Positions 1 to 64,000 of a DNA stretch of 64,000 nt are shown here, in pieces. The notes below the pieces were generated by a model that was not told the DNA's origin, ran no database searches, and worked only from the letters and a program-made list of their open reading frames with translations. Origin of the DNA: Escherichia phage vB_EcoM_011D4; the sequence record MT478991.1. One strand, given 5' to 3'. Numbering within the stretch: position 1 is the first letter of the stretch; each line of letters begins with the position of its first letter. A program made the translations under genes and the position numbers.

Positions 1-419
1 ACGCAATCCATCAAATCAACAATCTCTGATATCTCATCGGTCATGTCTTCTTCCCCTAAGAGAGCACCATTTACCCATTCGTATTGTTCAGACACATAAT
101 CACAGATTGCATTATATTCTGCTGGGGTTATGTTGTTATGTTTGTAATGTTTGAATACATTATCTCCAAAGTCTTCGGAGTGTACTTCATACATCACATT
201 AATGATTTTCTTGACAAATCCATAATCTTGTGTCTCACGCTCAAGGAAGCGGATAACCTTCACATAATCATCAAAGTTAATCTGATCGCTGATCATCTCA
301 GTGATCATGTAACCATTAATCCCCTCAATGTCATATGTTTCGATGTAATTATCCATACGTTCCATCATTGATTCGCGTGATTCTTCTGAAAGACGAAAAT
401 CCTGTAATTTCTTGAACAT
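1..419 (-). CDS. hypothetical protein, N-terminal part only (gene runs off window start); weak Alt/Mod-like motif
   Basis: ATG at 417-419 preceded by GGAGGCTTA RBS; open frame to position 1; not in ORF track because no stop in window; motif YEWVNGALLG resembles Alt region YINMNNFL. Confidence 0.45.
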   Translation of the reverse strand, partial: MFKKLQDFRLSEESRESMMERMDNYIETYDIEGINGYMITEMISDQINFDDYVKVIRFLERETQDYGFVKKIINVMYEVHSEDFGDNVFKHYKHNNITPAEYNAICDYVSEQYEWVNGALLGEEDMTDEISEIVDLMDC

Positions 420-435
420 TTTAAGCCTCCCATAT

Positions 436-471
436 AACAGAAAACGGGGCTAGTATAAAACTAGTCCCCGT
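436..471 (-). terminator. rho-independent terminator downstream of alt
   Basis: Hairpin ACGGGGACTAGTTTTATACTAGCCCCGT then TTTTCTGTT (minus strand). Confidence 0.6.
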
Positions 472-497
472 TTGAGTCAACCATTATTTCTTAAAAA

Positions 498-2549
498 TTA
501 CATTTTAAATTTATCTGGCATTGCGTCTACAGATACCAGATCAGCGATAAGCTGACGTAGAGTTGCCTTATCTGCTTTCTTACGTTCGGTTTTAGCTTCG
601 CTAATGAAGCTGGAGAAAGACAGGTCAGAAGCAGGTTTAACAACACCTTCACGGATGAATGCATCACCGTCCGCGATCATCTCGCCAGATTCTTGTAATG
701 CTGCCAGTTCATTTTTGTTCATAATATGTGCCTCAATGTAATAAGTTTCTTGTGAATCCGTCGATGCCGTAGCACGAGTTACCGTATCAAAGGATAACAC
801 AACACCGCGAGGAAGTAAAATCTCGCATTCTTTGTAAGCAAATGCTTTGTTACCTACTGGCAAGACAGGGATGTTTTCCGCGCCAGCAATGGAGAAAGCA
901 ACATTAGCGCCACCTTCACCGCGAGAGCCAGCCATAGAATCAACACCAGCAACGGCACTAGCCACGTTTGCATTCCAGCCGCCAAAAATGTTAGGTGCAA
1001 GGGAAGTGCTCACATAGTTTTTAAAGTAAAACGCTTTTTGCTTACGTGCAGTTTCCCACATTTGCGACCGGAAGTCCATACCACGATACAGAATAGTACC
1101 CGGATCAAGTTTAACTCCATAGTTGGAGAAGGCATTATCCAGTGCATCACACATCTTGACCAATTCTTCTGGATCTGCGATGCCTTCAAACTCTTCCAGC
1201 TTACGGTCGGTTAGGAAGTTGTTCATATTGATGTATGCTGCATCGGCATATTCGCTCAACACAAAACCTTCCGCGCCAGGCAGATCAAGATCAATATCTG
1301 CCATCATTTCACCCATGTTGCTAGCAATTGCTTCAAACATACCGGAAGCAACATTACGTAGGGCATCGGTTTTAATCTGGGTGATATGACTACGCAACAT
1401 TTCAGCTTTTACATCTGCTGGCATAGACTGGTCTACTCGATCCATTGCCAGAGCGGTGATCTTGTTTTCGAATACTTCCTCGCTCATGATTTCTTTTAAG
1501 CGTTTGATTGATGCTGCGATAACTTCCGCAGACAACGGATCATATTGATCCTGAACTTTTACCAGTTCGCTTACTGCGTATTTTGCATCGGCTTCGCTTT
1601 CAAAAATAGTACGCATGAAACCATAGCGAGTGATAATATCACTTGTCCAGTCATTCAGAGAACGGGCGGTTGAACGTTCTAAGGCTTGACGATCAATCAG
1701 AGTATTAAACTGTTTCTTAGGTTCGGCTTCGGTGATATCTTCTTCCGGTTTAAGATTAATTTTTTCTGGATGATTCACATAGTCGCTGTTATAGGTCGCT
1801 TGAGTTTTCAGCATTTCTTCTTTAGTCAAACGAGATTTAGCCGCTACGCGTTGTTCCGCTTCCGCGTTTCGTTCTTCTTCTGACACAAGACTAGCCGCAT
1901 ACGCCTCATCTTTAGTCAGAGATTCACCAGTAGCCTTAGATACCCAGCGATCACCTAAATCACTTTCTACTTTAGTGAACAAGGATTCATCAAGTTTAAT
2001 CCCTTTAATCTTATCAATCGCCATACCGCGACGCTTGACAACAACTAAAGCGATCTTTTTGCTGGTCATTACTTCCTGCTGGAATACTTCAAACTTCGGT
2101 GTACGACGCACCAAACGCTCTATAACGCGCTTAACCAGTTCGGTCTTACCTTTCATGCGGGATACGTTAAAACGGAACATAACAGCGTCTAACTGCGCTT
2201 TACGGGCTGTTTCCATAACCACATCAAAAGCACTTGCCATAACTGCAATCGGGTTATCGCCTAGACCATTTTTAAGCTGTACAATACGACCGCTTTTGTT
2301 CATTTCGCACAGTACAACATGTGCGGTCTTGTCACCCATACGAATGATTTTAGGTGTTTTGTTGGTGAAGTTACAAAGACGGACAATCACATCTTTATCG
2401 CGTGTCTGTACTGCAAAAAGCTGTTTAGGATTCTGCTTAGGCTTTAAGCACTGTACCGGGGCAATACTACCAAAGTTTTCTTCCTCTTCCGTCAACAGCC
2501 ATTTCTCGAAAGATTCAATCATTAGATCGTCGATTTCTAAGTTAAACAT
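498..2549 (-). CDS. alt: ADP-ribosyltransferase Alt (packaged head protein)
   Basis: 683 aa; recalled T4 Alt similarity incl. FYFKNYVSTSLAPNIFG vs T4 FYFRNFVSTSLYPNIFG, LYRG and ExE-type motifs; ATG with GAGGATATAAA RBS. Confidence 0.85.
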   Translation of the reverse strand: MFNLEIDDLMIESFEKWLLTEEEENFGSIAPVQCLKPKQNPKQLFAVQTRDKDVIVRLCNFTNKTPKIIRMGDKTAHVVLCEMNKSGRIVQLKNGLGDNPIAVMASAFDVVMETARKAQLDAVMFRFNVSRMKGKTELVKRVIERLVRRTPKFEVFQQEVMTSKKIALVVVKRRGMAIDKIKGIKLDESLFTKVESDLGDRWVSKATGESLTKDEAYAASLVSEEERNAEAEQRVAAKSRLTKEEMLKTQATYNSDYVNHPEKINLKPEEDITEAEPKKQFNTLIDRQALERSTARSLNDWTSDIITRYGFMRTIFESEADAKYAVSELVKVQDQYDPLSAEVIAASIKRLKEIMSEEVFENKITALAMDRVDQSMPADVKAEMLRSHITQIKTDALRNVASGMFEAIASNMGEMMADIDLDLPGAEGFVLSEYADAAYINMNNFLTDRKLEEFEGIADPEELVKMCDALDNAFSNYGVKLDPGTILYRGMDFRSQMWETARKQKAFYFKNYVSTSLAPNIFGGWNANVASAVAGVDSMAGSRGEGGANVAFSIAGAENIPVLPVGNKAFAYKECEILLPRGVVLSFDTVTRATASTDSQETYYIEAHIMNKNELAALQESGEMIADGDAFIREGVVKPASDLSFSSFISEAKTERKKADKATLRQLIADLVSVDAMPDKFKM

Positions 2550-2588
2550 TTTATATCCTCTAGTTGATAACCTATAAACCTATATTTA

Positions 2589-2610
2589 TGAAAACGGGGC
2601 TTAACGCCCC
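2589..2610 (-). terminator. rho-independent terminator
   Basis: GGGGCGTTAAGCCCC then GTTTTC. Confidence 0.55.
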
Positions 2611-2615
2611 ATTTA

Positions 2616-2828
2616 TTATAATGCACCATCGAGCAATTGCTCTAAGGTGTATCCTGAATAGTCTTTTTCAATCAGGATATATTTTCCTACTCGTTTAATA
2701 CAACCACGCATTTCAACGTATTCTGCGTAGTTGATGGTACGAGTTGTTCCATCTTCCAGTAATGCAGTACCGATTTCGTTAATGCGGTCATAAGTTACGT
2801 CGGTAATGATGATTTCGATGTTAGCCAT
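2616..2828 (-). CDS. hypothetical protein (70 aa)
   Basis: ORF with ATG, RBS AAGGAG, upstream promoter cassette. Confidence 0.55.
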   Translation of the reverse strand: MANIEIIITDVTYDRINEIGTALLEDGTTRTINYAEYVEMRGCIKRVGKYILIEKDYSGYTLEQLLDGAL

Positions 2829-2864
2829 TTGATACTCCTTAGTAGTTCGTTTCGGTATGGGTGT

Positions 2865-2893
2865 ATTATGATATACACCCTCTGTTATGTCAA
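2865..2893 (-). promoter_or_regulatory. early promoter cassette (TTGACA-17-CATAAT) with conserved leader
   Basis: Hexamers read on minus strand; leader ACACCCATACCGAAACGA then AAGGAG RBS. Confidence 0.55.
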
Positions 2894-2899
2894 CAACTT

Positions 2900-3079
2900 T
2901 TAGAACATTTTTGAAATTAATTCTGCTTTGATTTCGCAGAGAACATCTAAAGATTTCTCGTCACCTGCTTTTGCGGCTTCTGCTTGCATTTTTGAAATGG
3001 CTTCAATGTCAGTGCAATTATAAGCCGCTTGAACTTTAGCGATTGCGATGATTGCCGATTCGATGGTTAATTGTTTCAT
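2900..3079 (-). CDS. hypothetical small protein (59 aa), below ORF-track cutoff
   Basis: Hand translation MKQLTIESAIIAIAKVQAAYNCTDIEAISKMQAEAAKAGDEKSLDVLCEIKAELISKMF; RBS AGGAGAATCAAAC-ATG; own promoter cassette. Confidence 0.45.
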   Translation of the reverse strand: MKQLTIESAIIAIAKVQAAYNCTDIEAISKMQAEAAKAGDEKSLDVLCEIKAELISKMF

Positions 3080-3111
3080 GTTTGATTCTCCTTTCGTTTC
3101 GGTATGGGTGT

Positions 3112-3140
3112 ATTATAGGGGATCGATGATCCCCTGTCAA
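3112..3140 (-). promoter_or_regulatory. early promoter cassette; palindromic spacer GGGGATCATCGATCCCC
   Basis: TTGACA-17-TATAAT on minus strand. Confidence 0.55.
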
Positions 3141-3148
3141 CAAATTTT

Positions 3149-3667
3149 TTAGTTATTTTTTAATTGCTCATCTTGCAATAGGGCAATCACATGCTGGCGA
3201 TGTTCTTCCGATTGAGGCACACCGAAAAAGTTTGTTTTGTAGAAATACTCTAATCGGTCTTCTCGTGTGCTCTCTTCCATCATGATCGCGGGTAGTCCGA
3301 GATTTCGGAAACGTCGCTTTTCTGCTGGCGTAAAATCACTGTAATACAACATAGAATCATCATTACAAGCAATGCTAAACTCATCCTTCATAAAGGAGAA
3401 TATTGCGTTTAAACGCTGTTTACCGTCCACGATTTCGATCTCATAGCGAGAGCCATCATCAATCTTAGCCATTGCGATAGCACCAACCGGAAAATCATTA
3501 ATCAGGTTTTCGATAAACATACGTTTGTTTTCGGTGTCCCATACTAAAGGACGCTGATAATCTGGGTTCATGTTGATATAGCCATCTTCTAACCATGCAT
3601 CATAAACAGAGATGACAAAGTTTTTAGTATTGGTATAGTAACGGCGTTTAGGCGTTAAACGGTTCAT
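3149..3667 (-). CDS. DUF262 / ParB-Srx-like domain protein
   Basis: Motifs NPDYQRPLVW and IVDGKQRL typical of DUF262 (GmrSD N-terminal / ParB-like); start moved to ATG at 3667 with AGGAGA RBS; coupled to upstream gene (TAAcATG). Confidence 0.55.
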   Translation of the reverse strand: MNRLTPKRRYYTNTKNFVISVYDAWLEDGYINMNPDYQRPLVWDTENKRMFIENLINDFPVGAIAMAKIDDGSRYEIEIVDGKQRLNAIFSFMKDEFSIACNDDSMLYYSDFTPAEKRRFRNLGLPAIMMEESTREDRLEYFYKTNFFGVPQSEEHRQHVIALLQDEQLKNN

Positions 3668-3668
3668 G

Positions 3669-3998
3669 TTATAGTCTCCTGAATGGATCATCACGTAAAT
3701 CAATATCTTTTAAGAACTCATCCCATGAATGGCGGATGTTGTTCTTAATTCTCCAGATAAGAGCAGGGATTGAACGCTCTCCCATCTGGAAGTATGGATC
3801 ATATGATCCGTATGCCCAATATGCTACTACAATTCCACAATCAGCGCAATAGTATTCTATTTCACTTGCTGGCGACCAAAGTCCATCAATATGATCGGTG
3901 ATCTTGCTTTCGATGTTATGGCTATGACAATCAGGGCAACGGATGCAATGACCTTGTTTATCGTAATTTGACGTTAGCGAATACTTAAACAATCTCAT
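3669..3998 (-). CDS. Cys-rich zinc-ribbon protein (109 aa)
   Basis: CxxC...CxxC pattern (CIRCPDC ... CADCG); start overlaps stop of upstream gene (TAATG). Confidence 0.55.
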   Translation of the reverse strand: MRLFKYSLTSNYDKQGHCIRCPDCHSHNIESKITDHIDGLWSPASEIEYYCADCGIVVAYWAYGSYDPYFQMGERSIPALIWRIKNNIRHSWDEFLKDIDLRDDPFRRL

Positions 3999-4714
3999 TA
4001 TAGATCCTTATTTGCTTCAAATACTGCCTTTGCGAATCCTCGCGGGGTAAGTGACCTTATAGTCTTTGTTTTCGTTCCTTTCCCGCCTAGCTTAGAATGC
4101 TGTTTACTGTACCCTTTATTAATCTGCAACGGTTTCTTTTCTGGCATTATAAAGCCTTGTCCGGTCCATAAGCAAGTCTTTTTCGGGTACATATCACGGG
4201 CGGCAATATACTCAGGAAACGTAGGATGCTTATCATCTTCCGGCAAATAACCGCCATATTCCCACGGATGGAACATGTAATCAGGCTTACGCCACATGCT
4301 AGAGATAACGCTTACAGGATTCTCTATCATGTAGGGAACTCCGAGCCATTCACCCAAATAAGCGGTTATTTTAGCTGCCCGTACATCATGAACTTGAATC
4401 AATGGTCCTTGTTCTCGTTTCTTTCGTTCAAAGTGCGCAGCGCCACTAACAGCTAAATTGGTGCACGGTGGGAATGCAAAGATAATATCCGGTTTCCCCC
4501 ATTCAAGGTCCATTGCTCTTTCCAGCCAGTTCAAATCAATCCAGGTGTTTACATAGGTAATGTTTGGATGTTCAAATCTGGTATTATACTTTTTGTATGT
4601 ACCGTGGTCGGCGTCATCCGCATTAAAGCAGACTACCTTATGACCTGCTTTAGCCCATTCTAGCCCCATTATCCCCGATCCGTCAAAGTTGCAGAATATT
4701 AATTTTTGTTTCAT
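3998..4714 (-). CDS. C5-cytosine methyltransferase-like protein (short, no obvious TRD)
   Basis: FxGxG-type motif I (FCNFDGSGIMGLEWAKAGHKVV), PC motif IV (FAFPPCTNLAVSG), ENV-like motif VI (YMIENPVSV); only 238 aa. Confidence 0.5.
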   Translation of the reverse strand: MKQKLIFCNFDGSGIMGLEWAKAGHKVVCFNADDADHGTYKKYNTRFEHPNITYVNTWIDLNWLERAMDLEWGKPDIIFAFPPCTNLAVSGAAHFERKKREQGPLIQVHDVRAAKITAYLGEWLGVPYMIENPVSVISSMWRKPDYMFHPWEYGGYLPEDDKHPTFPEYIAARDMYPKKTCLWTGQGFIMPEKKPLQINKGYSKQHSKLGGKGTKTKTIRSLTPRGFAKAVFEANKDL

Positions 4715-4956
4715 ATACGACCCTTTAACCCAGCACAGATTTTAGTCGGTTCTTTACCGTGCCACATTAAGTAAATTCCGTTAATGCGTCCTTGTTTTGT
4801 ATATGATTCTTTTCTGATCTTCTTATAGTGTCGTGCTTCCTCCGCCGATTGTTTAGAATGTCGGTCATAAAGGAAGAGGAACAAAGGCCAACCATTAGCG
4901 ACCTTAATGCAGTTATTCAAAAATTCCTTATTTCGTTTAATTAATTTTCTTTTCAC
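4711..4956 (-). CDS. hypothetical basic protein (81 aa)
   Basis: GTG start overlapping upstream stop (GTGA); overlaps downstream start by 4 nt. Confidence 0.45.
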   Translation of the reverse strand: MKRKLIKRNKEFLNNCIKVANGWPLFLFLYDRHSKQSAEEARHYKKIRKESYTKQGRINGIYLMWHGKEPTKICAGLKGRI

Positions 4957-5204
4957 GCTGCCCCCATTGGTTTGATAGTAACCGAATCTAAAAGACCTTT
5001 GTTAGCCAGTTCGCGGCAAGTTTTCAGATCCGCAACTTCCCAGCCAGCCGCAATCAGGTTATCAATGAGGCTGTTAGCAACTTCTTCGCTCATGAAAGAG
5101 CACTGTTTGCCGATGGTGTAGCGCACACGCTGTAATTTCAGTTTACGGAAGCCTTTAACGTTCAGGTCTTTAGCGATTTTCTTTGCGGTTTCGATGTTAG
5201 CCAT
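4953..5204 (-). CDS. hypothetical protein (83 aa)
   Basis: ATG with AGGAGAATCAAACA leader; first gene after promoter cassette at 5245-5273. Confidence 0.55.
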   Translation of the reverse strand: MANIETAKKIAKDLNVKGFRKLKLQRVRYTIGKQCSFMSEEVANSLIDNLIAAGWEVADLKTCRELANKGLLDSVTIKPMGAA

Positions 5205-5244
5205 TGTTTGATTCTCCTAAGTGGTATCTCGTCTTGATGGTTGT

Positions 5245-5273
5245 ATTGTAGGGGAGTTATCCTCCCCTGTCAA
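5245..5273 (-). promoter_or_regulatory. early promoter cassette; palindromic spacer GGGGAGGATAACTCCCC
   Basis: TTGACA-17-TACAAT. Confidence 0.5.
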
Positions 5274-5287
5274 CACTTTTTATAAAA

Positions 5288-5455
5288 TTATTTGTTAATT
5301 TCTGGTGCGTTGCTAGGATAGTAACCTTCTTTAACTCCGAGGTATTTCGCAACCATCCCTACAATCTTCTGTGCTACTACAATGTCAAATTTCAGATAAT
5401 CTTCACCGTAGGTTTCAATGATATATGCTTCACATGCTGCTTTAGTCTCGAACAT
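5288..5455 (-). CDS. hypothetical small protein (55 aa), paralog of 8544-8711
   Basis: Hand translation MFETKAACEAYIIETYGEDYLKFDIVVAQKIVGMVAKYLGVKEGYYPSNAPEINK; about 85 percent nt identity with 8544-8711 by eye. Confidence 0.5.
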   Translation of the reverse strand: MFETKAACEAYIIETYGEDYLKFDIVVAQKIVGMVAKYLGVKEGYYPSNAPEINK

Positions 5456-5488
5456 TTTGATTCTCCTATTTCGTTTCGGTATGTGTGC

Positions 5489-5517
5489 ATTATAGGGGAT
5501 CTCCCGATCCCCGTCAA
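5489..5517 (-). promoter_or_regulatory. early promoter cassette; near-palindromic spacer GGGATCGGGAGATCCCC
   Basis: TTGACG-17-TATAAT. Confidence 0.5.
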
Positions 5518-5530
5518 CAACTTTTTTAAA

Positions 5531-5812
5531 TTATTCGTGATTAGTTTCGATGTTGTGCATTTTGCACCAGTTCAGCCAATCGCCAAGATCTTGATAGTTG
5601 ATGCTTTTATCTGCTGCCATCGTTTTTGTCTTGATACCCATATGTGCGTTATGAGTAAGCATTTTTACAGTGAACTCGATTTTATCGCCTTTAGCTTTAA
5701 CATCAACCAGTTTGGTCCACTGGCTACCAGCGCCGCGAATGTTCATACCAACGATGTTTCCGATGTATGCTTCTTTGTTTTTCAGGATTTCGGTTGCTTT
5801 GATGAATTTCAT
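5531..5812 (-). CDS. hypothetical protein (93 aa)
   Basis: ATG, RBS GGAGAATCAAAA, promoter cassette upstream. Confidence 0.55.
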   Translation of the reverse strand: MKFIKATEILKNKEAYIGNIVGMNIRGAGSQWTKLVDVKAKGDKIEFTVKMLTHNAHMGIKTKTMAADKSINYQDLGDWLNWCKMHNIETNHE

Positions 5813-5844
5813 TTTTGATTCTCCAGTTCGTTTCGGTATGGGTG

Positions 5845-5873
5845 TATTATGCTATGTTCTTACTTTGGTGTCA
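5845..5873 (-). promoter_or_regulatory. early promoter cassette
   Basis: TTGACA-17-CATAAT plus conserved leader. Confidence 0.55.
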
Positions 5874-5881
5874 ACAACTTT

Positions 5882-6151
5882 TTAGATATTTTCAGAAATA
5901 AATTTTAAAACTTGACGTAAATGTTTCTCATCTTTGATAGTCGCCGGAAGTTCTTCTTTTACTTCCTGTGCAAGATAGATATTTCCGTTCCAAGTGAAAG
6001 ATCCGTCTTCGTTTACGAGATAGCTGAACATCCACTCGCAATCATTTTCGATTTCATATACACACAGAAGGGTGTAATCGTTAAAGCTATTGATTTCAAG
6101 GTCGAAGCCGTGACGTTTTGCAAAGTTGGTAGTGGTTTTAGTCAGTGCCAT
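5882..6151 (-). CDS. hypothetical protein (89 aa)
   Basis: ATG, RBS AGGAGAATCAAACA, promoter cassette upstream. Confidence 0.55.
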   Translation of the reverse strand: MALTKTTTNFAKRHGFDLEINSFNDYTLLCVYEIENDCEWMFSYLVNEDGSFTWNGNIYLAQEVKEELPATIKDEKHLRQVLKFISENI

Positions 6152-6191
6152 TGTTTGATTCTCCTAAGTGGTATCTCGTTTCGATGGGTGT

Positions 6192-6220
6192 ATTATGCTA
6201 TAGGCGTGTTCTGGTGTCAA
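6192..6220 (-). promoter_or_regulatory. early promoter cassette
   Basis: TTGACA-17-CATAAT plus conserved leader. Confidence 0.55.
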
Positions 6221-6244
6221 TTCTTTTTTTAAAAAATTTTATGC

Positions 6245-6271
6245 AATAAAAAAGCCGACGCTAAGGTCGGC
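6245..6271 (-). terminator. rho-independent terminator
   Basis: GCCGACCTTAGCGTCGGC then TTTTTTATT. Confidence 0.6.
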
Positions 6272-6279
6272 TAATAAAA

Positions 6280-6591
6280 TCATTTAGACAAATAATCATT
6301 CTGTGCAATCCGGTCGGCGTATGCTGGTGTTACGTCAATCGCAATCACTTTAACGCGTGCTTTCTTGCGACCTGGGTTTTCTCGTAACCAGTGCTCATGA
6401 CCGTGCACATTTTTATACTTTGATGCTTCTTCGAAGGTACGGATCGGACCTGGGTAATCAGCGTAAAGGATCTCTAGATCTTCGGTGATGTAAAAATATA
6501 CATCGTAATTGCTGTTCTCTAGCTTAAGCAGAGACTTTCGGAACATTGGGAGATTTTCGCGGGTAAATTCAAAGATATTATCTTTCATAGT
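6280..6591 (-). CDS. hypothetical protein, paralog family A (HxHW...IAIDV motif)
   Basis: Start moved to ATG at 6591 (RBS GAGGATAATACT); track start 6735 would overlap upstream gene and a terminator. Confidence 0.55.
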   Translation of the reverse strand, partial: TMKDNIFEFTRENLPMFRKSLLKLENSNYDVYFYITEDLEILYADYPGPIRTFEEASKYKNVHGHEHWLRENPGRKKARVKVIAIDVTPAYADRIAQNDYLSK

Positions 6592-6610
6592 ATTATCCTC
6601 AATAGTTGGA

Positions 6611-6632
6611 TGAAAAGGGGGCTTAACGCCCC
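6611..6632 (-). terminator. rho-independent terminator
   Basis: GGGGCGTTAAGCCCCC then TTTTCAT. Confidence 0.55.
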
Positions 6633-6637
6633 ATATA

Positions 6638-6925
6638 TTAAAACAGTCCTTCCTGTACACCGTAATAGAGTTCGTCGCTGATAATTTCATTAATGCGACG
6701 GTGTGCATATTCCTGATTTGCGAAGTTGTCAGCAAGTTCTACTTTAGTTTCTCCGTCATGAGTCCATTTAGTGATAACTTTACCATCTGCAAATTTGAAG
6801 TTGAACTCTTTAGCTACCGCATCGCGTACCAGACGTGCAAACTTATTGTTGCGGATTGCATTGTCGGTTTCGTGTGCAGCGTGAGCGAATTTGTTAACTT
6901 TCAGAGTGATAGTAATGTATGCCAT
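6638..6925 (-). CDS. hypothetical protein, paralog family B
   Basis: 95 aa; weak similarity to 9912-10223 (AKEFN region); promoter cassette upstream; terminator downstream. Confidence 0.55.
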   Translation of the reverse strand: MAYITITLKVNKFAHAAHETDNAIRNNKFARLVRDAVAKEFNFKFADGKVITKWTHDGETKVELADNFANQEYAHRRINEIISDELYYGVQEGLF

Positions 6926-6971
6926 AATTTGATTCTCCTAGTTAGAAAGTGTATCTCGTTTCGATGGGTGT

Positions 6972-7000
6972 ATTATGCTATACACCCGACCTCATGTCAA
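6972..7000 (-). promoter_or_regulatory. early promoter cassette
   Basis: TTGACA-17-CATAAT plus conserved leader. Confidence 0.55.
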
Positions 7001-7006
7001 CACTTT

Positions 7007-7285
7007 TTATAAAATAATTTTTTGATATTTTTCTATGATGTTTGTGTAGGTCACATCAACCGCTAGCACCGTTGCTTCGAATCCACCGTCTAGCCAATGG
7101 CTATGATCTCTTTCATCAAAGAAGCCGAGGCCAATACGAAGACCATCCTTAAACTCTGCGCGTACATTTAGATCATCATCGATAAACAGATAAAACCATG
7201 AATTTTTACTAGGATTGATGATACAACCTTTCAGATTAGGGAGAATATCACGACTAAGAATAAACTTATCACCTACTTTGAACAT
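7007..7285 (-). CDS. hypothetical protein, paralog family A
   Basis: Start moved to ATG at 7285 (RBS GAGGAAAATATT); motif HSHWLDGGFEATVLAVDV. Confidence 0.5.
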   Translation of the reverse strand: MFKVGDKFILSRDILPNLKGCIINPSKNSWFYLFIDDDLNVRAEFKDGLRIGLGFFDERDHSHWLDGGFEATVLAVDVTYTNIIEKYQKIIL

Positions 7286-7299
7286 AATATTTTCCTCAC

Positions 7300-7608
7300 T
7301 TATAAAGTTTGACCGTTGTTTTTCGCGTAATGCTGAATGCGTGCTTGATCTGCTTCCGCTGGTGATAGATTCCATGCGATCACTACAACTTCTGACGCAT
7401 CATGATCATTATCACTTACCCAATGATTGTGATTCATACAGTTATTTGCTATCGCGTGAGAAAATGATTTCATCACTGGAGACGTATAATCATAGTAACG
7501 GATTTTCAGATTTTCATCAACGTACAAATAGATCGTATAAGGTTTATATTCAGTAACCAGTAACAGACAGTTACGCAATTCTGGGAAAATCTTTTTAGTT
7601 AATTTCAT
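7300..7608 (-). CDS. hypothetical protein, paralog family A
   Basis: Motif NHNHW...VVVIAWNL; RBS GGAGAACTAGAAT. Confidence 0.5.
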   Translation of the reverse strand: MKLTKKIFPELRNCLLLVTEYKPYTIYLYVDENLKIRYYDYTSPVMKSFSHAIANNCMNHNHWVSDNDHDASEVVVIAWNLSPAEADQARIQHYAKNNGQTL

Positions 7609-7810
7609 ATTCTAGTTCTCCGTAATACACAGTAATCCATTTTTCTTCATACTTTGTATCTTTCCAGCACACAATCCCGTTTACTGTGCAATCTTTGGAA
7701 TTGACGAATGATTCATATTGTTCTGCATCTTCCATCATTGCATGAGCGGTCTTTTCATCGAATATATCGCAGATCGCTTTATATGCTCGATAATCTTTAA
7801 ATTTGCTCAT
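7595..7810 (-). CDS. hypothetical protein, paralog family C
   Basis: MSKFKDYRAYK... similar to product of 7813-8022. Confidence 0.45.
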   Translation of the reverse strand: MSKFKDYRAYKAICDIFDEKTAHAMMEDAEQYESFVNSKDCTVNGIVCWKDTKYEEKWITVYYGELEYEIN

Positions 7811-7812
7811 AA

Positions 7813-8022
7813 TTAACACCAATCAAGAGTTTTTGAGAAAACCTCTATCCATTGTTGAGTATATGCGGTTTCTTTCCATGACACAATACCAGTCGAATAA
7901 TGGTTTTTGTTTCCAGAAAAGGACGGGCATTTTGATGCATCTTCCATCATCTTTTCGGCGAACTCTGGTGCGTATACTCGCAAAATCTGTTGATATGCTT
8001 TGTATTCTTTAAATTTGCTCAT
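7813..8022 (-). CDS. hypothetical protein, paralog family C
   Basis: MSKFKEYKAYQ...; tandem to 7595-7810. Confidence 0.45.
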   Translation of the reverse strand: MSKFKEYKAYQQILRVYAPEFAEKMMEDASKCPSFSGNKNHYSTGIVSWKETAYTQQWIEVFSKTLDWC

Positions 8023-8287
8023 AATCATTCACTACCTTATCAGCTTCTTTTGTTGTTTTTACATCAACTGCGATAACTCGTAAAGGTTCGTCATGGTTCC
8101 ACCAGTGGTCATGAATATCGGCTTGTGATTTATCACCAAAGGAATCACGAATATCATTTTTACATTTATAGCTAATGTGACCGTCATAGTCAACATAAAG
8201 GTAATTATCGAAAATCGGCGTTTTTAAGATCATACCGAAAAATCTTTCTTTGTGTGTCTTATCCAGCGTTGCAGTAATTCGCATCAT
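8009..8287 (-). CDS. hypothetical protein, paralog family A
   Basis: Motif HDHWWNHDEPLRVIAVDV. Confidence 0.5.
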   Translation of the reverse strand: MMRITATLDKTHKERFFGMILKTPIFDNYLYVDYDGHISYKCKNDIRDSFGDKSQADIHDHWWNHDEPLRVIAVDVKTTKEADKVVNDYEQI

Positions 8288-8299
8288 AATATATTCCTC

Positions 8300-8479
8300 T
8301 TAGAAAGGGATGGTCATTTCTTGAGCTTGTACATTCTCGTTAGGATTAAACTTCATCCAACCGATATTGTCTACCAGCATATGCACATTTTTATCATATC
8401 CTACGTGGGTAGTCAATACTGTATGTGCTTTACCTTCAATGATGAGTTCCATGTACTTCTGAACTTCGATAGCTTTCAT
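8300..8479 (-). CDS. hypothetical small protein (59 aa), below ORF-track cutoff
   Basis: Hand translation MKAIEVQKYMELIIEGKAHTVLTTHVGYDKNVHMLVDNIGWMKFNPNENVQAQEMTIPF; RBS GGAGAATCAAA; promoter cassette upstream. Confidence 0.45.
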   Translation of the reverse strand: MKAIEVQKYMELIIEGKAHTVLTTHVGYDKNVHMLVDNIGWMKFNPNENVQAQEMTIPF

Positions 8480-8511
8480 TTTGATTCTCCGTTTGTTGTC
8501 TTTATGGGAGT

Positions 8512-8540
8512 ATCTTACTACTCCCTTTAATCATTGTCAA
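8512..8540 (-). promoter_or_regulatory. early promoter cassette; hairpin GGGAGTAGTAAGATACTCCC across -10
   Basis: TTGACA-17-TAAGAT. Confidence 0.5.
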
Positions 8541-8543
8541 CTA

Positions 8544-8711
8544 TTATTTGTTAATTTCTGGTGCGTTGCTTGGATAGTAACCTTCTTTAACACCCAGATA
8601 TTTTGCAACCATTCCGGTGATCTTCTGTGCTACTACGATATCGAATTTCAGGTAGTCTTCACCGTGGTTTGCTACAATGTATGCTTCGCATTCTGCTTTA
8701 GTCTGGAACAT
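8544..8711 (-). CDS. hypothetical small protein (55 aa), paralog of 5288-5455
   Basis: MFQTKAECEAYIVANHGEDYLKFDIVVAQKITGMVAKYLGVKEGYYPSNAPEINK; start moved to ATG at 8711. Confidence 0.5.
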   Translation of the reverse strand: MFQTKAECEAYIVANHGEDYLKFDIVVAQKITGMVAKYLGVKEGYYPSNAPEINK

Positions 8712-8745
8712 TTTTGATTCTCCTATATCTCGTTGGTATGTGTGC

Positions 8746-8774
8746 ATTATAGGGGATCACAGATCCCCTGTCAA
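8746..8774 (-). promoter_or_regulatory. early promoter cassette; palindromic spacer GGGGATCTGTGATCCCC
   Basis: TTGACA-17-TATAAT. Confidence 0.55.
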
Positions 8775-8779
8775 CAACT

Positions 8780-9073
8780 TTATAATGCTTTATATGCGTA
8801 TTTCATAAATTTGTCTGCCACTTCATTGGCATGTTCAGATTCTACGCCTGATTCGAGAACAATAGCTAGGTCGGTTTCGTCATTCCCGCCGTACCAATGA
8901 TTTGATGTTCGATTTTTTTCAATTGGAAATTGGTCACTTTTATCTGTGCGACAAAATACATCTAAATGCTCGTCTATGTAAAAGATCCAATCCTCATAAA
9001 GAATAACGGTATTAGCCAGATTTTTATTGCCTTCAACGAAAGGTTCAGCTACAAATAGCTTAGTTTGTTCCAT
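8780..9073 (-). CDS. hypothetical protein, paralog family A-like
   Basis: Start moved to ATG at 9073 (RBS GAGGAAATTACT); motif NHWYGGNDETDLAIVLE. Confidence 0.5.
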   Translation of the reverse strand: MEQTKLFVAEPFVEGNKNLANTVILYEDWIFYIDEHLDVFCRTDKSDQFPIEKNRTSNHWYGGNDETDLAIVLESGVESEHANEVADKFMKYAYKAL

Positions 9074-9089
9074 AGTAATTTCCTCAAAA

Positions 9090-9281
9090 TTATACAGCTT
9101 CGTAAACTTCCCAATGTCCAACACCAGCACGCTTAACGAAAAGGTTTTCTTTGATGTTATTCATAAACGTCTGGATGGATTTAATGCGGTTGGAAGGTTT
9201 CCAGTCTTCGTTAGCATTGCGGCGATACATTATAACATTACCAGATCGCTTATATTCAGCAACCATTTTAAGACCACACAT
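9090..9281 (-). CDS. hypothetical protein (63 aa)
   Basis: ATG with GAGGATAATATT RBS; hairpin TGGGAGGGTAATACTCTCCCA just upstream. Confidence 0.45.
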   Translation of the reverse strand: MCGLKMVAEYKRSGNVIMYRRNANEDWKPSNRIKSIQTFMNNIKENLFVKRAGVGHWEVYEAV

Positions 9282-9337
9282 AATATTATCCTCAATTTGT
9301 GGGAGAGTATTACCCTCCCAATTATTGTTATACTACA

Positions 9338-9640
9338 TTACGCAAAATGGCGTGTCAATGCTTCTTTTGCTGTTCCGCTAAGATTCTCGATCTCTCCTGG
9401 CATAACATCAACCGCCAGAACTTCTACAACATCCTCTGATCCTAACCAGTGAGTATGACCTTTGTAGAACTTGATATCCCATTTAACGCTATCGCTAGCC
9501 CACCACACATCACCGTCGATAAAGTTGATGTAAAGCACACTACGCCACATTGAATTAATTACTTTCAATACTGCGCCTTTCATCTCTTCCACGGTATGGT
9601 CTTCCATTTTGAAGACCTCACCTACCTGAACTTTTGCCAT
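9338..9640 (-). CDS. hypothetical protein, paralog family A
   Basis: Motif HTHWLGSEDVVEVLAVDV; RBS GAGGTGACTAA. Confidence 0.5.
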   Translation of the reverse strand: MAKVQVGEVFKMEDHTVEEMKGAVLKVINSMWRSVLYINFIDGDVWWASDSVKWDIKFYKGHTHWLGSEDVVEVLAVDVMPGEIENLSGTAKEALTRHFA

Positions 9641-9657
9641 TTAGTCACCTCTCTTTA

Positions 9658-9837
9658 TTACATAACAATCACGCCAGCCGTTGAAAGTTGATGTTTCAAC
9701 TGAGCATTTTCTGCTACCGTCAAATCAATGATTTCTTGTGACGCTGCAATCATATAGCCATTGGTGATATTGTTTTGCATCAGTTCAATGGTTTCTTCGT
9801 TGTAGCGGATTTTAGCGATGATTTCGTTGAAGTTCAT
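9658..9837 (-). CDS. hypothetical small protein (59 aa), below ORF-track cutoff
   Basis: Hand translation MNFNEIIAKIRYNEETIELMQNNITNGYMIAASQEIIDLTVAENAQLKHQLSTAGVIVM; promoter cassette upstream. Confidence 0.45.
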   Translation of the reverse strand: MNFNEIIAKIRYNEETIELMQNNITNGYMIAASQEIIDLTVAENAQLKHQLSTAGVIVM

Positions 9838-9871
9838 AATTGATTCTCCTAGTTCGTTTCGGTATGTGTGT

Positions 9872-9901
9872 ATTATAGGGGAGTTTAACCTCCCCTGTCA
9901 A
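9872..9901 (-). promoter_or_regulatory. early promoter cassette; palindromic spacer GGGGAGGTTAAACTCCCC
   Basis: TTGACA-18-TATAAT. Confidence 0.5.
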
Positions 9902-9911
9902 CAACTTTTTT

Positions 9912-10223
9912 TTAAAGTTTTTCCATGATAACGGTCATAATTACATCTTCTGCGCGAGCGGTCAGATTATCAGCGTCAGCATGTGGGCGGTTGGTTGTTA
10001 CAGAGATAACACCGTTGCGCACTGGTTTGATATTGATATCAAGATGATCCGCGAAACGTTCGCCAGTTACAGAATGAATTTTGGTGTTAAATTCTTTTGC
10101 CAGTGCCTTGCGAACTTCACGAATCAGGATAGCGTTTTTCAGTTGGTTCTCTGCGCTCATGGTCTTCTGGGTGTTCATGGTTCCGTCGAAGTCAATCATT
10201 GGCAGCGTTACGATGTATTTCAT
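9912..10223 (-). CDS. hypothetical protein, paralog family B
   Basis: 103 aa; ATG with GGAGAATAAAAA RBS; promoter cassette upstream. Confidence 0.55.
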   Translation of the reverse strand: MKYIVTLPMIDFDGTMNTQKTMSAENQLKNAILIREVRKALAKEFNTKIHSVTGERFADHLDINIKPVRNGVISVTTNRPHADADNLTARAEDVIMTVIMEKL

Positions 10224-10268
10224 TTTTTATTCTCCGTTTAAGAAAGTGTGTTTCGTTTTGATGTGTGT

Positions 10269-10297
10269 AGTATAGGGGATCGGTGATCCCCTGTCAA
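10269..10297 (-). promoter_or_regulatory. early promoter cassette; palindromic spacer GGGGATCACCGATCCCC
   Basis: TTGACA-17-TATACT. Confidence 0.5.
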
Positions 10298-10310
10298 CAA
10301 CTTTTTTGAA

Positions 10311-10655
10311 TTATTTTTTCATGAGCTTAATTGCTTCTTCCATAGCCAACACATTTCGATAGTTAGGGTATCGTGTTAGATCGTCATACATTCGCTTAAG
10401 GGTGGAAACTTCCTCAAACTCTGGGTTTTCTAGATACAGTTGAACAAATTGTTTCTCTACCATCTCTGCTTTTAGCTTGTCTGCTTGTTCCTGTTCATAT
10501 GATTTAGTTGGACCCAACACCAACAAAATGATAAAGGTGATCAACGGGCTAATGATCAATGATAGGATAACATAACCGATAACGCTACGGTTTAAACGGC
10601 TTGCATACATGCCTACCAGGAAAACAAAAAGGATATAGATAAACAGAAAGAACAT
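10311..10655 (-). CDS. small membrane protein (2 predicted TM helices)
   Basis: Hydrophobic N-terminal 50 aa then charged C-terminus. Confidence 0.5.
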   Translation of the reverse strand: MFFLFIYILFVFLVGMYASRLNRSVIGYVILSLIISPLITFIILLVLGPTKSYEQEQADKLKAEMVEKQFVQLYLENPEFEEVSTLKRMYDDLTRYPNYRNVLAMEEAIKLMKK

Positions 10656-10662
10656 ATAATGG

Positions 10663-11136
10663 CTACTCCTTATTTTCGCGCTCGTACTTTTCGAAATAAA
10701 ATTCTACTGGCTGGTCATGAATTGACAGCAAGCCAAAGCGTTTAGCCGCTCGCAATCCCATATTGCGCTGAATGTACTTCTGGAAGTTCTCGCGTATACA
10801 CTTACGCCAGTATTCTAAGCCCATACAACTTTTATAAAGATTGCATTGCACACACGCCGGATTCATGTTATCAAGTATATCATGTTCCGGTTTATGCATT
10901 CCTACAACCTTATACTTCCACGATCCATCATCATTACGGGCAATTCGTCCATTTTCATCATAGACTACCTTTGAGCGTCGCAATACTGGTTTGATGTGGT
11001 CTGCGTGCCAGCGATCCCCTAGTTCCTCGCCACAATAGGCACAACGTCCACCATATTTCATTTTCAGGATCTGGCGTTGCTCTTTCTTTGACAATTTTTT
11101 AGGTTTAGGGGCTTTCGCCCCTTCATTATCACACAT
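10663..11136 (-). CDS. HNH endonuclease (free-standing, homing-endonuclease-like)
   Basis: CAYCGEELGDRWHADHIKP ... NPACVQCN motif; start overlaps ligase 3 prime end by 8 nt. Confidence 0.7.
   Translation of the reverse strand: MCDNEGAKAPKPKKLSKKEQRQILKMKYGGRCAYCGEELGDRWHADHIKPVLRRSKVVYDENGRIARNDDGSWKYKVVGMHKPEHDILDNMNPACVQCNLYKSCMGLEYWRKCIRENFQKYIQRNMGLRAAKRFGLLSIHDQPVEFYFEKYERENKE
11107..11120 (-). repeat. GGGGCGAAAGCCCC hairpin at ligase / HNH junction
   Basis: Lies in first codons of HNH ORF and last codons of ligase. Confidence 0.45.
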
Positions 11137-12625
11137 CGAATACCTCTTTTACTGTATTTGCAGTGGTCTTGTCGTAGCGAATACGTTTGATGATTGGGAG
11201 AAATAAAGAGAACTCCGGTTCATCTTCTTTACGTGATTTGCTGCGGATATACCCGTTGCATGTCATCTCAATGACTTTTCCAATCAGGTTATGACGGTCA
11301 GCCCATAACATTTCTCGGTCGAGTTCATTTCGACGATCGAACGGAATTACACGTTCAATACCAACATCATCTTTTTCGGTTGTGGTGTCTGTCAATCCCG
11401 ATCCGGTGTTAGTCGTCATTCGTCCGCACGCACTACGGACAGTAAAACCGCCTACCTTATTGGGGTCTTTACTATGCGGATATACATCAACAATTTCCGC
11501 GTCGAAGTCAATCACTTCTTTAAATTTAACCTGATCTTTACTACGGCGATCTTCAAATACACCATGTAAATTTTTAAGGATAATACCTTCTAAGCCCATG
11601 TTTACATAACGATGATATACTTCGCGAGCTTCATCGATATTGTTAACTACAGTGTTTTCGATGATCTGAACACGAGGATCGTTAAGTTCTTCAACAATCT
11701 GTTTTAGTTCTTCGAATCGATCTTTATATTGCTTCGTTGCCTTCTCGTTTCCATAATACACATCACGGTCGATAACATCCCAGACAGTGTAAACAATACA
11801 TTGGGCTTCTTCTTTTGGAATAGTTCCTTTAAGTGATTTGTTGAGGATACCATTTCCGGTCTGACGATCTGCAACAACGGATTGTTTCACTGCTTCCGCT
11901 ACTGGCGTTAATGGCATTTCCTCTTCTTCAAATATCCATGACAGAGTACCATCATAAACGCTTTCAACGAAGTTCTGCGCTGGTGTTTGCGAAAGGGTAG
12001 GCATATATACCAATTCGCCATCTAGAACAATTCCACGGCCTCGTAGACGCTCTAAAACCGCAAACAAATCATCAAGTCCTTGATAGGTATTACCTGAGCG
12101 GGTATAGATTGCTAATGTTTCCCCGTCAATATCAGCCATACCACGAGCGCCATCGCTTTTAAGTTGTGCATACGCCGGATACTTGATATTAGCAATAGTC
12201 TTATCAGAACATGACGATGCAAGGTGGCACGGCTGCTGGGGGATCAGTTTCTTCCATACCTTGTTTGCAGTGGTAGCTGAACAGCCGCATTCCAGATCAC
12301 GATTCAGGACCATCATTGCAACTTTAGCATCATCCTCTGACAAGCAAGTCAGAGTATCGGTAACTAGCTGTATTGCTGCATTACCAGTTACTTGACGCGT
12401 GGCAAGTTTATTTTTAAAGACCTGTAATGCACCGGATAAAGACAATACAGACGAATAGCGAGATGGTTTATCGTATTTCTTTACGCCAAACGTAACCTGT
12501 TTGCAATATGCCAGATAAAAGCATTCTTTCAGCGTTTCATTGCTTGCAGATTCTTTCAGGATCTTTTCTTTCAGCGATGTTTTGTCGGTTGCTGCAAGCT
12601 GATTAATGATATTAAGAATTGACAT
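11129..12625 (-). CDS. 30: ATP-dependent DNA ligase
   Basis: About 498 aa; recalled T4 gp30 similarity (LKADGAR, VLDGELVY, EGIILKN, C-terminal IRLREDKT-like); start moved to ATG at 12625 after GAGGTGAAA. Confidence 0.85.
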   Translation of the reverse strand: MSILNIINQLAATDKTSLKEKILKESASNETLKECFYLAYCKQVTFGVKKYDKPSRYSSVLSLSGALQVFKNKLATRQVTGNAAIQLVTDTLTCLSEDDAKVAMMVLNRDLECGCSATTANKVWKKLIPQQPCHLASSCSDKTIANIKYPAYAQLKSDGARGMADIDGETLAIYTRSGNTYQGLDDLFAVLERLRGRGIVLDGELVYMPTLSQTPAQNFVESVYDGTLSWIFEEEEMPLTPVAEAVKQSVVADRQTGNGILNKSLKGTIPKEEAQCIVYTVWDVIDRDVYYGNEKATKQYKDRFEELKQIVEELNDPRVQIIENTVVNNIDEAREVYHRYVNMGLEGIILKNLHGVFEDRRSKDQVKFKEVIDFDAEIVDVYPHSKDPNKVGGFTVRSACGRMTTNTGSGLTDTTTEKDDVGIERVIPFDRRNELDREMLWADRHNLIGKVIEMTCNGYIRSKSRKEDEPEFSLFLPIIKRIRYDKTTANTVKEVFDV

Positions 12626-13091
12626 TTTCACCTCGTTTTGTTAAACGTTCACGAATATCATTGAGGATACTACAAAATTCCGATTCAGTCAATATAGTCT
12701 TTAACGGATCAGTTCCACCTATACTATGACGTAATTTCTTATTTCCGGTAGAGAGTAATGCTTTACAAAATTCTGGGTTATTCTGTGCCATCGTAACAAA
12801 TGCCAGATGTACCAGTCTGTAATAATGCTCACTCATTCGATGAATCGGGCGACCCTGAAAATATAACATGTGATTCTCAATCTTTTCAGTTCTTCCGGTT
12901 CTTTTTGCTTTGCCGCCGTGCATCAAAAAGATTTCTCTTTGTCTCTGAGGGTTCTTAAATCTTAGCCCCTGTAAAAATCCTTCTGTGCTGTTAATATCGC
13001 AACCAAATAGACGGAATGGTCTTTTATTGAAATTACTCAATTCACCCGATGGATAAGGTCCACCCGCATAGATATCAATTTCAGAAGTCAT
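12612..13091 (-). CDS. NADAR/YbiA-like domain protein (putative ADP-ribose-processing hydrolase)
   Basis: SEHYY and LSNFNKRPF motifs resembling NADAR (DUF1768) signatures; 159 aa. Confidence 0.45.
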   Translation of the reverse strand: MTSEIDIYAGGPYPSGELSNFNKRPFRLFGCDINSTEGFLQGLRFKNPQRQREIFLMHGGKAKRTGRTEKIENHMLYFQGRPIHRMSEHYYRLVHLAFVTMAQNNPEFCKALLSTGNKKLRHSIGGTDPLKTILTESEFCSILNDIRERLTKRGENVNS

Positions 13092-13245
13092 TGAAACTAA
13101 TCTCGCTAATCAGAGAGAACGGATCATAATCGTCATTAGGAATATCGATAGTAATCGAATGAGGATTTACCCATACACCAAACTGGTCTTCTTCGGTGAA
13201 TACTTCGGTATGGATTTCGTGGATGTTTACATTCATAGTTTTCAT
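13081..13245 (-). CDS. hypothetical small protein (54 aa), below ORF-track cutoff
   Basis: Hand translation MKTMNVNIHEIHTEVFTEEDQFGVWVNPHSITIDIPNDDYDPFSLISEISFNDF; stop overlaps start of 12612-13091. Confidence 0.4.
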   Translation of the reverse strand: MKTMNVNIHEIHTEVFTEEDQFGVWVNPHSITIDIPNDDYDPFSLISEISFNDF

Positions 13246-13289
13246 AATAAAATTCCTTAATAATCAATAACTTACAAAATCATATAGCC

Positions 13290-13316
13290 AAAATATAGGC
13301 GGGATTATTTCCCGCC
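13290..13316 (-). terminator. rho-independent terminator downstream of gene 31
   Basis: GGCGGGAAATAATCCCGCC then TATATTTTGG. Confidence 0.5.
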
Positions 13317-13327
13317 GTTTAAAATCA

Positions 13328-13651
13328 TTAACCGTAAACTACCACAATATTCTGTTTGTGCGTTACAGTCCATTTCAGGTCGATCTCTTCTTCCTTCTTA
13401 ACGCCGTTAATAACGTCTGGATGAGGAACTTTATTCATCTTGCCATGTGGCAGTAGAACAGTTTTACCCAGCAATTCTTTATCTACCGTTTCACCAATAT
13501 CAATAATCTTACCTACCAGCGGAATCTCACCCATAGTGCGCTTTTGCTCAATAATGATCCCCATAGAGCTTTTTACTTCGGTCCCTGCGCTTTCTGCTTT
13601 AGCTTCGATAATTACATAATCACCAAGTGCTTTAGGAGTTTTAACGGTCAT
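13328..13651 (-). CDS. 31: co-chaperonin GroES-like gp31
   Basis: 107 aa; position between cd and ligase; resembles T4 gp31 (GEYVIL-like N-terminus, NVPHP loop). Confidence 0.7.
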   Translation of the reverse strand: MTVKTPKALGDYVIIEAKAESAGTEVKSSMGIIIEQKRTMGEIPLVGKIIDIGETVDKELLGKTVLLPHGKMNKVPHPDVINGVKKEEEIDLKWTVTHKQNIVVVYG

Positions 13652-13692
13652 AATTTTATTACCTCTTCAAATCAATACAGTTTAATGATGAA

Positions 13693-14013
13693 TTATTTAT
13701 AAATTTCGACGATCTGCTCTGGAGTCAGCCCGTCTACATTAATCAGACTATCAAGCCCAAAACTACGGAAACCTTCAACTGCAATTTCATATACTGGCAA
13801 AGATGTTTCTGATTCTTTACGCGGTTTTTCAACATTCGGAACTAACCACTTTTCGTATGTTTCAAACGGCATCAGTGCCGGATCTCGCGTGGCGATCATC
13901 TCACGGACAGTACCATCTTTCTTAGTAAACTGCAAAGAGTGAGTACCGACCGAAAACATTTTCTTTAGTGCTTCACGAAGTGCGATATTATCAACTTGTT
14001 CAGTCATTATCAA
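13693..14013 (-). CDS. hypothetical protein (106 aa)
   Basis: ORF coupled to cd (overlap). Confidence 0.5.
   Translation of the reverse strand: MIMTEQVDNIALREALKKMFSVGTHSLQFTKKDGTVREMIATRDPALMPFETYEKWLVPNVEKPRKESETSLPVYEIAVEGFRSFGLDSLINVDGLTPEQIVEIYK
13694..13701 (-). promoter_or_regulatory. candidate late promoter TATAAATA upstream of gene 31
   Basis: Exact TATAAATA on minus strand about 40 nt upstream of gp31 ATG. Confidence 0.4.
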
Positions 14014-14506
14014 TACCCTTCAAATCAGTCAATAATGCTTTTGGAATACGCGTGATCGTAATATCTGCATTATTCAGAATATCAGCCCAATCACGCCCAC
14101 CATTTCGATCATATGTGTCGCAATAGTATAAATGTTTAATTCCACTGTTTGCAATTGCTTTAGCGCAATCTGGACACGGTGAAGCAGTACACCACATACT
14201 AGCGCCTTCAATCGATACACCGCTACGGGCAGCAAACAAAATAGCATTTAATTCAGCATGGATCTCGTTTTTCTGTGACCATGCACTATGCTCTGGTCGT
14301 TTTTCTGGGATCATTTTGCCGTCATCATCCAGCCAACCGTTTTTATGTGCATGACAGCTACAATTTACTTGCCCTGCTGGAGTTCCGTTAAATCCAGTAG
14401 AAATGATTCGCCCGTCTTTTTCGATCAGTGCGCCTACCTTCCACGAAACACATTTAGAGTTCTTTGCGATCAGATAGGCGATCTGCATGTAAGTTTGTGA
14501 CAACAT
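14000..14506 (-). CDS. cd: dCMP deaminase
   Basis: Zinc-binding deaminase motifs HAELNAI and PCPDC; ATG with GAGGATTATATT RBS. Confidence 0.85.
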   Translation of the reverse strand: MLSQTYMQIAYLIAKNSKCVSWKVGALIEKDGRIISTGFNGTPAGQVNCSCHAHKNGWLDDDGKMIPEKRPEHSAWSQKNEIHAELNAILFAARSGVSIEGASMWCTASPCPDCAKAIANSGIKHLYYCDTYDRNGGRDWADILNNADITITRIPKALLTDLKGIDND

Positions 14507-14527
14507 AATATAATCCTCACATATTAA

Positions 14528-14731
14528 TTAACCGTATACGCGAAAGTATTCTACTGATCCGTCGCTATACTGTTTTACATTGAATGTATTCACACCATGA
14601 TTATTTCTCATGATGACATATAAACTACGACGTTCATCGCTAAACGGCATAACTGGCGCGGGTTCAATATCAACACTAAAACCACGTTTAGCAAGTGCTT
14701 CGCCTAATTGCTTGATTTTATCGGTAAACAT
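14528..14731 (-). CDS. hypothetical protein (67 aa)
   Basis: ORF between pseT and cd. Confidence 0.5.
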   Translation of the reverse strand: MFTDKIKQLGEALAKRGFSVDIEPAPVMPFSDERRSLYVIMRNNHGVNTFNVKQYSDGSVEYFRVYG

Positions 14732-15609
14732 TAAAAGTCTCCGTAGTTAACCTGAAAACATTCTACACCAATTGAGCGGTACATGTCAACCACTTGATCA
14801 CGATCATCTACTGCCAACACAACATGATAACGCGGTGCAATTTCAGTGAAGAAAATCTCTTTCTTCACTTCATGATCAGGACGACGATCATTAGTTTCAC
14901 GTTGAAAGTGATCACTCGGTTCAATACCCTGTTCACGCAACCATTGCAGAGTATCTTCTTCGCAAACATCCTCACGCCCTGAGCATGTAATGATACGATA
15001 GCCATTATCACGATACAGTTTAAGCATTTCGATCACTTGCGGACGTGGTTTATCTTCTTTGACCTTTGTCCAGTCAAACGGATGACGACCGCCCTTATCC
15101 GCTAATGTTCCATCAATATCAAAGATCACTGCCTTCGGCAGCATGGTATTCGGTTTGTATACTTCTTGACCCATATATTCCTGCATCAGATAAAATTGGT
15201 TACGCAAATGAGAAAGTGGAATTGCTTTCTCACCGCGATAGAAATTACGTTTCTTTAGTGTCTCAAATGATTCATTGAACACTTGTTCAGTATACACCGC
15301 GTTAAATTCTTTTGCAAGTTCTTTGTAGAATACACGATGTTTTTCTTTCAGGTTGGTATCAGAGATAATGATACTCAATCCGCGTGATAGAGTCTCGCGA
15401 GCAATCATTCTCTGAATAGACTCTACCAGCTTTTCCTTTTCCTTAGTATATTTGTATTTCAAAGGTGAGTCAACACCAAACAACATAAGACGAAGATCAT
15501 CACGATTCACATTACGATAATTACTAAACCGTTTACACGTTTCCATAGCCCATGTAGTTTTACCGGACCCAGAACAACCAACGGTTAAAATCACTTCACA
15601 TTTCGGCAT
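14731..15609 (-). CDS. pseT: polynucleotide 5 prime-kinase / 3 prime-phosphatase
   Basis: P-loop GCSGSGKTT; HAD phosphatase motif DIDGTLA; T4 Pnk-like C-terminus VECFQV..GDF. Confidence 0.88.
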   Translation of the reverse strand: MPKCEVILTVGCSGSGKTTWAMETCKRFSNYRNVNRDDLRLMLFGVDSPLKYKYTKEKEKLVESIQRMIARETLSRGLSIIISDTNLKEKHRVFYKELAKEFNAVYTEQVFNESFETLKKRNFYRGEKAIPLSHLRNQFYLMQEYMGQEVYKPNTMLPKAVIFDIDGTLADKGGRHPFDWTKVKEDKPRPQVIEMLKLYRDNGYRIITCSGREDVCEEDTLQWLREQGIEPSDHFQRETNDRRPDHEVKKEIFFTEIAPRYHVVLAVDDRDQVVDMYRSIGVECFQVNYGDF

Positions 15610-16061
15610 TATTTCTCCTTCGGTTTACACCGTTCCTCATTGAGTTCTTTGCGATAATAACACATGATCAACTTACTTTCAAGTGTATATCTCTTAATAT
15701 CAGCCAACCAGACTCTAAATTTTTGGGAGTCCTCCCACGACATAGAAACTCTAGGCTTACCGTCTATTGTATCCACTTTCAGGTTAACGTCAACTTTTTC
15801 TATTGGTGTTGGTAGTGGAGGATGTAATTTCGGTTCCTGTGAATAATGGTCCATTGTACACGAAGAAAGCGCAAATACAATAGGTACAGCAAAAACATGG
15901 ATTATGGCGGTCTGGAAATTCTTATGTGCTTTCTTAAACATCCAATGTATTACGAAAATTGAAAACACCATCAGGATAATAATGCTTGCACCTATCCCCA
16001 GATAATCAACCAGATTAAAATTGCTTATCTGCTCTTGCGTAGGCAACATTTCTATGCTCAT
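15609..16061 (-). CDS. membrane-anchored protein, possible lipoprotein
   Basis: TM segment then LSSC lipobox-like motif. Confidence 0.45.
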   Translation of the reverse strand: MSIEMLPTQEQISNFNLVDYLGIGASIIILMVFSIFVIHWMFKKAHKNFQTAIIHVFAVPIVFALSSCTMDHYSQEPKLHPPLPTPIEKVDVNLKVDTIDGKPRVSMSWEDSQKFRVWLADIKRYTLESKLIMCYYRKELNEERCKPKEK

Positions 16062-16381
16062 TTAGTAGCCTCCTTTAATTCTTCGGTAAACTCCTTAAAT
16101 GAGTCATTAAGCTGTTTCTCTACCAACTTGGGTTTTTGTGCTACTACATAGCCTCGTGTAGCGTCTTTCATTGCTTTGTTTTGTTCTTCGGCAAACTTAG
16201 TTCTTATTCCGTACATCTCCTTTTGTAGTGAGTCTACAATCTTCATCTTCTCATCGGTCTTTTTCTTATACTCTGTAAATTCCTGATTCAGTCGATCTAC
16301 CTCCTTTTTATTTTCCCACCACATATTGCCACCTACCCCCAACAACACAGATATGATAACAATGTATATCAGCTTTGACAT
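16058..16381 (-). CDS. membrane-anchored coiled-coil protein
   Basis: Start moved to ATG at 16381 (RBS GGGGGTAAT) downstream of terminator hairpin; TM then KE-rich helix. Confidence 0.5.
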   Translation of the reverse strand: MSKLIYIVIISVLLGVGGNMWWENKKEVDRLNQEFTEYKKKTDEKMKIVDSLQKEMYGIRTKFAEEQNKAMKDATRGYVVAQKPKLVEKQLNDSFKEFTEELKEATK

Positions 16382-16393
16382 ATTACCCCCAAC

Positions 16394-16420
16394 GACAAAA
16401 GGCGGGGAACTAGCCCCGCT
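16394..16420 (-). terminator. rho-independent terminator downstream of rnlA
   Basis: GCGGGGCTAGTTCCCCGCC then TTTTGT. Confidence 0.55.
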
Positions 16421-16425
16421 TATTA

Positions 16426-17595
16426 TTACCAATCAATCTTATCAGCCGGAATCAGTTTCTTATAATTCCGTAGATAGTAAGTTTTCATTGAATCCAGAAT
16501 ACGGTCATAATCAAGACCATCAAATGCAATCATCAGACACATGAAAATATATGCTTGTGCATCACCATGTTTACGTGATTCGATAGTCGCATTTGATGCA
16601 TATGTCTTTCTGTCTTCTCCCGCGTGTGCGTTATAAAATTCTGTTGCTGTCGTGAAGGCATTGCGAAGAATAGACCTGAATGCTTCCTCGAATAGCTCGA
16701 TTCGTTCCAGTGCTTCCGGTTCGCCTTCATATGCAGCACGCAAATCATCGGTTTCGCTTTCTACGACATAGTAGATCAGGTTATTAGGAAACATCGATGT
16801 GTTTTTAATGTTATGCACACCAATATACCATTCACTCTTCACCTTGAACATTTGACCGTCTTTAGTGCGTGCAACAATTCCTTCGATACCTTCTGCGGTC
16901 CGAACTTCATCAAGAATATTGCTAAACCGCGCTGAATCAACTTGTAACGCATTTACCAGATGAGGACGTAGGATTGCATCAGCGAATAGTATTTGATGCG
17001 GTACATACTCTCCTGTGACGTTATGGCGTACATTCAGAAGTGTTAGCGACGGTTCAGAATATTCTACAACAATTCGGTTGCTTGGTGCTGTATATTCAAA
17101 GTTGAAAGTATAATCAGACCCAATATCAGAGATCTTAGCGCGTAGATCTGCATACTTCTCTGAATACAGAAGACCGTTTGCTCTCTCTGCCTGGCTTGAG
17201 TACAAGGCCGCTTTAGACTTCAACTGAACATAGCCGTTATCAATGTATGTGCTTACTAGACTACCGTCCATTTTGTCCATGACCATTTCCACATCTTCCG
17301 GCTTAAAGCGAGCGCGATCATTCTCACCCAAATTAAAAAACTTCTCCATAGGACGAGATGCGATGCGGACCGGACGACCTTTATCGTCAATTTCAAACAT
17401 GATCCCGCGACACTCTAACGCATCTGGTTTATTCCACATTTCCGGTTTGCTCAAGTACAGATAACTAAAAATGCGCATACGGGTTTGCATCGCCGTAATT
17501 TCATCTTTGTAATAGAACGTATCAGATCCGTCACATAGTGCCATAAGATTTTTGAACAATGCTAAAACTTTTTTGTTGTTTTCTTTTGTTGACAT
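16426..17595 (-). CDS. rnlA: RNA ligase 1
   Basis: PDALECRGIMFE, VRIASRPMEKFFNL, EGIVA.. conserved with recalled T4 Rnl1. Confidence 0.88.
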   Translation of the reverse strand: MSTKENNKKVLALFKNLMALCDGSDTFYYKDEITAMQTRMRIFSYLYLSKPEMWNKPDALECRGIMFEIDDKGRPVRIASRPMEKFFNLGENDRARFKPEDVEMVMDKMDGSLVSTYIDNGYVQLKSKAALYSSQAERANGLLYSEKYADLRAKISDIGSDYTFNFEYTAPSNRIVVEYSEPSLTLLNVRHNVTGEYVPHQILFADAILRPHLVNALQVDSARFSNILDEVRTAEGIEGIVARTKDGQMFKVKSEWYIGVHNIKNTSMFPNNLIYYVVESETDDLRAAYEGEPEALERIELFEEAFRSILRNAFTTATEFYNAHAGEDRKTYASNATIESRKHGDAQAYIFMCLMIAFDGLDYDRILDSMKTYYLRNYKKLIPADKIDW

Positions 17596-17992
17596 AATTT
17601 GTGTTCCATTCTGGTTTAAATTTGGTGATCAAAACAGGTTCTTCGATATCGGCAGTGCTTATAATATCCTTACCCGTTGGATTCTCGATGTACAACTCAA
17701 AGCACTGGCGGTAATAGAATGTTACTGTCTTACCTTCCTCTAGCGCCTTATGAATATTCTTACTCTTTCGAGTATCCGCCGTTGGTGTTTGTCTGTTAAT
17801 GCTCGTCCGGTAATAATTGATCCGCTTTCTGAGATTAACAGTCTGACCAATGTATACCAGTTCACCATCAACCGCAATAGCGTAAAGAACATTTAAACGG
17901 TTCTTCTGAGGCGGTAAAATCACATCACCATCTTTACACTCTAAACATGAATATTTAACGAATCCATAGTTTTCTATTAGCTCATTAATCAT
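17531..17992 (-). CDS. denA: endonuclease II (GIY-YIG)
   Basis: VLYAIAVDGELVYIGQTVNLRKRINYYRT matches recalled T4 DenA; overlaps rnlA start by 65 nt. Confidence 0.8.
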   Translation of the reverse strand: MINELIENYGFVKYSCLECKDGDVILPPQKNRLNVLYAIAVDGELVYIGQTVNLRKRINYYRTSINRQTPTADTRKSKNIHKALEEGKTVTFYYRQCFELYIENPTGKDIISTADIEEPVLITKFKPEWNTNYVNKRKQQKSFSIVQKSYGTM

Positions 17993-18009
17993 TATCCTTT
18001 CCTCACGTC

Positions 18010-18035
18010 ACAACAAAGGCGGGATTTCTCCCGCC
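18010..18035 (-). terminator. rho-independent terminator
   Basis: GGCGGGAGAAATCCCGCC then TTTGTTG. Confidence 0.5.
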
Positions 18036-18042
18036 CACCTTA

Positions 18043-18441
18043 TTAACTTTCCAGAATATCGCGAGCTTCGTTACGCTCCTTGATGATTTTCAGGATAAAT
18101 TCCAGTTTTTCTTTGTTCAGTGTCCCGTTTTCCATTGCCTCTTTGACGGTGAACACTCCGCCACCTTGCCCGTATACAGTGACAGTGATTTCACCTAACA
18201 TCGTGGTATGAAAACCGCCAATTTTCGGTGATTCGAAAGAAACAATTACCTCGCGAACAGTATTACCGTCGTTGATTTCTGAGAGGGTAATGTCGTTTTT
18301 GTAGGCGGTTGCTTTAACCATACGGATCAGCATAGTCTGATCTGGGGAGATGGTCATTTTGTCCATTGCATGTTGCAATGCAGCGTAACCGAAAACTTTA
18401 ACGAAGTCCAGAACATCTTTGCGAGTTTGAAATTTAATCAT
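18043..18441 (-). CDS. hypothetical protein (132 aa)
   Basis: ATG, RBS AAGGAG; promoter cassette upstream; terminator hairpin downstream. Confidence 0.55.
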   Translation of the reverse strand: MIKFQTRKDVLDFVKVFGYAALQHAMDKMTISPDQTMLIRMVKATAYKNDITLSEINDGNTVREVIVSFESPKIGGFHTTMLGEITVTVYGQGGGVFTVKEAMENGTLNKEKLEFILKIIKERNEARDILES

Positions 18442-18474
18442 CTTGATACTCCTTAGTTGTTTTGGTATGGGAGT

Positions 18475-18503
18475 ATCTTACTACTCCCGTGATATACTGT
18501 CAA
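18475..18503 (-). promoter_or_regulatory. early promoter cassette; hairpin across -10
   Basis: TTGACA-17-TAAGAT. Confidence 0.5.
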
Positions 18504-18511
18504 CTGCTTTT

Positions 18512-18661
18512 TTATGCAACCGCAAACATCAACATTTGAACATTCTTGGCTGTATGGCTTTCAAAGTTCTGACATTCTTTGATAATGTCCTCTACTTTCT
18601 CGCCGGAGATCTCCGCGTAAGTTTCGATTGCCATTTTCAGTACCGCGTCAAAGTTGTTCAT
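18512..18661 (-). CDS. hypothetical small protein (49 aa), below ORF-track cutoff
   Basis: Hand translation MNNFDAVLKMAIETYAEISGEKVEDIIKECQNFESHTAKNVQMLMFAVA; promoter cassette upstream. Confidence 0.4.
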   Translation of the reverse strand: MNNFDAVLKMAIETYAEISGEKVEDIIKECQNFESHTAKNVQMLMFAVA

Positions 18662-18699
18662 TTGATTCTCCTTAAAGTGTATTTCGTTTCGATGGGGGT

Positions 18700-18728
18700 A
18701 TATTACTACCCCCGTTTCATGCTGTCAA
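18700..18728 (-). promoter_or_regulatory. early promoter cassette; hairpin GGGGGTAGTAATATACCCCC across -10
   Basis: TTGACA-17-TAATAT. Confidence 0.5.
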
Positions 18729-18947
18729 CTACTTTTTAATGACAAGTTCAAATTTTGCTACTTTGCGTCCGCGTTTATTGAAAGCCACCCACGGACGGTT
18801 TTCAATGTAGAACAACTCTTCACCTATAATGAATACTGGCTGATTGTAAAGGCGACCCATCAGGTCACGCTGGCGAATGGTAGTAGATTCGTATACTTCG
18901 CCTACTACAAAGTGTTTGCTGATAGAGTCGGTGCAAGTAAATTTCAT
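18729..18947 (-). CDS. hypothetical protein (72 aa)
   Basis: Start moved to ATG at 18947 (RBS AGGAGAATCAAA); promoter cassette upstream. Confidence 0.5.
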   Translation of the reverse strand: MKFTCTDSISKHFVVGEVYESTTIRQRDLMGRLYNQPVFIIGEELFYIENRPWVAFNKRGRKVAKFELVIKK

Positions 18948-18980
18948 TTTGATTCTCCTTTGTTTCGTTTCGATGGGAGT

Positions 18981-19009
18981 ATTATGCAATACTCCCTAAT
19001 GTGTGTCAA
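18981..19009 (-). promoter_or_regulatory. early promoter cassette; hairpin across -10
   Basis: TTGACA-17-CATAAT. Confidence 0.5.
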
Positions 19010-19180
19010 CTGCCTTTTTGAAAGTTTTCTGCTTTTCTTAGGTGAAATTTCGAGGAATAAAAATTAAAGTCTTCCTCTTTCACGATACTAATTGACGTTG
19101 CAAGGTTTTCGTCCCAATGGTTGATGATATAGAGATTTCCTTCCGCTCTAAAATACCAACGTTGTTCTTTCATGTTCACC

Positions 19181-19348
19181 TCTTAGCTAAACCAGATTTT
19201 ACCATCGTTAGATACTTCGCAGATCAGGCGATTGCGCCATGTGCAGAAGTAAACACGTCCGAATTTACCTTCACCTGCATCGTGCTCGAAAGTAACGCCT
19301 TTGTTTTTCTTAGCCATGTTGCAAGCCTGACGATAAGTTAAAGTTTTC
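19181..19348 (-). CDS. hypothetical small protein (55 aa), below ORF-track cutoff
   Basis: Hand translation MKTLTYRQACNMAKKNKGVTFEHDAGEGKFGRVYFCTWRNRLICEVSNDGKIWFS; promoter cassette upstream. Confidence 0.4.
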
Positions 19349-19381
19349 ATTTGATTCTCCTTAAAGTGTGTTTCGATGTGC

Positions 19382-19411
19382 GTATTATGCTATGACAAGA
19401 TCCGATTGTCA
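19382..19411 (-). promoter_or_regulatory. early promoter cassette
   Basis: TTGACA-17-CATAAT. Confidence 0.5.
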
Positions 19412-19459
19412 ACAGCCAATAACAAAAAAGTCGCCACTATGGGCGACTTTGAACAAACA

Positions 19460-19936
19460 TTAATCATGACCGTGATTTGCAATATCCGCTCGCGTCTTAT
19501 CTTTGTGATTTCCTACGTCAAAGACACGATAACCATTTTCACGCAAAACTTTAATCACTTCTGGGTTATCCTCAAAGACTCCGACAACTTCATCTTTATC
19601 AAAGGATTTAATTACCTCTAATTTGATGTGATAGTCTTTACGGGAATCGGTACGGCCTCTCATAAAGATTTTATCAAAACACACCCCGTTAGAAATTAAC
19701 CAATCAATTGTTTCCATGTAAGCATGTGAACTTCGTCCGGTGAGGATGTAAATCAAATGCCCGTTGTCGGAAAGAGCATTAATAACACGAATTACATCGT
19801 AAATGGGGGAATCTCCCCCACATGCCTTGTTATATTCGACCCATGACTCGACTTTATCAAGATTTTCGGTTGGCATCTTTGCTAGTCGATGTGTTGGATC
19901 TGTGATCGTAAAATCTAAATCGACAAAATATATCAT
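19460..19936 (-). CDS. HAD-superfamily phosphatase, paralog of the PseT 3 prime-phosphatase domain
   Basis: DLDFT, YILTGRS, FEDNPE motifs parallel DIDGT, ITCSGRE, VDDRDQ of the pseT product in this window. Confidence 0.55.
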   Translation of the reverse strand: MIYFVDLDFTITDPTHRLAKMPTENLDKVESWVEYNKACGGDSPIYDVIRVINALSDNGHLIYILTGRSSHAYMETIDWLISNGVCFDKIFMRGRTDSRKDYHIKLEVIKSFDKDEVVGVFEDNPEVIKVLRENGYRVFDVGNHKDKTRADIANHGHD

Positions 19937-21093
19937 AGATATTTCCCGAATCGGTTGTAGTCATTGTCTGTTAAATCGGTATTAACCTGAGATACCAGAT
20001 ACATAATCTCTACTTCCTGCGCTGCATTCTGTACTTCGTCAGAGTTCAACCATTTACGCATCCACGGTAACGGATGACGACGAACACTAAACGGGCTTTT
20101 CAGTCCGGCAGCACGCATACGGGAATCTGCCAGGTATTCTACATAGGTTTTCAGAATTTCCGGTGACAGGTTAGGAATTGCCCCCATTGCGAATAGGTGG
20201 TCTACCCATTCTTTTTCTTGCTCGACAACATCCAGAAAGATTTTCGTTGCTTCGCCTTCAAGTTCTTCCGCAATCTGTTTCCACTCATCACCATCAACCC
20301 CCGTTTGCCATTGACGAATAATGTATTGTGTGCCTTTTAAGTGAAGTTGTTCATCACGCGCAATAAATTTCATGATCTTCGCGTTACCTTCCAGTAAACC
20401 ACGTTCGGCAAAGCTGAAAGTACATGCAAATGACACATAAAAACGAATTGCTTCCAGTGCATTTACGCAGTGTGCACACAGATAAATCGAAGCCATCAGA
20501 TCTCGTTTTGTGTCTTCAAAAAATCTTCTTGCATCATCTAATGCTGTCTGATCGTCTCGTTCTTCCCAATAGCGGAGTTCTTCTTTTGCATTCTCATACT
20601 TACGAATCCAATAAAGAACATCATCATAATATTGCCCGATAGATTCCGCTCGCTTCATGATAGCAGGGTTATCGATGATCTGGTCGAACTCACTAGCCGG
20701 ATCAATGAAACAGTTACGCATAATGTGTGTATAGCTTCGGCTATGAATCGTTTCGCTGAATGTCCATGTTTGCAACCATGTATCGAGAGTTGGATCAGAT
20801 ACAATTGGACCAAATGCTGCGGACGGTGCGCGACCTTGAATAGAATCAAGTAATGTCTGATACTTCAAGTTTTCAGTAAAGAAACGCTTTTCAACGTCAC
20901 CCATATTAAGATATTGAATGCGGTCGGTTGCAAGTGAAATTTCTTCGGGGCGCCAGAAAAATGACAATTGCTTTTCGATCAGTTCTTCAAATACTTGATG
21001 ACGCTGAATATCATAGCGAGCGATACCCAACCCACTACCCAGAAACATTGGTTCGTTCATAATATCAACATGTTCGCGGTTAAATACGCTCAT
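19933..21093 (-). CDS. nrdB: ribonucleotide reductase small (beta) subunit
   Basis: 386 aa; di-iron ligand regions (EAIRFYVSF, RDEQLH); synteny next to nrdA. Confidence 0.88.
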   Translation of the reverse strand: MSVFNREHVDIMNEPMFLGSGLGIARYDIQRHQVFEELIEKQLSFFWRPEEISLATDRIQYLNMGDVEKRFFTENLKYQTLLDSIQGRAPSAAFGPIVSDPTLDTWLQTWTFSETIHSRSYTHIMRNCFIDPASEFDQIIDNPAIMKRAESIGQYYDDVLYWIRKYENAKEELRYWEERDDQTALDDARRFFEDTKRDLMASIYLCAHCVNALEAIRFYVSFACTFSFAERGLLEGNAKIMKFIARDEQLHLKGTQYIIRQWQTGVDGDEWKQIAEELEGEATKIFLDVVEQEKEWVDHLFAMGAIPNLSPEILKTYVEYLADSRMRAAGLKSPFSVRRHPLPWMRKWLNSDEVQNAAQEVEIMYLVSQVNTDLTDNDYNRFGKYL

Positions 21094-21108
21094 TAATTCA
21101 CCTCACTA

Positions 21109-21276
21109 TCACTTTTTAACACAAAAGAACTTAGTATTTCTGTTAACTTCGCTATCCTGCTGCAATTCCTGCACAGCTTCAAAACAATTTTGATGTGATG
21201 AAAACTCTACGCTGGTAACAGTTCCTTTATTATATGATCCTACGCTAACGGAAAGCAATAACCATAATGTAGCCAT
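21109..21276 (-). CDS. small hydrophobic-N-terminus protein (55 aa), paralog E1
   Basis: Hand translation MATLWLLLSVSVGSYNKGTVTSVEFSSHQNCFEAVQELQQDSEVNRNTKFFCVKK; TAATG coupling to upstream gene. Confidence 0.4.
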   Translation of the reverse strand: MATLWLLLSVSVGSYNKGTVTSVEFSSHQNCFEAVQELQQDSEVNRNTKFFCVKK

Positions 21277-21449
21277 TAGTTCACCTTTTGTTTTTCAACG
21301 CAATATAGATTCATAAAGCGTTTATTGTCTTCACGGATAATCTCGCGAGCTTTAACGCAATCCTGCTTTGTGGAAAATTCAATGCTTGACATATTTCCGT
21401 AATTATACATTGAATTGCTTATTGCAATCAATAACCATACAGTAGCCAT
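21276..21449 (-). CDS. small hydrophobic-N-terminus protein (57 aa), paralog E2
   Basis: Hand translation MATVWLLIAISNSMYNYGNMSSIEFSTKQDCVKAREIIREDNKRFMNLYCVEKQKVN; TAATG coupling. Confidence 0.4.
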   Translation of the reverse strand: MATVWLLIAISNSMYNYGNMSSIEFSTKQDCVKAREIIREDNKRFMNLYCVEKQKVN

Positions 21450-21616
21450 TATCCGACAACCTCAAAACATTTATCATCAGGAAGAATAGCCCATTCTACG
21501 CCGTATTCATCCTTAACGTAGTAGCAAGTCCCATCATGTCGAGCATCATATTCATCACCGACAACAAAGCTATCAGCTAGTTCAAAATCTACAGCAACAC
21601 ATTTTAATTTGGTCAT
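21449..21616 (-). CDS. hypothetical small protein (55 aa)
   Basis: Start moved to ATG at 21616 (RBS GAGGATTTTATT); promoter with palindromic spacer upstream. Confidence 0.45.
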   Translation of the reverse strand: MTKLKCVAVDFELADSFVVGDEYDARHDGTCYYVKDEYGVEWAILPDDKCFEVVG

Positions 21617-21647
21617 AATAAAATCCTCACTTGTTTTTGATGGTTGT

Positions 21648-21676
21648 ATTATAGCGGGGATTTCTCCCCGCGTCAA
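21648..21676 (-). promoter_or_regulatory. early promoter cassette; palindromic spacer CGGGGAGAAATCCCCGC
   Basis: TTGACG-17-TATAAT. Confidence 0.5.
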
Positions 21677-21684
21677 CACTTATT

Positions 21685-23928
21685 TTACAGCTTGCAAGAT
21701 GAGCACTCGCTAGCGTCTTCCGTACCATCAGCACCATCACGCACGTTAGCGTAATACAGGGTTTTCAGACCGTAATATTGAGCAAACAGCATATCATCTA
21801 ACACATCAGCAATATCGACTTTACCAGTCTTATAAGTGCTTGGATCATAGGATGTATTGGAACTAATCGCCTGATCTACAAACTTCTGCATGATCGCTGC
21901 CAGTGTCAGATAGGGCTTGTTACCTTTCTTGATCAGTGTCCAAAGCAGGTCAATAACATCAGCATTATTCTCTACGTTCGGAATAACCTGATTAAATTGC
22001 CCTTCTTTCGATCCTTTAACCGATACAATCCCGCGAGGCGGTTCAATACCATTTGTGCTGTTAGACACCTGAGAGGACGACTCACAAGGCATCAGCGCCG
22101 ACAGTGTACTGTTACGAATGCCATATTTTTTCAGGTCTTCGCGCAGTTCTTCCCAATCCATCTCATACACCGGATCAACCAGTTCATCTACTGTCTTTTT
22201 GTACCAGTCGATAGGAAGTTCACCGCGACCATAGCGTGTTTCGTGCATCAGTTCGCAAGCACCCTTCTCTTTAGCCAGTCGCACACTAGCCTTAATCAGA
22301 GCATATTGCAAGCGTTCAAACGTTTTATGCGTAAACTCGTTAGCGTCTTCATATGTGAAGAAATTATCTGCTAGATATGATGCAAAGTTAGTAACACCAA
22401 CACCCAGAGAGCGACGTTTTTTGGCTGTCAGAGCTTGTTCTACAGGATAATCCTGATAATCTAACAGGTTGTCAAGTGCACGCACCATAACCATAGCAAT
22501 GCGTTCTACTTCTTCCATATTTTCGATATCGAAATTACCTAAAACATATGCTGCCAAAGTACATAGGCTAATTTCTGAATCATCCCGACCCATCGGTTTA
22601 GTAGGCAGTGCAATTTCACAACACAGGTTAGATTGTTTAATCGGTGCTACATTACGAATAAACGCCCCATGATTGTTCATGTTGTCTGTGAACGTTGGGT
22701 AGATTCGACCAGTGTTAAAACGTTCAATTGCCACCGCTAAAAACAGGTCTTCGGCTTTAACACGAGTTTTACGAACACTCGGATCTTTTTCCAGTTTTTC
22801 GTAAAGCTGGCGGAAACCTTCCTCATCTCGGAAGTACAGATCCCACAACAAGCCACCCGCAACATCTGGACTAAACAGAGTAATGTAATCCCGTTTAAGG
22901 AATCGCTCTACCATCAGGTTATTAATCTGTACGCCGTAATCAAGATGACGAATGCGGTTATCTTCCACCCCCTTATTGTTCTTCAACACAATCAGACTTT
23001 CAAACTCTAAATGCCACATTGGGTAATAGAGAGTCGCCGCCCCGCCACGAATACCGCCTTGTGAGCATGACTTAACGGCAGTCTGAAAATGTTTCCAGAA
23101 TGGGATAACGCCAGTATGACGAACTTCACCATGCCCGATCTTAGATCCTTCCGCGCGAATCATACCAGCATTGATACCGATACCAGCACGCTTACTAATA
23201 TACTTGATGATTGCATTTGCTGTTTCGTTGATGCCCTGCAATGAGTCATCACTTTCAATAACCACACACGAACTAAATTGTCGTGTCGGGGTACGCACAC
23301 CCGCCATAATCGGAGTAGGCAGAGAGATTTGCTTATTCGCAACAGCATTATAAAAATCAATCACATGTTCAAGTCGATTTTCTGTCTCTTCTTGATGCAA
23401 GCACATACCGATCAGCATATACGCAAATTGCGGTGTTTCAATGATTTTCTTAGTGCTGCGATCCTGAACAAGATATTTCTCTTTTAACTGCATCGCACCA
23501 GCGTAGGTCATTTTAAAATCAAGTTTATGATCGATGAATTTCTCCAGATATTCCACTTCTTCGCGGGAATACTTTTGCAGAATTTCGCGATCATATTTTC
23601 CGGTTGCAATATTACGCTCAATATGGCTATAAAAATCAATCGGTTGGAATTGACCGTATACTGATTTACGAAGCGCGAACATTGCAAGGTTACTTGCTAC
23701 ATATTGATAATCAGGTGTTTCTACAGTAATGTTATCTGCGGCGACCTTAATCAATACTTTCTGGATATCATTGGTAGACATACCTTCTGTCAGAAGTGGT
23801 TCAACCATATCAAACAATTCATATGGATCAACGTTATGACCTTCGGCTGCCGCTTCCAGAATTTTCATTACTTTTTCTTTTTCAAACGGAACAGTCAGAC
23901 CGGAAGACTTAACAACATTTTTAATCAT
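21685..23928 (-). CDS. nrdA: ribonucleotide reductase large (alpha) subunit
   Basis: 747 aa; ATP-cone N-terminus; catalytic-site regions (NLCCEI, PCESS); synteny. Confidence 0.9.
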   Translation of the reverse strand: MIKNVVKSSGLTVPFEKEKVMKILEAAAEGHNVDPYELFDMVEPLLTEGMSTNDIQKVLIKVAADNITVETPDYQYVASNLAMFALRKSVYGQFQPIDFYSHIERNIATGKYDREILQKYSREEVEYLEKFIDHKLDFKMTYAGAMQLKEKYLVQDRSTKKIIETPQFAYMLIGMCLHQEETENRLEHVIDFYNAVANKQISLPTPIMAGVRTPTRQFSSCVVIESDDSLQGINETANAIIKYISKRAGIGINAGMIRAEGSKIGHGEVRHTGVIPFWKHFQTAVKSCSQGGIRGGAATLYYPMWHLEFESLIVLKNNKGVEDNRIRHLDYGVQINNLMVERFLKRDYITLFSPDVAGGLLWDLYFRDEEGFRQLYEKLEKDPSVRKTRVKAEDLFLAVAIERFNTGRIYPTFTDNMNNHGAFIRNVAPIKQSNLCCEIALPTKPMGRDDSEISLCTLAAYVLGNFDIENMEEVERIAMVMVRALDNLLDYQDYPVEQALTAKKRRSLGVGVTNFASYLADNFFTYEDANEFTHKTFERLQYALIKASVRLAKEKGACELMHETRYGRGELPIDWYKKTVDELVDPVYEMDWEELREDLKKYGIRNSTLSALMPCESSSQVSNSTNGIEPPRGIVSVKGSKEGQFNQVIPNVENNADVIDLLWTLIKKGNKPYLTLAAIMQKFVDQAISSNTSYDPSTYKTGKVDIADVLDDMLFAQYYGLKTLYYANVRDGADGTEDASECSSCKL

Positions 23929-23956
23929 ATTACCTCACTTCATATTTTAGCAGGAA

Positions 23957-23997
23957 CAAGTTTATCCTCCATATTGGGGGCTTTCGCCCCCCTTTGT
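23957..23997 (-). repeat. direct repeat with GGGGGCGAAAGCCCCC hairpin, left flank of methyltransferase pseudogene
   Basis: About 35-bp match to the copy at 24757-24797. Confidence 0.5.
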
Positions 23998-24754
23998 TAC
24001 AAGTCTAACGTATTTTGATGTATTCTGTCAACGGCAATTTGATAATATTTTTCGTCTTTCTCTATGCCGACAAAATTTCGATTTAAGTTTCGACACGCAA
24101 CACCAGTTGTTCCACTTCCCATAGTAAAATCCAGAACAGTTTCCCCCTCGTTGGTGTAAGTTTTTATCAGATATTCCATTAACTCTACTGGTTTCTGTGT
24201 TGGGTGCAATCCTCTTTCTTTACATCGACCGGAATAACTTACAATAGATTCTGGGCATTTGGTATCGTATGTTTTATTATTATAGCTTTGGTTTGTGACT
24301 AAAGGGATCGCCCCACTTTCATTTTTGTTGCTTCCTTTTTTAATTGGCTTGTCTCTTTTCGTCATTTGCGGATAATAAAGTGGCATTTTCCAGTTCTTGA
24401 AAATATGATAACATCTTCATGAATTTTTAACGGTTGTCGTTTTGCTTGAACAAAATTTGCCGCAAATTTTTTATCCCACACCCAAGAATAACAGAATCCG
24501 TTCATATTACTATGAATTAATGCCGTTGTGAATGGTTGAGACGCGGTCATGACAATGGCATTTTTAGGTTTAATTATTCTATTAATCGCCGCCCACATTT
24601 CAGTAAATGGTATAACACTATCCCATTTACACGCTGTTGTTCCATATGGAGGATCACAAAGAATTAAATCTACGCTTTCCGTTTCAATTTCTTTCATCAG
24701 TTCCAGACAATCCCCGTTCATCAACCAGATTTTGTCAGTTCTAACGTCATTCAT
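23997..24754 (-). pseudogene. beta-class DNA methyltransferase (N6A or N4C) split by a +1 frameshift
   Basis: ORF 24362-24754 has DPPY motif IV; ORF 23997-24386 has HPTQKP and DFTMGSGTT (motif I); the two overlap by 25 nt in different frames. Confidence 0.55.
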
Positions 24755-24756
24755 GA

Positions 24757-24797
24757 TATACTATTCCTCATAAATGGGGGCTTTCGCCCCCTTTGTT
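24757..24797 (-). repeat. direct repeat with GGGGGCGAAAGCCCCC hairpin, right flank of methyltransferase pseudogene
   Basis: About 35-bp match to the copy at 23957-23997. Confidence 0.5.
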
Positions 24798-26029
24798 TAT
24801 ACTGCCATTTGAGCGGTGATCGCTGGATGGCTTTGATAGTTGTGGATTTTAAAGTCTTTCGGAGTCTTTGTCAATACCTCATCTAAAGATTTAAATTCCG
24901 GCAACTCAATTGTTGGTTTATCAAACGGAACACGGCTTAACTGTTCCATAACTTGATCAAAATGGTTTTTGTAAATGTGAGTATCTCCACCAGAGAAAAT
25001 CAGTTCTCCTACCTCAAGATCACACATTTTCGCTATGATGTGAGTTAACAGCGCATAGCTGGCAACATTAAAGGGCAAGCCCAAAAAGCTGTCTACGCTT
25101 CGCTGAAACCACATACAAGATAGTTTACCTTCATTGACGTAGAATTGCACGAAAGGATGACATACACCTAATACAGCATTATGTGTTCCTTGTACGTTCC
25201 ATGCGTCAATGATAATACGTCTATTATACGGATCATTCTTGATTAAGTCAATCACGTTTTGTAACTGGTCTTCCCAAATCTTCGGGCGATAGACATATTC
25301 TTCATCGTCTTTAGTGCTTGATGTGTCTACGTCCATACTAACAAAGATCGTGGTATCCGGTGCTATAATATCCCCACCCAGATAATCACTATCAAGCAGA
25401 TAACCGAAATAACCATCATCTACCCATTCCTGGAATCCCCACAAGCAATATGCATCATTAACAAAATTAGATTGGGTCTTCCAGTGATCTGCTACTAAGA
25501 ATTGATTATATTCAGAATCAAACTCTTCATAACGCATACCACGCCAGATAGCACATAAACGGTCTTCTGTTTCATTGGTTGGCGTAAAGTCTTCTACCCA
25601 CGGGTGTTTAAATGTATGTGTATATTTGCTATTAACGCGCTTAATTTTGATTTCACCATGTGGATGAATCGGTTTGCGTCGCCACGCCATACCATACATA
25701 TTGCCGACATTATAACCATTGAATCGCAAAGGATTCTTTTCTTTCATATCAAGACAGTTACCGCGCCAAATGTCAAAGGCTTCTTCGTCAAACTTACCGC
25801 GTGTAATTTCCTGTAAGCGACGGCGGTCAAGTGATCCTTCCATAAACCATAGCAACTCGCCAATTACAGAGGCTGTAGCCATCTTTTTAGTAGTCAGTAA
25901 GGGGAAACCCTTGCTTAAATCAATTCGCATCTCTGCACCGAATTTAGAGAGCGTACCGACCCCCGTGCGGTCTTCACGAGGCCAGCCATTATCAAGAACA
26001 TCACGCAACAGTTTCAAATATTCTTTCAT
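24797..26029 (-). CDS. td: thymidylate synthase with a large internal insertion
   Basis: N-terminal EDRTGVGT, catalytic core LGVCHPFVQFY, C-terminal HPAI..AV; 410 aa vs about 286 aa recalled for T4 Td; no intron (continuous frame). Confidence 0.85.
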   Translation of the reverse strand: MKEYLKLLRDVLDNGWPREDRTGVGTLSKFGAEMRIDLSKGFPLLTTKKMATASVIGELLWFMEGSLDRRRLQEITRGKFDEEAFDIWRGNCLDMKEKNPLRFNGYNVGNMYGMAWRRKPIHPHGEIKIKRVNSKYTHTFKHPWVEDFTPTNETEDRLCAIWRGMRYEEFDSEYNQFLVADHWKTQSNFVNDAYCLWGFQEWVDDGYFGYLLDSDYLGGDIIAPDTTIFVSMDVDTSSTKDDEEYVYRPKIWEDQLQNVIDLIKNDPYNRRIIIDAWNVQGTHNAVLGVCHPFVQFYVNEGKLSCMWFQRSVDSFLGLPFNVASYALLTHIIAKMCDLEVGELIFSGGDTHIYKNHFDQVMEQLSRVPFDKPTIELPEFKSLDEVLTKTPKDFKIHNYQSHPAITAQMAV

Positions 26030-26270
26030 CCCACTTCACCTTTTTCTTGTTCATTGCTTTCTTACGCAGTTTTGCTACTGTCTCATCAATATCGATAAAG
26101 ACAACACCCGGATCGAATACAGTAACAGGTCTTGAAATATCGCTATTTTCCTGTACCGGAAGCCATGATGCTTCCGCTTCAACATAGGCATATTGTAAGC
26201 CGTAATAATCTACGGCTACTGCGTAGTTTTCACTGGTAGCCGACCATAGTTGAATAATGGTGATTTTCAT
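26001..26270 (-). CDS. hypothetical protein (89 aa)
   Basis: Start moved to ATG at 26270; overlaps td start by 29 nt. Confidence 0.45.
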   Translation of the reverse strand: MKITIIQLWSATSENYAVAVDYYGLQYAYVEAEASWLPVQENSDISRPVTVFDPGVVFIDIDETVAKLRKKAMNKKKVKWDERIFETVA

Positions 26271-26362
26271 TATTGTTCCCTTCCGCAATGTAAACACCGA
26301 CCACCAGCAAACATCAAAGATTCACCACAATGTTTGCACTCATAATCTGTCAGAATTTTCAT
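26270..26362 (-). CDS. micro zinc-ribbon peptide (30 aa)
   Basis: Hand translation MKILTDYECKHCGESLMFAGGRCLHCGREQ; start 1 nt after frd stop; TAATG with next gene. Confidence 0.3.
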   Translation of the reverse strand: MKILTDYECKHCGESLMFAGGRCLHCGREQ

Positions 26363-26363
26363 G

Positions 26364-26945
26364 TTACGCCTTCTTACGTTCTAAAATTTGTTCGCTGATC
26401 AGGTAATCATCAAGGAAGTAATTATGTTCTTCTTTTGTTACAAAGTCAAAATATAATTCCTGAATCATTTCCTTAGAGATACCAACATCATATTCAAACG
26501 GATCGTTGATTCCTGAACGTTGAACATACGTTAACACAATACGGTCCGCAAAGTCAACTGCTTTTTCAATCAGGGAAGGTCCACCGATAACGCTTACCAT
26601 ACCTTGCAATTTCTCTATGACTTCCAATAAATCCTTCAAACCACCATCATTAGTAATCGCGGTATACACATCAGGCTGTTCGCCGTTTTTTGCTTTCGGT
26701 GCTGGCTTACTGGTATCGGTACTAACAACCACATTCACACGACCTTCCAGTGCTTTAGGAAGACTTTCAAAGGTATTACGTCCCATTACTACCGCCGCAA
26801 GATCAACATCTCCCATAGTGCGCATTTTAAAGTTTTCCATATCTTTTTTGATTGGACGACCCCACGGTAAGCCGCCTTTAAAACCAAACGCCCAATTTTC
26901 ATCCGACATTTTAGTGTCACCAATCGCAAATACACATTGAATCAT
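26364..26945 (-). CDS. frd: dihydrofolate reductase
   Basis: VIGGPSL glycine motif, LPWGRP-like motif; start moved to ATG at 26945 with AGGAGATTATATT RBS. Confidence 0.8.
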   Translation of the reverse strand: MIQCVFAIGDTKMSDENWAFGFKGGLPWGRPIKKDMENFKMRTMGDVDLAAVVMGRNTFESLPKALEGRVNVVVSTDTSKPAPKAKNGEQPDVYTAITNDGGLKDLLEVIEKLQGMVSVIGGPSLIEKAVDFADRIVLTYVQRSGINDPFEYDVGISKEMIQELYFDFVTKEEHNYFLDDYLISEQILERKKA

Positions 26946-26959
26946 AATATAATCTCCTG

Positions 26960-27289
26960 TCAAATCAGTTTAAAGAAGTTTTCGTTTACATTTTCTTCGG
27001 TGATTGCTGTCTTAAATTCTTGACCGTTATCCGGTGTGATGAAATAACGGTCAGAATAATCACGAAAACGTTTTAAGTGAGATACCCCAACATTAACACC
27101 ATTTTCCCAAAAACGAAAGGTAATCATTTTTGGTTCATATCGATAGTCGCTGGTTAACACAGTACCATCACCGCGACGGGCTTCATAAACCGTAATACAT
27201 TCACGATTAGCGGCTTTAAGGCATTCTTCAATAGTGCCACACGAGATAATACTTACTTTTTCATCTACGATTTGCTCTACAGTCCACAT
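26960..27289 (-). CDS. hypothetical protein (109 aa)
   Basis: ATG, RBS GAGAGGATTATATT; promoter cassette upstream. Confidence 0.55.
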   Translation of the reverse strand: MWTVEQIVDEKVSIISCGTIEECLKAANRECITVYEARRGDGTVLTSDYRYEPKMITFRFWENGVNVGVSHLKRFRDYSDRYFITPDNGQEFKTAITEENVNENFFKLI

Positions 27290-27320
27290 AATATAATCCT
27301 CTCTTCGTTTCGATGTTTGT

Positions 27321-27348
27321 ATTATACATCATCTGTATTCGGTGTCAA
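27321..27348 (-). promoter_or_regulatory. early promoter cassette
   Basis: TTGACA-16-TATAAT. Confidence 0.5.
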
Positions 27349-27674
27349 CCTTTTTGTTCCATGAAAAGCGGTGCTGTTTCTTCTTTCAGTTTAATAACTA
27401 GCGCGGAAACTTCATCAAGAAAATCTTTTTCCATATGAGCAAGCATTGATTTAGAATCTTTGATGACTTTCAAAGAATATTCACTTAGATCTCCTTTTCC
27501 TAACAATAATGCAGGATACACACTATGTGGGATCTCGATTTCATGATATTCGCTCATAGTATAATATTTGTGAATTTTTAAATCTATATTTCTTCGTTGT
27601 ACGTCTACCTCAGCAATGACATACAGAAGTTCGATTTTATCACTTTTCTGGGAAAGGGTAGCATTCAAAAACAT
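27345..27674 (-). CDS. hypothetical protein (109 aa)
   Basis: ATG, RBS GGAGGATTAACA; promoter cassette upstream. Confidence 0.55.
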   Translation of the reverse strand: MFLNATLSQKSDKIELLYVIAEVDVQRRNIDLKIHKYYTMSEYHEIEIPHSVYPALLLGKGDLSEYSLKVIKDSKSMLAHMEKDFLDEVSALVIKLKEETAPLFMEQKG

Positions 27675-27703
27675 TGTTAATCCTCCGTTGTTTCGATGAG
27701 CGC

Positions 27704-27731
27704 ATTATACATTACCACATCAGCATGTCAA
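27704..27731 (-). promoter_or_regulatory. early promoter cassette
   Basis: TTGACA-16-TATAAT. Confidence 0.5.
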
Positions 27732-27758
27732 CACCTTTTTCATAAAATTTTAGGCAAT

Positions 27759-27790
27759 AAAAAAGCCTCCCCGAAGGGAGGCTGTAAAAT
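27759..27790 (-). terminator. rho-independent terminator downstream of gene 32
   Basis: GCCTCCCTTCGGGGAGGC then TTTTTTATT. Confidence 0.65.
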
Positions 27791-27793
27791 TCA

Positions 27794-28735
27794 TTAGAGA
27801 TTCAGAAGAGAATCAAGGTCATCCAGATCCGAAGCGGAGGAAGTACCGCCACCCAGGTCCAGAGATGCCATCAGGTCATCAGCGGAAGAACTCGACGCGG
27901 TGATAGCTGAGGTAGTACCAGCGTCGAATGCATTCATCTGAGCATCGAAATCATCAAGCTGGCTGTTAATCGCTGCCGCAGCACTGGAAGCCGCAGCACC
28001 AGCTACCATAGACACGCCCATAGTTTTCTTAAATTTGGTTTCCAGTTCATCAAACGGTTTAAACTGGCTAGGTGCTACAATCTCACCCAGATCAACCATG
28101 TTTTCCATCAGATATTTCTGATATGCTTCGTCTTCAATTTTCGGAAGCTGTGATTGCTGCATGAAACGAGAATCATCATAGTTCTGGTGTTTATCAACCT
28201 TCTTAGCTTTCAGGAGGAAGTTAGCGCCAGAGAACACACAAGTTACATCGACCGGAACTTCGCCCATATCGGTATTCACGTTCACCATTGCAACGATCTT
28301 ATCATAAATTTTCTGACCGAAGCGGAATTTGAATACCTTACCTTCGTTTTCTGGTGCTTGAGGATCTTTCAGTACCAGAATATTTGCGTAGTAAGACGCT
28401 TTACGTTTAATCAGTTGCCATTCGGTTTTATCGGTATTGTACAGATCTTTTTCGTTAATATATTTGCACACCGGGCAAGAATCAAAATCACCGTGGGTGC
28501 TGGAGCAGTTTTCCCAATACCATTTTCCATTAACTTTGAAGGAATGGTTTACCAGTTTCACAATCGGCAGACCGTCTTCTGTCTTAGACGGCAGGAAGCG
28601 AATCAGGGCTTCACCGTTACCCGCTGCATCAGTCTTAATCTTCCACTCTTTCGGATCTTCTTTGGAAAAACCGTTGCCACCTTTCAGTGCGGCCAGTTGA
28701 GCTTGCAGTTTGGAGCTATCTTGACGTTTAAACAT
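27794..28735 (-). CDS. 32: single-stranded DNA-binding protein gp32
   Basis: Strong similarity to recalled T4 gp32 (FLPSK, CSSTHGD.DSCPVC zinc site, [15 protein letters not shown], acidic C-terminus); start at ATG 28735 (track start is GTG). Confidence 0.9.
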
Positions 28736-28771
28736 ATTCACTATTCCTTCTTTTGATTAATTTACTAGACT

Positions 28772-28799
28772 ATTATACAGATTTAAATTTACTTGTCAA
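28772..28799 (-). promoter_or_regulatory. sigma70-like promoter for gene 32, inside HNH gene 3 prime end
   Basis: TTGACA-16-TATAAT about 36 nt upstream of gp32 ATG. Confidence 0.5.
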
Positions 28800-29382
28800 A
28801 TACTTTATTAATTATATCTAACAACTTTGGTTTTCTATTTTCAAATTCTAACATTTCTTCGGGAGAAATATCAACTACTTCTGTTTTATGAAAGAAATCA
28901 GGATCTATTGCATCGGCAACAAAATTTCTAGCTAACGCAGCGGCCTTTTCGTAATCATAAAGACCTAGATACAAAAGTTTCCCTCTATCAACCTGAATAC
29001 ATGCTTTATATTTACCATCTCGTTTATAAAAACTTACTCCGATATACTCAGACGTCTTACCTTTTTGCTTTCCAACATTTCTTGAGTTTTGTTGGTCAGT
29101 CGCATCTCTCAAGTTTTCAATCCGATTATCGGTTATAACTCGGTTTACATGGTCAACACATTTTGGCATATATCCATGATGCATGAAGAAAATTATTCTA
29201 TGCTCTTTGTGCAATCGACCATCAAACTTAACTACTCTATATCCAATTCTTGGATTTACATAGCCCGCTCTAGATCCGACTTTATGCTTTCGGTTTGTCG
29301 ATATCTTGCGAATCAGCTTACCGTTATCATATTTAAAGAGTTCATGACAACGAGCATACAATTCAGGATCATATGTTTTCAC
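28789..29382 (-). CDS. HNH homing endonuclease with AP2 DNA-binding domain
   Basis: HNH_3-type motif (HHGYMPKCVDHVNRVITDNRIENL) followed by AP2-like YIGVSFYKRDGKYKA; apparent GTG start overlapping gp59 3 prime end. Confidence 0.7.
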   Translation of the reverse strand: MKTYDPELYARCHELFKYDNGKLIRKISTNRKHKVGSRAGYVNPRIGYRVVKFDGRLHKEHRIIFFMHHGYMPKCVDHVNRVITDNRIENLRDATDQQNSRNVGKQKGKTSEYIGVSFYKRDGKYKACIQVDRGKLLYLGLYDYEKAAALARNFVADAIDPDFFHKTEVVDISPEEMLEFENRKPKLLDIINKVFDK

Positions 29383-30046
29383 CTTTTAACCTCGATATTT
29401 CTTTACACTCTTTAACTACTTTAACAAATAATGTTCTTGCTTTTGCGGCGTCAATAACAAGTAGTTTCTTGTACGCCTTCATTTTAACACTATAAGTTTG
29501 CCAAATCAAGTCTTTGGCTACCTTGTCGTGTTCGTCGATTATATTTAGAAAGCTATCTAACAACATAAACGACTCAAACGATATAATCCGATTTTGCAGT
29601 AGTTTAAAGATACCGCTAGTTTCGGTTGCGGGATTGTATGTAATTAGCTCTTTAAGAGTAACCCCGCGTTTCTCTGAGAAGTATACAAGACTTTTAATGT
29701 CATCGTCAAATCGTGTTGCAGCATCAGTGATCTTACCGATATACTCCATGTAAAATCCGTATGCGTCAACATCAGTGATTTCACCTACCCATGCATCGGT
29801 ATTGGCTACCAGATTGCTTAGGAATAGGAAGTATAATTCTCTTAGATTGTACTTTTCCGCTAATTTCGCGAAATAATACTTATCTCTGCGTTTATTGAAT
29901 GCGGCATCAGACAACCGCATCCTCCAATTGTATTTTACGCAATCATAACGCCCGTTCATGTGAGCTTTCATCATGCAATATAACATATACACAGATTTAG
30001 CATTAATTCGCATATCTGGATCTGGAGGAAGACGGTTTCTGATCAT
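29369..30046 (-). CDS. 59: helicase loader gp59
   Basis: KSVYMLYCMMKAHMNGRYDCVKYNWRMRLSDAAFNKRRDKYYF closely matches recalled T4 gp59 N-terminus. Confidence 0.85.
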   Translation of the reverse strand: MIRNRLPPDPDMRINAKSVYMLYCMMKAHMNGRYDCVKYNWRMRLSDAAFNKRRDKYYFAKLAEKYNLRELYFLFLSNLVANTDAWVGEITDVDAYGFYMEYIGKITDAATRFDDDIKSLVYFSEKRGVTLKELITYNPATETSGIFKLLQNRIISFESFMLLDSFLNIIDEHDKVAKDLIWQTYSVKMKAYKKLLVIDAAKARTLFVKVVKECKEISRLKGENI

Positions 30047-30055
30047 ACATACCCC

Positions 30056-30310
30056 TTAAATATCGAGAGTGTTGGTCGGTTCGTCGATCACTCCCTTCCT
30101 GAGCGTTCTATTTACTATACATTCTTGTGTGATCTTGTCAATAATGGACACCGGAATATATTTCTGATAGTGACCATATTCGATAGAGTTTTCCTCTACA
30201 AACTGCGTTGTCGCTTCAAGATAAGTCAATCCCTCTTCAACAACCAGTTTTTCGATTGCAAGACCGTTTGCTGTTTTGTTCGCGGCTTTTACCGCATGTT
30301 CATTAAGCAT
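30056..30310 (-). CDS. hypothetical protein; positional candidate for late-transcription co-activator gp33
   Basis: Synteny only (T4 order 59-33-dsbA-rnh); no motif recognised. Confidence 0.35.
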   Translation of the reverse strand: MLNEHAVKAANKTANGLAIEKLVVEEGLTYLEATTQFVEENSIEYGHYQKYIPVSIIDKITQECIVNRTLRKGVIDEPTNTLDI

Positions 30311-30578
30311 TGAACACCCGATCATAGAGTTCTACTGCTTCGTCGCGTTCTGCTTCGAAGGTTTCGCGCTGTTGCTGGTGATACAGTTTAAACAGAATGC
30401 CCCACATTTTACCATCGACGCCTAATTCTTCTTTAGCACGCTGTTTGATCTCTTTGATCTTATCGCCGTATGCTTCTTGAATGGTTTTCTGATCGCTGGC
30501 TTCTTTAATCAGTTGTGCCAGGGTATTTCCGTGTACATTTTCATCGAATACTACTTTTTCTTTTTTCTGTTCAGTCAT
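30303..30578 (-). CDS. hypothetical protein; positional candidate for DsbA (dsDNA-binding)
   Basis: Synteny and size (91 aa) only. Confidence 0.35.
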   Translation of the reverse strand: MTEQKKEKVVFDENVHGNTLAQLIKEASDQKTIQEAYGDKIKEIKQRAKEELGVDGKMWGILFKLYHQQQRETFEAERDEAVELYDRVFNA

Positions 30579-30583
30579 AATAT

Positions 30584-31180
30584 TTAACCCTCTTTCGTCA
30601 TTAATTGAAAACCACGTTCAGCTTTTGAAATTTCGCTAGGACTTAAATCGTCACCAACATATTCTAGCATCATTTCTCGGATAATGTCAAGTGCTTTTTC
30701 ATCACCTGATTTTAACTCGAACTCAAGTTCATAGTGAGCATCTCCCATTACTTCGCCGACTTTGCAATAATAGAAAGTGTCTTTGCACATTTCCACTATA
30801 GCACCCTCAAGGTCAATTGTCAATGACTTGCGGTATGTCATTACTTGCAATAAAGGAACGATAAGGTCGGAGTTTACGCCTAGACTATCAACATAATGAT
30901 AGAAATCATCCATTGTTGAAAAAGTAATTTCTTCTCGGTTGAAGAGTCCAGATTCACTATCACCTATTTTGACCATGATCAATGATCTATTAACGTCAAG
31001 TCGAGCATAAATTCCTTTTCGACGCAGTGCATGATCTTCGGTATCATAATAAAATTCGTGTTTTAGAGTGTTAGCACGATCTACTAGATTGTACCCGTCA
31101 TACATTGCTACCCACAAATCACAGATTGTTTCGACGCCAATTTGTGAGTGTGCATAGTATTTTAATTCAAGTTCTTTCAT
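30584..31180 (-). CDS. CYTH-domain (triphosphate tunnel metalloenzyme) protein
   Basis: N-terminal ELELKY and C-terminal HYELEFELK acidic beta-strand motifs typical of CYTH/CyaB-like proteins. Confidence 0.45.
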   Translation of the reverse strand: MKELELKYYAHSQIGVETICDLWVAMYDGYNLVDRANTLKHEFYYDTEDHALRRKGIYARLDVNRSLIMVKIGDSESGLFNREEITFSTMDDFYHYVDSLGVNSDLIVPLLQVMTYRKSLTIDLEGAIVEMCKDTFYYCKVGEVMGDAHYELEFELKSGDEKALDIIREMMLEYVGDDLSPSEISKAERGFQLMTKEG

Positions 31181-31190
31181 ATGTCAACCC

Positions 31191-32138
31191 TTAGAACTCA
31201 CCAATTTTCTGCAACATTTTAACTAACGCATTTGTTACAAAATAGTTATAAATTTTACCGCGTGGTGCTGGTTTAGATTTTTCCCATGCTAACAAAATTT
31301 CATACTCAATGTTATCAGGAATAAATTCAAAATCAATAAGTTCGCGGTTTTCGTCAAAGCGTCGTGCTTCTTCCTCTGTCATCAAAGACTTTGGATCTTC
31401 GGCATCGAAAATTTGCTCTAACCATTTGGTTGCAATTGGTTTAGCTCGTTCACCTTCCAGTCGTGAGATAATGAAATCACTACGGCACTTGATAGAAGCT
31501 ACACCGTCTTTTGCGTCGCCCTTAACACATTTTACCATAAGGTCTTTGTAAGGGCTACCATATTTGCATTTCTTCCATGCTTTCTGTACTGGCGCCCACT
31601 GTTTCACGTTTTTGTATTTGTGCAACTGTGTGTAGTCACCATCACCGGAGTTGATCAGCACCTGGCGACCTTCTACAGAAAACTTTTTAGTTAACACAGC
31701 GATTATATCATCTGCTTCAACTTTGTCAACCTTAATAACGTGATAAGGCATGTTCTCTTTAAACTCTTCGGTGATCTTATTGATCGCAGCAAAGATCATC
31801 TCCCAATCACGCGGATCTGCGTCTCGTTTTTCCTTACGGTTGCGTTTATAGTAAGATGCGATATCACGTCGCCAGTAACCTTTGCTTGAATCAAAGGCAA
31901 GTACCGTAATTGGGTATTGCTCTTTGAATTTTGTCATATTATAACGCATGGTGTCAAGGATAAGATGACGGATCATGCCTTCATTAATAGGATCTTCCGG
32001 TTTAAAGGTATGCGAGATAGTAGCAATCATAAGCTGCGACATATCAATCAAATGCACACCTTCCGGCAGTTTATCTTCTGGATCATCGAAGAAATCATTA
32101 AGTGTAGCGGTAGTTTTTGTAAACGGGTTATACGTCAT
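31191..32138 (-). CDS. rnh: RNase H / FEN-type 5 prime-3 prime exonuclease
   Basis: HVIKVDKVEADDIIAVL, SGDGDYTQLHKY.NVKQW, PRGKIYNYF match recalled T4 RNase H. Confidence 0.85.
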   Translation of the reverse strand: MTYNPFTKTTATLNDFFDDPEDKLPEGVHLIDMSQLMIATISHTFKPEDPINEGMIRHLILDTMRYNMTKFKEQYPITVLAFDSSKGYWRRDIASYYKRNRKEKRDADPRDWEMIFAAINKITEEFKENMPYHVIKVDKVEADDIIAVLTKKFSVEGRQVLINSGDGDYTQLHKYKNVKQWAPVQKAWKKCKYGSPYKDLMVKCVKGDAKDGVASIKCRSDFIISRLEGERAKPIATKWLEQIFDAEDPKSLMTEEEARRFDENRELIDFEFIPDNIEYEILLAWEKSKPAPRGKIYNYFVTNALVKMLQKIGEF

Positions 32139-32364
32139 AATTAAGTTCTCTCCACTCTCACAACAACATATTCGCCAAACGAGTTAGATACTTCACGATC
32201 ATACCCGTATTTCTCCATAACTCGCAGAATTGCATTGTTTAATTCGGCACGGAAATAATTATAATCCTTATCAGGGATTCTGTCAACTACCCATTTTGCA
32301 CCTTCTGACAAATCAACTTTAACCATAATATATCATCCTCTTTTGTTTCTATCAAGCCTCATTT

Positions 32365-32372
32365 TATAAATA
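32365..32372 (+). promoter_or_regulatory. T4-type late promoter TATAAATA for gene 34
   Basis: Exact TATAAATA about 30 nt upstream of ATG. Confidence 0.6.
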
Positions 32373-32400
32373 TGAACATACTATAAAAGGAGACCCAATA

Positions 32401-35400
32401 ATGGCAGATTTTTCTCAACATTTCAAGGCCACATTTGGCTTTGACGCTGGTAATGAAAAGGTCGTCAATGTAGCATTGGCTGATAAGAATGTCAACACCG
32501 ATGCGGTCAACGTTGAATTTTTCAATTACCATAATGGTATTACTCAGTATGACACAACTCGCGGTTATGATCAATACGGAACTACAATCTATCAAAACCG
32601 TCCATATTATGCAAAAGAAGATATCACAAAGCCAGCAGGTGATTTTGACCCGACTAAATGGCAAGCACTGCGCACGGACCCACGTTGGGATTATGTTGCA
32701 GCAACTTCCGGTGATACTCCTTTACAGTCTGGTGATTATATCGCAGCAGATGGTCAATTTGCAAACTTGACTTTCTCTATGCCAACTAAACCAGCAGAGG
32801 GAGACACTATAACAGTAAAAGATATCGGTGGCAAGTGTGGTGTTAACGAATTATCGTTCTTGAGTTCAGGACATGAGTTTTACCATAACGGTAATGTGTA
32901 TAACCGAAAATGGTATTGCACTACCCCGTATGCAATGAACTATTTCATCTTTGTTCGTAATCGTTGGCATGTTTATCAGACAGGAACAGAGCCACGCGGT
33001 GTGTATGCACAGCCAGCGATTGATGCTATTCAAATGCAGAATGGTGATCAGGTATTTCGTCGTAGTTCGTTGGGTAATATTACCTTAGTGCTTCCTAAGT
33101 TTGCCAACAATGGCGACATGATCCAGACTACAGACCTTGACGGATTAACCGCAACCAACCACGTTACGGTTAAAGTTCATGAGCACGCAGAAGAACAATC
33201 AATTGGCACGTCCGGTCTAAAAGAGATTATCGGTAAGCGTAGCGGTCATGGTGTATTCATCTTTGACAAGACGGAAAACTTATGGCGTTTGTGGGATGGT
33301 GATCAGTCTGTTCGTCTTAAACCGATCATCGATGACACTCGCTTGCAACCTAATAGCTATGTTGCCGTATTTGGTGATCGTGATGTTACTCTGACGCTGC
33401 CGACCAATGTCGAGCCGGGTGATCGTATTCAAGTTTCTATGCAGTATATGCACGGAAACCAGAATTGCCGTATTATCACCGCCACAGAGGATACAAAAAT
33501 CCTTATGCAGAAAAACATGGTTCAGTTTCCTAAGCGTAGCGAGTACCCATTCAATGGGACCGATACATGGACGGGAGTATCTGAATTGTCTTTCAACGCT
33601 GCAAATGATTATGTACCTTATCTGGAGTTCTCTTATTCAGAAGGTGATGATGGTAAGAAATACTGGTTGGTGGCACATGCTCACCCGATTGTAGAACGAG
33701 TAGATCCGACTCGTAAAGATCGTGTTGGTGTAATTGCACTGGCTACCCAGGATGAAACAAACAAAAACCATGAAGATAATCCTAGCGACGAAGTTGCGGT
33801 GACTCCAAAGGTTCTGGCTAATAAAACAGCCAACGAAACTCGACGCGGTATTGCTCGCATTGCAACTCAAGCGGAAACGCATCAAGATACTGGTTCCAGC
33901 TTCCTGGATGATGTTATCGTTACGCCTAAAAAGTTAAATAATTGTGTTGCTACCGAAGCCCGTCGTGGTGTGATGGAAATTGCAACCCAGCACGAAACCA
34001 ATGAAGGTTTAGACGATACCCGCGCTATTACTCCTAAGAAATTAGAAGAACGTCGCGCTTCCGAAGATCTCGCTGGTATTGCTGAAATTGTTCAGGCTGG
34101 CGGTAGTGCTGCCGCTCGACGTGGCGAAGCTGGTACAGGGATCTATAACATCAACGACCATGCTAAAATTGTTACGCCACAAAACATCAACGAAGTCAAG
34201 GCGACCGAAACTTCCCGTGGTGTTGGCTATCTGGCAACTGACGCGGAAGTGCAAGGGGCTACAGAATCAACCCCGCAAGATGCTTTACTAATCACGACTC
34301 GCACGCTAACGAAACGTACTGCTACCGAATCGCGCACTGGTATCGCTGAAATTGCAACTCAGGAAGAAACAAACTTAGGTCAAAGTGATAACCATATCAT
34401 CACGCCTAAAAAGCTGCATACTCGCCGCGCAACGGAAACTTTACATGGTTTAGCAGAAATTGCAACTCAACCGGAGTTTGACGCAGGTCTTGACGATGCT
34501 CGCATTTCTACCCCATTGAAGATTAAAACCTTCTTTGAGAATGCACAGCGTTTGAAAGTAGATCCGACTCAGGGGCTTAACCTTACTGGTGATTTGTGGC
34601 AAGGTATCATGATTCGCGGTCTGGACGCAACCGAAGACACAAAAGGTGTCGCTAAAGTTGCTACTACTCAGCTTACGGATGCTGGTCAAGATGATACTAC
34701 AATCATCACGCCTAAAAAGCTGCAAGGCAAAAAGGCCACCGAAGGTAAAGAAGGTATTATCCGAGTTGGTACTCAAGCCGAAACCGTGGCTGGTACACTG
34801 GCTAATGTAGCAATTTCTCCGAAGAACTTCAAATATGTTGTTCAGACAGAGGATACATGGAAAGCAACCGAAGCGCGTCGTGGTTTCTTGAAAGTTGCCA
34901 CTCAGGAAAACTGTTTTGTTGGTGATAATCTGCAAGGTTCTACTCAAGAACTAGGAAACTACCAGCATGACGGAATTGCTGTTACTCCGAAAGGATTAAA
35001 CTACGCACTTGCTAATTTCTTACCTAAGATGGCAACCGCTCAGAATAGTTTGAAATTGGGTAACGTAGAGGCCGCTAAATGGGCGCGTAGAGACATTGAC
35101 CAGACCATAGAGAGCAATTACACGTTTAATAAAAACGTTAACGTGAAGGGCGATTTAGGGTGCTTAAAATCTGGTTCCTTTGAAACTCTGTCTGTGACTA
35201 AGAACTCGACCGATGGTCCGAGTAATGGTCATCTGGTGTTGGGTGAGCGTGGAGTTGACGGTCACACCGGAATTACTCTGCATGGCACAACCGCATCGGA
35301 AGGCATGAAAAACTCGTGGTCTATTATCGTTGGTGGTACTGGAACAGCGCAAGTTGTTGATAGTGATGCTATCGCTTTCGGTAAAATCAATGATGGTGGA

Positions 35401-36141
35401 GTCGTCGAGCATTACGCCTTTGCTATGGAACACAATGGCGACGCGACAGCATATAGAGACTTTATTGCAGGTCGTAACCTGTATGCGAAACAAGGCGGTT
35501 TATACATTGTTGATCAGTCTAATCCGGCAATGACTCGTTCCCCAGATGGTATGCTGAATATCGGTCACGGTGGAAGTGTTAACATCAAGGCAGGTTATCA
35601 AACGTTAACTACAGAGATCGCCGGACAGAAATATCAGATCGTACACGCAGGAAACGCTGACGAAGTTCTTAACCGTCAGTTTGTTAAGAATGCTGGCGAT
35701 ACAATGGTCGGTAAGCTGACTATGGATAATGCGCCTATTGTTTCTGTTAAGCATGAAGCTAGCGCGGCAACCGCTCCAGCAATCGGTAACATCGGTTTCT
35801 GGAATATGCGAGTTACTACCCAGAACATCAAAGAAACTTATCCAGAGAAGAAAAACGGTACTCTGATGCAATGGGGTACTGACGCGGACGGGCTTACCCA
35901 GCTTTGGTCCCCTGATGGTACTCATAAACATTATATCCGTTCCGGTACTGGTGGTCAATGGACTGCATGGGGTGAAATTTACACCAAACAGAATAAGCCT
36001 ACCGCTCAGGAAATCGGGGCAGTAGTTGCAGAAGGTGGTTTAATGAACTCTATGACGGTTCGTGATTGGATCAAAGTTGGTAATGTTAAAATCATCGCCA
36101 ATAATCTGACTCGTACCGTAGACTTTATCTGGGAAGACTAA
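32401..36141 (+). CDS. 34: long tail fibre proximal subunit gp34
   Basis: 1246 aa; late promoter TATAAATA at about 32365; AAAGGAGA RBS; internal ITPKKL/IAEIATQ repeats. Confidence 0.8.
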   Translation: MADFSQHFKATFGFDAGNEKVVNVALADKNVNTDAVNVEFFNYHNGITQYDTTRGYDQYGTTIYQNRPYYAKEDITKPAGDFDPTKWQALRTDPRWDYVAATSGDTPLQSGDYIAADGQFANLTFSMPTKPAEGDTITVKDIGGKCGVNELSFLSSGHEFYHNGNVYNRKWYCTTPYAMNYFIFVRNRWHVYQTGTEPRGVYAQPAIDAIQMQNGDQVFRRSSLGNITLVLPKFANNGDMIQTTDLDGLTATNHVTVKVHEHAEEQSIGTSGLKEIIGKRSGHGVFIFDKTENLWRLWDGDQSVRLKPIIDDTRLQPNSYVAVFGDRDVTLTLPTNVEPGDRIQVSMQYMHGNQNCRIITATEDTKILMQKNMVQFPKRSEYPFNGTDTWTGVSELSFNAANDYVPYLEFSYSEGDDGKKYWLVAHAHPIVERVDPTRKDRVGVIALATQDETNKNHEDNPSDEVAVTPKVLANKTANETRRGIARIATQAETHQDTGSSFLDDVIVTPKKLNNCVATEARRGVMEIATQHETNEGLDDTRAITPKKLEERRASEDLAGIAEIVQAGGSAAARRGEAGTGIYNINDHAKIVTPQNINEVKATETSRGVGYLATDAEVQGATESTPQDALLITTRTLTKRTATESRTGIAEIATQEETNLGQSDNHIITPKKLHTRRATETLHGLAEIATQPEFDAGLDDARISTPLKIKTFFENAQRLKVDPTQGLNLTGDLWQGIMIRGLDATEDTKGVAKVATTQLTDAGQDDTTIITPKKLQGKKATEGKEGIIRVGTQAETVAGTLANVAISPKNFKYVVQTEDTWKATEARRGFLKVATQENCFVGDNLQGSTQELGNYQHDGIAVTPKGLNYALANFLPKMATAQNSLKLGNVEAAKWARRDIDQTIESNYTFNKNVNVKGDLGCLKSGSFETLSVTKNSTDGPSNGHLVLGERGVDGHTGITLHGTTASEGMKNSWSIIVGGTGTAQVVDSDAIAFGKINDGGVVEHYAFAMEHNGDATAYRDFIAGRNLYAKQGGLYIVDQSNPAMTRSPDGMLNIGHGGSVNIKAGYQTLTTEIAGQKYQIVHAGNADEVLNRQFVKNAGDTMVGKLTMDNAPIVSVKHEASAATAPAIGNIGFWNMRVTTQNIKETYPEKKNGTLMQWGTDADGLTQLWSPDGTHKHYIRSGTGGQWTAWGEIYTKQNKPTAQEIGAVVAEGGLMNSMTVRDWIKVGNVKIIANNLTRTVDFIWED
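33780..35000 (+). repeat. about 10 tandem degenerate 35-40 codon repeats inside gene 34
   Basis: Recurring peptide unit ATE.R.GIAEIATQ.E ... ITPKKL in gp34 translation. Confidence 0.6.
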
Positions 36142-36146
36142 TTAAA

Positions 36147-36162
36147 GGGGGCGAAAGCCCCC
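36147..36162 (+). repeat. GGGGGCGAAAGCCCCC hairpin between genes 34 and 35
   Basis: Same hairpin as at 23976, 24776 and 11107 (coding-strand sense in each case). Confidence 0.5.
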
Positions 36163-36174
36163 TATGGGGTTATT

Positions 36175-37314
36175 ATGACACAAGATATAGAATTACGCAA
36201 CACTGGAATTAGGTTTGCGCATTTCGACGAAGACTCTGCGACATTTACCAGCATTTCAGAAAATAACTCTGTGATGTATAAGCTGGAAGTGCGCGGATCT
36301 AATGCGGATTCTACCAAACCAGCAAGAATTAGATTTAATGGAGTGGAGATCGTTGGCACTGGCTATGAAAATGGCCTAAATTTTAAAGTTCTTACTCCAA
36401 CTGGACAACTACACGAAGAAAAGGTATTCTATGGTCGCGGTGCTGTTTTGGCAATGCGTGATTATCTTTCTTTGCTGAAAGGTGATTATATCATTGCGAT
36501 GGCAACTCATGGAGAATTGTTTGCAGATCCGATAAGTGATGTTGTATTTTCTAAGCTGGGATCGGTATCATTCCCGAATCACATTTTGTTACAGCAAATG
36601 CCTCGTGTATCATATGCAGCAATTTATTCTACGAAAATGGGTAAAATTGTTTGTGAGGGTATGCAAGCGACCCACGGGGAAGGACAAGATTCATCTATAC
36701 AAATTGAGAAAGTCTATGATACTATAGATGATCTTGCTATAACAGGAACACCACAACGATTTTTAGATTATCCGGTTGAGTATGTTAGCGAAGATGCCGA
36801 ACATTTCGAGCTAATACAATGGCCTCACGATGAGATCAGCGCACCACTTGAAGATTTTAACATAAAGGCAGGTGACAAACTATCAATATCCTTTGAATTG
36901 TTCCGTGATAGTGCCGCAGCCGCAGCCAACGTAACAGCGCGTTTCTATCACAACTACTTCACCGATGGACAATATAAAACTGGTGTTCGATACAATGCCA
37001 GCAAAAAAGACCAATGGGAAAAGTTTGAAGCAGTCTATACAGTACCGGAAGGTGTCGATGGTGTAGTAACTGGTTGTATCAGATATCCAACCAACTCAAA
37101 TGAAGGTATTGTTAAAATTAGAAACATACTAATAACGCCGATCAGTGGAGTCGTTAAAACTACTGGTCCTACTTCATTTGGTGTTAATGGTGTTAGAACA
37201 ACTCATATTCAGGATAACGGTGATTTTACTAACCCTGTAATGAGTCTTCTTAAACTACCCAGAGATAATAAACACATCACATCCAACAACTTTAAAGAGT
37301 TCGATGTTGATTAA
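36175..37314 (+). CDS. 35: long tail fibre hinge protein gp35
   Basis: 379 aa; synteny between 34 and 36; followed by rho-independent terminator. Confidence 0.6.
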   Translation: MTQDIELRNTGIRFAHFDEDSATFTSISENNSVMYKLEVRGSNADSTKPARIRFNGVEIVGTGYENGLNFKVLTPTGQLHEEKVFYGRGAVLAMRDYLSLLKGDYIIAMATHGELFADPISDVVFSKLGSVSFPNHILLQQMPRVSYAAIYSTKMGKIVCEGMQATHGEGQDSSIQIEKVYDTIDDLAITGTPQRFLDYPVEYVSEDAEHFELIQWPHDEISAPLEDFNIKAGDKLSISFELFRDSAAAAANVTARFYHNYFTDGQYKTGVRYNASKKDQWEKFEAVYTVPEGVDGVVTGCIRYPTNSNEGIVKIRNILITPISGVVKTTGPTSFGVNGVRTTHIQDNGDFTNPVMSLLKLPRDNKHITSNNFKEFDVD

Positions 37315-37324
37315 CATTTTTTAC

Positions 37325-37356
37325 AAGCCGATCCATGTGGTCGGCTTTATTTTTAT
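37325..37356 (+). terminator. rho-independent terminator downstream of gene 35
   Basis: GCCGATCCATGTGGTCGGC then TTTATTTTTAT. Confidence 0.6.
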
Positions 37357-37475
37357 ACAGTTGGTTAAAATGTAACCAAAACGAAGAAAGATCTTTAGAA
37401 TAATAGAAAATTTGTTTCGGTTAAAAAATAGTCAGTGCCTACGGCACGTCGCGAAGCGATATTTTGTTAACATTC

Positions 37476-37483
37476 TATAAATA
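37476..37483 (+). promoter_or_regulatory. T4-type late promoter TATAAATA for gene 36
   Basis: Exact TATAAATA about 35 nt upstream of ATG. Confidence 0.6.
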
Positions 37484-37516
37484 ATCGGAACTATAACTAA
37501 TTTTTGAGGTTACTTT

Positions 37517-39007
37517 ATGGCAGATTTGAAATATGGATCTACTGTAGGTGGATCTCCCATTTGGACGCAAGGAAACTTGACGATCCAGCCAGCGGGGGAT
37601 CAGCTTTTCTACAAAGGTCATAAAATCTATACCGCTTTTGATAGACCTTCGGCTACCGATTTTGATGCTGTTAGTGCATCCGAAGGTGGCACATTTCAAA
37701 AGCAAGTTCATTTCGAGGAAGGTTTAAGCGTAGGTAGCGCATCGGCTGGAGAAACCAAAAAGAATGGTATCTTTAAAGGCCAGAGTGATGCCGCTAATTT
37801 TGACGGCGTAAGCTGGGGTTTGCATTCATGGAAGTCAATCGGCTTTGTTAATGCCCGTGATGGCGTTATTATGGCGTATATTGACACCACAACGGGCGAA
37901 TTTAAGTCTAAAGGGACTATCGAAGGGACAACCATTAAAGACACAGGTCAACGCGTCTATAGCCCTGTTAATAAACCAACGAATAATGATTTAGATTTGG
38001 TGTCTCGTCGCGGTGATACTCTCACAGGAACATATAATTTAAACACTGTCACTGTTAAACTATCGGTTGATTCGAAATTAATTGCAAGGGAACGTGATTT
38101 AATTAATTTTGATGCGACTAAGATCTATTATGGTAACGTTCTTGATACGTTGGTATTCCGAAGTAAAGATGAGCCTACCATTTTTGTTAATGGCAGAGAA
38201 GGTCGTTTTTATCACACCAACAATAAACCAACTAAAGCCGATGTTGGGCTAGGCAATGTCACCAATGATGCACAGGTTAAACGTGCTGGTGATATTATGG
38301 AAGGTAACTTGCAAGCGCCTAGAATGTTGGCGACAAACGATCCTGCTGGTCCTAATGAATTGGTTCGTTTGAGCTACTTTGAGAGAAAATCAATGGTAGC
38401 AAATCCAACCATCATTGGAAACGTTGATTGGAACACTCTTATTAATCGCGGTATCTATCGTGTGGAAAATGCTGGGTCGGGTACTAATAAACCGTCTGAT
38501 AGTTATTATAACGGCGTTTTGATGGTATATCGCCCAGAAGATGCGGTCGGTACTCGTCGAATTGTTCAGGTGTATTATCCTGAATCTATTGATCATCCGA
38601 TGTGCTGGCGTTCGTGTTCTAATGAATCATGGACTGCATGGAACTATGTAGATCACCGTAAATTAGCCGATATTCGCTATGTTAACGTAACTGGCGATAC
38701 CATGACAGGACCGTTAACTGTTCCGGCTGCAAACGGTGTTAGAACAGCTAAAACTAACTATAACGGGGATAACTGTTATGCGGCGTTAAGCGGTGCTGAT
38801 GGTACTGCTATGATTCACCGTATTAGTGATATTAAAGGGACCGAAAAGCTGGGGATCACCCACGACTCAAAGGTCGTGTTTTTCCGTTCTAGAAACAATA
38901 CTCAAACCGTGGACCGCTATCAGCTTTATCATGAAGGCAATAAACCTACTCCGGCTGATGTTGGCGCAGTTCCACTTAATGCGGTGATTGATTTTGGTAC
39001 TTTCTAA
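37517..39007 (+). CDS. 36: long tail fibre distal connector gp36
   Basis: 496 aa; late promoter TATAAATA at about 37476; shares NKPT..ADVG motifs with gp37 N-terminus. Confidence 0.6.
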   Translation: MADLKYGSTVGGSPIWTQGNLTIQPAGDQLFYKGHKIYTAFDRPSATDFDAVSASEGGTFQKQVHFEEGLSVGSASAGETKKNGIFKGQSDAANFDGVSWGLHSWKSIGFVNARDGVIMAYIDTTTGEFKSKGTIEGTTIKDTGQRVYSPVNKPTNNDLDLVSRRGDTLTGTYNLNTVTVKLSVDSKLIARERDLINFDATKIYYGNVLDTLVFRSKDEPTIFVNGREGRFYHTNNKPTKADVGLGNVTNDAQVKRAGDIMEGNLQAPRMLATNDPAGPNELVRLSYFERKSMVANPTIIGNVDWNTLINRGIYRVENAGSGTNKPSDSYYNGVLMVYRPEDAVGTRRIVQVYYPESIDHPMCWRSCSNESWTAWNYVDHRKLADIRYVNVTGDTMTGPLTVPAANGVRTAKTNYNGDNCYAALSGADGTAMIHRISDIKGTEKLGITHDSKVVFFRSRNNTQTVDRYQLYHEGNKPTPADVGAVPLNAVIDFGTF

Positions 39008-39010
39008 TTT

Positions 39011-39038
39011 TAGCGGGGAGACAATCCCCGCTTTTCTA
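39011..39038 (+). terminator. rho-independent terminator between genes 36 and 37
   Basis: GCGGGGAGACAATCCCCGC then TTTTCT. Confidence 0.55.
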
Positions 39039-39077
39039 AATAATATTATTCTAATAACCGTTTAAGGATTTTATAAA

Positions 39078-41996
39078 ATGGCAGATTTAAGCAGAATCCA
39101 ATTTAAACGTACTAGCACTAAAGGCCGTCGACCTGATGCTGGTACGATGAATCCGGGGGAATTGGCAATCAACCTTGCGGATCAATATCTTCTTACTAAA
39201 AATGATTCCGGTGCTATTATCAATTTAAGTTGTCCTCCGGTTTATGACCGCGATGTTACAATGGCAGGTAAGGTTAAAGGTAATAATTATATCTTAAGTA
39301 AAACCGCTAACTATTTGGAAGACCAGACAGCGCGAGATCTTAACTACTTTGGTGCTTTCCGTACCAATGGTCTTGATGGTCTTCTCGAACTCACGCTAAA
39401 CGTTCCTCATTCTTCTGGTGTTCAGCATGGTCGAGGATTTACTTTCCAGTATGGACACACTGGATCGCGTGTAGAAACTTATGGCTATAATAAAGAAGGT
39501 CAAAAAGCATTTAGCTATAAAATGTATCATGAAGGTGATAAACCAACTCCAGGAGAATTGAACGTTTATAGCAAACAAGAAGTTGACCGTATGTTTGTTA
39601 AGAACGTTAAACTTTCTACAGGTTCTGGTGATATCGTTGAAGGCTATTTTAAATTAGCAACTGCAATGATTCCACAAAACGGTCTTAGCGTATTTTTCCG
39701 TATTCATGGTGGTAACGGATATAACGTTACTGCATACGACCAAGTTGATATTGTAGAAATTGTTATTCGCAGTGGAAATGGTCGCCCTAAAGGTGTTAAC
39801 GTTATTGCATATCGCCGAAATACAAACAAATCATTTGATGTTTTGGCTGTTAATACTTCTGGTGATAACTATGATATCTATGTGAAATATCAGCGTTACA
39901 CTGATAACGTTATTGTTGAATTTGGTAAAAGTGTTGGTGTTAATCTGGTAGTTCATGACGTTCCAGATTTTGTTGCTGAACGTCCTGCTGGCGATAATGT
40001 TATTGGCGGTCGTGCTGTAACTCTTTTTAACACAGAAAATAAGCGTGGTGTGTTGAGTTTTGACGATAACACACAAAACAGCTATGATATTGTTCATATG
40101 AGTAATGATAAAGGTACTGGTCGGAAATATATTCGTAAATTCCGTAGTAACTATAATGAAATGATCTGGCACGAGACGGTTCAAGGTAATACATATCGAT
40201 TGGCAACCGGAACGACTGATGCATCGGAAGTTTTTAGAATTACTAGCCGCACCATGTTTACTGGTAAAGGTGTATTTGATGCCGGACAAAACGTTCTTAG
40301 ATTAGAGCGTCCTAGTAACCAATCAAACTATATTGAATGGCAAGATCGCCGAAATGGTGCTGATGTTCGTCAAGGTTGGATCGGTTTTGGTGGTGCTGAA
40401 ACAAATGACTTCCAATGGTATAGCGATCACGCAAAAAACTCATTCATGTTGGATGCTAACGGTCAATGCTCTATTATTACTGGTGCGACCAAAATTGTAT
40501 ATACCAACGGACAATATTATTCCGCTAACTCTGATGCATATCGTATGATCTATGGCAATTATGGTGCATTCTGGCGTAATGACGGGACTAAAGTTTATCT
40601 TCTGTCTACGGCTGAAAATGACCGTTTTGGTGGCTGGAACGGAAACCGACCATTCATTTACGATCTTACTTCCGGTAACGTTCAATTAGGCGGTGATGGT
40701 AACGAAGATGCATTAACGTTAGAATGTGCTTCTCGTGCCGCTCGCTTTAGTAATGACGTTTACATTAAGAAAGGGCTTTTGACTTTCGACGCTGGGCGCG
40801 CTGGATCTCGCGATTATATTCGATTTAATCATTGGGGTGATAGTAATAATGCCCGTGATAACGTTTTGTACATAGAAGATAGTCAAGGCCGACATTTTAG
40901 CACAGAACGTGCGATGGGTACTGGTGCTCTTAAAGCATACTTCTTAGGCGATCTTGAAGTCGGTGGTAAGTTTACTTGGGGTAAAAATACAGCTACATCT
41001 AGCTTTAATATTCGTGCATGGGGTAATGATTCCCGTAAACAAGTATTAGAATGCGCGGATGAAAGTGGTTGGCATTGGTATACCCAACGTCCAGGCGGTC
41101 CGGGAACAAATGAGATTATATTCAATGTTAACGGGAAAGTTCAATCTCAGGGTTTTGAGACTTCCGGTAATATTAAGATAACTGGACCAGACATTGAGTT
41201 TCGTCGCACTGGCAATAAGCACATCTGGTTTAGAGATCCTGACGGCTTAGAATTGGGTTTGATTTATTGTGACGACAACGGCGTTATTCGTTTCCGTGGT
41301 CAAAAACAAACTCAAGATTGGATATTTGGCAATAAGACGATCCAATTAGGAACTAGTGCTACTGTTAGTGGATCTGGTAACGGTTTGATTCGCGGACAAG
41401 TTCAAGGTGGTGCTTGGACACAATGGAGAGATCGTGCTGCTGGCTTATTGGTTGATTGTCAGAATACCGAAAACTCTGCACATAACGTGTGGAAAGCGAC
41501 ACATTGGGGCAAATTCCACATTGCAGCTATGGGTATTCACGTTTCAGGTGGAAATATAGCAAACGCATTGGCGCGTCTACATGTTAATGATGCAACTTTT
41601 GACCATAGTGCGAGCGGTGACTTCCAGGCAAGCCGTAATGGTAGCTTTAACGATGTTTATATTCGTTCTGATGCTCGCCTTAAAATCAATAAGGAAGAGT
41701 ATAAGGAGAATGCCACCGATAAAGTTAATCGCTTGACTGTGTACACCTACGATAAGGTTAAGTCTTTGACGGACCGCACTGTTATCGCTCATGAAGTTGG
41801 TATTATTGCTCAGGATCTTGAAAAAGAATTGCCGGAAGCAGTAACAACTTCTAAGATCGGCGATCCTGATAAGCCAGAAGAGATCTTAACAATTTCTAAC
41901 TCTGCTGTCAACGCTCTTTTAATTAAGGCGTTTCAGGAAATGAGCGAAGAACTTAAAGCCGTTAAAGCTGAACTAGCGGAACTTAAAAAGAATTAA
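39078..41996 (+). CDS. 37: long tail fibre distal subunit gp37 with C-terminal intramolecular chaperone
   Basis: 972 aa; N-terminal gp37-like region; C-terminal 110 aa resemble self-cleaving chaperone domain (peptidase S74-like) with coiled-coil tail. Confidence 0.7.
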   Translation: MADLSRIQFKRTSTKGRRPDAGTMNPGELAINLADQYLLTKNDSGAIINLSCPPVYDRDVTMAGKVKGNNYILSKTANYLEDQTARDLNYFGAFRTNGLDGLLELTLNVPHSSGVQHGRGFTFQYGHTGSRVETYGYNKEGQKAFSYKMYHEGDKPTPGELNVYSKQEVDRMFVKNVKLSTGSGDIVEGYFKLATAMIPQNGLSVFFRIHGGNGYNVTAYDQVDIVEIVIRSGNGRPKGVNVIAYRRNTNKSFDVLAVNTSGDNYDIYVKYQRYTDNVIVEFGKSVGVNLVVHDVPDFVAERPAGDNVIGGRAVTLFNTENKRGVLSFDDNTQNSYDIVHMSNDKGTGRKYIRKFRSNYNEMIWHETVQGNTYRLATGTTDASEVFRITSRTMFTGKGVFDAGQNVLRLERPSNQSNYIEWQDRRNGADVRQGWIGFGGAETNDFQWYSDHAKNSFMLDANGQCSIITGATKIVYTNGQYYSANSDAYRMIYGNYGAFWRNDGTKVYLLSTAENDRFGGWNGNRPFIYDLTSGNVQLGGDGNEDALTLECASRAARFSNDVYIKKGLLTFDAGRAGSRDYIRFNHWGDSNNARDNVLYIEDSQGRHFSTERAMGTGALKAYFLGDLEVGGKFTWGKNTATSSFNIRAWGNDSRKQVLECADESGWHWYTQRPGGPGTNEIIFNVNGKVQSQGFETSGNIKITGPDIEFRRTGNKHIWFRDPDGLELGLIYCDDNGVIRFRGQKQTQDWIFGNKTIQLGTSATVSGSGNGLIRGQVQGGAWTQWRDRAAGLLVDCQNTENSAHNVWKATHWGKFHIAAMGIHVSGGNIANALARLHVNDATFDHSASGDFQASRNGSFNDVYIRSDARLKINKEEYKENATDKVNRLTVYTYDKVKSLTDRTVIAHEVGIIAQDLEKELPEAVTTSKIGDPDKPEEILTISNSAVNALLIKAFQEMSEELKAVKAELAELKKN

Positions 41997-42036
41997 GGAA
42001 ACTCCCAGGGAAGGGAACTACTAAGGAGAAACGGCT

Positions 42037-42276
42037 ATGGTCTATAATATCGTCATTGGTGCTTTGTCTAATTTCGGAATGAAATTATTGTCAAAGTTAA
42101 TTAGTGAAAAGATGCTCACTAAAATTTTCTTCTATTGCGCTCGTCGTCTTGCGGCTTATACCAATACGCCAATTGATGATCGTTTTGTGGAAGAACTTTA
42201 TAAGGAGTTTAATAAAGATCAGTCAGAAGATAGCAACGAGCAAAATAAAAATAGTGATAGTCAACTACCTAAATAA
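42037..42276 (+). CDS. small protein with hydrophobic N-terminus (79 aa), in the position of gene 38
   Basis: RBS AAGGAGAAACGGCT; no similarity to recalled T4 gp38. Confidence 0.45.
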   Translation: MVYNIVIGALSNFGMKLLSKLISEKMLTKIFFYCARRLAAYTNTPIDDRFVEELYKEFNKDQSEDSNEQNKNSDSQLPK

Positions 42277-42309
42277 GAGTACACTGTCATAGTTATCTTA
42301 GGGCATTAT

Positions 42310-42966
42310 ATGCAAGTTTCTGAAAAAGGGAAAGACTTTGCTATCTCAAATGTCCTGCGCGCTATTTTCACAACTAAAAGCACGGAGTTGCTCGTACTTC
42401 GTGTTTTTGCTGCCGTCGTGTTGTCCATATTAGCATTTGTCGTTTATAGTAAAAACGAGTTATTTGCGCTTTATAAAGAGACTCGTTATGAGACTTATGC
42501 TCACGTTCTCCAGGTAGAGAAAGACCGCAATTTTGATAATGCAGCACAGGAGCAGTTACAGATAGTTCATGTGTCGGCTGATGCCGATTTTTCTGCTGTT
42601 TTTAGTTTTCGTCCGAAAAACCTAAACTATTTTGTTGATTTGGTGGCATATGAAGGAAAGCTACCGCATACAATCGATGAAAAAAATTTAGGCGGATTCC
42701 CTATCAATAAAACGAGTGAAGAATATCGTAGACATCTTTTAGGTAAATCCTATTTTACCGATAAAGATTTCCAGTATATTCCATCAAGAGAAAAGAAATT
42801 AGAGAGTATCGATATAGGGGTTATGTATTCTTGTCCTATATTCAATCTCGATAATGTCTATTCTGGTAGTATCTCCATTGCATGGAAGAATAAACCGGAT
42901 ATTGACATTGAGAATTTAGATACTCTTTGCAATCAATCTGCCAGAATCCTCGGAAGGATTAGATAA
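42310..42966 (+). CDS. t: holin T
   Basis: 218 aa; LQIVHVSADADFSAVFSFRPKNLNYFVDLVAYEGKLP and ICNQSARILGR closely match recalled T4 holin. Confidence 0.88.
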   Translation: MQVSEKGKDFAISNVLRAIFTTKSTELLVLRVFAAVVLSILAFVVYSKNELFALYKETRYETYAHVLQVEKDRNFDNAAQEQLQIVHVSADADFSAVFSFRPKNLNYFVDLVAYEGKLPHTIDEKNLGGFPINKTSEEYRRHLLGKSYFTDKDFQYIPSREKKLESIDIGVMYSCPIFNLDNVYSGSISIAWKNKPDIDIENLDTLCNQSARILGRIR

Positions 42967-42970
42967 CTTA

Positions 42971-43006
42971 AAGGGGAAGCCTTTCGGCCTCCCCTTCTTT
43001 TTTATT
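42971..43006 (+). terminator. terminator between convergent holin t and minus-strand operon
   Basis: AGGGGAAGCC-TTTC-GGCCTCCCCT (one mismatch) then CTTTTTTATT. Confidence 0.55.
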
Positions 43007-43250
43007 GACGCATAGACGCGCCTGAATCGCATTTTGACGCTGTATGATGAAAACATGTAGCGTACCAGTCATCGGCTTGTTTGTCTTCGTCAGAAAACGC
43101 GTAATTTCGTTGTATGCCGTTTTCTACTTTGACCAGTGCAATAGCTGTTTCTGGAAGATCAATCAATCGGACAAAATCACCATCTTCCCACTCTACACGA
43201 GCAATATCATAGCCCATCTCAAAGTATACAATCGCTTGTTCTAATTTCAT
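43002..43250 (-). CDS. small protein resembling the DUF2829 / Tad2-like phage family
   Basis: N-terminal pattern MKLEQAIVYFEMGYDIARVEW resembles MxFxEAL..GxKVRRxxW family; low confidence. Confidence 0.35.
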   Translation of the reverse strand: MKLEQAIVYFEMGYDIARVEWEDGDFVRLIDLPETAIALVKVENGIQRNYAFSDEDKQADDWYATCFHHTASKCDSGASMRQ

Positions 43251-43576
43251 TCTGGAAACTTCCCGTAAACATTCTCTGCCAACTTACGTGCATCTTTTAC
43301 AATATCTTTCATGTAATGACTATAATTTTTAGCTAGATCAATGATACAATCAACAAAGAAGTAATAGCGTCGCAGTGCTACCAGCTCAACATCTTCAAGA
43401 TGACCATTTTCTCCAATCGATGAAATATATTTAAATTCCTTTCGGATCGCGTCCATCGCTACATTAACTTCTTTTATAATATCTTTAGTATTATATGCAC
43501 CTCGACTAATCAAAATTTTGGTTATGTCTTCTGCTTTTTCGTGAAAGTTGTCAATTTCAAACTCGATCATAATCAC
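43247..43576 (-). CDS. hypothetical protein, paralog family F
   Basis: C-terminus ARKLAENVYGKFPE similar to ARIMTENIFGKF of 43685-44017. Confidence 0.5.
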   Translation of the reverse strand: MIMIEFEIDNFHEKAEDITKILISRGAYNTKDIIKEVNVAMDAIRKEFKYISSIGENGHLEDVELVALRRYYFFVDCIIDLAKNYSHYMKDIVKDARKLAENVYGKFPE

Positions 43577-43684
43577 CTCTCATAATTTCACGCTGTTGTT
43601 TCAACATTTTTTCGTGGTTTGCTAATTCTATACCTTGTAATAGCATAACCAGTGCAATTTTCAATGATTCATCATCTTTCATAA

Positions 43685-44017
43685 TCAAAATTTACCGAAA
43701 ATATTCTCTGTCATAATTCTTGCTTCGTCGATTATTTTCGTCATGTTCATGGTGTAGTTATGATCATTTAGTGCTTTAATAACAACGAGCAAGGAATCTA
43801 AAAACACTCGATACCGGGTATATTCTACGCTATTTGTGAATACCGATGTTTTCTCGACTTTATCGATCAGATAGCCTAAAACCGATAGCGCCTCGTTTAC
43901 TTCCCTTGTTACTTTATCGGCGCTAAACAACACCGGATAAAGACGCGGTGTGATTAACCGCGCTGCCTCTTTCAATTCGGTTGCTTTCCATGATTCATAT
44001 TTGTCATAATTAAACAT
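43685..44017 (-). CDS. hypothetical protein, paralog family F
   Basis: See 43247-43576. Confidence 0.5.
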   Translation of the reverse strand: MFNYDKYESWKATELKEAARLITPRLYPVLFSADKVTREVNEALSVLGYLIDKVEKTSVFTNSVEYTRYRVFLDSLLVVIKALNDHNYTMNMTKIIDEARIMTENIFGKF

Positions 44018-44029
44018 TGTATAATGTCC

Positions 44030-44362
44030 TTACAGATGAAAACCTGTTACAATCACCGCATCGATCATACCGCTAGGAATAAACGGTTCACCCTCTTTTA
44101 TTTCAACTTTGAATTGATGCCATTTCGCTAATACTTCTTCCGGTACACCCAGCGATTCGGCGTCTGCTTTAGTTTCATCCATAATCCAACTAGGCTGCAT
44201 GAGAGCATAGTTTACATAGTCCATTTCTGGGGTCATGTCATCAATGTTAATATATTTGCAGTTGACGCGTTTCAGAATTTCAAATTCTTTATTGTCAACC
44301 TGTACCATGTATAATTCAGTAGTTTCTGGAATCAGTTCCCACACAATCAGTACATTTTTCAT
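44030..44362 (-). CDS. hypothetical protein (110 aa)
   Basis: ORF in minus-strand operon. Confidence 0.5.
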   Translation of the reverse strand: MKNVLIVWELIPETTELYMVQVDNKEFEILKRVNCKYINIDDMTPEMDYVNYALMQPSWIMDETKADAESLGVPEEVLAKWHQFKVEIKEGEPFIPSGMIDAVIVTGFHL

Positions 44363-44370
44363 AGTTCACC

Positions 44371-44739
44371 TCACTTAACAAAGATTTTCTTTAATGCTTT
44401 CAGGATCGTTGCTTCCGGCGCTTCTTCCGGTGGAGGAAGCAATTCTACCACTTCCTCTTCCAACTCGATATAGTCTACCAGATATTCTACATAGAATGCA
44501 AGTGCTTCCATGAAATTAAATGCTACATCCGATTCACCACAAGCGCCCACATGCATTGTATAAACATCACTGCGATCAAGTTTGTGGATGCTTCCCAGAT
44601 AGTTTCGGTTATACCAGACTTCCCACACTTTCAACTTTCCGGTTTTTGTTGATGTTTTATAATCGGTTTCGTAATGATGCAATTGACGTTGCAAATCATT
44701 GATAATAACACATTTTTCGTAATTGTTTTGAATTTCCAT
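44371..44739 (-). CDS. hypothetical protein with acidic C-terminus (122 aa)
   Basis: ORF; acidic tail EEEVVELLPPPEEAPE. Confidence 0.5.
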   Translation of the reverse strand: MEIQNNYEKCVIINDLQRQLHHYETDYKTSTKTGKLKVWEVWYNRNYLGSIHKLDRSDVYTMHVGACGESDVAFNFMEALAFYVEYLVDYIELEEEVVELLPPPEEAPEATILKALKKIFVK

Positions 44740-44749
44740 GATGTAATCC

Positions 44750-44941
44750 TCACTTATCGTTAAGAAGTTCTAAAACTTTCTGTCGTACTTTGTCAATATT
44801 AGTTGATTCAAAAACTGTACGGTATCCCCAGCTTTGACCGTATGATCGCGAGCAATCCCCATATCCCCATTGTTCAACCTGATAGTATTCAAGGAATGGA
44901 TGTTGCCGAACTATGATACCATCGCGATTAAAAATTACCAT
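44750..44941 (-). CDS. hypothetical protein (63 aa)
   Basis: ORF. Confidence 0.45.
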   Translation of the reverse strand: MVIFNRDGIIVRQHPFLEYYQVEQWGYGDCSRSYGQSWGYRTVFESTNIDKVRQKVLELLNDK

Positions 44942-44964
44942 AATATAATCCTCACGTCAACAAC

Positions 44965-45252
44965 TTATTTTCGGTTGTGGTCACGATATGTTTTAAAATA
45001 TCCCTCGTACCACGGTAAAACATCTGGATTTTTACCACTATACAGACCTTTAACCATCATGTCAATAAGACCGTCCGGTGTTTGATAATTACCAGCTTTT
45101 ATAAGCTCTCTGATTAAAATTTCCCTGTATATGTCTTTCGGATCTTCGTAATCAACTTGTATCGTGGTTGTTGTCTCGCTTAATTTGGTTTCTGGAGTAT
45201 CTTGCATCGCCTTCCACCAATCTTTTGTAATCTTCATGTTATTGAATTGCAT
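44965..45252 (-). CDS. hypothetical protein (95 aa)
   Basis: ORF. Confidence 0.45.
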   Translation of the reverse strand: MQFNNMKITKDWWKAMQDTPETKLSETTTTIQVDYEDPKDIYREILIRELIKAGNYQTPDGLIDMMVKGLYSGKNPDVLPWYEGYFKTYRDHNRK

Positions 45253-45263
45253 AATTTAACCTC

Positions 45264-46022
45264 TTACTTGCAAACGTATTGATCTACATCAATTGCGCCA
45301 CCGAATGTAGGATGACGTTTTTCAAATCGAATAGTTCCGTCGTTTGGTTCGAAAACGGAGTATTCATATAGATCTTTCTTGCCAACATTCTTATAAAACC
45401 CGCCTTTAGTCATAACGGTTTCTTGTACGTTTGCTTTGTGTACGTTGTATTCATCAATGTATACAAAATCAACCATCTTCCCATTTTTAATGGTTACTTT
45501 AAGATCTCCTGGTTGATTTCCATATTTGGCATACAGTGGCGCTTCTTTAATTTTTGTGGAAATTCCATCTTTCATACTCCACTCATAACGAACGGTGCAT
45601 TGATAGGTAAAAGTTTCGACCTTCGGTTCTTCCACCACTTTTTCTTCCTGTTTCGGTTGTTCTTCGTCAACCTTCACAGAAGTCTCTGAATCGCTTTCTG
45701 ACGCGGTTTCTTCTTTAGGTAATACATTCATCAAGTTTTGGATTTGAGCGTTGTATACAGCCTCCAGTGGCTGAATCTGCCCGATATTGATCATTGTATC
45801 ACGAATAGTTTTATTCCAGTTGCGTTGCTCTTGTTTAAGAGACGGATCAATCTTAACAGCCTTAACATATACTTCATGAAGTTTCGAATCCAGCGCGGAG
45901 ATAGACTCGTTAGCACAAATAAACTTCTCTGATTTGGTAGTCGCTTTAGCGCAATCAAAGGACGCAGCGTTAGCACCGAAAGCAGTAGCAGAAAGAACGA
46001 TAGCAGCGATAATGTTTTTCAT
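45264..46022 (-). CDS. secreted protein with DUF1311 / LprI-like (lysozyme-inhibitor-like) N-terminal domain
   Basis: Signal peptide MKNIIAAIVLSATAFGANA; SFDCAKATTKSEKFICANESISALDSKLHEVY..QRNW matches DUF1311 pattern; promoter cassette upstream. Confidence 0.5.
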   Translation of the reverse strand: MKNIIAAIVLSATAFGANAASFDCAKATTKSEKFICANESISALDSKLHEVYVKAVKIDPSLKQEQRNWNKTIRDTMINIGQIQPLEAVYNAQIQNLMNVLPKEETASESDSETSVKVDEEQPKQEEKVVEEPKVETFTYQCTVRYEWSMKDGISTKIKEAPLYAKYGNQPGDLKVTIKNGKMVDFVYIDEYNVHKANVQETVMTKGGFYKNVGKKDLYEYSVFEPNDGTIRFEKRHPTFGGAIDVDQYVCK

Positions 46023-46055
46023 AATATATTCCTCAATGTTTTTCTTGATGGGAGT

Positions 46056-46084
46056 ATCTTACTACTCCCTTAATCCGGTGTCAA
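46056..46084 (-). promoter_or_regulatory. early promoter cassette; hairpin across -10
   Basis: TTGACA-17-TAAGAT. Confidence 0.5.
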
Positions 46085-46091
46085 CTACTTT

Positions 46092-46304
46092 TTAATTTTT
46101 ACCCGCTCGTGCATTAATACGCATTTTCTGCATAGCCATGATCTGGTTTACTGCTTCTTCTTTACGTTCTTGCGTGATAACGTGACCAGATTCCGCAAAC
46201 TCTCCAGAGACCTCTTCCACGATCTCGCGAACTTGAGAACGTCCAAAGATGCGGTTTCCTTCGTAGCTCATAAACTCTGTTACTACTTGCTCGATAGATT
46301 TCAT
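46092..46304 (-). CDS. hypothetical protein (70 aa)
   Basis: ATG; promoter cassette upstream. Confidence 0.5.
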   Translation of the reverse strand: MKSIEQVVTEFMSYEGNRIFGRSQVREIVEEVSGEFAESGHVITQERKEEAVNQIMAMQKMRINARAGKN

Positions 46305-46333
46305 GTGATTCTCCTTTCGTTTGGTATGGGAGT

Positions 46334-46362
46334 ATCTTACTACTCCCGTTTCTTTACGTCAA
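46334..46362 (-). promoter_or_regulatory. early promoter cassette; hairpin across -10
   Basis: TTGACG-17-TAAGAT. Confidence 0.5.
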
Positions 46363-46369
46363 CTGGTTT

Positions 46370-46612
46370 TTAGAAATTTTTCGCTTCTTCTTCGGTCATC
46401 ATAACCGCGCATTCGTGCATAACTTTGAAAACCGGATCAATCATGTCGAATGCTTCGCGAGACAGTTTACGAGAAGCGATTTTGATTGCTTCAACGTCTT
46501 CTACTACAGGAACAAAAACAGTTTTCAGTTCATCGAGCACGGCAGCTTCTTTTTCATTCAGGAAGATTCCAGCGTCGTACAGTGCAACTTCGATAACATT
46601 AACTTTAACCAT
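46370..46612 (-). CDS. hypothetical protein (80 aa)
   Basis: Start moved to ATG at 46612 (RBS GGAGGAAATAAAA); promoter cassette upstream. Confidence 0.5.
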   Translation of the reverse strand: MVKVNVIEVALYDAGIFLNEKEAAVLDELKTVFVPVVEDVEAIKIASRKLSREAFDMIDPVFKVMHECAVMMTEEEAKNF

Positions 46613-46646
46613 TTTTATTTCCTCCAGTTCGTTTCGGTATGGGAGT

Positions 46647-46675
46647 ATAATACTACCGATGACCTTTGGCGTCAA
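46647..46675 (-). promoter_or_regulatory. early promoter cassette
   Basis: TTGACG-17-TATTAT. Confidence 0.5.
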
Positions 46676-46871
46676 CTGCTTTTTTATTATTTTCGTGAAA
46701 ATTTTTCGTTGCCTCTAGGTTCTTTTCGACCTTCATCCATTCCGCGTATTCTTGCGCGGCTACTTTCGGATTTAGTCCGTCTTCGTACATTGCATCGAGT
46801 AATTCTTCGTCGGTGGGCTTATACCCTAGATAAGCCTCCACCTGATTTTTCCAAATTTTATACCAGTTCAT
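46653..46871 (-). CDS. hypothetical protein (72 aa)
   Basis: Start moved to internal ATG (MNWYKIW). Confidence 0.4.
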   Translation of the reverse strand: MNWYKIWKNQVEAYLGYKPTDEELLDAMYEDGLNPKVAAQEYAEWMKVEKNLEATKNFHENNKKAVDAKGHR

Positions 46872-46875
46872 ATTA

Positions 46876-47148
46876 TCACCAATCAAGAGCGCGTGTCTCT
46901 GCGTCTTCCCATGCTTGATCCATTACAGCCTTAAAAACATACTCTAGAGTATCATCTTTAGAGAATCCGAAGACTTTAGACGGAATATCTTCGATTGCTA
47001 CTCCCGCAACTTCTGCATTACGCGCTTGGCAATAATGCAACTCTAAGTTATCGAGATAGCGACCGCCTAATTTCTCCATATCATCCCAGCATTTCCAGTA
47101 ACCTACTTTATCTGCAATTGCTAACACTTTGCTGTTTTTGTTGCTCAT
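46876..47148 (-). CDS. hypothetical protein (90 aa)
   Basis: Start moved to ATG at 47148 (RBS AGGAGAATCAAAG); promoter cassette upstream. Confidence 0.5.
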   Translation of the reverse strand: MSNKNSKVLAIADKVGYWKCWDDMEKLGGRYLDNLELHYCQARNAEVAGVAIEDIPSKVFGFSKDDTLEYVFKAVMDQAWEDAETRALDW

Positions 47149-47179
47149 CTTTGATTCTCCTTTTGTTTGGGATGGGTGT

Positions 47180-47208
47180 ATTATGCAATGATGGATTTGT
47201 GAAGTCAA
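47180..47208 (-). promoter_or_regulatory. early promoter cassette
   Basis: TTGACT-17-CATAAT. Confidence 0.5.
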
Positions 47209-47219
47209 CAACTTTTTAA

Positions 47220-47246
47220 AATAAAAAGCCGACCACAAGGATCGGC
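47220..47246 (-). terminator. rho-independent terminator
   Basis: GCCGATCCTTGTGGTCGGC then TTTTTAT. Confidence 0.55.
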
Positions 47247-47257
47247 TTAATAATCAG

Positions 47258-47653
47258 TTACTTACTAAATTTCTTTTTGGCTTCGTCTACTGCATGAGAT
47301 GCCAGTACCGCTGCCGCATGTGCACTTTTATCTGTGTTGCAGAGAACACCCAGATAAACATCACGCCAAAGTTTAATCATCTCGTAGATCATATCAATAT
47401 CATTTTCTTGTTTGTTGGCGATGCTATTCGTTGTTATCTGGTAAGGTAACGGCTTAATCTGTACTGGTTCCGCCATCGGGCTAATCGGTTTCGGATCAGT
47501 CATAATAGGTGCTGTTGTGTGTGGTGTTTTCCATACGCCATTATTCCACGGTTTAATCGTTGTATCGTAAAGTTTATAAGGATTTTTGTCTGGGTCAACC
47601 ATCCATGCATGATGAGTACCCAAACCATTTGAAGTGATGCGTCGTTCAGTCAT
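47258..47653 (-). CDS. hypothetical protein (131 aa)
   Basis: ORF; terminator hairpin downstream. Confidence 0.5.
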   Translation of the reverse strand: MTERRITSNGLGTHHAWMVDPDKNPYKLYDTTIKPWNNGVWKTPHTTAPIMTDPKPISPMAEPVQIKPLPYQITTNSIANKQENDIDMIYEMIKLWRDVYLGVLCNTDKSAHAAAVLASHAVDEAKKKFSK

Positions 47654-47656
47654 AAT

Positions 47657-47860
47657 TTATTTCCTCTCTGATAATTCTTTCATCAAGCTGTCGATCTTTG
47701 CTCTGTGTTCTGGCGTGTTTGTCATCTCTGCTAATTTGCTCAGAGATTCACTGGTGATCCGGTTGGATTCTTCCAGTGTTTCAACGACAATTGGCACAAT
47801 CTTTTTATTGTTGTACAGAAATGCAATATAACCGCCTTCTGGATATTCTTTCATAATCAA
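47657..47860 (-). CDS. hypothetical protein (67 aa)
   Basis: Start overlaps gp52 stop (ATGA). Confidence 0.45.
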   Translation of the reverse strand: MIMKEYPEGGYIAFLYNNKKIVPIVVETLEESNRITSESLSKLAEMTNTPEHRAKIDSLMKELSERK

Positions 47861-49203
47861 CCCTTCTTAAGTTCTTTAAGATCTTTCTTATATTCCTTCA
47901 TTGCGGTCGTCTTTGTCCAATACTCATATTCACTATGATGTTTATCGGCATCTTTGACCAGTCGATCATACTCTTCTTGAGTAACGCTATACAATGGCAT
48001 AGAAACGAGTTTATCGGCGTATGGACGCAGTTTTTCATGTCCATTGATAGATTGCATTACCTCGGCCTTTTTCTTGCCCTGTAGCTCGATTTCGCCCTTA
48101 ATTACAAGGTCGATAAATTCGGCTTTAGCCATTGCATAATTGTATGCTTCCAGCGTTTCCGCTTGCATCAATTCAATGCGTTTATCGACATACCCTAATC
48201 GGATTTCGACGAATCGACGGATCAGATCGCTCGCTTTCTCGAATACTTCAACTAAGCCACGTTCATTAACTACCACGATATTCTGGGCTACTAACTGCGT
48301 TAGTTTAAAATCCTTCATGATTTGCTCATGTCGAGCGTATTCATCTTCGCTTTTGAAATAATCGCGTTTCAGTGTTACTTCAAATCTGAATCCGTCCTTA
48401 GAGCAACGGTCATTATACGATACAATCAGATCTTTTTCTTCCAGCGCATCCAGTACCGCTACATATTCTTCACGGTCGAACTTATAAGGAACTTCTGATA
48501 TTGTCAGTTTAGTCTTGCCGTTTAGTTCATATGTACCCTCAAGAATCACACCATCGCGATCATCTCGCGGGATAACTTTACCCGTGAATTTTGGGAATTG
48601 AACACTAGGTTCTTTATCCAGTTTTCCGGCAAGTGCTAGCTCTGTGCATTCAATGAGGCTTTCCAGTGAATGCGGTAAAATGTCGGTTTTATACCCTGTA
48701 GCAATACCACTAATACCATTTGCCAATACCATTGGCACAACTGGCAAGTAGAACGCTGGCGGGATGTGTTCCAGGTCTTCGTGCTTAGGTGCGCAATTCA
48801 TATCTTTATAGATTTTAAAGAAGTTTTCATGCACACGAGCAAAAATATAACGTGCTGCACCTGCTTTCTGGACTAAACGCGATCCGAAGTTACCTTGACC
48901 GTCAAGCAGTGGAGTATTATTGCTCCATGTATTCGCCATGAGTGATCCGGCTTCTACGGCATTAGTTTCCCCGTGGTGATACCCCAACTCAGCGACACCA
49001 GATCCAATATCTGCCATCTTACGGAATTTCTTACGGTCGCCTTTACTCTTTTGCAAAGCACATTCCATAACAAAGCGTTGCACTGGTTTAAGACCATCAA
49101 CTAATTGAGGAATCCCGCGTTCCTCGGCAGAATAGATCGCATATTCCTTAGCTTCATTATGTACAATGCTTTCAAGGCTGCGGTAAGTAACTGATTTATT
49201 CAT
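47857..49203 (-). CDS. 52: DNA topoisomerase II medium subunit (GyrA-like)
   Basis: KPVQRFV, LLDGQGNFGS, AARYIFARV active-site Tyr region; start moved to ATG at 49203 after GAGGTGAAG. Confidence 0.85.
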   Translation of the reverse strand: MNKSVTYRSLESIVHNEAKEYAIYSAEERGIPQLVDGLKPVQRFVMECALQKSKGDRKKFRKMADIGSGVAELGYHHGETNAVEAGSLMANTWSNNTPLLDGQGNFGSRLVQKAGAARYIFARVHENFFKIYKDMNCAPKHEDLEHIPPAFYLPVVPMVLANGISGIATGYKTDILPHSLESLIECTELALAGKLDKEPSVQFPKFTGKVIPRDDRDGVILEGTYELNGKTKLTISEVPYKFDREEYVAVLDALEEKDLIVSYNDRCSKDGFRFEVTLKRDYFKSEDEYARHEQIMKDFKLTQLVAQNIVVVNERGLVEVFEKASDLIRRFVEIRLGYVDKRIELMQAETLEAYNYAMAKAEFIDLVIKGEIELQGKKKAEVMQSINGHEKLRPYADKLVSMPLYSVTQEEYDRLVKDADKHHSEYEYWTKTTAMKEYKKDLKELKKG

Positions 49204-49210
49204 CTTCACC

Positions 49211-49573
49211 TCATACACGCTTACAAATCACATTCTTTACTTTATCAGATTTATCAGCCCAATCCAATAGCCATTTTAACGGAAGGATTGAAACAATAAA
49301 CGGGGCAGCAATCAAAGCAAACATGATACACCGGATAATCAGGAAAGCGCAAGTAACAAAGCTAGCGATAGCGATCCCGACAAAACAAAATACCATAGAA
49401 AACAGAGTAATGATATAGAAAGGCCAGAATACCCACTCCCGCATCTTAACGCCTTTGTATTCTCTGAATTGCTTAAAATCTACAAACAACTCTCGGATAG
49501 ACGCGTACAGGACCGAAAAATCATCTTTCATTGCTCTGAATGAGCAATCTTCTATTTTAGAATGACCTAGCAT
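49211..49573 (-). CDS. multi-pass membrane protein (120 aa)
   Basis: Three hydrophobic segments. Confidence 0.5.
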   Translation of the reverse strand: MLGHSKIEDCSFRAMKDDFSVLYASIRELFVDFKQFREYKGVKMREWVFWPFYIITLFSMVFCFVGIAIASFVTCAFLIIRCIMFALIAAPFIVSILPLKWLLDWADKSDKVKNVICKRV

Positions 49574-49575
49574 TA

Positions 49576-49869
49576 TTAACCGCCTTTCATCATTGATACT
49601 GGAATTGTTTTCTGATTTGTGTATAATTGTCCTACTTCAATTTTTTCTTGAATCACCACGACGTTACAATATCCACTGTCTTTAAGTTTTCTGATAATGA
49701 CTCGCTTTTGTTCGTCGGTGATAGGATTGACTGTTCTCACCAATTCACCGCAAATAATAGCACCATCTTTACAATTACCAGTAACTTTCATGCTACGACC
49801 GTGAACAACAACCACATCACCGCAAATCACATTTTCGTCGTCGTATTTGGTAATAACCGTGACCGTCAT
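49576..49869 (-). CDS. hypothetical protein (97 aa)
   Basis: ORF; RBS AGAGGGAATACATT. Confidence 0.5.
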   Translation of the reverse strand: MTVTVITKYDDENVICGDVVVVHGRSMKVTGNCKDGAIICGELVRTVNPITDEQKRVIIRKLKDSGYCNVVVIQEKIEVGQLYTNQKTIPVSMMKGG

Positions 49870-49885
49870 AATGTATTCCCTCTAA

Positions 49886-49907
49886 GAAAGGCCGCTTTGC
49901 GCGGCCT
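49886..49907 (-). terminator. hairpin, probable terminator
   Basis: AGGCCGCGCAAAGCGGCCT then TTCTTAG. Confidence 0.4.
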
Positions 49908-49914
49908 ATGTTGA

Positions 49915-50241
49915 TTATTGTTCTACAGTATAACCGTTGTTTTCAAGCCATGCAATAACAATCTTCTCACCAATTTCATCGAGCATTTCATCAGATCCAT
50001 ATTCTTTGATGAAAATCGATGGATCATTATTGCTTACTACGTGCTGAATCACAACATGTTCAGGAATTGCGTCTAGCAGTTCGCTATGATCATACTCATT
50101 AACGATATCTTCAACACTAACATTATTAACCAAATCAACATCATCCATAGTCACAGTAACGCGACCGGACGGACGCAATGAATATTGGCTACTTTCAACT
50201 TCAACATGTGCACTTTCGCAAGTAACTTTCATATCAACCAT
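49915..50241 (-). CDS. acidic hypothetical protein (108 aa)
   Basis: ORF; terminator hairpin downstream. Confidence 0.5.
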   Translation of the reverse strand: MVDMKVTCESAHVEVESSQYSLRPSGRVTVTMDDVDLVNNVSVEDIVNEYDHSELLDAIPEHVVIQHVVSNNDPSIFIKEYGSDEMLDEIGEKIVIAWLENNGYTVEQ

Positions 50242-50255
50242 AATTAATTCCTCTG

Positions 50256-51257
50256 TTAGTAATGGCTAAAACCTTCGGTTACATCTTCAACCACATAGTA
50301 ACGATGACAGCGCATTTTGGCATTCGCATAATCTTTCGGAATACTTACAACGTGACGAGGATCAACTTTGCATTTAATGATTCGGCCTCGTCCACCGCCA
50401 TAGTGTGGAATATAGTGTTTCGCTGCAACGTGGAGGCCATTAGAGCAAGTGCGATCATCATCTGGGTCAACGTCTTTACGCTTCATTTTAACCGTGCGCC
50501 CTGGGCTATTATCAAACGTATGAGTAAAGAAATCTTTATAATCAACATCAACACGTTTCCATGCATAGAAACAACCATCTTCCCCGATCTCAATGTCGTT
50601 GTGTTCTAAGAAGTCAAACAGACGATCTACCGCCTTACGGCTAGGGTTTTTCTTGCACTTCTCAAAGAAGTTCAGATAGTGCGTATATGGCTTATTCTCT
50701 TTAATAGACTCAACAACTCGACGAGTCAGATTATTATCAAGAACAATATTATGATAATACACAATACCATTTTCGATACGGAAAGCGCCGTGATAATATA
50801 CTTCAACCGCTTTCTTAATGTCAATCAGCGTAATTGCTTTAATAAAATCATTCTGCTTAACTGCTTCCAGTGCTTCCTTAAAGTTAACATGTGATGGATC
50901 AGCAGTATAAACAATGTCACCGCATGTAATAGTAATAAACTTAGTTGAGGCTATGGCTACGATTTTTGAGGTAGTAGTCACGGGCTTTTTTGCGCGTTCA
51001 CCACCTTTTCCTTTACTTGTTTTACGGCGTGCTTTACGTTTTTCTAGTGCCTTGCGACCTTCCGCTACTGCGTCTTTCTGAATCAGTAATACACGGGAGG
51101 CAGTACGACGAGATACCCCAAATGCTGCCGCAAGTGCTTCGCGGGTAGTAAACTTACCTTCGCCCCACTGTTTAGCCAGTTTGATTTGTTTTTCAGAATC
51201 CAGGCATTGAACGTTACGGTCAGAGACGGTGATTTTTGCTTTAGTCATAGTATTCAT
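50256..51257 (-). CDS. rIIB: rIIB protein
   Basis: PSRKAVDRLFDFLEHNDIEIGEDGCFYAWK, TFDNSPGRTVKM, HPRHVVSIPKDYANAKMR, YVVEDVTE match recalled T4 rIIB. Confidence 0.85.
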   Translation of the reverse strand: MNTMTKAKITVSDRNVQCLDSEKQIKLAKQWGEGKFTTREALAAAFGVSRRTASRVLLIQKDAVAEGRKALEKRKARRKTSKGKGGERAKKPVTTTSKIVAIASTKFITITCGDIVYTADPSHVNFKEALEAVKQNDFIKAITLIDIKKAVEVYYHGAFRIENGIVYYHNIVLDNNLTRRVVESIKENKPYTHYLNFFEKCKKNPSRKAVDRLFDFLEHNDIEIGEDGCFYAWKRVDVDYKDFFTHTFDNSPGRTVKMKRKDVDPDDDRTCSNGLHVAAKHYIPHYGGGRGRIIKCKVDPRHVVSIPKDYANAKMRCHRYYVVEDVTEGFSHY

Positions 51258-51310
51258 TCCTCTATTAGTTGGGCGACTATCGCCGCCCGATTCACATCAT
51301 TATAACAGAA

Positions 51311-51442
51311 TTATTTTGCTTCGACAACCTTGCGGATTGTGCGGTCTGATACATTATAGATTCGTGCCAGTTCGCCTTTAGTCAAGCCGCGAGCGTATTG
51401 TTTACGGATGGTTTCTTTCTGGATAGCGGTCAGTTTAGTCAT
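51311..51442 (-). CDS. mini helix-turn-helix protein (43 aa) resembling the rIIB N-terminus
   Basis: Hand translation MTKLTAIQKETIRKQYARGLTKGELARIYNVSDRTIRKVVEAK; RBS AAGAGGTGA. Confidence 0.4.
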   Translation of the reverse strand: MTKLTAIQKETIRKQYARGLTKGELARIYNVSDRTIRKVVEAK

Positions 51443-51453
51443 AATATCACCTC

Positions 51454-53562
51454 TTAAAATTTAACATTCTTAACCAGTTTCATAAAGTCTTGTGCGCGTT
51501 TGTCGTTATGCAGAATACGATACCAGTTATCTACAATATCATACAGTAACGGGCTATTCTCTTTAAACTTCGCACAAACTGCTTTAATTCGTTCGTTTGC
51601 TGCCGTGAATTTTTCATCACAGATCTTTTTAGTTTCTTCGTCCATAATCCAACGAGTACGAAGGAGTAACTTGGAAACCTCTTTATTATAATGACGACCG
51701 TACAGTCTGTCAATAAATTCTGGAACACAGCGTTCTAGTTCATCGTCATGAAACAACATAGTGATCACACCCAGATATTCGCCATACCCCAGATGATTGG
51801 TCTTAACCTTCTTAGCCAGACCAGCCAGCTTACCGCGAACAAATTCTAGCGCACATTCCAATTGTTCGTCAACGAGATATTTTTGTGTCTCGTTTCGAGT
51901 AATAATATACTTTGTTACCCCGAAGTAGTCAAGCGCCGTGTGTAATGTATCTTCATTATAGATCGATTGACGGCTACGGCTTTCGAATGCATCACCCACA
52001 CGGAACATATGCAAACCTGATAACTCGCGAATCTCTGCCGCTTTCATGTGATGGCTGGTTTTATGCCAACTGTCACCAATCTTTTCCATGATATACACGT
52101 TAGGCAGCTTGGGAGTAGCTTCACGTTGTGTACGCTCGGTCTTCTCCGGCTTAACTGCTTTAGCACGCAGATCATCGGCCTCTGATACCTTAATCACGGT
52201 CATTTCAGAATCATCATAATACTGTTTGATGTACTCGAAAGTCTCCATATGTTTTTCGTTGTTCTGACGGAACACCAGTACCTTTTTATTGATTCCGTAT
52301 TCCTGGACCATGCCGTTAAGAGTCAGTGCACGCAGTTTCGGTTTATCGGTATCATCAATAAGACACGTAATATCTTCTTTATGCATCCATACAAAATGCG
52401 TAATGTTGTATTGACTGCTAACGAAAGCAGGGCGCAATTTACTGATTGTGTGACGAGTACGATACAGAGTATACACCTGACCTTCTACGTCATTTGGCGA
52501 ATCTTTACCCGCATTCACAAACTTATTATAGATTGCTACCGGATCATCCCACTGCCCGATCTTACCCATCTTGCTAATAATATTGCGTTGAGTCGATGAA
52601 TACTCGCTCATAAATTGCGCAAGTTTACGCTCTGTTTTAATGTTGGCGATCTTCTCTTTAACCTTTTCCAACATCATTTCATTGATTTCTGCAATGCGTT
52701 TTTCGATGTTCGCTTTAGTATCAATTGACAAGTGAACTTCTTCACGCGATGGCATCAGGTCCAGATCACCCAACTCAAAATTAATGTAAATGGTCTGGTG
52801 CTGGCGGTTTACAGCTTCTAACCACGTTCCGCGAACATATTCATACGGGATCGGATACTGGATCTTACCCATGATTGCATATACTACATAGGAATCGTTA
52901 TCACGACCATTGCAAACATAATAATTATCAAAGCTAGGGAAATAATTAATTTCGATTGCATTGATATTAGGTTTGTGTTCCCCAAAATGACGAAGTACAA
53001 ATTGTGCTTCTCGATGCCATGTCTGAATGTCTTTTTCTTTCACCGGAATAGTGATTTTCAGACCATTGTCTTCATAGGTCGGTTCGTCGAAAATCTGCAC
53101 CATTTTCGGCATAGAGTTTTGCACAAATGCCGTAAAGCCATAAGCGCGACCATTGTAATAGTTTACGATTGTAAAGGTGTCAGTGTAGCTATAAGCAGAT
53201 TTCGCACCTAAACCAAAAGATCCGATATAATCATTAGTCTGGTCTTTTGTTGATTCAAAGTAAACCGTAAACAGTTGTTCTAATTCTTTCTTAGACGGAA
53301 TACCAGTACCATAATCACGCACAGAAAAATACGGTTCGATTGCAGTCGGTAAATGAATATCAAACGGACGATCTAAGGTTCCGGCTTCTTTGTGAGTGTC
53401 GGTAGCATTGCACGAATACTCACGGACGCAAGCACGTTCACAATATTGATAGGTATTCTTAGAAAGCACCATAAAAGCCTTGCTACTTGCTTTCAGTGAA
53501 AAATCAACCGCACCGCTCAAGTCACTGCCAAATACTTCTTCATTATCAATATGCATTTTCAT
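51454..53562 (-). CDS. rIIA: rIIA protein (GHKL ATPase-like)
   Basis: 702 aa; DYGTGIP, GSFGLGAKSAYSYTDTFTI match recalled T4 rIIA ATPase region. Confidence 0.85.
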   Translation of the reverse strand: MKMHIDNEEVFGSDLSGAVDFSLKASSKAFMVLSKNTYQYCERACVREYSCNATDTHKEAGTLDRPFDIHLPTAIEPYFSVRDYGTGIPSKKELEQLFTVYFESTKDQTNDYIGSFGLGAKSAYSYTDTFTIVNYYNGRAYGFTAFVQNSMPKMVQIFDEPTYEDNGLKITIPVKEKDIQTWHREAQFVLRHFGEHKPNINAIEINYFPSFDNYYVCNGRDNDSYVVYAIMGKIQYPIPYEYVRGTWLEAVNRQHQTIYINFELGDLDLMPSREEVHLSIDTKANIEKRIAEINEMMLEKVKEKIANIKTERKLAQFMSEYSSTQRNIISKMGKIGQWDDPVAIYNKFVNAGKDSPNDVEGQVYTLYRTRHTISKLRPAFVSSQYNITHFVWMHKEDITCLIDDTDKPKLRALTLNGMVQEYGINKKVLVFRQNNEKHMETFEYIKQYYDDSEMTVIKVSEADDLRAKAVKPEKTERTQREATPKLPNVYIMEKIGDSWHKTSHHMKAAEIRELSGLHMFRVGDAFESRSRQSIYNEDTLHTALDYFGVTKYIITRNETQKYLVDEQLECALEFVRGKLAGLAKKVKTNHLGYGEYLGVITMLFHDDELERCVPEFIDRLYGRHYNKEVSKLLLRTRWIMDEETKKICDEKFTAANERIKAVCAKFKENSPLLYDIVDNWYRILHNDKRAQDFMKLVKNVKF

Positions 53563-53576
53563 AATATAATACTCAC

Positions 53577-53834
53577 TTAATTAAAATCTTCTTTGTCCAT
53601 CTCTGCGTAGATTACATCCCACGCCCATAAATCAATAAACGCATTATATGTCACGGTGCAATCGTTGTCAATCACTTCTTTCGCATATTTCTTGATGTTT
53701 TCGTAGGAAACTTGCGGATCAATTTTGTGTTTACGAAGATGCGCATATTCATACCTCAAACACTCCATAAACAGGTCCATCGATTTCTTTTCTCGATGAC
53801 ACTTGGCGATCAGAAAATCAAAACTTCGACTCAT
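53577..53834 (-). CDS. hypothetical protein (85 aa)
   Basis: ORF. Confidence 0.5.
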   Translation of the reverse strand: MSRSFDFLIAKCHREKKSMDLFMECLRYEYAHLRKHKIDPQVSYENIKKYAKEVIDNDCTVTYNAFIDLWAWDVIYAEMDKEDFN

Positions 53835-53844
53835 TTTCTACTCC

Positions 53845-54039
53845 TTATACATTTTCAATCACCCATTGCAGATGGGCTTCTGCGTCAACCAGTTCAGCGC
53901 GGCTTTTCTCTAAGCACTTGCTGTATTCTTTACGTTCCCAATCAGCAATTTCGTTTTTCAAGACTTCTTCATAGTAAGCAATTACGCCTTTCAGATCGGA
54001 AACTCTACGGCTTGCCAGTTCGATGTAATGGTTACGCAT
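53845..54039 (-). CDS. hypothetical protein (64 aa)
   Basis: ORF. Confidence 0.45.
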   Translation of the reverse strand: MRNHYIELASRRVSDLKGVIAYYEEVLKNEIADWERKEYSKCLEKSRAELVDAEAHLQWVIENV

Positions 54040-54226
54040 TTTGATTCTCCTTTGTTACTAGATAACGAATTTGGTCTTGCATTGCGATCAGTTCCCAGCG
54101 TGCTACTTTCATCATGGAAACTGACTCTTTGAACATAATATTAGCTTTTTCCTTCTCCCCTGTCAAGTAGATTTCTGCAATTTTTTCACAAAATTTTTGA
54201 GTTTCTTCATTCTTAAACGGTTTCAT
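54032..54226 (-). CDS. hypothetical protein (64 aa)
   Basis: Start moved to ATG (track start is TTG); promoter cassette upstream. Confidence 0.45.
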   Translation of the reverse strand: MKPFKNEETQKFCEKIAEIYLTGEKEKANIMFKESVSMMKVARWELIAMQDQIRYLVTKENQNA

Positions 54227-54256
54227 ATAAGTCAACCTTTTGTTTTCGATGGGGAC

Positions 54257-54285
54257 ATTATGATATATCCCCTATCTGGTGTCAA
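54257..54285 (-). promoter_or_regulatory. early promoter cassette
   Basis: TTGACA-17-CATAAT. Confidence 0.5.
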
Positions 54286-54293
54286 CAACTTTT

Positions 54294-54593
54294 TTAATCT
54301 TTTTTCAGTGCGTCCATTACTCGCTCTGCGATCAGTTCTCGTAAGCACTGATAACCATGATATTTGATGGCAATGTCACGCAGATCATTAACCAGTTCTC
54401 GCACTTCATGGTCTTTCAGATCGTCTCTGTATTTCGATTTAACCGTGTCTTTAGGTGGATTGCGGATAACCTGAAAACCTTGTTCTGCAATCACTGCGGC
54501 TTCTCGCTGGCGTTCATGTTGTACGGTGTTTTTGATCAGGTCCGCTTCCATGAACTTTGCCATGCTCATCATCATGTTATTCTTTTTGCTCAT
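54294..54593 (-). CDS. hypothetical protein (99 aa)
   Basis: Start moved to ATG at 54593; hairpin-containing promoter upstream. Confidence 0.5.
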   Translation of the reverse strand: MSKKNNMMMSMAKFMEADLIKNTVQHERQREAAVIAEQGFQVIRNPPKDTVKSKYRDDLKDHEVRELVNDLRDIAIKYHGYQCLRELIAERVMDALKKD

Positions 54594-54627
54594 TATTAAA
54601 TCCTCATAAAAGAAAAGGGAGACTCCC

Positions 54628-54655
54628 ATTATAGAGAATCTCCCTTTTATGTCAA
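54628..54655 (-). promoter_or_regulatory. early promoter overlapping a 10-bp-stem hairpin that could also terminate gene 39 transcripts
   Basis: TTGACA-16-TATAAT; AAAAGGGAGA ... TCTCCCTTTT inverted repeat then T-run. Confidence 0.45.
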
Positions 54656-54658
54656 GTG

Positions 54659-56482
54659 TTATGATTGCATCCAAATTTTGCGCTGATCTGCATCTTCACT
54701 ATAGAGCAAATCGAATAGCTCTTTATAGTTTTCCGGCAACGTGATGATTTCCATTACAGGATCGTTGATCACGCGATGATAATCTGATTCTGTAAGCGAT
54801 GCTAACCCTTTGATATATCGAATGCTATAACCTTTGATATTATCTCGGTCGTTCTCAAAATCTTCTAGGTCATAATACCATCGAACATCATTACCTTTCT
54901 TTTGTTCCGCAATGATAATAGGTGTTTTGATAAACCGGATTCGTCCATCTTCGAACAATTCAGGCCAACGAGCAAAGAAAGAAATCAGACTAGGTTTAAT
55001 AGACCCGATCCCGTCAGTATCAGCGTCTGTCATAATCGCAATATTTTTGTATTGCATAACTTCCAGCGCATCAACACCAAATTGCAAACCAGTGATCGCC
55101 ATGATGTTAAAAATTTCGGCGTTCTTAACGATCTTTGCCTCTGGTTGTTCCCACGTTGTAAGAGTTTTACCTCGCAACGGGAAACCGCCATGTAAATCTT
55201 GATCACGTACAGAGATCAGATAGTTGATCGCGGAATCACCTTCCGTCAAAAACAGGGTAGTTTCTGCGTCAGTTCCAATAAGGTTAGCTTTAACGTGTTT
55301 TGCTACCTTAGCCCGTTTTGCTGCCTTTGCTGCCTTAGTCGCTGCCGCTTTATCTGCTGCCTCTTTGCGTGCCAGGACTACAGCAATAATAGGCATGATA
55401 ATGTTTTCTTTCTTCGCAATGACTTTAGCCAGCTTTTTAAAATCAAGATCAATATGACGCTTGATATCACCAGTTGGATTAGTCAATCGTTCTTTTGTCT
55501 GTGAATCAAAACGGAGGTTTGGCAATTCACGAACAATAAGAATACAGGTCAATCCAGACTTAACCGCAGCTTTAGTAACATCAACCTTATATTCTTTCTT
55601 GATTCGTTTTACAATCTCTTCACAAAGATCATCTGTCACGTAGTCTACGTGTGTTCCCCCGTTTTTGGTAAACAGACCATTAGCAAATGATACTGATTTA
55701 AAACCTTCACCTTCAACCGCAGGAACTAGGGCAAGTGAAAAGTTTTTATCTTCAATGACAAACGGATCATCATTGTATAGTTTAGCATAATCCTTGAACT
55801 TACTAACAATACGTTTACCATTAAACTTAAACGTGATCTTAGGAAATATTACGCTCAATGATTGCAGACGATCATGAACAATATCTAAAACAGAGTTGTC
55901 CATCATATAACCTTCGAAGTGGTCGAAGTCTGGGCAAAATGTAACCTTTGTTCCCTTCAATTTTGATGGTTTCGATGACCATGTGATATTTTCAGCACCG
56001 TTTGTACATTGAACGGTCATTTCTGTTTCGCCGTCACAGGTCACACCAGTAAACCAATCGCTAAAGAAATTTGACAACGACGACCCCACACCGTTCATCC
56101 CTTGCGTTAGTCGATTTGTATCATCAAAGTTAGACCCTGCTTTTGTTCGTGTCCATGCGGCTACAGGTTGCGGAATCTGCGTGCCCTCTGGGGTAGTAAC
56201 CATATGTTGAGGAATACCGCGACCATTGTCTGTTACCGTAACAATATTGTTTTGGATATCGACGCTAATCACATTGGCAAATTCAAAGTTAGTGCGGATC
56301 GCCTCGTCTACAGAGTTGTCGATGATCTCATCAATGATTTTAACCAGTCCTGGAACATATGAAATTTTTGTCCATTTACCGAACAGGAAACGTTGATGTT
56401 CTTCGTAAGTTGTTGATCCTATATACATTCCTGCACGCTTAAGGACATGTTCACGATCAGATAAAATGCGAAACTCACTCAT
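54659..56482 (-). CDS. 39: DNA topoisomerase II large subunit (GyrB-like), single ORF covering T4 39 plus 60
   Basis: 607 aa; GHKL ATPase and Toprim regions; C-terminal part in-frame with no bypass element. Confidence 0.85.
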   Translation of the reverse strand: MSEFRILSDREHVLKRAGMYIGSTTYEEHQRFLFGKWTKISYVPGLVKIIDEIIDNSVDEAIRTNFEFANVISVDIQNNIVTVTDNGRGIPQHMVTTPEGTQIPQPVAAWTRTKAGSNFDDTNRLTQGMNGVGSSLSNFFSDWFTGVTCDGETEMTVQCTNGAENITWSSKPSKLKGTKVTFCPDFDHFEGYMMDNSVLDIVHDRLQSLSVIFPKITFKFNGKRIVSKFKDYAKLYNDDPFVIEDKNFSLALVPAVEGEGFKSVSFANGLFTKNGGTHVDYVTDDLCEEIVKRIKKEYKVDVTKAAVKSGLTCILIVRELPNLRFDSQTKERLTNPTGDIKRHIDLDFKKLAKVIAKKENIIMPIIAVVLARKEAADKAAATKAAKAAKRAKVAKHVKANLIGTDAETTLFLTEGDSAINYLISVRDQDLHGGFPLRGKTLTTWEQPEAKIVKNAEIFNIMAITGLQFGVDALEVMQYKNIAIMTDADTDGIGSIKPSLISFFARWPELFEDGRIRFIKTPIIIAEQKKGNDVRWYYDLEDFENDRDNIKGYSIRYIKGLASLTESDYHRVINDPVMEIITLPENYKELFDLLYSEDADQRKIWMQS

Positions 56483-56585
56483 TATTAAACCTCTTCATAA
56501 CATAACCATAACTTACTGCAACCGCCACAAAGACGGCTGCAACAATCATATTAAAAATTGAGTGATTGTCAAGTATATGACTCAT
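56475..56585 (-). CDS. hydrophobic micro-protein (36 aa)
   Basis: Hand translation MSHILDNHSIFNMIVAAVFVAVAVSYGYVMKRFNNE; ATGA coupling to upstream gene; overlaps gp39 start. Confidence 0.3.
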   Translation of the reverse strand: MSHILDNHSIFNMIVAAVFVAVAVSYGYVMKRFNNE

Positions 56586-56755
56586 GATACGCGCACATTT
56601 TTATCATAGTACCCGCCATTAATCCCGCGCGGGGCAGTCAATCCCTGTTTGCATTCTTTACCACATTCAGGGCATTCTGCCTTTTCACGCTCGGAAATTT
56701 TGCGGATTTTCTGAAATTGACCGTGTTCTTCACAAGAATAATCGTATAATGGCAT
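56582..56755 (-). CDS. FmdB-family zinc-ribbon protein (57 aa)
   Basis: MPLYDYSCEEHGQFQ...CPECGK pattern; start moved to ATG at 56755 (RBS AAGGGGATAAT). Confidence 0.45.
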   Translation of the reverse strand: MPLYDYSCEEHGQFQKIRKISEREKAECPECGKECKQGLTAPRGINGGYYDKNVRVS

Positions 56756-56756
56756 A

Positions 56757-57425
56757 TTATCCCCTTTGTTTCTTAACTGAATTTGGATCTGGATTTTCTG
56801 GTAGGTCTTCCAGACCCATAGCATAACGTTGTGCATAGATTAGCATAAGAATATCGCGAGCGCAATCATGAATTGCATCATGTGCGATAAAACCATCTAG
56901 CGTACCCATTGGTAACGGACACTCACACATCCCGCGATGCATCAATGTACGCTCAATGGCGGTGCGAACATCTCGGATATTCCAGAATCGCACAGGTTCA
57001 AGGCTGAACGTCTCTCGTGTATTGTGTGCACGGCGGATCATATCAACTAGCAACGGAATATCAAACGCATTACCGCGTGACCACATTACTGATTTAACCG
57101 GATCTACTCCTACGGCTTCACAGAATGCGTTAAAACGAGCTAAACCTTCTTTAGTTGATACTTCCGTACCATTTGTGATTAATTGCTTTCTCATGCCTTC
57201 TGAGGCGGTATTCTTCCACCATTCAACCACACCATGATCAAACACCCTTACACCTTTCTGGGAAGGAATATCAAATTTTACCAGAAAGGAATTGTCAACC
57301 AGTTCTTTAAATGTAGGTGGATTGTGCGGATCTTCTTTAAATCCGATTGCCGCCATATTGATCACCGCCCCATCAGGCGGATAACCTAAACTTTCAAAGT
57401 CAATCATTAAATCCACTGGAAGCAT
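56757..57425 (-). CDS. dexA: exonuclease A
   Basis: DFESLG, FDHGVVEWWKN, FDIPLLVDMIR, CPLPMGTLDGFIAHDAIHDCA, RYAMGLEDLP match recalled T4 DexA; start moved to ATG at 57425. Confidence 0.85.
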   Translation of the reverse strand: MLPVDLMIDFESLGYPPDGAVINMAAIGFKEDPHNPPTFKELVDNSFLVKFDIPSQKGVRVFDHGVVEWWKNTASEGMRKQLITNGTEVSTKEGLARFNAFCEAVGVDPVKSVMWSRGNAFDIPLLVDMIRRAHNTRETFSLEPVRFWNIRDVRTAIERTLMHRGMCECPLPMGTLDGFIAHDAIHDCARDILMLIYAQRYAMGLEDLPENPDPNSVKKQRG

Positions 57426-57426
57426 T

Positions 57427-57669
57427 TTAAATATCCTCCGCGATGTGCCGGAATAACTCCAGATCATTTTTATCAAGAATGAAACCGCTACAATCAATAA
57501 TTCCTTTACCGTAATTATCGGTTAACAGTCGGTCCGTTGCCATGTATTCGCGTACTTTGTTGTTAAAATTCATTACATGTTGTGCATAGTCACAATGAAT
57601 CTTTTGACGGTTCCACGCGACAATTGATTGTAGATGTATTACATTAGCCATATCATTAATAACAACCAT
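57427..57669 (-). CDS. hypothetical protein (80 aa)
   Basis: ORF downstream of dexA. Confidence 0.45.
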   Translation of the reverse strand: MVVINDMANVIHLQSIVAWNRQKIHCDYAQHVMNFNNKVREYMATDRLLTDNYGKGIIDCSGFILDKNDLELFRHIAEDI

Positions 57670-57683
57670 ATCAAAAACCTCGC

Positions 57684-57848
57684 TTAGTGGAATGTTCTGG
57701 CATTTTTATTGATACATTCAGCTTGGTAGTCACGAGATTTTTTTGACGAATTAAGAGCTACAGCCAAAAAATCCTGTAACTGCTCGTTTGTCATTTTTGG
57801 CTTACGACGCGTATCTAAACTCTTCGTTCTTCTAACTTCATTAGCCAT
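57684..57848 (-). CDS. hypothetical small protein (54 aa), below ORF-track cutoff
   Basis: Hand translation MANEVRRTKSLDTRRKPKMTNEQLQDFLAVALNSSKKSRDYQAECINKNARTFH. Confidence 0.4.
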   Translation of the reverse strand: MANEVRRTKSLDTRRKPKMTNEQLQDFLAVALNSSKKSRDYQAECINKNARTFH

Positions 57849-57849
57849 A

Positions 57850-58017
57850 TCAAAAACCTCGCTTAGTGAAATGCTCGATCATTTTATTGATACATGCAGC
57901 TTCACTATCGCCGGACACGTTCCAGCCGTATAGACCCCATCTAAAGCACATGGTAACAGTTCCATTGTGACGGCTTACCGTCACATCATTAAATTCTGGG
58001 ATACTTCGCATAATCAT
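57850..58017 (-). CDS. hypothetical small protein (55 aa), below ORF-track cutoff
   Basis: Hand translation MIMRSIPEFNDVTVSRHNGTVTMCFRWGLYGWNVSGDSEAACINKMIEHFTKRGF; RBS GAGGAAATTATT. Confidence 0.4.
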   Translation of the reverse strand: MIMRSIPEFNDVTVSRHNGTVTMCFRWGLYGWNVSGDSEAACINKMIEHFTKRGF

Positions 58018-58027
58018 AATAATTTCC

Positions 58028-59419
58028 TCAAATATAGTCTACTCGATACCGCGCACGGGTAACACCCACATATAATAACTGCATTGCCAATTCAAAGTCA
58101 ACATTGTCTGTACACATACAAGGAGTATACAGGAACACGCGGTCTACGCTGATCCCTTGTGACTTATGAATGGTGCAAGCTGGTAATGCTTTTACATTCA
58201 AGAACATACGTTTCATCGTCCAGAAGGAATCCCAATCTGGTTTAAATTTTGGATTCTCTTTCTTCATTTCGCGATATTGTCCGGCGACCGTATTCAGATA
58301 GATAGAGAAAATGTTCTTCTGACGTTGTTCTGTCAGAATGTTGATTTCTACTAAATCCGGTTTATCTGTAGTGATTCCGACTGCATCTAAACCGACTTTC
58401 TGATTTAGGATTTCTTTGTCTTCGTCATCATCGACGCTTTCCACTTTCAGAGTATAGCCTAAAACTGGTTGCGGATCTACCCCCGTGCAACGTAATGTAA
58501 ATTCACGCGGTATAACCTCTTTAACCCGGATCATCTCACCATTGTTAAAAATAACATTGGGAATTTTCTTCCCGCGTTCATCTCGCAGATATTCGATCAA
58601 CGGTTCCTGAGTAACCAGAATTTCATCTACAATCACTGGTTCATCGGTGTTATAAACGCGCTTGCGCACAATTTCATTGAGTTTTTCGACGCTCTTGTTA
58701 GTGTAAGCCAGAATACGGTTTTCTAGAAGGTCTTCCGGCGTTTTAACGGTTTCGAAATAATGCTTCATAAACTCCGGCAGAGTTGAGCTATGGAATACAC
58801 CCTCGTTACCGCACTGCTTTTCGAATACCCATTTACCGTTACGGACAGCGGTCGCCACATCAATGATCGGTGCATTAGATCGTTTAATTTCTGTCAACTC
58901 CACGTTTTGAAAATTTTCATCCGTGAAGAAAGGAGAAATTGACGTTGCACCGCTCGGATCAACTGGTCGTAACTGGTGCGGATCGCCAACTGCAATAACA
59001 ACAATTCGACCGTTGATACTCTTCATGAGAATATCAAATAGTTTCTTATCGACCATACTCGCTTCATCAACAATGATGATCTGAACATCATCTAGCTTAG
59101 GAGTATCTTTTTGCTCAAATACTTGAGTATCTTCATAGTTGGTCGGGTTTAGTCGCAGTAGTGCATGTAAAGTAAATGCTTGACGACCTACCGCTTTACT
59201 CAAAACTTTTTTAGCCTGGTGGGTAGGCGTTGCCAAAACCACACCAGTTACACCACGGCGGACCATTTCCTGAACAATGAATTTCATCATTGCGGTTTTA
59301 CCAGTACCCGCCGCACCACGGACAGTTGTATGCTTCTTTTGTTCAATGCGTTTCATTAGAACATCAAAAGCATGTTTTTGCCCGTCTGTTAACATATCGA
59401 AAGTTAATACTCTGCTCAT
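58028..59419 (-). CDS. dda: Dda DNA helicase (SF1B)
   Basis: GAAGTGKT Walker A, PTHQAKK, VDEASM, RSNAPIIDVATAVRNGKW, LYVGVTR match recalled T4 Dda. Confidence 0.88.
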   Translation of the reverse strand: MSRVLTFDMLTDGQKHAFDVLMKRIEQKKHTTVRGAAGTGKTAMMKFIVQEMVRRGVTGVVLATPTHQAKKVLSKAVGRQAFTLHALLRLNPTNYEDTQVFEQKDTPKLDDVQIIIVDEASMVDKKLFDILMKSINGRIVVIAVGDPHQLRPVDPSGATSISPFFTDENFQNVELTEIKRSNAPIIDVATAVRNGKWVFEKQCGNEGVFHSSTLPEFMKHYFETVKTPEDLLENRILAYTNKSVEKLNEIVRKRVYNTDEPVIVDEILVTQEPLIEYLRDERGKKIPNVIFNNGEMIRVKEVIPREFTLRCTGVDPQPVLGYTLKVESVDDDEDKEILNQKVGLDAVGITTDKPDLVEINILTEQRQKNIFSIYLNTVAGQYREMKKENPKFKPDWDSFWTMKRMFLNVKALPACTIHKSQGISVDRVFLYTPCMCTDNVDFELAMQLLYVGVTRARYRVDYI

Positions 59420-59733
59420 TATCCTAAAATCCTCACCTTGCGAACACAGATAGTATTGAGTTCTCGCCGTACCCGTTCTTTTTCATATTCAGGAATTTTA
59501 TATTCGATACCATCCCGAACAATTTCAGAAGACCGGATTATGCCAAATTTTCGTTTAGGTACAACCTTGTATTTCGGTTCACCCGCCAATAGACTCTCAC
59601 AATAATCTATCTGATCACACATTGACGCTAACGCAGCATCATGTGTTTCGCAAGTTAGGACGCGACCCTTCGCGTCCACTGAGTATTGAAAGAATCCGTC
59701 TTTATCACGATAACATACAGCAAATACATGCAT
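59419..59733 (-). CDS. hypothetical protein (104 aa)
   Basis: ORF coupled to dda. Confidence 0.5.
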   Translation of the reverse strand: MHVFAVCYRDKDGFFQYSVDAKGRVLTCETHDAALASMCDQIDYCESLLAGEPKYKVVPKRKFGIIRSSEIVRDGIEYKIPEYEKERVRRELNTICVRKVRILG

Positions 59734-60488
59734 TATAAACCTACCTTCGCTTTCATCAATTCAATCCACGACGCATCAATCGGAAGCCCGTATTTCACGC
59801 GTTCTTTTTGTGCTGGCGTTAAGTTCTCATACTTAGAAAGAGATTCAATCAAAACGCTGGTATATTTTAGCACGATTTCGGTATTGTTTGCAATAGCCTT
59901 AAGTTTTTCCTCTTTCTTGTTGATTTCGCTAAGGGCTTGCTTGAGATCTGCAATTTTCTGATAACGTTCTTCCATACGGAAGAGAGTATTTTTAATCGCT
60001 CGCTCGGCTGCCTCTGCTTTCTCCGGTTCGTTGTGCTTTTTATGGCGCTCGATTGCTAATTTCTTTTCTTCGATTGCCATTTCCTGATTTTTGATGCGAT
60101 TCTCGTTAAGTTCGATCCACTCGATGTACTTCGCACGTAGGGCAATTTCATCATCAGAAAGTTTACCGTTAGTTCCTAGTTCCTGGATCTCTTTAAGAGA
60201 TTCGATAGTGTGATTGCCACGGAAAGAATTGTATTTCAGTTTAACCGGAATTACATTGCCATCAACATATCCCAGATTGCAATCAATGCGCTCTAAGGAG
60301 AGTCCGTCATCACCTTCACCGAAAGCCTCACCTGAATATGCGCAATGAGTCTGACGGTAAATGTTACGCACAGTGACTAAGCTCATAGAGAAGTCTTTGT
60401 TGCGACGTGAAGCGCCAGCCATGATAGAGTTCAGACGGAAAACAACCAGCGCCAATTCTTCGTTAGATTTAAAAGCAAACAGTTTCAT
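59733..60488 (-). CDS. hypothetical protein with coiled-coil C-terminal half (251 aa)
   Basis: Promoter cassette upstream; KE-rich helical C-terminus. Confidence 0.5.
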   Translation of the reverse strand: MKLFAFKSNEELALVVFRLNSIMAGASRRNKDFSMSLVTVRNIYRQTHCAYSGEAFGEGDDGLSLERIDCNLGYVDGNVIPVKLKYNSFRGNHTIESLKEIQELGTNGKLSDDEIALRAKYIEWIELNENRIKNQEMAIEEKKLAIERHKKHNEPEKAEAAERAIKNTLFRMEERYQKIADLKQALSEINKKEEKLKAIANNTEIVLKYTSVLIESLSKYENLTPAQKERVKYGLPIDASWIELMKAKVGL

Positions 60489-60517
60489 AATTGATTCTCC
60501 TTAGTTGGTATGTGTGT

Positions 60518-60546
60518 ATTATTGTCTATCTGGTTTGTGCTGTCAA
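60518..60546 (-). promoter_or_regulatory. early promoter cassette
   Basis: TTGACA-17-AATAAT. Confidence 0.45.
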
Positions 60547-60549
60547 CAC

Positions 60550-61053
60550 TTAAATTAAAGAAAATTTGTAAATCTCTATCAGATCGCCATTACACGCGTA
60601 AACTTCCTCGATCTCGTCAAGGATCATGGTCGTCCCTGTCTTGTATATGCACTCGCGCTCATCTGCCAACATAGCATACAAAGACAGTCGAGTAGTCGGA
60701 TTGTCATACTCTTTAGACACCACTCGGTCAATAGCATGTTCGTAATAATTCATGCAAGGCTTGGTAGGTTTTATTGCAATAATCTTTCCTGTTGCATAAA
60801 CATCGGTTGCAAAGTCCTCTGCTGTTGATTGCAGTGGCGTAAAGCTCATAGGACGCTCTACAACGAAAGAATCACCCACAATTAAGGTATCCAGCTTACG
60901 GCCTTCTCTTTTGCTCACACCGCGATACAAGGCTTCATGATGCACTAACCGCTCAGTCTTTTCGATCAATCCATTAAGGGTCGACATATCGATATTTTCT
61001 TTGGAGTTCATAACTTCATCAATGATGTTAAGTTCTTCTGGTGTAAATTGCAT
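60550..61053 (-). CDS. possible Mod-like ADP-ribosyltransferase
   Basis: R (ALYRG), S-x-T (PMSFT) and acidic ERE elements in ART-like order; position between dda and 56 as T4 modA/modB. Confidence 0.4.
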   Translation of the reverse strand: MQFTPEELNIIDEVMNSKENIDMSTLNGLIEKTERLVHHEALYRGVSKREGRKLDTLIVGDSFVVERPMSFTPLQSTAEDFATDVYATGKIIAIKPTKPCMNYYEHAIDRVVSKEYDNPTTRLSLYAMLADERECIYKTGTTMILDEIEEVYACNGDLIEIYKFSLI

Positions 61054-61062
61054 AATAAAAAA

Positions 61063-61086
61063 GCCTCCAATCTTTCGACGGGAGGC
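61063..61086 (-). promoter_or_regulatory. leader hairpin pairing the GGAGG Shine-Dalgarno upstream of 60550-61053
   Basis: GCCTCC-N12-GGAGGC followed by TTTTTTATT and ATG. Confidence 0.45.
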
Positions 61087-61115
61087 ATAATAAAACCATT
61101 ATAGAGTAGTGTCAA
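61087..61115 (-). promoter_or_regulatory. early promoter cassette
   Basis: TTGACA-17-TATTAT. Confidence 0.45.
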
Positions 61116-61122
61116 CTAATTT

Positions 61123-61641
61123 TTAGTAGCCGCGTTCTTGACGGGCGAAATTTTCAGCATTTTTCAGGTAGTACAGAATAAAGAGTTCTTGAGCGTCAAT
61201 ACCAAGCGGGATCATCTTTGACAGAATGAAGTGGACCGCGTCCACAAATTCAAATTTCACTTCAAGCTGATCTTCTGGTGACAGTTCAGAGAATTTACGC
61301 GCTCGCGCTTCCCCGTGGTTCTTTTTCCACATTTTCCAGATTGCACTTGCATCTTTACCATTGGACATTCCACCCAGCGATGTGTAAAGCTCTCGTGTTT
61401 CGTCTGCGATAGCGTCATCCATCCGTTGCATCCAATCCAGCATTTCACCGCAAGTCTCTAGCTTAGTTGGATTTGGGACCCAATCAAATTTTTCGGATAG
61501 TGCAACCTGCAAACCAGTTTGCATTTCTAGCATCACCTGAAACGGATCTTTACCTTCTGCAATCGCGTGATGATATGCGGCAATAGCCGCGTTAATATCT
61601 TTTTCGTTAACCAGACCAGCACAAGAATTAAATTCTGACAT
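61123..61641 (-). CDS. 56: dCTP pyrophosphatase (dCTPase)
   Basis: C-terminal region SPEDQLEVKFEFVDAVHFIL..LYYLKNAENFARQERGY matches recalled T4 gp56; start at ATG 61641. Confidence 0.85.
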   Translation of the reverse strand: MSEFNSCAGLVNEKDINAAIAAYHHAIAEGKDPFQVMLEMQTGLQVALSEKFDWVPNPTKLETCGEMLDWMQRMDDAIADETRELYTSLGGMSNGKDASAIWKMWKKNHGEARARKFSELSPEDQLEVKFEFVDAVHFILSKMIPLGIDAQELFILYYLKNAENFARQERGY

Positions 61642-61655
61642 ATTCACCTCATTAA

Positions 61656-62684
61656 TTAAAATTTACAATATTTCATAAACCGCATTTTAGCCATCAGACC
61701 TTGTACGGTGTTCTCTTTGATATATTCCATGATCTGATCGCGGGTAGCACCCTCATCCTGAATCATGGCGTTAACGTCTTTAGAATGCCACGGGCAACGA
61801 TCCCATAATACAATCTTTTCCCCTGCATTGATAAACTTTTCCAGTCGGTGCATTGTATCGGCTGACCGTGGTTCGGCGTCAAGTACAAACACTCGCTGAT
61901 CAGGGAAAGGAATTTCATCTAATCCCAAAGTACCGCCAGTAATTGCACACCCGTTATCAATAAACAGGGAATCTATCGGACCCTCTAAGAAGTACACTGG
62001 CTTGCTCGGATCAGCACGTTCAAGACCATAGACCTTACTCGCTAACTCATGAGTTTTAATCGTCATATATTTGGTCTTTCCGTAATCCTTTCTCAATGCT
62101 CGCCCCTGAATGGATTCTATCTTGTTTTCGCGGTTAAAGATAGGAATCACTAAACGCGGTTCAGGTTGTGGATTCTTGAAGGTATCAGCTTTAATGTGAT
62201 TTGCTACCTTTTGCCATTCTCTCGTGAAATACAGAAGATCCCATTTATCGTGGGGAATGCAACGATCACTGACATACTTTATTATAGGATGATTAGCCGG
62301 AAGAGTATCTAATCTCTCGCAGAAAGGCAATGTTTGCACTTTCTTAATCTCCGGCTTTTCTACCTTTTTCAGTGGCTTGAACGTGGTGTTCTTGTGATCG
62401 CCTTGTTCCTTCCGTCGTTCCATAAGCCATTCCCTGAATAGGTCCGGCTTATATTGTTTAAGAAATTCACCTAACGGCTGATTGTAGTTACAGTTGAAAC
62501 AACCACAACGCAAACTATCCTTATAGGTATAGATACGGAATCGCGCTTGAGTATGATTTTTCTTTGAGTCACCGCAGATCGGACAACTACAGACCAGCGT
62601 AAATGAGCTAGTATGCAACCGTTTAAAATTTCGTTCGCCATATATGGCTTTTTCCGCTATTTCATAATCTGCGTAGTAAATCAT
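61656..62684 (-). CDS. 61: DNA primase
   Basis: 342 aa; CPICGDSK zinc motif, PRLVIPI, LEGPIDSLFIDNGCAITGG, KDVNAMI, EGATRDQIMEYIKENTVQGLMAKMR match recalled T4 gp61. Confidence 0.9.
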   Translation of the reverse strand: MIYYADYEIAEKAIYGERNFKRLHTSSFTLVCSCPICGDSKKNHTQARFRIYTYKDSLRCGCFNCNYNQPLGEFLKQYKPDLFREWLMERRKEQGDHKNTTFKPLKKVEKPEIKKVQTLPFCERLDTLPANHPIIKYVSDRCIPHDKWDLLYFTREWQKVANHIKADTFKNPQPEPRLVIPIFNRENKIESIQGRALRKDYGKTKYMTIKTHELASKVYGLERADPSKPVYFLEGPIDSLFIDNGCAITGGTLGLDEIPFPDQRVFVLDAEPRSADTMHRLEKFINAGEKIVLWDRCPWHSKDVNAMIQDEGATRDQIMEYIKENTVQGLMAKMRFMKYCKF

Positions 62685-62693
62685 ATTAACCTC

Positions 62694-62897
62694 TTATAGC
62701 TCAAATTTCATGAAAGTTCCTACACTTTCATTTTCATTCTCTCCGTTTTCATCTAAGCCAAATTTGTAGACACTACCATCTGGCGATGTGTAAGAGAATA
62801 CACGAAAACGGCCTACCGGGTCAAGTTCTGTAAATTCATATTCTTTTCCGGCTTCAAAAAGTGCATATGTGCTTTTAAGACATTTCATCGTAATCAT
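62694..62897 (-). CDS. hypothetical protein (67 aa)
   Basis: ORF coupled to gene 61. Confidence 0.45.
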   Translation of the reverse strand: MITMKCLKSTYALFEAGKEYEFTELDPVGRFRVFSYTSPDGSVYKFGLDENGENENESVGTFMKFEL

Positions 62898-63049
62898 TTA
62901 AGCGCCACCGACAACAGAATGAGAACTACACCAACATACATTGTGATCTCGGATAACTTTTCTGTTTTTGTTTTGTGTCCAGATAATCCGAAAACAACAA
63001 CACCGACAATAGCGGACAGCAAGCCAACGATAAACATGATGATACTAAG
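62894..63049 (-). CDS. small membrane protein (about 51 aa, 2 TM), probable GTG start
   Basis: Hand translation (V)LSIIMFIVGLLSAIVGVVVFGLSGHKTKTEKLSEITMYVGVVLILLSVALK; AAGGAG RBS before GTG. Confidence 0.35.
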   Translation of the reverse strand, partial: LSIIMFIVGLLSAIVGVVVFGLSGHKTKTEKLSEITMYVGVVLILLSVALK

Positions 63050-63221
63050 CACCGTCTTTCTCCTTTTTGCGTTTTTCTTTACCCGCTACACTAGGTCCAC
63101 GATTGGTAATAGATCCGCTCGTTTCACCTGCTGCGATCTTCTCAGGATTGCCGCCAGCATCGCCAGCGGTCATATCTTCTTTGAGTTTATTTTCTTCAAC
63201 AAACTGTTTAAAGCCAATCAT
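63045..63221 (-). CDS. hypothetical small protein (58 aa), below ORF-track cutoff
   Basis: Hand translation MIGFKQFVEENKLKEDMTAGDAGGNPEKIAAGETSGSITNRGPSVAGKEKRKKEKDGA; ATGA coupling to upstream gene. Confidence 0.4.
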   Translation of the reverse strand: MIGFKQFVEENKLKEDMTAGDAGGNPEKIAAGETSGSITNRGPSVAGKEKRKKEKDGA

Positions 63222-63595
63222 AGAATAATCTCTTTCAGTAAGTCAACAATCTGGTCTTTCGTCAGTTTATCCTGATTCTCTACAATCTTGATAACACAAG
63301 CGTTAACATCTTTTCGAGTCACGCGGGAGATCGTTTTAATCCGGTTAAATGGTTCGTAGAAATACACTGCTTCATTATAGAGAGCGGATACTTTACGACG
63401 CATTTGATCTTTATCTGACAAGAAAACAATTGCTGTTTTATGACCTTCTACACCCGCCACGTTATATAGTTCAGCAACACCCCAGCGACCGTTAGGTTCA
63501 ATCATTCCGGCGTGTTTACCGTCGATAAAAATAAGAATATCTCCGTTGAATGCGGTTTTGAATGCTACATCTTCCGGCGTAATCATATTTTTCAT
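63218..63595 (-). CDS. hypothetical protein (125 aa)
   Basis: ORF. Confidence 0.5.
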   Translation of the reverse strand: MKNMITPEDVAFKTAFNGDILIFIDGKHAGMIEPNGRWGVAELYNVAGVEGHKTAIVFLSDKDQMRRKVSALYNEAVYFYEPFNRIKTISRVTRKDVNACVIKIVENQDKLTKDQIVDLLKEIIL

Positions 63596-63625
63596 AATAT
63601 AGTCTCCTTAGAGTTTCATTATAGA

Positions 63626-64000
63626 TCAATCGAATGTAGAAAGCAACTGTTTTGTTTCTTTCAGTTGTCGTTCAAGATTTTTGCGTTTCTCTTTAAGTTG
63701 CATTTTAGCATTATTTCGCTCTCTTGTAACCTCTTTATCAATGCTCTTATTCCAGTTATCAATATCAGAATAAGTTGGCATACCCAATTCTAGACCTAAT
63801 GCGGTTGGATGCAGGGTAACAGTCCATAAACCGCTAATCTTCTTAAATAGGTCGGGGTGTAGTGTACTACCTACATCTTCCGGTGTCAACTCTTTTTCTT
63901 CTTTCAGTGGTGGGGTCTCGTCATATGGTTCCAGTGCATTTACTTTAATATCAGATACCTCATCAAAGAATCCGCGTACATCCGCAGGAAATACACAAGC
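63626..64000 (-). CDS. C-terminal part of a protein whose start lies beyond the window end
   Basis: Frame is open from 64000 to stop at 63626 by hand translation; track start at 63889 is a TTG. Confidence 0.4.
   Translation of the reverse strand, partial: ACVFPADVRGFFDEVSDIKVNALEPYDETPPLKEEKELTPEDVGSTLHPDLFKKISGLWTVTLHPTALGLELGMPTYSDIDNWNKSIDKEVTRERNNAKMQLKEKRKNLERQLKETKQLLSTFD

Follow-up and report, generated by a model that had tools for sequence, protein, structure and literature searches.

Why does this phage genome carry two copies of a 55-codon gene, each behind the same type of promoter cassette, and how old is the duplication? A sequence-only reading of the window (the whole stretch of 64,000 nucleotides from Escherichia phage vB_EcoM_011D4, record MT478991.1) took the pair to be a recent duplication and direct evidence that cassette-gene units duplicate and move within this genome. 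The window comes from a Krischvirus, that is, an RB49-like T4-type coliphage of the family Straboviridae. The region 4900–9200 matches 58 phage records; the 25 matches listed are all RB49-like Krischvirus with 92.7–97.4% nucleotide identity, and ELT3 is the closest relative among those 25. Both copies lie within the hyperplastic region bounded by alt and DNA ligase (gp30), in which small hypothetical ORFs have the same type of cassette ahead of each or every few of them (Table 1).

We refer to the two genes as copy A and copy B. Both ORFs are present where the sequence-only reading had placed them and encode the two peptides that it quoted; it did not give their strand, which is minus. The coding sequences align colinearly and without gaps at 143 of 168 nucleotides (85.1%), in agreement with the 85% that had been estimated by eye, and the start-to-start spacing of 3256 bp likewise bears out the estimate of 3.3 kb. 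The proteins are identical at 48 of 55 amino acids (87.3%). A BLASTN comparison of the two copies gave E = 8e-51, which rules out chance similarity, so we rejected that explanation. Orthologs were assigned by sequence and position, using the gene numbering of RB49 and phi1: RB49p191 is 98.2% identical to copy A, and RB49p205 is 98.8% identical to copy B (nucleotide identities).

Table 1. Coordinates of the duplicated genes, their promoter cassettes, and neighboring features in the window.
Feature	Position	Strand	Remarks
alt	498-2549		ADP-ribosyltransferase domain
Copy A, 55-codon gene	5288..5455	-	Ortholog of RB49 ORF191 (RB49p191) and phi1 ORF191; PHROG 8009
PeSL cassette driving copy A	5456..5530	-	AT-rich tract, promoter, hairpin, conserved 5'UTR, SD AGGAG (5467-5463)
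Promoter of copy A cassette	-35 TTGACG 5517-5512, N17, -10 TATAAT 5494-5489	-	11/12 promoter match
Hairpin of copy A cassette, GGGGATCGGGAGATCCCC	5512-5495	-	Palindromic spacer; centroid structure in fold
Next PeSL downstream of copy A	5205..5287	-	Drives ORF190 ortholog (4953-5204)
Parts of PeSL 5205..5287	-35 TTGACA 5273-5268, hairpin GGGGAGGATAACTCCCC, -10 TACAAT 5250-5245	-	Fold z = -3.7
Genes between the copies	5531..8479	-	Orthologs of RB49/phi1 ORFs 193-204, all hypothetical
Copy B, 55-codon gene	8544..8711	-	Ortholog of RB49 ORF205 (RB49p205) and phi1 ORF205; PHROG 8009
PeSL cassette driving copy B	8712..8787	-	Ortholog of RB49 PeSL206/205; SD AGGAG
Promoter of copy B cassette	-35 TTGACA 8774-8769, N17, -10 TATAAT 8751-8746	-	12/12 promoter match
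Hairpin of copy B cassette, GGGGATCTGTGATCCCC	8768-8752	-	Palindromic spacer; centroid structure in fold
Next PeSL downstream of copy B	8480..8543	-	Different subclass; drives ORF204 ortholog (8300-8479)
Hairpin of PeSL 8480..8543, GGGAGTAGTAAGATACTCCC	Overlaps -10 TAAGAT	-	Fold z = -3.2; promoter match 10/12

The cassettes correspond to a known element, the promoter-early stem-loop (PeSL), which was described in RB49 and phi1 (Arbiol et al. 2010, PMC2839356). Each PeSL is made up of an AT-rich tract, a consensus sigma-70 promoter, a stem-loop of the form Gn-loop-Cn (most often in the -35/-10 spacer), and the Shine-Dalgarno sequence (SD) and start codon (ATG) of the following ORF; these elements cluster in hyperplastic regions, upstream of ORFans (PMC2839356). 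In both of our cassettes, the sigma-70 promoter is near consensus (11 and 12 of 12 positions) and there is a Gn-loop-Cn stem-loop inside the spacer between -35 and -10. The sequence-only reading had seen a palindromic GATC spacer ahead of each gene, and these are indeed hairpins of the form GGGGATC-N3/4-GATCCCC. An AT-rich tract (TTTAAAAAAGTTG...) follows the upstream stop codon and precedes the -35, and the cassette ends in TAGGAGAATCAAA-ATG, with a consensus SD 7–8 nt before the ATG of each copy. Both cassettes are in a hyperplastic location upstream of an ORFan: the alt–gp30 region holds small hypothetical ORFs only, and the gene belongs to a tiny family. Finally, recombination between PeSLs removes or moves the genes that they flank, as seen from chimeric PeSLs and from a crossover within a PeSL in phage FL04 (see below). 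With all of the sequence-level features present, the cassettes of copies A and B are, by sequence, the published PeSLs.

The window has 15 exact matches to TTGAC-N15-19-TATAAT, all on the minus strand, versus 0.49 expected, and the promoters of the two copies are among the top-scoring sites in our promoter scan. Similarly, there are four GGGGATC-loop-GATCCCC hairpins in the window, versus none expected. The cassette of copy B is predicted to be a strong promoter by orthology: positions 8712–8779 are identical to RB49 PeSL206/205 at 67 of 68 nucleotides, and a lacZ fusion to that PeSL gave about 13,000 Miller units, which makes it a very strong promoter (PMC2839356). Terminator function was tested for PeSL211/210 alone (PMC2839356). 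Our terminator scan did not call an intrinsic terminator at any of the PeSL hairpins, which are not followed by a T-tract, and a role as terminators is not supported for these hairpins by that scan.

The sequence-only reading had raised the alternative that the identity is confined to the promoter and the ribosome-binding site, and we rejected this once the copies were aligned. The similarity between A and B starts about 8 nt upstream of the -35, continues through the 5'UTR (with a 1-nt indel ahead of the ATG) and the entire ORF, and ends one base past the stop codon. The repeat units (A, approximately 5287–5524; B, approximately 8543–8781) are about 238 bp long, and their right edge, at the stop codon, falls immediately ahead of the following PeSL's -35. 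In other words, the duplicated segment is exactly one module, or one cassette period, from the AT-rich/-35 region of a gene's own PeSL to its stop codon. The cassettes upstream of A and B are 83% identical to each other, as compared to 61–73% for other cassettes in that family.

To ask how old the duplication is, we compared the two copies across the genus. A tblastn census of our phage collection found the gene in 58 Krischvirus records, with two copies in 51 of them and one copy in the other 7, so the duplication is common to nearly all RB49-like coliphages. We fetched the loci from 12 of the 58 records for comparison. Among ten of these loci, orthologs (A with A, or B with B) were 96–99% identical at the nucleotide level, while every comparison of A to B gave 84–87%. 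For the pair in the window, the Nei-Gojobori method gave dS = 0.84 and dN = 0.064; the average dS between A and B was 0.95 across 40 pairs, or 1.06 over the first 49 codons, as against 0.024 among A orthologs and 0.052 among B orthologs. Because dS is 0.84–1.06 between the copies versus 0.02–0.05 among orthologs, the duplication long predates the point at which the sampled genus diverged. The ratio dN/dS between A and B is about 0.06–0.08, which shows that each copy encodes a protein and is subject to purifying selection. The duplication is thus old and would have been present in the ancestor of the sampled genus, with the reservation that gene conversion keeps dS from dating it precisely; the earlier description of it as "recent" does not hold.

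The divergence is spread unevenly, both between the copies and along the gene. We polarized the seven amino acid differences with two outgroups, a 54-amino-acid homolog from an unclassified metagenomic contig and a 51-amino-acid gene from the siphovirus swi2. Copy B is derived at four of the seven (residues 3, 14, 15, and 16) and copy A at residue 7, with the remaining two ambiguous; at the protein level, then, copy B is the more derived copy, carrying most of the changes. At synonymous sites, A and B are closest to each other (pS of 0.57, versus 0.74–0.91 to the two outgroups). Along the gene, the final 48 nt of the ORF hold just 1 of the 25 nucleotide differences (binomial P = 0.0024), and dS drops from 1.44 in codons 1–40 to 0.125 in codons 41–55. 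This pattern would fit a later homogenization of the 3' end. The longest perfect runs shared by A and B are 17–28 nt. Within the window, A and B are by far the closest pair of paralogs (87% amino acid identity versus 43% or less for five others).

Several genomes carry natural recombinants. To map these, we relied on 91 alignment columns at which A-type and B-type sequences show fixed differences, along with alignments of the junctions. Brandy, JK32, and UPWr_E1 lack copy A and have one chimeric PeSL between ORF193 and ORF190. This PeSL takes its AT-rich tract, -35, hairpin, and -10 from the cassette ahead of copy A and its 5'UTR and SD from the downstream cassette; the junction is just 3' of the -10 (ACACA|CATCAAG). 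The site is exactly 244 bp shorter than in the window, which corresponds to one ORF plus one PeSL. By junction mapping, the right-hand partner in this type of excision is the PeSL at 5205..5287. MIZ4 has a larger deletion of the same type, which runs from the PeSL upstream of copy A to the PeSL before ORF185 and has likewise left a single chimeric PeSL at the empty site.

In Cognac and FL04, the genes on both sides of the single copy identify another kind of event. The neighbors of B (ORFs 206–209) are upstream and the neighbors of A (ORF190 and ORF189.1) are downstream, and the distance from ORF206 to ORF190 is 319–322 bp, as compared to 3576 bp in the window. The approximately 3.3 kb between the copies is absent, which is equivalent to 5531..8479 plus one repeat unit. 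In Cognac, the switch from B-type to A-type sequence falls in the interval from -18 to +7 (counted from the ATG), and there is a small B-type patch at +114 to +120; in FL04, the switch is between -107 and -25, inside the PeSL. Because the crossover positions differ, these are two independent deletions. Both losses arose by recombination between A and B as direct repeats. A paper on Cognac and Brandy does not discuss these deletions. The loss in Cognac and FL04 shows that plaques can form on the isolation hosts without the genes between the copies (roughly a dozen, the orthologs of ORFs 193–204).

Shorter tracts have also been exchanged. Copy A of PTE-Eco09 has a B-type tract from -25 to +24, and copy B of both PTE-Eco09 and Brandy has an A-type tract from +57 to +75 that covers five consecutive diagnostic sites. 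These tracts represent gene conversion. In Brandy, the A-type patch in copy B is present even though copy A is now gone. PTE-Eco09 also has a chimeric PeSL210/205 and is without ORFs 206–209. Since the crossovers are scattered over the PeSL and into the ORF, we favor general homologous recombination over a site-specific enzyme. Overall, the genomes of the relatives support the shuffling of cassettes, which is an already-known mechanism.

We think it quite likely that A and B are old paralogs that originated as PeSL-ORF modules, by homologous recombination between PeSLs in an ancestor, and that both were retained and are still recombining. In this explanation, the module would be a PeSL (AT-rich tract, sigma-70 promoter, G-rich spacer hairpin, 5'UTR, and SD) together with a small ORF, which would make it self-contained for early expression. 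The general recombination machinery of the phage would have duplicated the module in an ancestor of the sampled genus. The boundaries of the unit, which span one PeSL period, are what would be expected from recombination between PeSLs in their AT-rich/-35 parts. Two routes could have led there. In one, a mini-circle with a PeSL and its ORF would be excised and then re-inserted into another PeSL; in the other, there would be an unequal exchange between PeSLs of two copies of the genome, followed by the insertion of other cassettes between the duplicates. The present sequences do not distinguish these routes, and no footprint survives at the target site, since the PeSL downstream of A is of another subclass than the one downstream of B and the similarity of the two is generic only. 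After the duplication, purifying selection would have kept both copies, and the copies and their PeSLs would remain substrates for homologous recombination, which would lead to the precise loss of modules, to deletions between the copies, and to short gene-conversion tracts.

Some of these steps have precedents in RB49. A mini-circle named '192H' was sequenced and contains ORFs 191–194, and its crossover falls after the -10 and before the ATG in the flanking PeSLs (PMC2839356). It includes ORF191, the ortholog of copy A, and the crossovers of the mini-circles are in the same zones as the natural junctions that we mapped (between -10 and ATG, or inside a PeSL). Of the two halves of the cycle, excision alone was physically shown, and the re-insertion of mini-circles is a proposal by Arbiol et al. 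(Fig. 3 of PMC2839356). One could go further and read the ORF191/ORF205 pair as the footprint of such a re-insertion, with PeSL-ORF units as mobile cassettes that copy themselves without a recombinase and with the two copies retained through specialization and meanwhile homogenized in part by conversion. This is a tentative idea that we lean against. If it were true, then the four derived changes in B, at residue 3 and residues 14–16, could mean that the copies act on two variants of one host target. As to the claim that units duplicate and move, a cassette-gene unit was duplicated, and in other genomes it was excised, deleted, or converted at its cassettes, so that much stands; "direct evidence" within this genome claimed too much. 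What the pair offers is a footprint that fits PeSL-mediated duplication, and its sequence gives neither the original event nor the direction.

A rival to duplication is that A and B are xenologs, with one copy (probably B) acquired from a diverged relative by recombination at PeSLs during a co-infection. The gene does move between phages, since its family occurs in unrelated phages that lack PeSLs: Swiduovirus swi2 and Salmonella siphoviruses have homologs with 72–74% amino acid identity, Sashavirus-like phages have homologs with about 42% identity, and an unclassified contig has one with 85% identity. A vehicle would be available as well, as PeSL mini-circles are reportedly packaged in virions (PMC2839356), and the synonymous divergence of A and B is near saturation in codons 1–40. 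We nevertheless consider this scenario unlikely, because, at synonymous sites, no outside homolog that we found is as close to A or to B as the two are to one another, their upstream PeSLs are the most similar pair in that family of cassettes, and our searches of phages, proteins, and representatives turned up no donor lineage that has a B-like gene alone in a different context.

The other two alternatives do not invoke an old pair of paralogous genes. If the similarity were maintained by an RNA or DNA element, with the ORFs being incidental, this might account for the nearly identical last 48 nt and for the location of the unit among structured promoter cassettes. The differences between the copies look instead like those of a protein-coding gene: they are distributed 4/4/17 across codon positions 1/2/3, with dN/dS of about 0.07, and siphovirus homologs keep the frame and length despite saturation at their synonymous sites. 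Given this pattern, and the consensus SD before each ATG, we rejected a non-coding element, which we consider highly improbable. A recent duplication, or an assembly artifact from the collapse or expansion of a repeat, has even less to recommend it: it would explain just the similarity of 85% by eye and the short distance between the copies. That both copies occupy matching positions in 51 genome records, which were assembled independently, excludes an artifact, and a paralog dS that is about 20–40 times the ortholog dS, together with 25 differences in 168 nt, the identities among orthologs and paralogs, and the census, refutes a recent origin. We give this reading practically no credence.

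How do these duplicated units compare to other modular systems? Morons, a concept of Hendrix and colleagues, were defined in temperate lambdoid phages; they are usually single acquisitions and have an atypical composition. Like a moron, the PeSL-ORF unit is a small non-essential gene with its own promoter, and possibly a terminator, that lies between neighbors and is present or absent among close relatives. Unlike in morons, the regulatory flank of a PeSL unit is a dispersed repeat in its own right and provides the homology on which recombination acts. Another comparison, to the gene cassettes of integrons, was made by Arbiol et al. themselves (PMC2839356). Both are small promoter-associated modules that can form circles and be inserted or excised at recurring sites. 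In integrons, however, the IntI integrase acts at attC and attI, whereas the crossovers of PeSL units are scattered over the PeSL and the ORF, which argues against a single recombination site. We view integrons as an analogy only and would not file the PeSL unit as an integron cassette.

Paralogs such as the rRNA operons and tuf genes of bacteria are segmental duplicates that evolve in concert, by gene conversion and by deletion between direct repeats. The A/B pair has the same hallmarks: direct repeats about 3.3 kb apart, deletions, short conversion tracts, and uneven divergence. What sets it apart is that its repeats span only about 240 bp and match at 85%. Because the perfect runs between A and B are 17–28 nt at most, recombination here works on very short homology. 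Taken together, the unit losses, the deletions between copies, and the conversion tracts indicate that 17–28 nt of perfect homology suffices for rearrangement in these phages. The A/B pair could serve as a handy marker of intragenomic recombination rates in therapeutic RB49-like phages.

The closest parallel is the shuffling of PeSLs itself (PMC2839356; Comeau et al. 2014, PMC4122927), which involves the same genus, the same hyperplastic region, and the same cassettes as in the window. Those papers describe insertion, deletion, and replacement, as well as excised circles, and where they speak of genes, the words duplication and paralog do not occur; they report no intragenomic copy of a whole PeSL with its ORF, no deletions between two such duplicates, and no gene conversion between them. 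A literature search for RB49p191, RB49p205, or PHROG 8009 did not find any paper. PeSL shuffling has been in print since 2010 (PMC2839356), so that ORF191 and ORF205 as paralogs, together with the natural recombinants, are a new example of a known process and not a new kind of system. A duplicated PeSL-gene unit of one cassette period, along with natural recombinants, does provide natural-history support for the PeSL model. The pair fills in an example and leaves the current understanding unchanged.

The proteins of both copies match the profile of PHROG 8009, a family without known function, over their full length (residues 1–55 of 55; E = 1.7e-37 for copy A and E = 1.2e-38 for copy B). Searches with the 55-amino-acid sequence against Pfam, PADLOC, and PDB sequences gave no match. 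A word-index search of 5.8 billion proteins found five clusters. An exhaustive profile search of 1.84 billion representatives gave nine hits, of which about five are convincing small homologs; the remaining hits were to long proteins that matched over 20–40 residues only, and we took these to be spurious. An AlphaFold2 model from a six-sequence alignment had a mean pLDDT of 55.7, with short helices predicted in the N-terminal two-thirds. Both genes are probably expressed early. Our guess, from position and promoter type only, is that they might encode a small host-interaction protein of the early phase.

A homolog that is 85% identical to copy A (P0003) is found in the segment 5484–5926 of L013, an unclassified contig of 7652 bp from Logan SRR5584643. 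It directly overlaps an upstream ORF that resembles a neighboring gene from Krischvirus, has no PeSL, and adjoins genes for a PHP-domain protein and a 2-hydroxyacid dehydrogenase. The contig matches phages only over the homolog and its upstream neighbor and may represent a very different phage or element that shares a two-gene block. We did not accept P0003 as an outgroup from a relative, as the contig is not from Krischvirus; it is usable for polarizing changes and not for dating.

Several other features of the window are worth recording. Besides A and B, there are five much older pairs of small paralogous ORFs with 29–43% amino acid identity, all on the minus strand: 7595–7822/7813–8028, 21109–21276/21276–21449, 7300–7608/6280–6735, 9338–9640/7007–7375, and 43685–44017/43247–43576. 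Two of these pairs are in tandem and overlap by a few bases. Small early genes seem to have been duplicated repeatedly in this genome. The window is enriched in GATC, with 362 sites versus 257 ± 15 in shuffles that preserve dinucleotides, and one subfamily of PeSL hairpins has two GATC sites each (3118–3134, 5495–5512, 8752–8768, and 10275–10291). In the same part of the genome, the minus-strand ORF at 3998–4714 is a DNA methyltransferase according to the RB49 annotation (RB49p189) and had no Pfam hit in our analysis. The minus-strand ORF at 3149–3703 matches the N-terminal domain of the type IV restriction enzyme GmrSD (PF03235, E = 7e-20), which is unexpected in the early region of a phage.

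In some cases, the homology between cassettes continues into the first codons. ORF190 (4953–5204) and the minus-strand ORF at 2616–2828 both start with MANIE, and a repeat that we labeled D10 (5169–5247 versus 6116–6194) shows that the ORF at 5882–6151 shares its 5'UTR and start region at 77% identity. Recombination between PeSLs may create chimeric N-termini. Another repeat, D11 (6215–6284 versus 27726–27795; 70 nt at 77% identity), joins the -35 side of a cassette to a canonical terminator made of a hairpin plus a T-tract. This terminator (AAAAAAGCCGAC...GTCGGCT) was called at 6272–6253, and the composite is unlike the G-rich hairpins of the PeSLs. Elsewhere in the window, at 33835–34781, there are five copies of a 41-nt repeat (D9) that looks in-frame, with a spacing of 108–372 nt and 63–73% identity to the reference copy; a repeat pair at 34378/34684 (D14) is related to it. 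They presumably correspond to a protein motif that recurs within a large structural gene.

What the first reader, a model, noticed from the sequence alone, without database searches (positions are those of the whole stretch)
12612..13091. NADAR/YbiA-like protein next to DNA ligase, in a genome encoding ADP-ribosyltransferases
Seen in sequence: the 159-aa product has SEHYY and LSNFNKRPF motifs resembling the NADAR (DUF1768) signature. Established knowledge: NADAR-family enzymes process ADP-ribose adducts, and members have been reported to reverse ADP-ribosylation of DNA guanine by DarT-type toxins. Inference: a counter-defence or self-protection enzyme against DNA ADP-ribosylation, relevant because the phage itself encodes Alt and a Mod-like transferase.
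Basis: partly seen in the sequence, partly recalled or inferred. Interest (0 to 1): 0.55.

Follow-up and report, generated by a model that had tools for sequence, protein, structure and literature searches.

The report
Phage AdfN (gp30.3) anti-DarT1 enzyme

Summary
The 159-aa ORF at 12612..13091 (-) is real. It lies in a Krischvirus (RB49/JSE-like) genome, between gene 31 and the DNA ligase gene 30.

- **Family:** it matches Pfam PF08010 (Phage_30_3) at 131 bits against a cut-off of 36, and is 38% identical to T4 gp30.3.
- **Known function:** T4 gp30.3 was renamed AdfN in 2024-25. It is a NADAR-fold glycohydrolase that removes ADP-ribose from guanine in DNA. In T4 and T2 it is necessary for resistance to DarTG1, and expressed ectopically it is sufficient to rescue RB69.
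- **Active site:** the catalytic Glu (E37), the phage-type His (H122) and the C-terminal helix are present.
LSNF..PF is a genuine family motif. SEHYY is a chance look-alike; the true counterpart of NADAR's SEHYFQ is STEGFLQ (residues 35-41).
- **One real difference:** the phosphate-binding Lys (T4 K43) is Arg (R44) here. This rare variant (about 4% of the family) is conserved under purifying selection.

Verdict: ordinary and already known. No link to the phage's own Alt/Mod enzymes is supported.

The parts
12612..13091 (-). Gene 30.3 / adfN ortholog, 159 aa: phage-type NADAR, predicted DNA guanine-ADP-ribose glycohydrolase
13014..13040 (-). Residues 18-26, LSNFNKRPF: genuine N-terminal NADAR motif
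   Evidence: L18, S19, N20 and F26 are conserved in 264-269 of 278 family members. They align with YbiA FSNFAAWPI.
12960..12989 (-). Residues 35-44, STEGFLQGLR: the true counterpart of NADAR's S-E-H-x-x-Q-x-x-K motif. It holds the catalytic Glu E37 (codon 12981-12983) and Arg R44 (AGA, 12960-12962) in place of the phosphate-binding Lys
   Evidence: Aligned to T4 E36 and K43 and to YbiA E48 and K55. E is found in 270 of 278 members; K in 260 and R in 11. E36A and K43A abolish T4 AdfN function.
12819..12833 (-).
   Evidence: It aligns with T4 SPAWK. H89 and Y91 are not conserved in the family. It lies at the start of helix 88-103 of the model, not in the catalytic helix 36-42.
12726..12728 (-). 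H122 (CAT): the histidine that marks phage NADARs, at the position of the catalytic Glu of YbiA-type and Asp of DarG1-type NADARs
   Evidence: H in 269 of 278 members. It aligns with T4 LKHSI and with the LVEH strand of YbiA. Its role is described in PMC11125620 and PMC11543638.
12636..12686 (-). C-terminal helix, residues 136-152; the corresponding helix is lost in the inactive, frameshifted RB69 allele
   Evidence: Helix 136-152 in the model. T132, L134, T135 and E138 are nearly invariant. RB69 truncation is reported in PMC11257639.
13081..13245 (-). 54-aa ORF of unknown function whose stop overlaps the 30.3 start by 11 nt (context, same transcription unit)
   Evidence: phrog_15277 E=4e-42. 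Present at the same position in JSE and in the divergent relative L004. No similarity to T4 30.4.
11129..12631 (-). Gene 30, ATP-dependent DNA ligase; its start overlaps the end of 30.3 (context). JSE annotates the start at the ATG six bases inside the GTG listed here
   Evidence: PF01068 and phrog_114, E=5e-143. JSE annotation. Sequence with GAGG ribosome-binding site inside 30.3.
13298..13316 (-). Terminator-like GC hairpin followed by a T-run, after gene 31 and upstream of the ORF54-30.3-30 block
   Evidence: This is a consensus match only; the number of such sites in the region is not above the shuffled expectation.

Best explanation
The gene is the Krischvirus ortholog of T4 gene 30.3 (adfN, 'anti-DarT factor NADAR'). 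It encodes a single-domain NADAR-fold enzyme made early in infection from the gene 31-to-30 block.

Proposed mechanism:
1. On infection, the host DarTG1 system's toxin DarT1 attaches ADP-ribose to the N2 of guanines in phage DNA and blocks replication.
2. The enzyme binds the ADP-ribose. R44, at the position of the family's Lys, coordinates the diphosphate. E37 and H122 sit around the distal ribose.
3. It hydrolyses the N-glycosidic bond, restoring unmodified guanine and letting replication proceed.

Shown here: orthology, fold, conservation of the active-site positions, synteny and purifying selection. Shown by others, for T4 only: the enzymatic activity and the anti-DarTG1 phenotype. Inferred: that this allele, with Arg in place of Lys, does the same job.
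For: - **Family and orthology.** PF08010 scores 131 bits against a cut-off of 36. The protein is 38% identical to T4 gp30.3 over 151 aa, E=9e-30.
- **Synteny.** It sits between gene 31 and ligase in JSE, T4, Acinetobacter phage MD-2021a and the divergent relative L004.
- **Active site.** E37 and H122 are present and nearly invariant in the family. The C-terminal helix is intact.
- **Selection.** dN/dS is about 0.14 against a 67%-identical relative that also keeps R44.
- **Arg at the Lys position.** It recurs in several lineages that keep E37 and H122.
- **Literature.** T4 AdfN removes ADPr from DarT1-modified DNA. E36A and K43A are dead. Deletion of adfN makes T4 and T2 sensitive to DarTG1 (PMC11257639 and PMC11825919). 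In vitro activity of T4 gp30.3 is reported in PMC11125620. In E. coli C7 NADAR, K95R keeps hydrolysis in vitro (PMC11543638).
- **Distribution.** 1509 phage records carry a homolog.
Against: - No experiment exists for any Krischvirus allele.
- The residue matching T4 K43 is Arg. The one tested Lys-to-Arg NADAR mutant (E. coli C7 K95R) kept in vitro activity but no longer rescued DarT1 toxicity in cells, so in vivo potency is uncertain.
- T4 AdfN works fully only during T-even infection and is thought to need an unidentified phage factor. Whether Krischvirus supplies that factor is unknown.
- The canonical NADAR profile PF08719 is below threshold.
Confidence: 0.78

Rival explanations
1. Same fold and ancestry, but the Lys-to-Arg change at the phosphate-binding position has weakened or retuned the enzyme. 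The Krischvirus protein would then be a poor or inactive anti-DarT1 factor, or prefer another guanine-ADPr source such as other DarT1 variants, ScARP/pierisin-like toxins or RNA G-ADPr.
For: R44 replaces the Lys found in 260 of 278 members. T4 K43A is dead. E. coli C7 NADAR K95R hydrolyses in vitro but fails to protect cells. NADARs remove G-ADPr from RNA as well as from DNA.
Against: Arg is retained across a deep clade (Krischvirus, the 67%-identical L004 relative, and an Acinetobacter phage at 50% identity) under purifying selection, dN/dS about 0.14. Arg arose independently in other lineages that keep E37 and H122. All 59 Krischvirus records keep a protein at least 95% identical to this one.
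Confidence: 0.12
2. It acts on soluble ADP-ribose derivatives (immune signals or by-products of RNA repair) rather than on DNA adducts. This was proposed for phage NADARs on contextual grounds before the biochemistry was done.
For: Iyer et al. [quoted passage not shown] The gene lies in a block that also holds the RNA-repair genes pseT and rnlA.
Against: The T4 ortholog acts directly on ADP-ribosylated DNA, and this explains the phage phenotype. The active-site residues are shared.
Confidence: 0.05
3. It is self-protection or regulation: it reverses ADP-ribosylation made by the phage's own Alt and Mod-like transferases.
For: Alt (498..2549) and a Mod-like ORF (60550..61053) are encoded in the same window. 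Phage NADARs in T4-like phages are reported to be expressed early along with the ARTs.
Against: From established knowledge, not tested here, Alt and Mod modify arginine in proteins. T4 AdfN is specific for guanine-ADPr and does not remove thymidine-ADPr or cytidine-ADPr. The T4 deletion phenotype is DarTG1-specific. The genes are 10 kb and 47 kb away, not adjacent.
Confidence: 0.03
4. It is a YbiA-like metabolic N-glycosidase acting on riboflavin-pathway intermediates.
For: It shares the fold and the Glu/basic-residue motif with E. coli YbiA.
Against: The Glu in the last strand that defines the YbiA subfamily is His here. No riboflavin genes are nearby. The gene sits in a phage early-gene context.
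Confidence: 0.02

Closest known systems
T4 gp30.3 = AdfN (anti-DarT factor NADAR), Pfam PF08010 Phage_30_3
   Same: It is an ortholog: 38% identity over the whole length, the same size, and a single NADAR core domain with no extension. It has the same Glu and the same phage-specific His, an intact C-terminal helix, and the same genomic slot between genes 31 and 30.
   Different: - Arg (R44) replaces T4's essential K43.
- The gene directly abuts ligase; the T4 genes 30.1 and 30.2 are absent.
- It is preceded by an unrelated 54-aa ORF.
- The host phage is a Krischvirus, outside Tevenvirinae. RB49 in that genus has unmodified cytosines.
- It is untested experimentally.
DarG1, the NADAR antitoxin of DarTG1 (BC4488-type; e.g. 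Geobacter lovleyi NADAR 8bat, E. coli C7 NADAR)
   Different: It has no N-terminal extension. His replaces the catalytic Asp in the last strand. There is no adjacent darT1 toxin gene, so it is an 'orphan antitoxin' used by the attacker.
E. coli YbiA / canonical NADAR (PF08719)
   Different: Only about 20% identity. The PF08719 score is below the gathering threshold. The YbiA-type Glu is replaced by His. The biological role differs: YbiA is a riboflavin-intermediate N-glycosidase.
AdfN-Bas32 and AdfN-Bas60 (NADARs of T5-like and Vequintavirinae phages)
   Same: They are phage-encoded NADARs that counter DarTG1 by removing guanine-ADPr.
   Different: They belong to other NADAR branches and were acquired independently. 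They work without phage infection, whereas the T4-type protein does not.

Membership tests
Phage NADAR / gp30.3 / AdfN (PF08010) | Match to the PF08010 profile above its gathering score | tested here: met
   131.2 bits against a cut-off of 36, E=3e-38, covering profile positions 2-138 of 138. phrog_652 E=5e-45.
Phage NADAR / gp30.3 / AdfN (PF08010) | Full-length homology to the characterised T4 protein | tested here: met
   BLASTP gives 38% identity over 151 aa, E=9e-30.
Phage NADAR / gp30.3 / AdfN (PF08010) | Catalytic Glu (T4 E36) | tested here: met
   E37 aligns with T4 E36 and YbiA E48. E is found in 270 of 278 members.
Phage NADAR / gp30.3 / AdfN (PF08010) | Phosphate-coordinating Lys (T4 K43; E. 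coli C7 NADAR K95) | tested here: inconclusive
   The position holds Arg (R44), not Lys. K is found in 260 and R in 11 of 278 members. It remains a basic residue, conserved in the clade. K95R in E. coli C7 NADAR is active in vitro but not protective in vivo. Functional equivalence cannot be decided by sequence.
Phage NADAR / gp30.3 / AdfN (PF08010) | His in the last strand, where YbiA-type NADARs have Glu and DarG1-type have Asp | tested here: met
   H122 is found in 269 of 278 members and aligns with T4 LKHSI. The definition comes from PMC11125620 and PMC11543638.
Phage NADAR / gp30.3 / AdfN (PF08010) | Intact C-terminal helix (lost in the non-functional RB69 allele) | tested here: met
   Helix 136-152 is predicted, with mean pLDDT 91-96 for the residue blocks spanning 121-150. 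The TILTE..F motif is conserved.
Phage NADAR / gp30.3 / AdfN (PF08010) | Genomic position in the gene 31-to-30 early block of T4-like phages | tested here: met
   The order is cd, 31.1, 31, ORF54, 30.3, 30. The same slot is used in T4, Acinetobacter phage MD-2021a and L004.
Phage NADAR / gp30.3 / AdfN (PF08010) | Hydrolysis of guanine-ADP-ribose on DNA, and rescue of the phage from DarTG1 | not testable with these tools
   This has been shown only for the T4 protein (PMC11825919, PMC11125620).
   15.8 bits against 35.1, E=0.018. The profile search against the YbiA PDB sequence gives E=0.1.
NADAR superfamily (YbiA fold) | Profile-profile homology to NADAR | tested here: met
   hhalign of the gp30.3 profile against the YbiA-family profile gives probability 96.7%, E=4.5e-10, over 125 columns.
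NADAR superfamily (YbiA fold) | YbiA fold: a helical core with small flanking sheets | tested here: met
YbiA subfamily | Catalytic Glu in the last strand | tested here: not met
   His (H122) occupies that region.
DarG1 (DarT1-associated NADAR antitoxin) | N-terminal extension, Asp in the last strand, and an adjacent darT1 gene | tested here: not met
   The protein starts 17 residues before LSNF and consists of the core only. It has His, not Asp. Its neighbours are ligase, a 54-aa ORF, the gene 31 homolog (phrog_931; weak Cpn10 match) and an HNH endonuclease; none is an ART.

The most novel reading that the evidence does not exclude
The Krischvirus/Acinetobacter-phage branch of AdfN has stably replaced the 'essential' phosphate-binding Lys with Arg, and it works in phages outside Tevenvirinae.

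If this allele proved fully active, or active without the unidentified T-even 'potentiating factor' that T4 AdfN seems to need, two things would follow. It would show that the Lys is not obligatory in NADARs. Comparing the two branches and their tightly coupled neighbours (the 54-aa ORF and ligase) could then help identify that missing factor.
Probability: 0.12. Interest if true: 0.4.

Novelty: already known. Interest (0 to 1): 0.17.

Why it matters
It matters little as a discovery. The family, its fold, its chemistry and its role against DarTG1 were published in 2023-2025, and this gene is a syntenic ortholog that JSE already annotates as gp30.3.

- **For annotation:** most RB49-like records call this gene 'hypothetical protein'. 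It can be named an AdfN/gp30.3-type NADAR. This predicts that Krischvirus phages, which are used in phage-therapy cocktails, resist DarTG1-carrying E. coli.
- **Small open point:** the natural Lys-to-Arg variant at a residue whose mutation inactivates T4 AdfN is a ready-made test of how strict that requirement is. It also tests whether the T4-type enzyme's dependence on T-even infection extends beyond Tevenvirinae.

Tried and rejected
1. **PF08719 and NCBIfam NADAR models.** Only sub-threshold hits were found (15.8 and 16.2 bits). They could not settle membership by themselves, so I used profile-profile and fold comparison instead.
2. **Profile search of PDB sequences.** It gave only E=0.1 to YbiA. 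It was useful for locating the true SEHYFQ-equivalent motif, but not as proof.
3. **hmC-specificity idea.** I first thought the Krischvirus ortholog would test the preprint's proposal that T4 AdfN is adapted to hydroxymethylcytosine DNA, because RB49 has plain cytosine. The published version had already rejected that idea using T4-GT7, so I dropped the angle.
4. **The upstream 54-aa ORF.** It has no similarity to T4 30.4 and no informative family hit. There is no basis for calling it a partner.
5. **Promoter and terminator scan** of 10500-14200. Counts were no higher than in shuffled sequence. Only the hairpin after gene 31 is noted.
6. **The 52-aa ORF on the opposite strand** (12800..12958). 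It lies wholly inside the conserved gene, and I took it to be spurious; it was not tested.
7. **Active-site geometry.** I could not inspect the model's coordinates to check that E37, R44 and H122 cluster in space.

Full report
**What is there**

The window is part of a Krischvirus genome. The 3.1 kb around the finding is 98.5-98.8% identical to MIZ6, JSE, RB49 and 56 other records. The ORF at 12612..13091 on the minus strand is real: ATG start, 159 aa.

It sits in a run of minus-strand early genes with the classic T4 order:
- pseT
- cd.2
- cd (dCMP deaminase)
- 31.1
- 31 (co-chaperonin)
- a 54-aa ORF
- this gene
- gene 30 (DNA ligase)
- an HNH endonuclease

Its start overlaps the stop of the 54-aa ORF by 11 nt. 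Its last codons contain the ribosome-binding site and start of the ligase gene. The three genes therefore look like one translationally coupled unit. A GC hairpin with a T-run follows gene 31 upstream, but this is a consensus match only.

**What family it belongs to**

- Pfam places the protein in PF08010 (Phage_30_3) at 131 bits against a cut-off of 36. The canonical NADAR model PF08719 gives only 15.8 bits against 35.1.
- PHROGs gives phrog_652, unknown function. JSE annotates the same gene as 'gp30.3 conserved hypothetical protein'.
- Against T4 gp30.3 the protein is 38% identical over 151 residues, E=9e-30.
- Homologs occur in 1509 phage records, mostly T4-like phages of Escherichia, Klebsiella, Shigella, Aeromonas, Acinetobacter and Vibrio.
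- An exhaustive search of 1.8 billion representative proteins finds 970 relatives.

**What is already known**

T4 gp30.3 has been characterised.
- Schuller et al. 2023 (PMC11543638) showed that NADAR enzymes hydrolyse ADP-ribose from guanine. They noted that phage NADARs carry a His where other NADARs have a catalytic Glu or Asp.
- Cihlova et al. 2024 (PMC11125620) call phage NADARs 'gp30.3 proteins' and report that the phage NADAR they tested retains this activity in vitro. PMC11825919 cites the same study for T4 gp30.3 activity.
- Johannesman, Carlson and LeRoux (preprint PMC11257639; Nat Commun 2025, PMC11825919) renamed the gene adfN and reported the following:
  - It is necessary in T4 and T2 for resistance to DarTG1. 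Expressed ectopically, it is sufficient to rescue RB69.
  - The E36A and K43A mutants are dead.
  - The RB69 allele is inactive because a frameshift removes the C-terminal helix.
  - The enzyme removes ADP-ribose from DarT1-modified DNA.
- T4 NADAR removes G-ADPr but not C-ADPr (PMC12945103), and it does not counter the thymidine-modifying DarTG2.

**Independent tests made here**

1. *Fold.* An AlphaFold2 model built on a 25-sequence alignment has mean pLDDT 91.1 and pTM 0.86.
   - Foldseek gives the same two top hits, and everything else is noise.
2. *Profile-profile.* I fetched E. coli YbiA, collected its family and aligned 20 members. hhalign of the gp30.3 profile against that profile gives 96.7% probability, E=4.5e-10, over 125 columns. 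Several YbiA-family proteins in the database also carry precomputed hits to both PF08010 and PF08719.
3. *Active site.*
   - In the T4 and YbiA alignments, E37 matches T4 E36 and YbiA E48.
   - R44 matches T4 K43 and YbiA K55.
   - H122 matches T4's LKHSI histidine, in the strand where YbiA has E125-H126.
   - In 278 aligned domains from 271 sequences, E37 is E in 270 and H122 is H in 269. L18, S19, N20, F26, Q41, Q51, R85, T132, L134, T135 and E138 are also nearly invariant.
4. *C-terminal helix.* The helix missing in RB69 is present at residues 136-152.

LSNFNKRPF (residues 18-26) is a true family motif. SEHYY (residues 87-91) is not. NADAR's SEHYFQ aligns with S35-T-E-G-F-L-Q41. T4 has SPAWK where this protein has SEHYY, and H89 and Y91 are variable across the family.

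**The one real difference**

The residue equivalent to T4 K43 is Arg (R44, codon AGA at 12960-12962).
- Lys occupies this column in 260 of 278 aligned domains and Arg in 11.
- Arg is shared by the Krischvirus proteins, by a 67%-identical relative on a metagenomic contig with identical synteny, and by Acinetobacter phage MD-2021a at 50% identity.
- Arg also appears in several unrelated lineages that keep E37 and H122.
- T4, LQ5, a KVP40-like Vibrio phage, and Morganella, Aeromonas, Klebsiella, RB16 and Ralstonia RSP15 phages all have Lys.
- Between the window gene and the 67% relative, dN/dS is about 0.14, with dS near saturation, so the gene is under purifying selection.
- In the literature this Lys coordinates the ADP-ribose phosphates. 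The K95R mutant of E. coli C7 NADAR still hydrolysed guanine-ADPr in vitro but no longer rescued cells from DarT1.
- My reading is that Arg is a tolerated alternative in this clade. Full in vivo potency is an inference, not a result.

**The Alt/Mod link**

The window does encode Alt (498..2549) and a Mod-like ORF (60550..61053). They lie about 10 kb and 47 kb away. From established knowledge, not tested here, Alt and Mod are arginine-directed protein ADP-ribosyltransferases. The known activity of the T4 enzyme is specific to guanine adducts. Iyer et al. 2022 noted only that T4-like NADARs are early genes expressed along with the ARTs, and they favoured soluble ADPr substrates. I find no support for self-protection, though I cannot exclude it.

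**An angle that collapsed**

The 2024 preprint proposed that T4 AdfN prefers hydroxymethylcytosine DNA. RB49 has plain cytosine, and Krischvirus genomes lack the hmC pathway, although one member is oddly modified. The ortholog therefore looked like a natural test. The published paper had already shown that T4-GT7, with unmodified DNA, still depends on AdfN. It now proposes an unidentified T-even 'potentiating factor'. The wide spread of gp30.3 in T4-like phages well outside Tevenvirinae fits with DNA modification being irrelevant.

**Verdict**

The function was already established for the T4 ortholog, and the gene family has long been named. I rate this as already known and of low interest. 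A minor testable point remains: the conserved Lys-to-Arg substitution, and whether the enzyme's dependence on infection context extends to this genus.

Noticed in passing
P0045, P0048, P0114 and about 100 other proteins returned (not in the window): Most of the best profile hits to gp30.3 are proteins of about 322 aa from gut Bacteroidales (Muribaculaceae and Prevotellaceae MAGs, on contigs up to 596 kb). They fuse a PF06941 NT5C-type 5'(3')-deoxyribonucleotidase domain to a PF08010 gp30.3-type NADAR. The 'phage' NADAR type is therefore common outside T4-like phages and occurs in a fusion I did not see mentioned in the papers I read.
   Followed up: no
window 3149..3703 (-): A 184-aa ORF matches the N-terminal (DUF262) domain of GmrSD type IV restriction enzymes (PF03235, 72 bits). 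It lacks the nuclease half, sits near Alt, and is phrog_1583 of unknown function. A Krischvirus was recently reported to be cleaved by the GmrSD-family enzyme BrxU.
   Followed up: no
window 3998..4714 (-): A 238-aa ORF matches phrog_757 'DNA methyltransferase' (E=8e-91) but has no Pfam hit at E<=0.01. It may bear on the unexplained cytosine modification reported for Krischvirus SAP but not for its 99.96%-identical relative TB34.
   Followed up: no
window 13081..13245 (-): A 54-aa acidic ORF is translationally coupled to the start of 30.3. It is conserved in Krischvirus (phrog_15277) and in the divergent relative L004, has no counterpart in T4, and has no known function.
   Followed up: partly
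window 60550..61053 (-): The Mod-like ORF is only 167 aa. It matches the C-terminal part of the Alt/Mod PHROG (phrog_832, E=4e-21) but has no NCBIfam hit at E<=0.1; it was not scanned against Pfam. It lies between srd and a gene 56-like NTP pyrophosphohydrolase. I did not check whether it keeps the R-S-E catalytic triad.
   Followed up: no
window 10663..11136 (-) and 28789..29382 (-): Two HNH-type endonuclease genes are inserted in the early region. One lies directly after ligase (phrog_2118). The other is an HNH_3 + AP2 protein between gp32 and gp59. These are likely homing endonucleases.
   Followed up: no
window 30584..31180 (-): A 198-aa ORF with a CYTH (triphosphate tunnel metalloenzyme) domain (PF01928, 27.7 bits) lies between RNase H and gp59.
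   Followed up: no

Follow-up and report, generated by a model that had tools for sequence, protein, structure and literature searches.

The 64,000-nucleotide stretch of Escherichia phage vB_EcoM_011D4 studied here (MT478991.1; referred to as the window) is RB49-like Krischvirus DNA and is 98.9% identical to phage ELT4. Its minus strand carries a gene for a 158-aa protein, the ortholog of RB49p229. The gene is not new. All RB49-like genomes have it annotated, and the names given to it are "polynucleotide kinase" or "3'-phosphatase". A sequence-only reading had described it as a paralog of the phosphatase domain of PseT, which is encoded in the same window.

The gene and its position in the window

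The features of the locus are listed below.

14731..15609, minus strand: pseT, bifunctional 5'-kinase/3'-phosphatase, 292 aa (Pfam AAA_33 and HAD_PNKP)
19420..19450, minus strand: intrinsic-terminator-like hairpin, 9-bp stem and T-run, 10 nt past the phosphatase stop (terminator scan)
19460..19936, minus strand: predicted stand-alone HAD (DxDxT) phosphatase of the PNKP phosphatase-domain family, 158 aa (ORF list, Pfam, PHROG, AlphaFold2, Foldseek, RB49 annotation)
19933..19936, minus strand: ATGA overlap of the phosphatase start and the nrdB stop (ORF coordinates and translation)
19933..21093, minus strand: nrdB, ribonucleotide reductase small subunit, directly upstream of the phosphatase gene in the same orientation
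21685..23928, minus strand: nrdA, ribonucleotide reductase large subunit, at the head of the nrdA-nrdB-phosphatase gene string

The ORF list of the window gave an ATG start and the exact length of 158 aa. The protein had been described as lacking the kinase P-loop, and a motif scan of it found no P-loop-like motif. No kinase Pfam family was matched. The stop-to-stop frame extends just 8 codons upstream of the ATG, so a hidden kinase domain there is impossible. As the P-loop 5'-kinase domain is absent, the GenBank name "polynucleotide kinase" is a misnomer. The same name is used across the clade to which the protein belongs, and is wrong there too since there is no kinase domain.

The gene sits within the nucleotide-metabolism cluster cd-pseT-rnlA-denA-...-nrdB-nrdA-td-frd, as the sequence-only reading had placed it, with rnlA and pseT approximately 2-5 kb away. 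The ATGA overlap implies that translation of the phosphatase would be coupled to that of nrdB. The hairpin (RNA fold -17.7 kcal/mol, z-score -3.0) is the predicted end of an nrdA-nrdB-phosphatase transcription unit, in which the phosphatase gene would be the last cistron. No phrog_139-type or gp1-type kinase was found in the window. RB49 carries a gene 1 dNMP kinase approximately 70 kb from the phosphatase gene (RB49 coordinates). When Krischvirus orthologs were compared, 14-17 codons differed synonymously and 6-7 non-synonymously, and all motifs were retained even in an ortholog with 81% identity. The phosphatase is under purifying selection in Krischviruses.

Family, fold and active site

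The protein matched Pfam HAD_PNKP (PF25109) with 50.7 bits against a curated gathering cut-off of 27.6 (E 2.8e-13). Weak sub-threshold matches were to class B acid phosphatase, NIF and LNS2; the first of these (PF03767) was borderline at 26.8 bits, below the cut-off of 27. The 5'(3')-deoxyribonucleotidase family NT5C was absent among the ten Pfam families listed at E <= 1. For a 95%-identical homolog (P0001) the precomputed Pfam list held PF25109 and PF03767, not PF26880. A PHROG search assigned the protein to phrog_415 (E 4.4e-51), with phrog_1238, "phosphoheptose isomerase", also matched at 1e-11.

An AlphaFold2 model of the protein had a mean pLDDT of 94 and alternating strands and helices. 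The Rossmannoid alpha/beta core fold of the HAD superfamily was present in the model and in its Foldseek matches; in the model motif I is followed by a small helical insert, and a large cap is lacking. Foldseek returned 63 PDB matches at E <= 0.001, the best 50 of which were nearly all HAD-fold enzymes. The top matches were Pnkp1 (4XRP) and the T4 Pnkp phosphatase (5UJ0/1LTQ), with query-normalized TM-scores of approximately 0.7. A single-sequence phmmer search of the PDB gave a marginal match to Pnkp1 (E 0.011) and missed T4 Pnkp. In profile comparisons by hhalign the stand-alone family matched T4-type Pnkp phosphatase domains at E 2.6e-43 and the subtype of bifunctional Pnkp phosphatase domains with HRLH after motif I at E 1e-58. 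Together the Pfam score, the T4-type hhalign match and the 4XRP and 5UJ0 matches bear out the description of the protein as a kinase-less homolog of the PseT phosphatase domain.

The active-site features were located by alignment to T4 Pnkp and to family members.

19907..19921, minus strand: HAD motif I, DLDFT, with D6, D8 and T10 (D6 and D8 roles by T4 Pnkp Asp165 and Asp167; PMC3592404)
19886..19888, minus strand: R17, family-specific arginine just past motif I, T4 Pnkp R176 (T4 alignment)
19811..19813, minus strand: D42, T4 D187, invariant in 50/50 family members aligned
19733..19741, minus strand: HAD motif II, T66-G-R68, T4 S211 and R213 (alignment)
19622..19660, minus strand: PNKP-specific RxxxDxRxD block and motif III lysine, R93-G-R-T-D97-S-R99-K-D101-Y-H-I-K105 (alignment)
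19568..19573, minus strand: HAD motif IV, E122-D123, T4 D277-D278 (alignment)

Within the RxxxDxRxD block R93, D97, R99, D101 and K105 correspond to T4 R246, D250, R252, D254 and K258. Thirteen residues were invariant in the alignment, with all T4 catalytic residues among them. The four motif pairs that had been reported between this protein and PseT (DLDFT/DIDGT, ILTGRS/ITCSGRE, DWLISNGV/QWLREQGI and FEDNPE/VDDRDQ) align in register. The pairwise comparison with the Pnk phosphatase domain, which had been suggested as a check, gave a similarity exceeding generic HAD motifs. The HAD_PNKP threshold was passed and seven residues beyond the four HAD motifs were invariant: R17, P22, D42, R68, R93, D97 and D101, equivalent to T4 R176, P178, D187, R213, R246, D250 and D254. 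The PNKP-specific shell (R17/D42/R68/R93/D97/D101) is thus present. Motif I positions were invariant in the stand-alone proteins, the bifunctional proteins and Dmp of phage T5. T5 Dmp retains all 13 invariant residues, the PNKP-specific ones included, so 3' versus 5' specificity cannot be read from the PNKP signature residues.

One of the closest known systems is T4 Pnkp (1LTQ, 2IA5, 5UJ0), with which the protein shares the HAD_PNKP family, the fold and the TM-score given above. T4 D165, D167, T169, R176, D187, R213, R246, D250, D254, K258 and D278 are all matched. In T4 Pnkp, Ser211 contacts the phosphate, a role for Lys258 has been described and D278 is a Mg2+ ligand (PMC3592404). By this alignment D6 would be the nucleophile forming the aspartyl-phosphate and D8 the general acid/base; the phosphate would be touched by T66 and K105, and Mg2+ bound by D123 with E122. 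The expected chemistry is that of the T4 enzyme, with an aspartyl-phosphate intermediate and Mg2+ (PMC3592404). From alignment and model, the ORF is therefore predicted to encode an active phosphomonoesterase of the DxDxT HAD type that is Mg2+-dependent, stands alone and belongs to the PNKP phosphatase-domain family.

There are also differences from T4 Pnkp. Without the N-terminal P-loop kinase the protein cannot be a polynucleotide kinase and, judging from the T4 structure, the interface at which kinase domains meet in the Pnkp tetramer would be missing too. Approximately 14 extra residues separate motif I from D42, the C-terminus has a tail with an HG motif, and T4-type domains are just 23-28% identical. 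The genomic partner is nrdB, not rnlA. In the PDB, Pnkp1 of the bacterial Pnkp1-Rnl-Hen1 complex (4XRP), which has the HAD_PNKP fold, ranked first in the sequence search as well as in Foldseek (E 4e-8). Unlike the protein studied here, it is bifunctional (kinase and phosphatase) and operates as part of a complex with a ligase and a methyltransferase, partners to which the phosphatase gene has no link. The class B and C acid phosphatases/nucleotidases AphA and e(P4), which hydrolyze 5'- and 3'-mononucleotides, formed a second tier of structural matches with a DDDD-type HAD core. These are secreted or periplasmic, larger and have oligomerization and cap elements, with an identity of 14-16%.

Such matches, together with the phrog_1238 match and the sub-threshold Pfam matches, would fit a phosphatase for a non-nucleotide substrate (sugar phosphate, phosphoprotein or lipid) or a non-catalytic binding protein. 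This is very improbable as the catalytic residues are all intact, PNKP is by far the best-scoring family and every recurrent neighbor in the survey of relatives below is a DNA- or nucleotide-metabolism enzyme.

Relationship to PseT and to the T1-like phages

PseT itself matched HAD_PNKP at 1.1e-52 and the T4 Pnkp structure 1LTQ at 1.5e-69. When the 158-aa protein was searched with phmmer against the window ORFs of at least 60 aa, the PseT ORF was the sole significant match (E 2.6e-9). BLASTP against the C-terminal half of PseT gave 28% identity over 102 aa (E 2e-10). Taken literally, the word paralog would mean a recent duplication of the phosphatase half of pseT within this genome, with loss of the kinase. 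The shared Pfam family and the position of the two genes, approximately 4 kb apart on one strand, are in keeping with this. However, the identity to the genome's own PseT is far below the 43-48% (approximately 47% for the T1-like proteins compared) found with T1-like phage proteins. The protein also has a long HRL...W..(Y/F)N.AC..D insert and a C-terminal D(I/L)x(N/S)HG tail, both T1-like traits which PseT lacks. None of 100 neighbor-joining bootstraps placed it with the PseT of its own genome. On the identities and bootstraps a recent duplication is effectively refuted, and this part of the sequence-only reading did not stand.

A word-indexed protein search returned near-identical Krischvirus proteins only, and wider homologs were obtained from an exhaustive search of representative proteins. 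The best matches outside Krischvirus, at the 43-48% identity already given, were in the Drexlerviridae (T1-like siphophages). In the neighbor-joining analysis the clade joining the phosphatase to T1 ST64 excluded T4-type Pnkps in 95 of 100 bootstraps. The phosphatase was also closer to the bifunctional HRLH-subtype domains than to PseT of the same genome. PHROG 415 is a large stand-alone phage clade with more than 1,200 phage records. The phosphatase is better described as a xenolog, horizontally acquired from this separate stand-alone clade, than as a pseT duplicate.

The T1-like genes of the clade (T1 ST64, TLS Gp09 and Jk06 JK_61P) are named "polynucleotide kinase" or "acid phosphatase" in annotation. 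Their proteins are kinase-less, approximately 160 aa long and 34-48% identical to the phosphatase over the full length, with the same insert after motif I and the same tail. The predicted structures superpose at TM 0.91-0.94. The T1-like proteins differ in motif I, which is DLDGT rather than DLDFT. They also differ in gene position, between a metallophosphoesterase "DNA repair exonuclease" and a dNMP kinase, while the Krischvirus gene is at the 3' end of nrdB. A literature search found no biochemical report on any member of the stand-alone clade.

Genomic context and likely function

The neighborhoods of the HAD gene were compared across 86 loci. A dNMP kinase (phrog_139) was within 6 kb in 32 of these and the metallophosphoesterase ("DNA repair exonuclease") family was found in 24. 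At every locus inspected for gene order the metallophosphoesterase gene immediately preceded the HAD gene. Klebsiella phage VAC6 has an exonuclease-like metallophosphoesterase gene followed by the HAD gene and then the dNMP kinase gene, with overlapping start and stop, and two proteins (P0008 and P0019) are fusions of this HAD domain with the phrog_139 dNMP kinase. PPWS2-type podophages have a dATP/dGTP pyrophosphohydrolase-like gene directly downstream of the HAD gene. An ATP-dependent DNA ligase adjoins it in two lineages. Most of the 30-36 sequence groups surveyed had no dNMP kinase nearby, and beyond the enterobacterial phages the context was heterogeneous. Pfam/PHROG enrichment of 133 neighboring proteins gave no universal partner, and the context is informative only among the enterobacterial-phage relatives. 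The order exonuclease, "PNK", dNMP kinase has been reported independently in Drexlerviridae, where a role in nucleotide supply was proposed (PMC13164509). T1 and TLS break down host DNA and recycle its nucleotides (PMC11447400).

The phrog_139 protein gave generic P-loop matches only in PDB phmmer and profile searches, no NCBIfam match and a Pfam match that was sub-threshold only. Aligned by hhalign to T4 gp1 (sequence verified as 1DEK) it gave a weak match covering the N-terminal 74 columns only (52.9% probability, E 1.4e-4). Its putative identity as a dNMP kinase is taken from the PHROG name, the weak gp1 match and preprint data on related-phage kinases.

The sequence-only reading had offered two functions, a second nucleic-acid 3'-phosphatase or a dNMP nucleotidase. 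The dNMP-kinase fusions and adjacency, the coupling to nrdB and a remote homology to T5 Dmp tilt the evidence towards deoxynucleotide supply. Our preferred reading, with a probability of approximately 0.45, is that the protein is a PNKP-type phosphomonoesterase in the deoxynucleotide economy of the phage, not in tRNA or RNA repair, with 3'-phosphorylated DNA-breakdown products as its probable substrates. The enzyme would strip phosphomonoesters from DNA-breakdown products, most likely 3'-phosphates on DNA ends, oligonucleotides, 3'-dNMPs or pdNp. The dNTPs for phage replication could then come from the joint work of exonucleases, dNMP kinase and ribonucleotide reductase. The T4 Pnkp phosphatase hydrolyzes the mononucleotide 3'-dTMP as well (PMC3592404). 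For RNA repair the phage is already equipped with a complete PseT and with RnlA, which favors a supply role. Against such a role stand the heterogeneous context beyond the enterobacterial phages, the many sequence groups that lack a nearby dNMP kinase and the putative nature of the phrog_139 assignment. The two lineages with an adjoining DNA ligase fit DNA end repair equally well, and the coupling to nrdB may reflect no more than insertion into a hyperplastic region. A nuclease of phage or host that makes 3'-phosphorylated DNA in this system is not known to us, and this counts against it too. Among the enterobacterial-phage relatives the clade is consistently wired to deoxynucleotide supply through the exonuclease, the dNMP kinase, the dNTP pyrophosphohydrolase and, here, nrdB.

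The protein may instead be a second end-healing enzyme, a polynucleotide 3'-phosphatase or 2',3'-cyclic phosphodiesterase restoring 3'-OH ends on tRNA or RNA for RnlA, or on DNA for a ligase. It would then supplement PseT, or widen its reach, in countering anticodon nucleases of the host or other nucleases. The highest sequence and structure similarity is to bifunctional Pnkp phosphatase domains, including that of the Pnkp1-Rnl-Hen1 RNA repair complex. HAD members without a large cap typically act on macromolecules, and the small helical insert of the model fits such a substrate. The ligase of the two lineages, the "DNA repair exonuclease" of many loci and the proximity of rnlA and pseT point the same way. 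Nevertheless, the enzyme would be redundant as an intact PseT with its own phosphatase domain is already in the genome. The coupling is to nrdB and not to rnlA or pseT, and where relatives have the HAD domain fused, it is to dNMP kinases rather than to polynucleotide kinases or ligases. To our knowledge the T1-like phages, the closest relatives, have no RNA ligase or 5'-kinase partner, which also counts against end healing. An end-healing role is therefore considered unlikely.

A Dmp-like 5'-deoxynucleotidase is a possible, if doubtful, alternative to the preferred 3'-phosphatase of DNA breakdown. Such an enzyme would convert 5'-dNMPs, or a subset of them (dIMP, dUMP, m6-dAMP), to deoxynucleosides and remodel the pool with ribonucleotide reductase and dNMP kinase. 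It could also blunt nucleotide-sensing immunity, as T5 Dmp does against Kongming. T5 Dmp (PF26880), a stand-alone phage HAD phosphatase proven to act on 5'-dNMPs, aligned with the stand-alone profile over approximately 140 columns (hhalign probability 83.7-93.3%, E 8e-6 to 2.8e-7). All of the 13 invariant residues that it keeps, including those of the HR after motif I and of AC..D, are shared. The stand-alone clade was the closest of three PNKP-type groups to Dmp (probabilities of 93%, 66% and 5%). Dmp genes are found together with phage dNMP kinases, and Dmp acts alongside NrdAB in pool remodeling (bioRxiv 10.1101/2024.12.20.629578; PMC12265719). A similar link exists for the stand-alone HAD, which in relatives is fused to dNMP kinases or encoded beside them and in this phage is coupled to nrdB. 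RB49 encodes the gene 1 dNMP kinase.

The similarity to Dmp is remote, however, with an hhalign score of 50 compared to 250-337 for bona fide Pnkp phosphatase domains. The Pfam families of the close homolog are not that of Dmp, and Dmp was not among the best 50 structural matches in viral proteins. Dmp is larger at 244 aa, contains large insertions and is extended at the C-terminus. Its proven substrates are 5'-dNMPs, which for the phosphatase studied here are candidates. A 5'-dNMPase co-translated or fused with a dNMP kinase would also make a futile cycle unless their specificities differ. In T5 the two are separated in time, Dmp being a pre-early gene expressed before the kinase (bioRxiv 10.1101/2024.12.20.629578).

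A broader proposal, which we regard as rather unlikely, takes the phrog_415 phosphatases as deoxynucleotide-level enzymes that form a functional unit together with phage dNMP kinases and ribonucleotide reductase, not as end-healing ones. They would form a bridge between Pnkp 3'-phosphatase domains and T5 Dmp, and aid evasion of immunity that senses or exploits the dNMP pool. Candidate targets would be Kongming dITP signaling, Clover and PUA-Cal-HAD sensing of m6-dAMP. Evasion might proceed by selective destruction of the signal precursors dIMP or m6-dAMP, or of dAMP itself. Recent work on T5 Dmp has shown that it remodels the pool and also acts as an anti-defense factor. Should the stand-alone enzymes act on dNMPs, a very widespread phage gene would gain a role in the phage-host contest over the nucleotide pool, and PNKP signature residues would be shown not to predict 3' versus 5' specificity. 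The gene itself is ordinary, its family occurring in more than 1,200 sequenced phages.

The stand-alone phosphatase gene and its cistron string

The 158-aa ORF starts with ATG and its frame can be extended upstream by only eight codons (stop to stop). No P-loop motif was found in the 158-aa protein. A kinase domain hidden by a mis-called start is therefore impossible, and the kinase-less HAD protein of the sequence-only reading stands as described. The gene and its flanks are as follows.

19460-19936, minus strand: stand-alone phosphatase gene (query), 158 aa
19933-21093, minus strand: nrdB, 386-aa ORF directly upstream of the query
21685-23928, minus strand: nrdA, head of the gene string ending in the query
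19450-19420, minus strand: terminator-like hairpin, 9-bp stem followed by a T-run, 10 nt past the query stop
19412-19384: sigma-70-like promoter of the next small gene, after the hairpin

The query start and the stop of the 386-aa ORF overlap within the sequence ATGA, which implies translational coupling. The hairpin was taken from the terminator scan and had an RNA fold of -17.7 kcal/mol (z-score -3.0). Because of the nrdB overlap upstream and the hairpin downstream, the query is the last cistron of a string comprising nrdA, three small ORFs, nrdB and the phosphatase gene.

The 4-kb region was 98.9% identical to phage ELT4 and approximately 98% identical to RB49, Phi1 and other Krischvirus phages (Straboviridae). 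A T4-type nucleotide cluster surrounds the query (lig, cd, pseT, rnlA, denA, small ORFs, query, nrdB, nrdA, td and frd), and its earlier placement within nucleotide metabolism was borne out by this RB49-type gene order. The gene is already known, being annotated publicly with its family catalogued (Pfam PF25109, PHROG 415). The RB49 RefSeq orthologue, RB49p229, is labelled "polynucleotide kinase", a misnomer since the defining kinase domain is absent. Other records use "3'-phosphatase", "3'-phosphatase, 5'-polynucleotide kinase" or "hypothetical protein".

Relationship to PseT and origin of the gene

Among all ORFs of the window the sole significant match to the query (phmmer E 2.6e-9) was the following.

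14731-15609, minus strand: pseT, 292 aa

This ORF was identified as PseT by a Pfam AAA_33 kinase domain, a HAD_PNKP domain (1.1e-52) and a match to T4 Pnkp (1LTQ, E 1.5e-69). BLASTP identity between query and PseT was 28% over 102 residues (E 2e-10), and in a pairwise alignment the four motif pairs quoted in the sequence-only reading fell in register. The query scored 50.7 bits against Pfam HAD_PNKP (curated threshold 27.6) and 4e-51 against PHROG 415. Seven sequences were aligned by residue: the query, T1 ST64, Klebsiella phage VAC6, a bifunctional Pnkp of the other subtype, the window PseT, T4 Pnkp and T5 Dmp. Thirteen positions were invariant, with T4 numbering taken from the alignment of the window PseT with 1LTQ.

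Invariant positions of the query and their T4 Pnkp equivalents
D6, D8, T10, R17, P22: D165, D167, T169, R176, P178
D42, R68, R93, D97, D101: D187, R213, R246, D250, D254
K105, D123, G135: K258, D278, G290

By these positions and the Pfam score, the likeness to Pnkp reaches far past the generic HAD motifs, and the refuting result named in the sequence-only reading, a match limited to such motifs, was not seen. For the T4 enzyme, Asp165 is described as the nucleophile and Asp167 as the general acid/base, the phosphate is contacted by Ser211 and Lys258, and Mg2+ is bound by Asp165 and Asp278 (PMC3592404). From the aligned residues it is safe to predict that the query carries out Mg2+-dependent phosphomonoester hydrolysis via an Asp6-phosphate intermediate. 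The query was modelled with AlphaFold2 from 50 homologues (mean pLDDT 94). Among PDB structures the model was closest to Pnkp1 (4XRP, from the Pnkp1-Rnl-Hen1 complex) and to the phosphatase of T4 Pnkp (5UJ0, 1LTQ); class B and C acid phosphatases/nucleotidases formed the next tier. A phosphatase acting on a non-nucleotide substrate is considered improbable.

Representative proteins (1.8 billion) were searched exhaustively with HMMER, giving 4,557 relatives at E <= 1e-3. Among the best 150, most were stand-alone and 140-170 aa long, and bifunctional Pnkps of approximately 300 aa were scattered between them. Matches were present in 1,267 records of annotated phage genomes; about 58 records held the gene at >= 95% identity. 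Codon differences among Krischvirus orthologues were 14-17 synonymous versus 6-7 non-synonymous, and all motifs, including the unusual Phe of DLDFT, were kept even in an orthologue of 81% identity.

Bifunctional Pnkps fell into two subtypes according to the segment after motif I. The T4 type, which includes the window PseT, has a short GRxP(Y/F)DW segment, while the HRLH type has a longer HRLH...W..F..AC..D.P segment common to the stand-alone proteins. In profile-profile comparison the stand-alone group matched the HRLH type (E 1e-58, score 337) better than the T4 type (E 2.6e-43, score 250). A neighbour-joining tree of 74 domains placed the query in a stand-alone clade with T1 ST64, VAC6, PPWS2 gp34 and two kinase-fusion proteins. 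This clade excluded T4-type Pnkps in 95/100 bootstraps and HRLH-type bifunctionals in 91/100. A C-terminal tail, D(I/L)x(N/S)HG, was present in the query and the stand-alone clade but not in PseT, nor in T4 Pnkp.

19460-19513, minus strand: C-terminal tail of the query, residues ~142-158, pLDDT about 70

The fuller consensus is (R/x)xD(I/L)x(N/S)HG(V/H)(D/E) (query ADIANHGHD, T1 EDLNSHGVD). In the fusion proteins the tail directly precedes the linker to the kinase.

The sequence-only reading had called the gene a paralog of PseT. As a copy of this genome's pseT the gene could not be upheld: identity to PseT was 28% compared to 43-48% over the full length for the best matches outside Krischvirus, the T1-like Drexlerviridae, and the query was near its own PseT in 0/100 neighbour-joining bootstraps. 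Recent duplication of pseT is thus highly improbable. The simplest history would be horizontal acquisition of the stand-alone gene by the Krischvirus lineage. Its probable standing as a xenologue from the T1-like stand-alone clade is mildly new.

Gene context in relatives, T5 Dmp and predicted function

Eighty viral loci were fetched by alignment query, ORFs were called and neighbours clustered; counts are given per 86 loci. Three neighbour families recurred among the closest relatives. The first was a P-loop protein of ~190 aa, PHROG 139 "deoxynucleoside monophosphate kinase", within 6 kb in 32/86 loci. It lies directly downstream of the HAD gene in VAC6 and one further locus (L047), its start overlapping the HAD stop in VAC6, and is separated from it in T1 by a single HNH endonuclease gene. 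The annotations also abut in many GenBank records (Webervirus, Kagunavirus-like phages, Aeromonas podophages). Two metagenomic proteins are natural fusions, P0008 (403 aa) and P0019 (461 aa), with the HAD domain N-terminal and the kinase C-terminal. The second family was a metallophosphoesterase of ~375 aa, PHROG 704 "DNA repair exonuclease" (PHROG 221 in PPWS2), found in 24/86 loci and immediately preceding the HAD gene in every locus whose gene order was inspected. In PPWS2-type podophages the HAD gene is directly followed by a gene of the third family, which encodes a dATP/dGTP pyrophosphohydrolase-like protein (PF18909).

VAC6 locus (L087), 1345-2475: PHROG 704 gene
VAC6 locus (L087), 2513-3573: HAD and PHROG 139 genes
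Viral locus L002, 4944-6530: HAD and PHROG 139 genes

The order exonuclease, "PNK", dNMP kinase across Drexlerviridae was the same in an independent 2026 paper, which proposes that these genes serve nucleotide supply (PMC13164509). T1 and TLS are known to recycle nucleotides from the host DNA that they degrade (PMC11447400). Other lineages had a mixed context, including DNA ligase (two lineages), helicases, RecT, thymidylate synthase and UDG, and no universal partner was found across the surveyed loci. The recurrent wiring of the stand-alone clade to the dNMP kinase is mildly new.

In the PHROG 704 protein (VAC6), Pfam detected an N-terminal helix-turn-helix resembling sigma-70 region 4 but no Metallophos domain; the protein's putative nuclease role comes from PHROG remote homology. 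Pfam, NCBIfam and PDB sequence searches did not confirm PHROG 139 as a dNMP kinase. By hhalign it matched T4 gp1 (sequence verified as 1DEK) weakly (52.9% probability, E 1.4e-4). According to a preprint, phage "DNKs" phosphorylate dNMPs and trigger Kongming defence; one has a catalytic Lys15, positioned as in the PHROG 139 family, and Drexlerviridae phages (vB_KpnS-VAC2, KarlJaspers) are the source of others (bioRxiv 10.1101/2024.12.20.629578). The RB49 gene 1 kinase is at 61485-62141.

Experiments have established T5 Dmp as a 5'-dNMP phosphatase; it counteracts Kongming by destroying dAMP, and together with NrdAB it remodels dNTP pools (bioRxiv 10.1101/2024.12.20.629578; PMC12265719). T5 Dmp (124-858 of its locus, L088) had no match in the local Pfam copy, which lacks PF26880, but aligned with the stand-alone profile over ~140 columns. 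A Dmp family profile was built from homologues and compared by hhalign with the three PNKP-type groups. The probability was 93% (E 2.8e-7) for the stand-alone clade, 66% for HRLH-type bifunctionals and 5% for the T4 type, making the stand-alone clade the nearest PNKP-type group to Dmp at the profile level. The relationship is remote, and Dmp was absent from the top 50 viral structural matches of the query model, which were T1-like phage proteins (TM 0.91-0.94). A position of the stand-alone clade between Pnkp phosphatase domains and T5 Dmp, as the profiles suggest, is mildly new. All 13 invariant residues of the query, also the ones deemed Pnkp-specific, recur in Dmp, so the PNKP signature cannot tell a 3'-polynucleotide phosphatase from a 5'-dNMPase. 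A Dmp-like 5'-dNMPase, possibly with an anti-defence role, is a less favoured candidate. In favour of a T4-like 3'-phosphatase specificity, similarity to real Pnkp phosphatase domains was far stronger. T4 Pnkp also hydrolyses the mononucleotide 3'-dTMP (PMC3592404).

Several lines favoured deoxynucleotide supply over RNA repair: the translational coupling to nrdB implied by the ATGA overlap, relatives that are fused or adjacent to dNMP kinases or have exonuclease and dNTP-pyrophosphohydrolase genes as neighbours, the Dmp connection, and the complete PseT and RnlA that this genome already has. A back-up enzyme for RNA/DNA end healing is unlikely. The preferred reading, with a probability of about 0.45, is a PNKP-type phosphatase that would strip phosphomonoesters off DNA-breakdown products and so allow replication to be fed by exonuclease, dNMP kinase and RNR. 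The likeliest substrates would be 3'-phosphates on ends, oligonucleotides, 3'-dNMP or pdNp. If the enzyme is a dNMP-level phosphatase it would take part in the phage-host contest over nucleotide pools, and its interest would rise.

Other features of the nucleotide cluster

21109-21276 and 21276-21449, minus strand: tandem paralogous small ORFs between nrdA and nrdB, 55 and 57 aa
~18000-19460: small-ORF stretch from denA to the phosphatase gene
24797-26029, minus strand: td (thymidylate synthase), 410 aa
17531-17992, minus strand: denA (GIY-YIG endonuclease II)
16426-17595, minus strand: rnlA

The 55- and 57-aa ORFs share 40% identity (E 2e-16), both open with MAT(L/V)WLL and have a hydrophobic N-terminus, and are both annotated as hypothetical in RB49. 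The small-ORF stretch varies among Krischviruses, and several of its genes are each preceded by a sigma-70-like promoter (TTGACA-17-CATAAT). Alignment to the 4-kb query was complete (100%) for ELT4 and E26 but split into two pieces, with only 90% coverage, for RB49 and most relatives. ThyA structures matched td in two stretches, the best-scoring being residues 254-410 against E. coli ThyA 110-264. No obvious intein signature was seen in the td translation, which appears to carry an in-frame mid-enzyme insertion of roughly 135 aa. The denA and rnlA ORFs overlap by 65 nt (17531-17595), as they are annotated in RB49; this may be a genuine overlap, or it may come from a wrongly called rnlA start.
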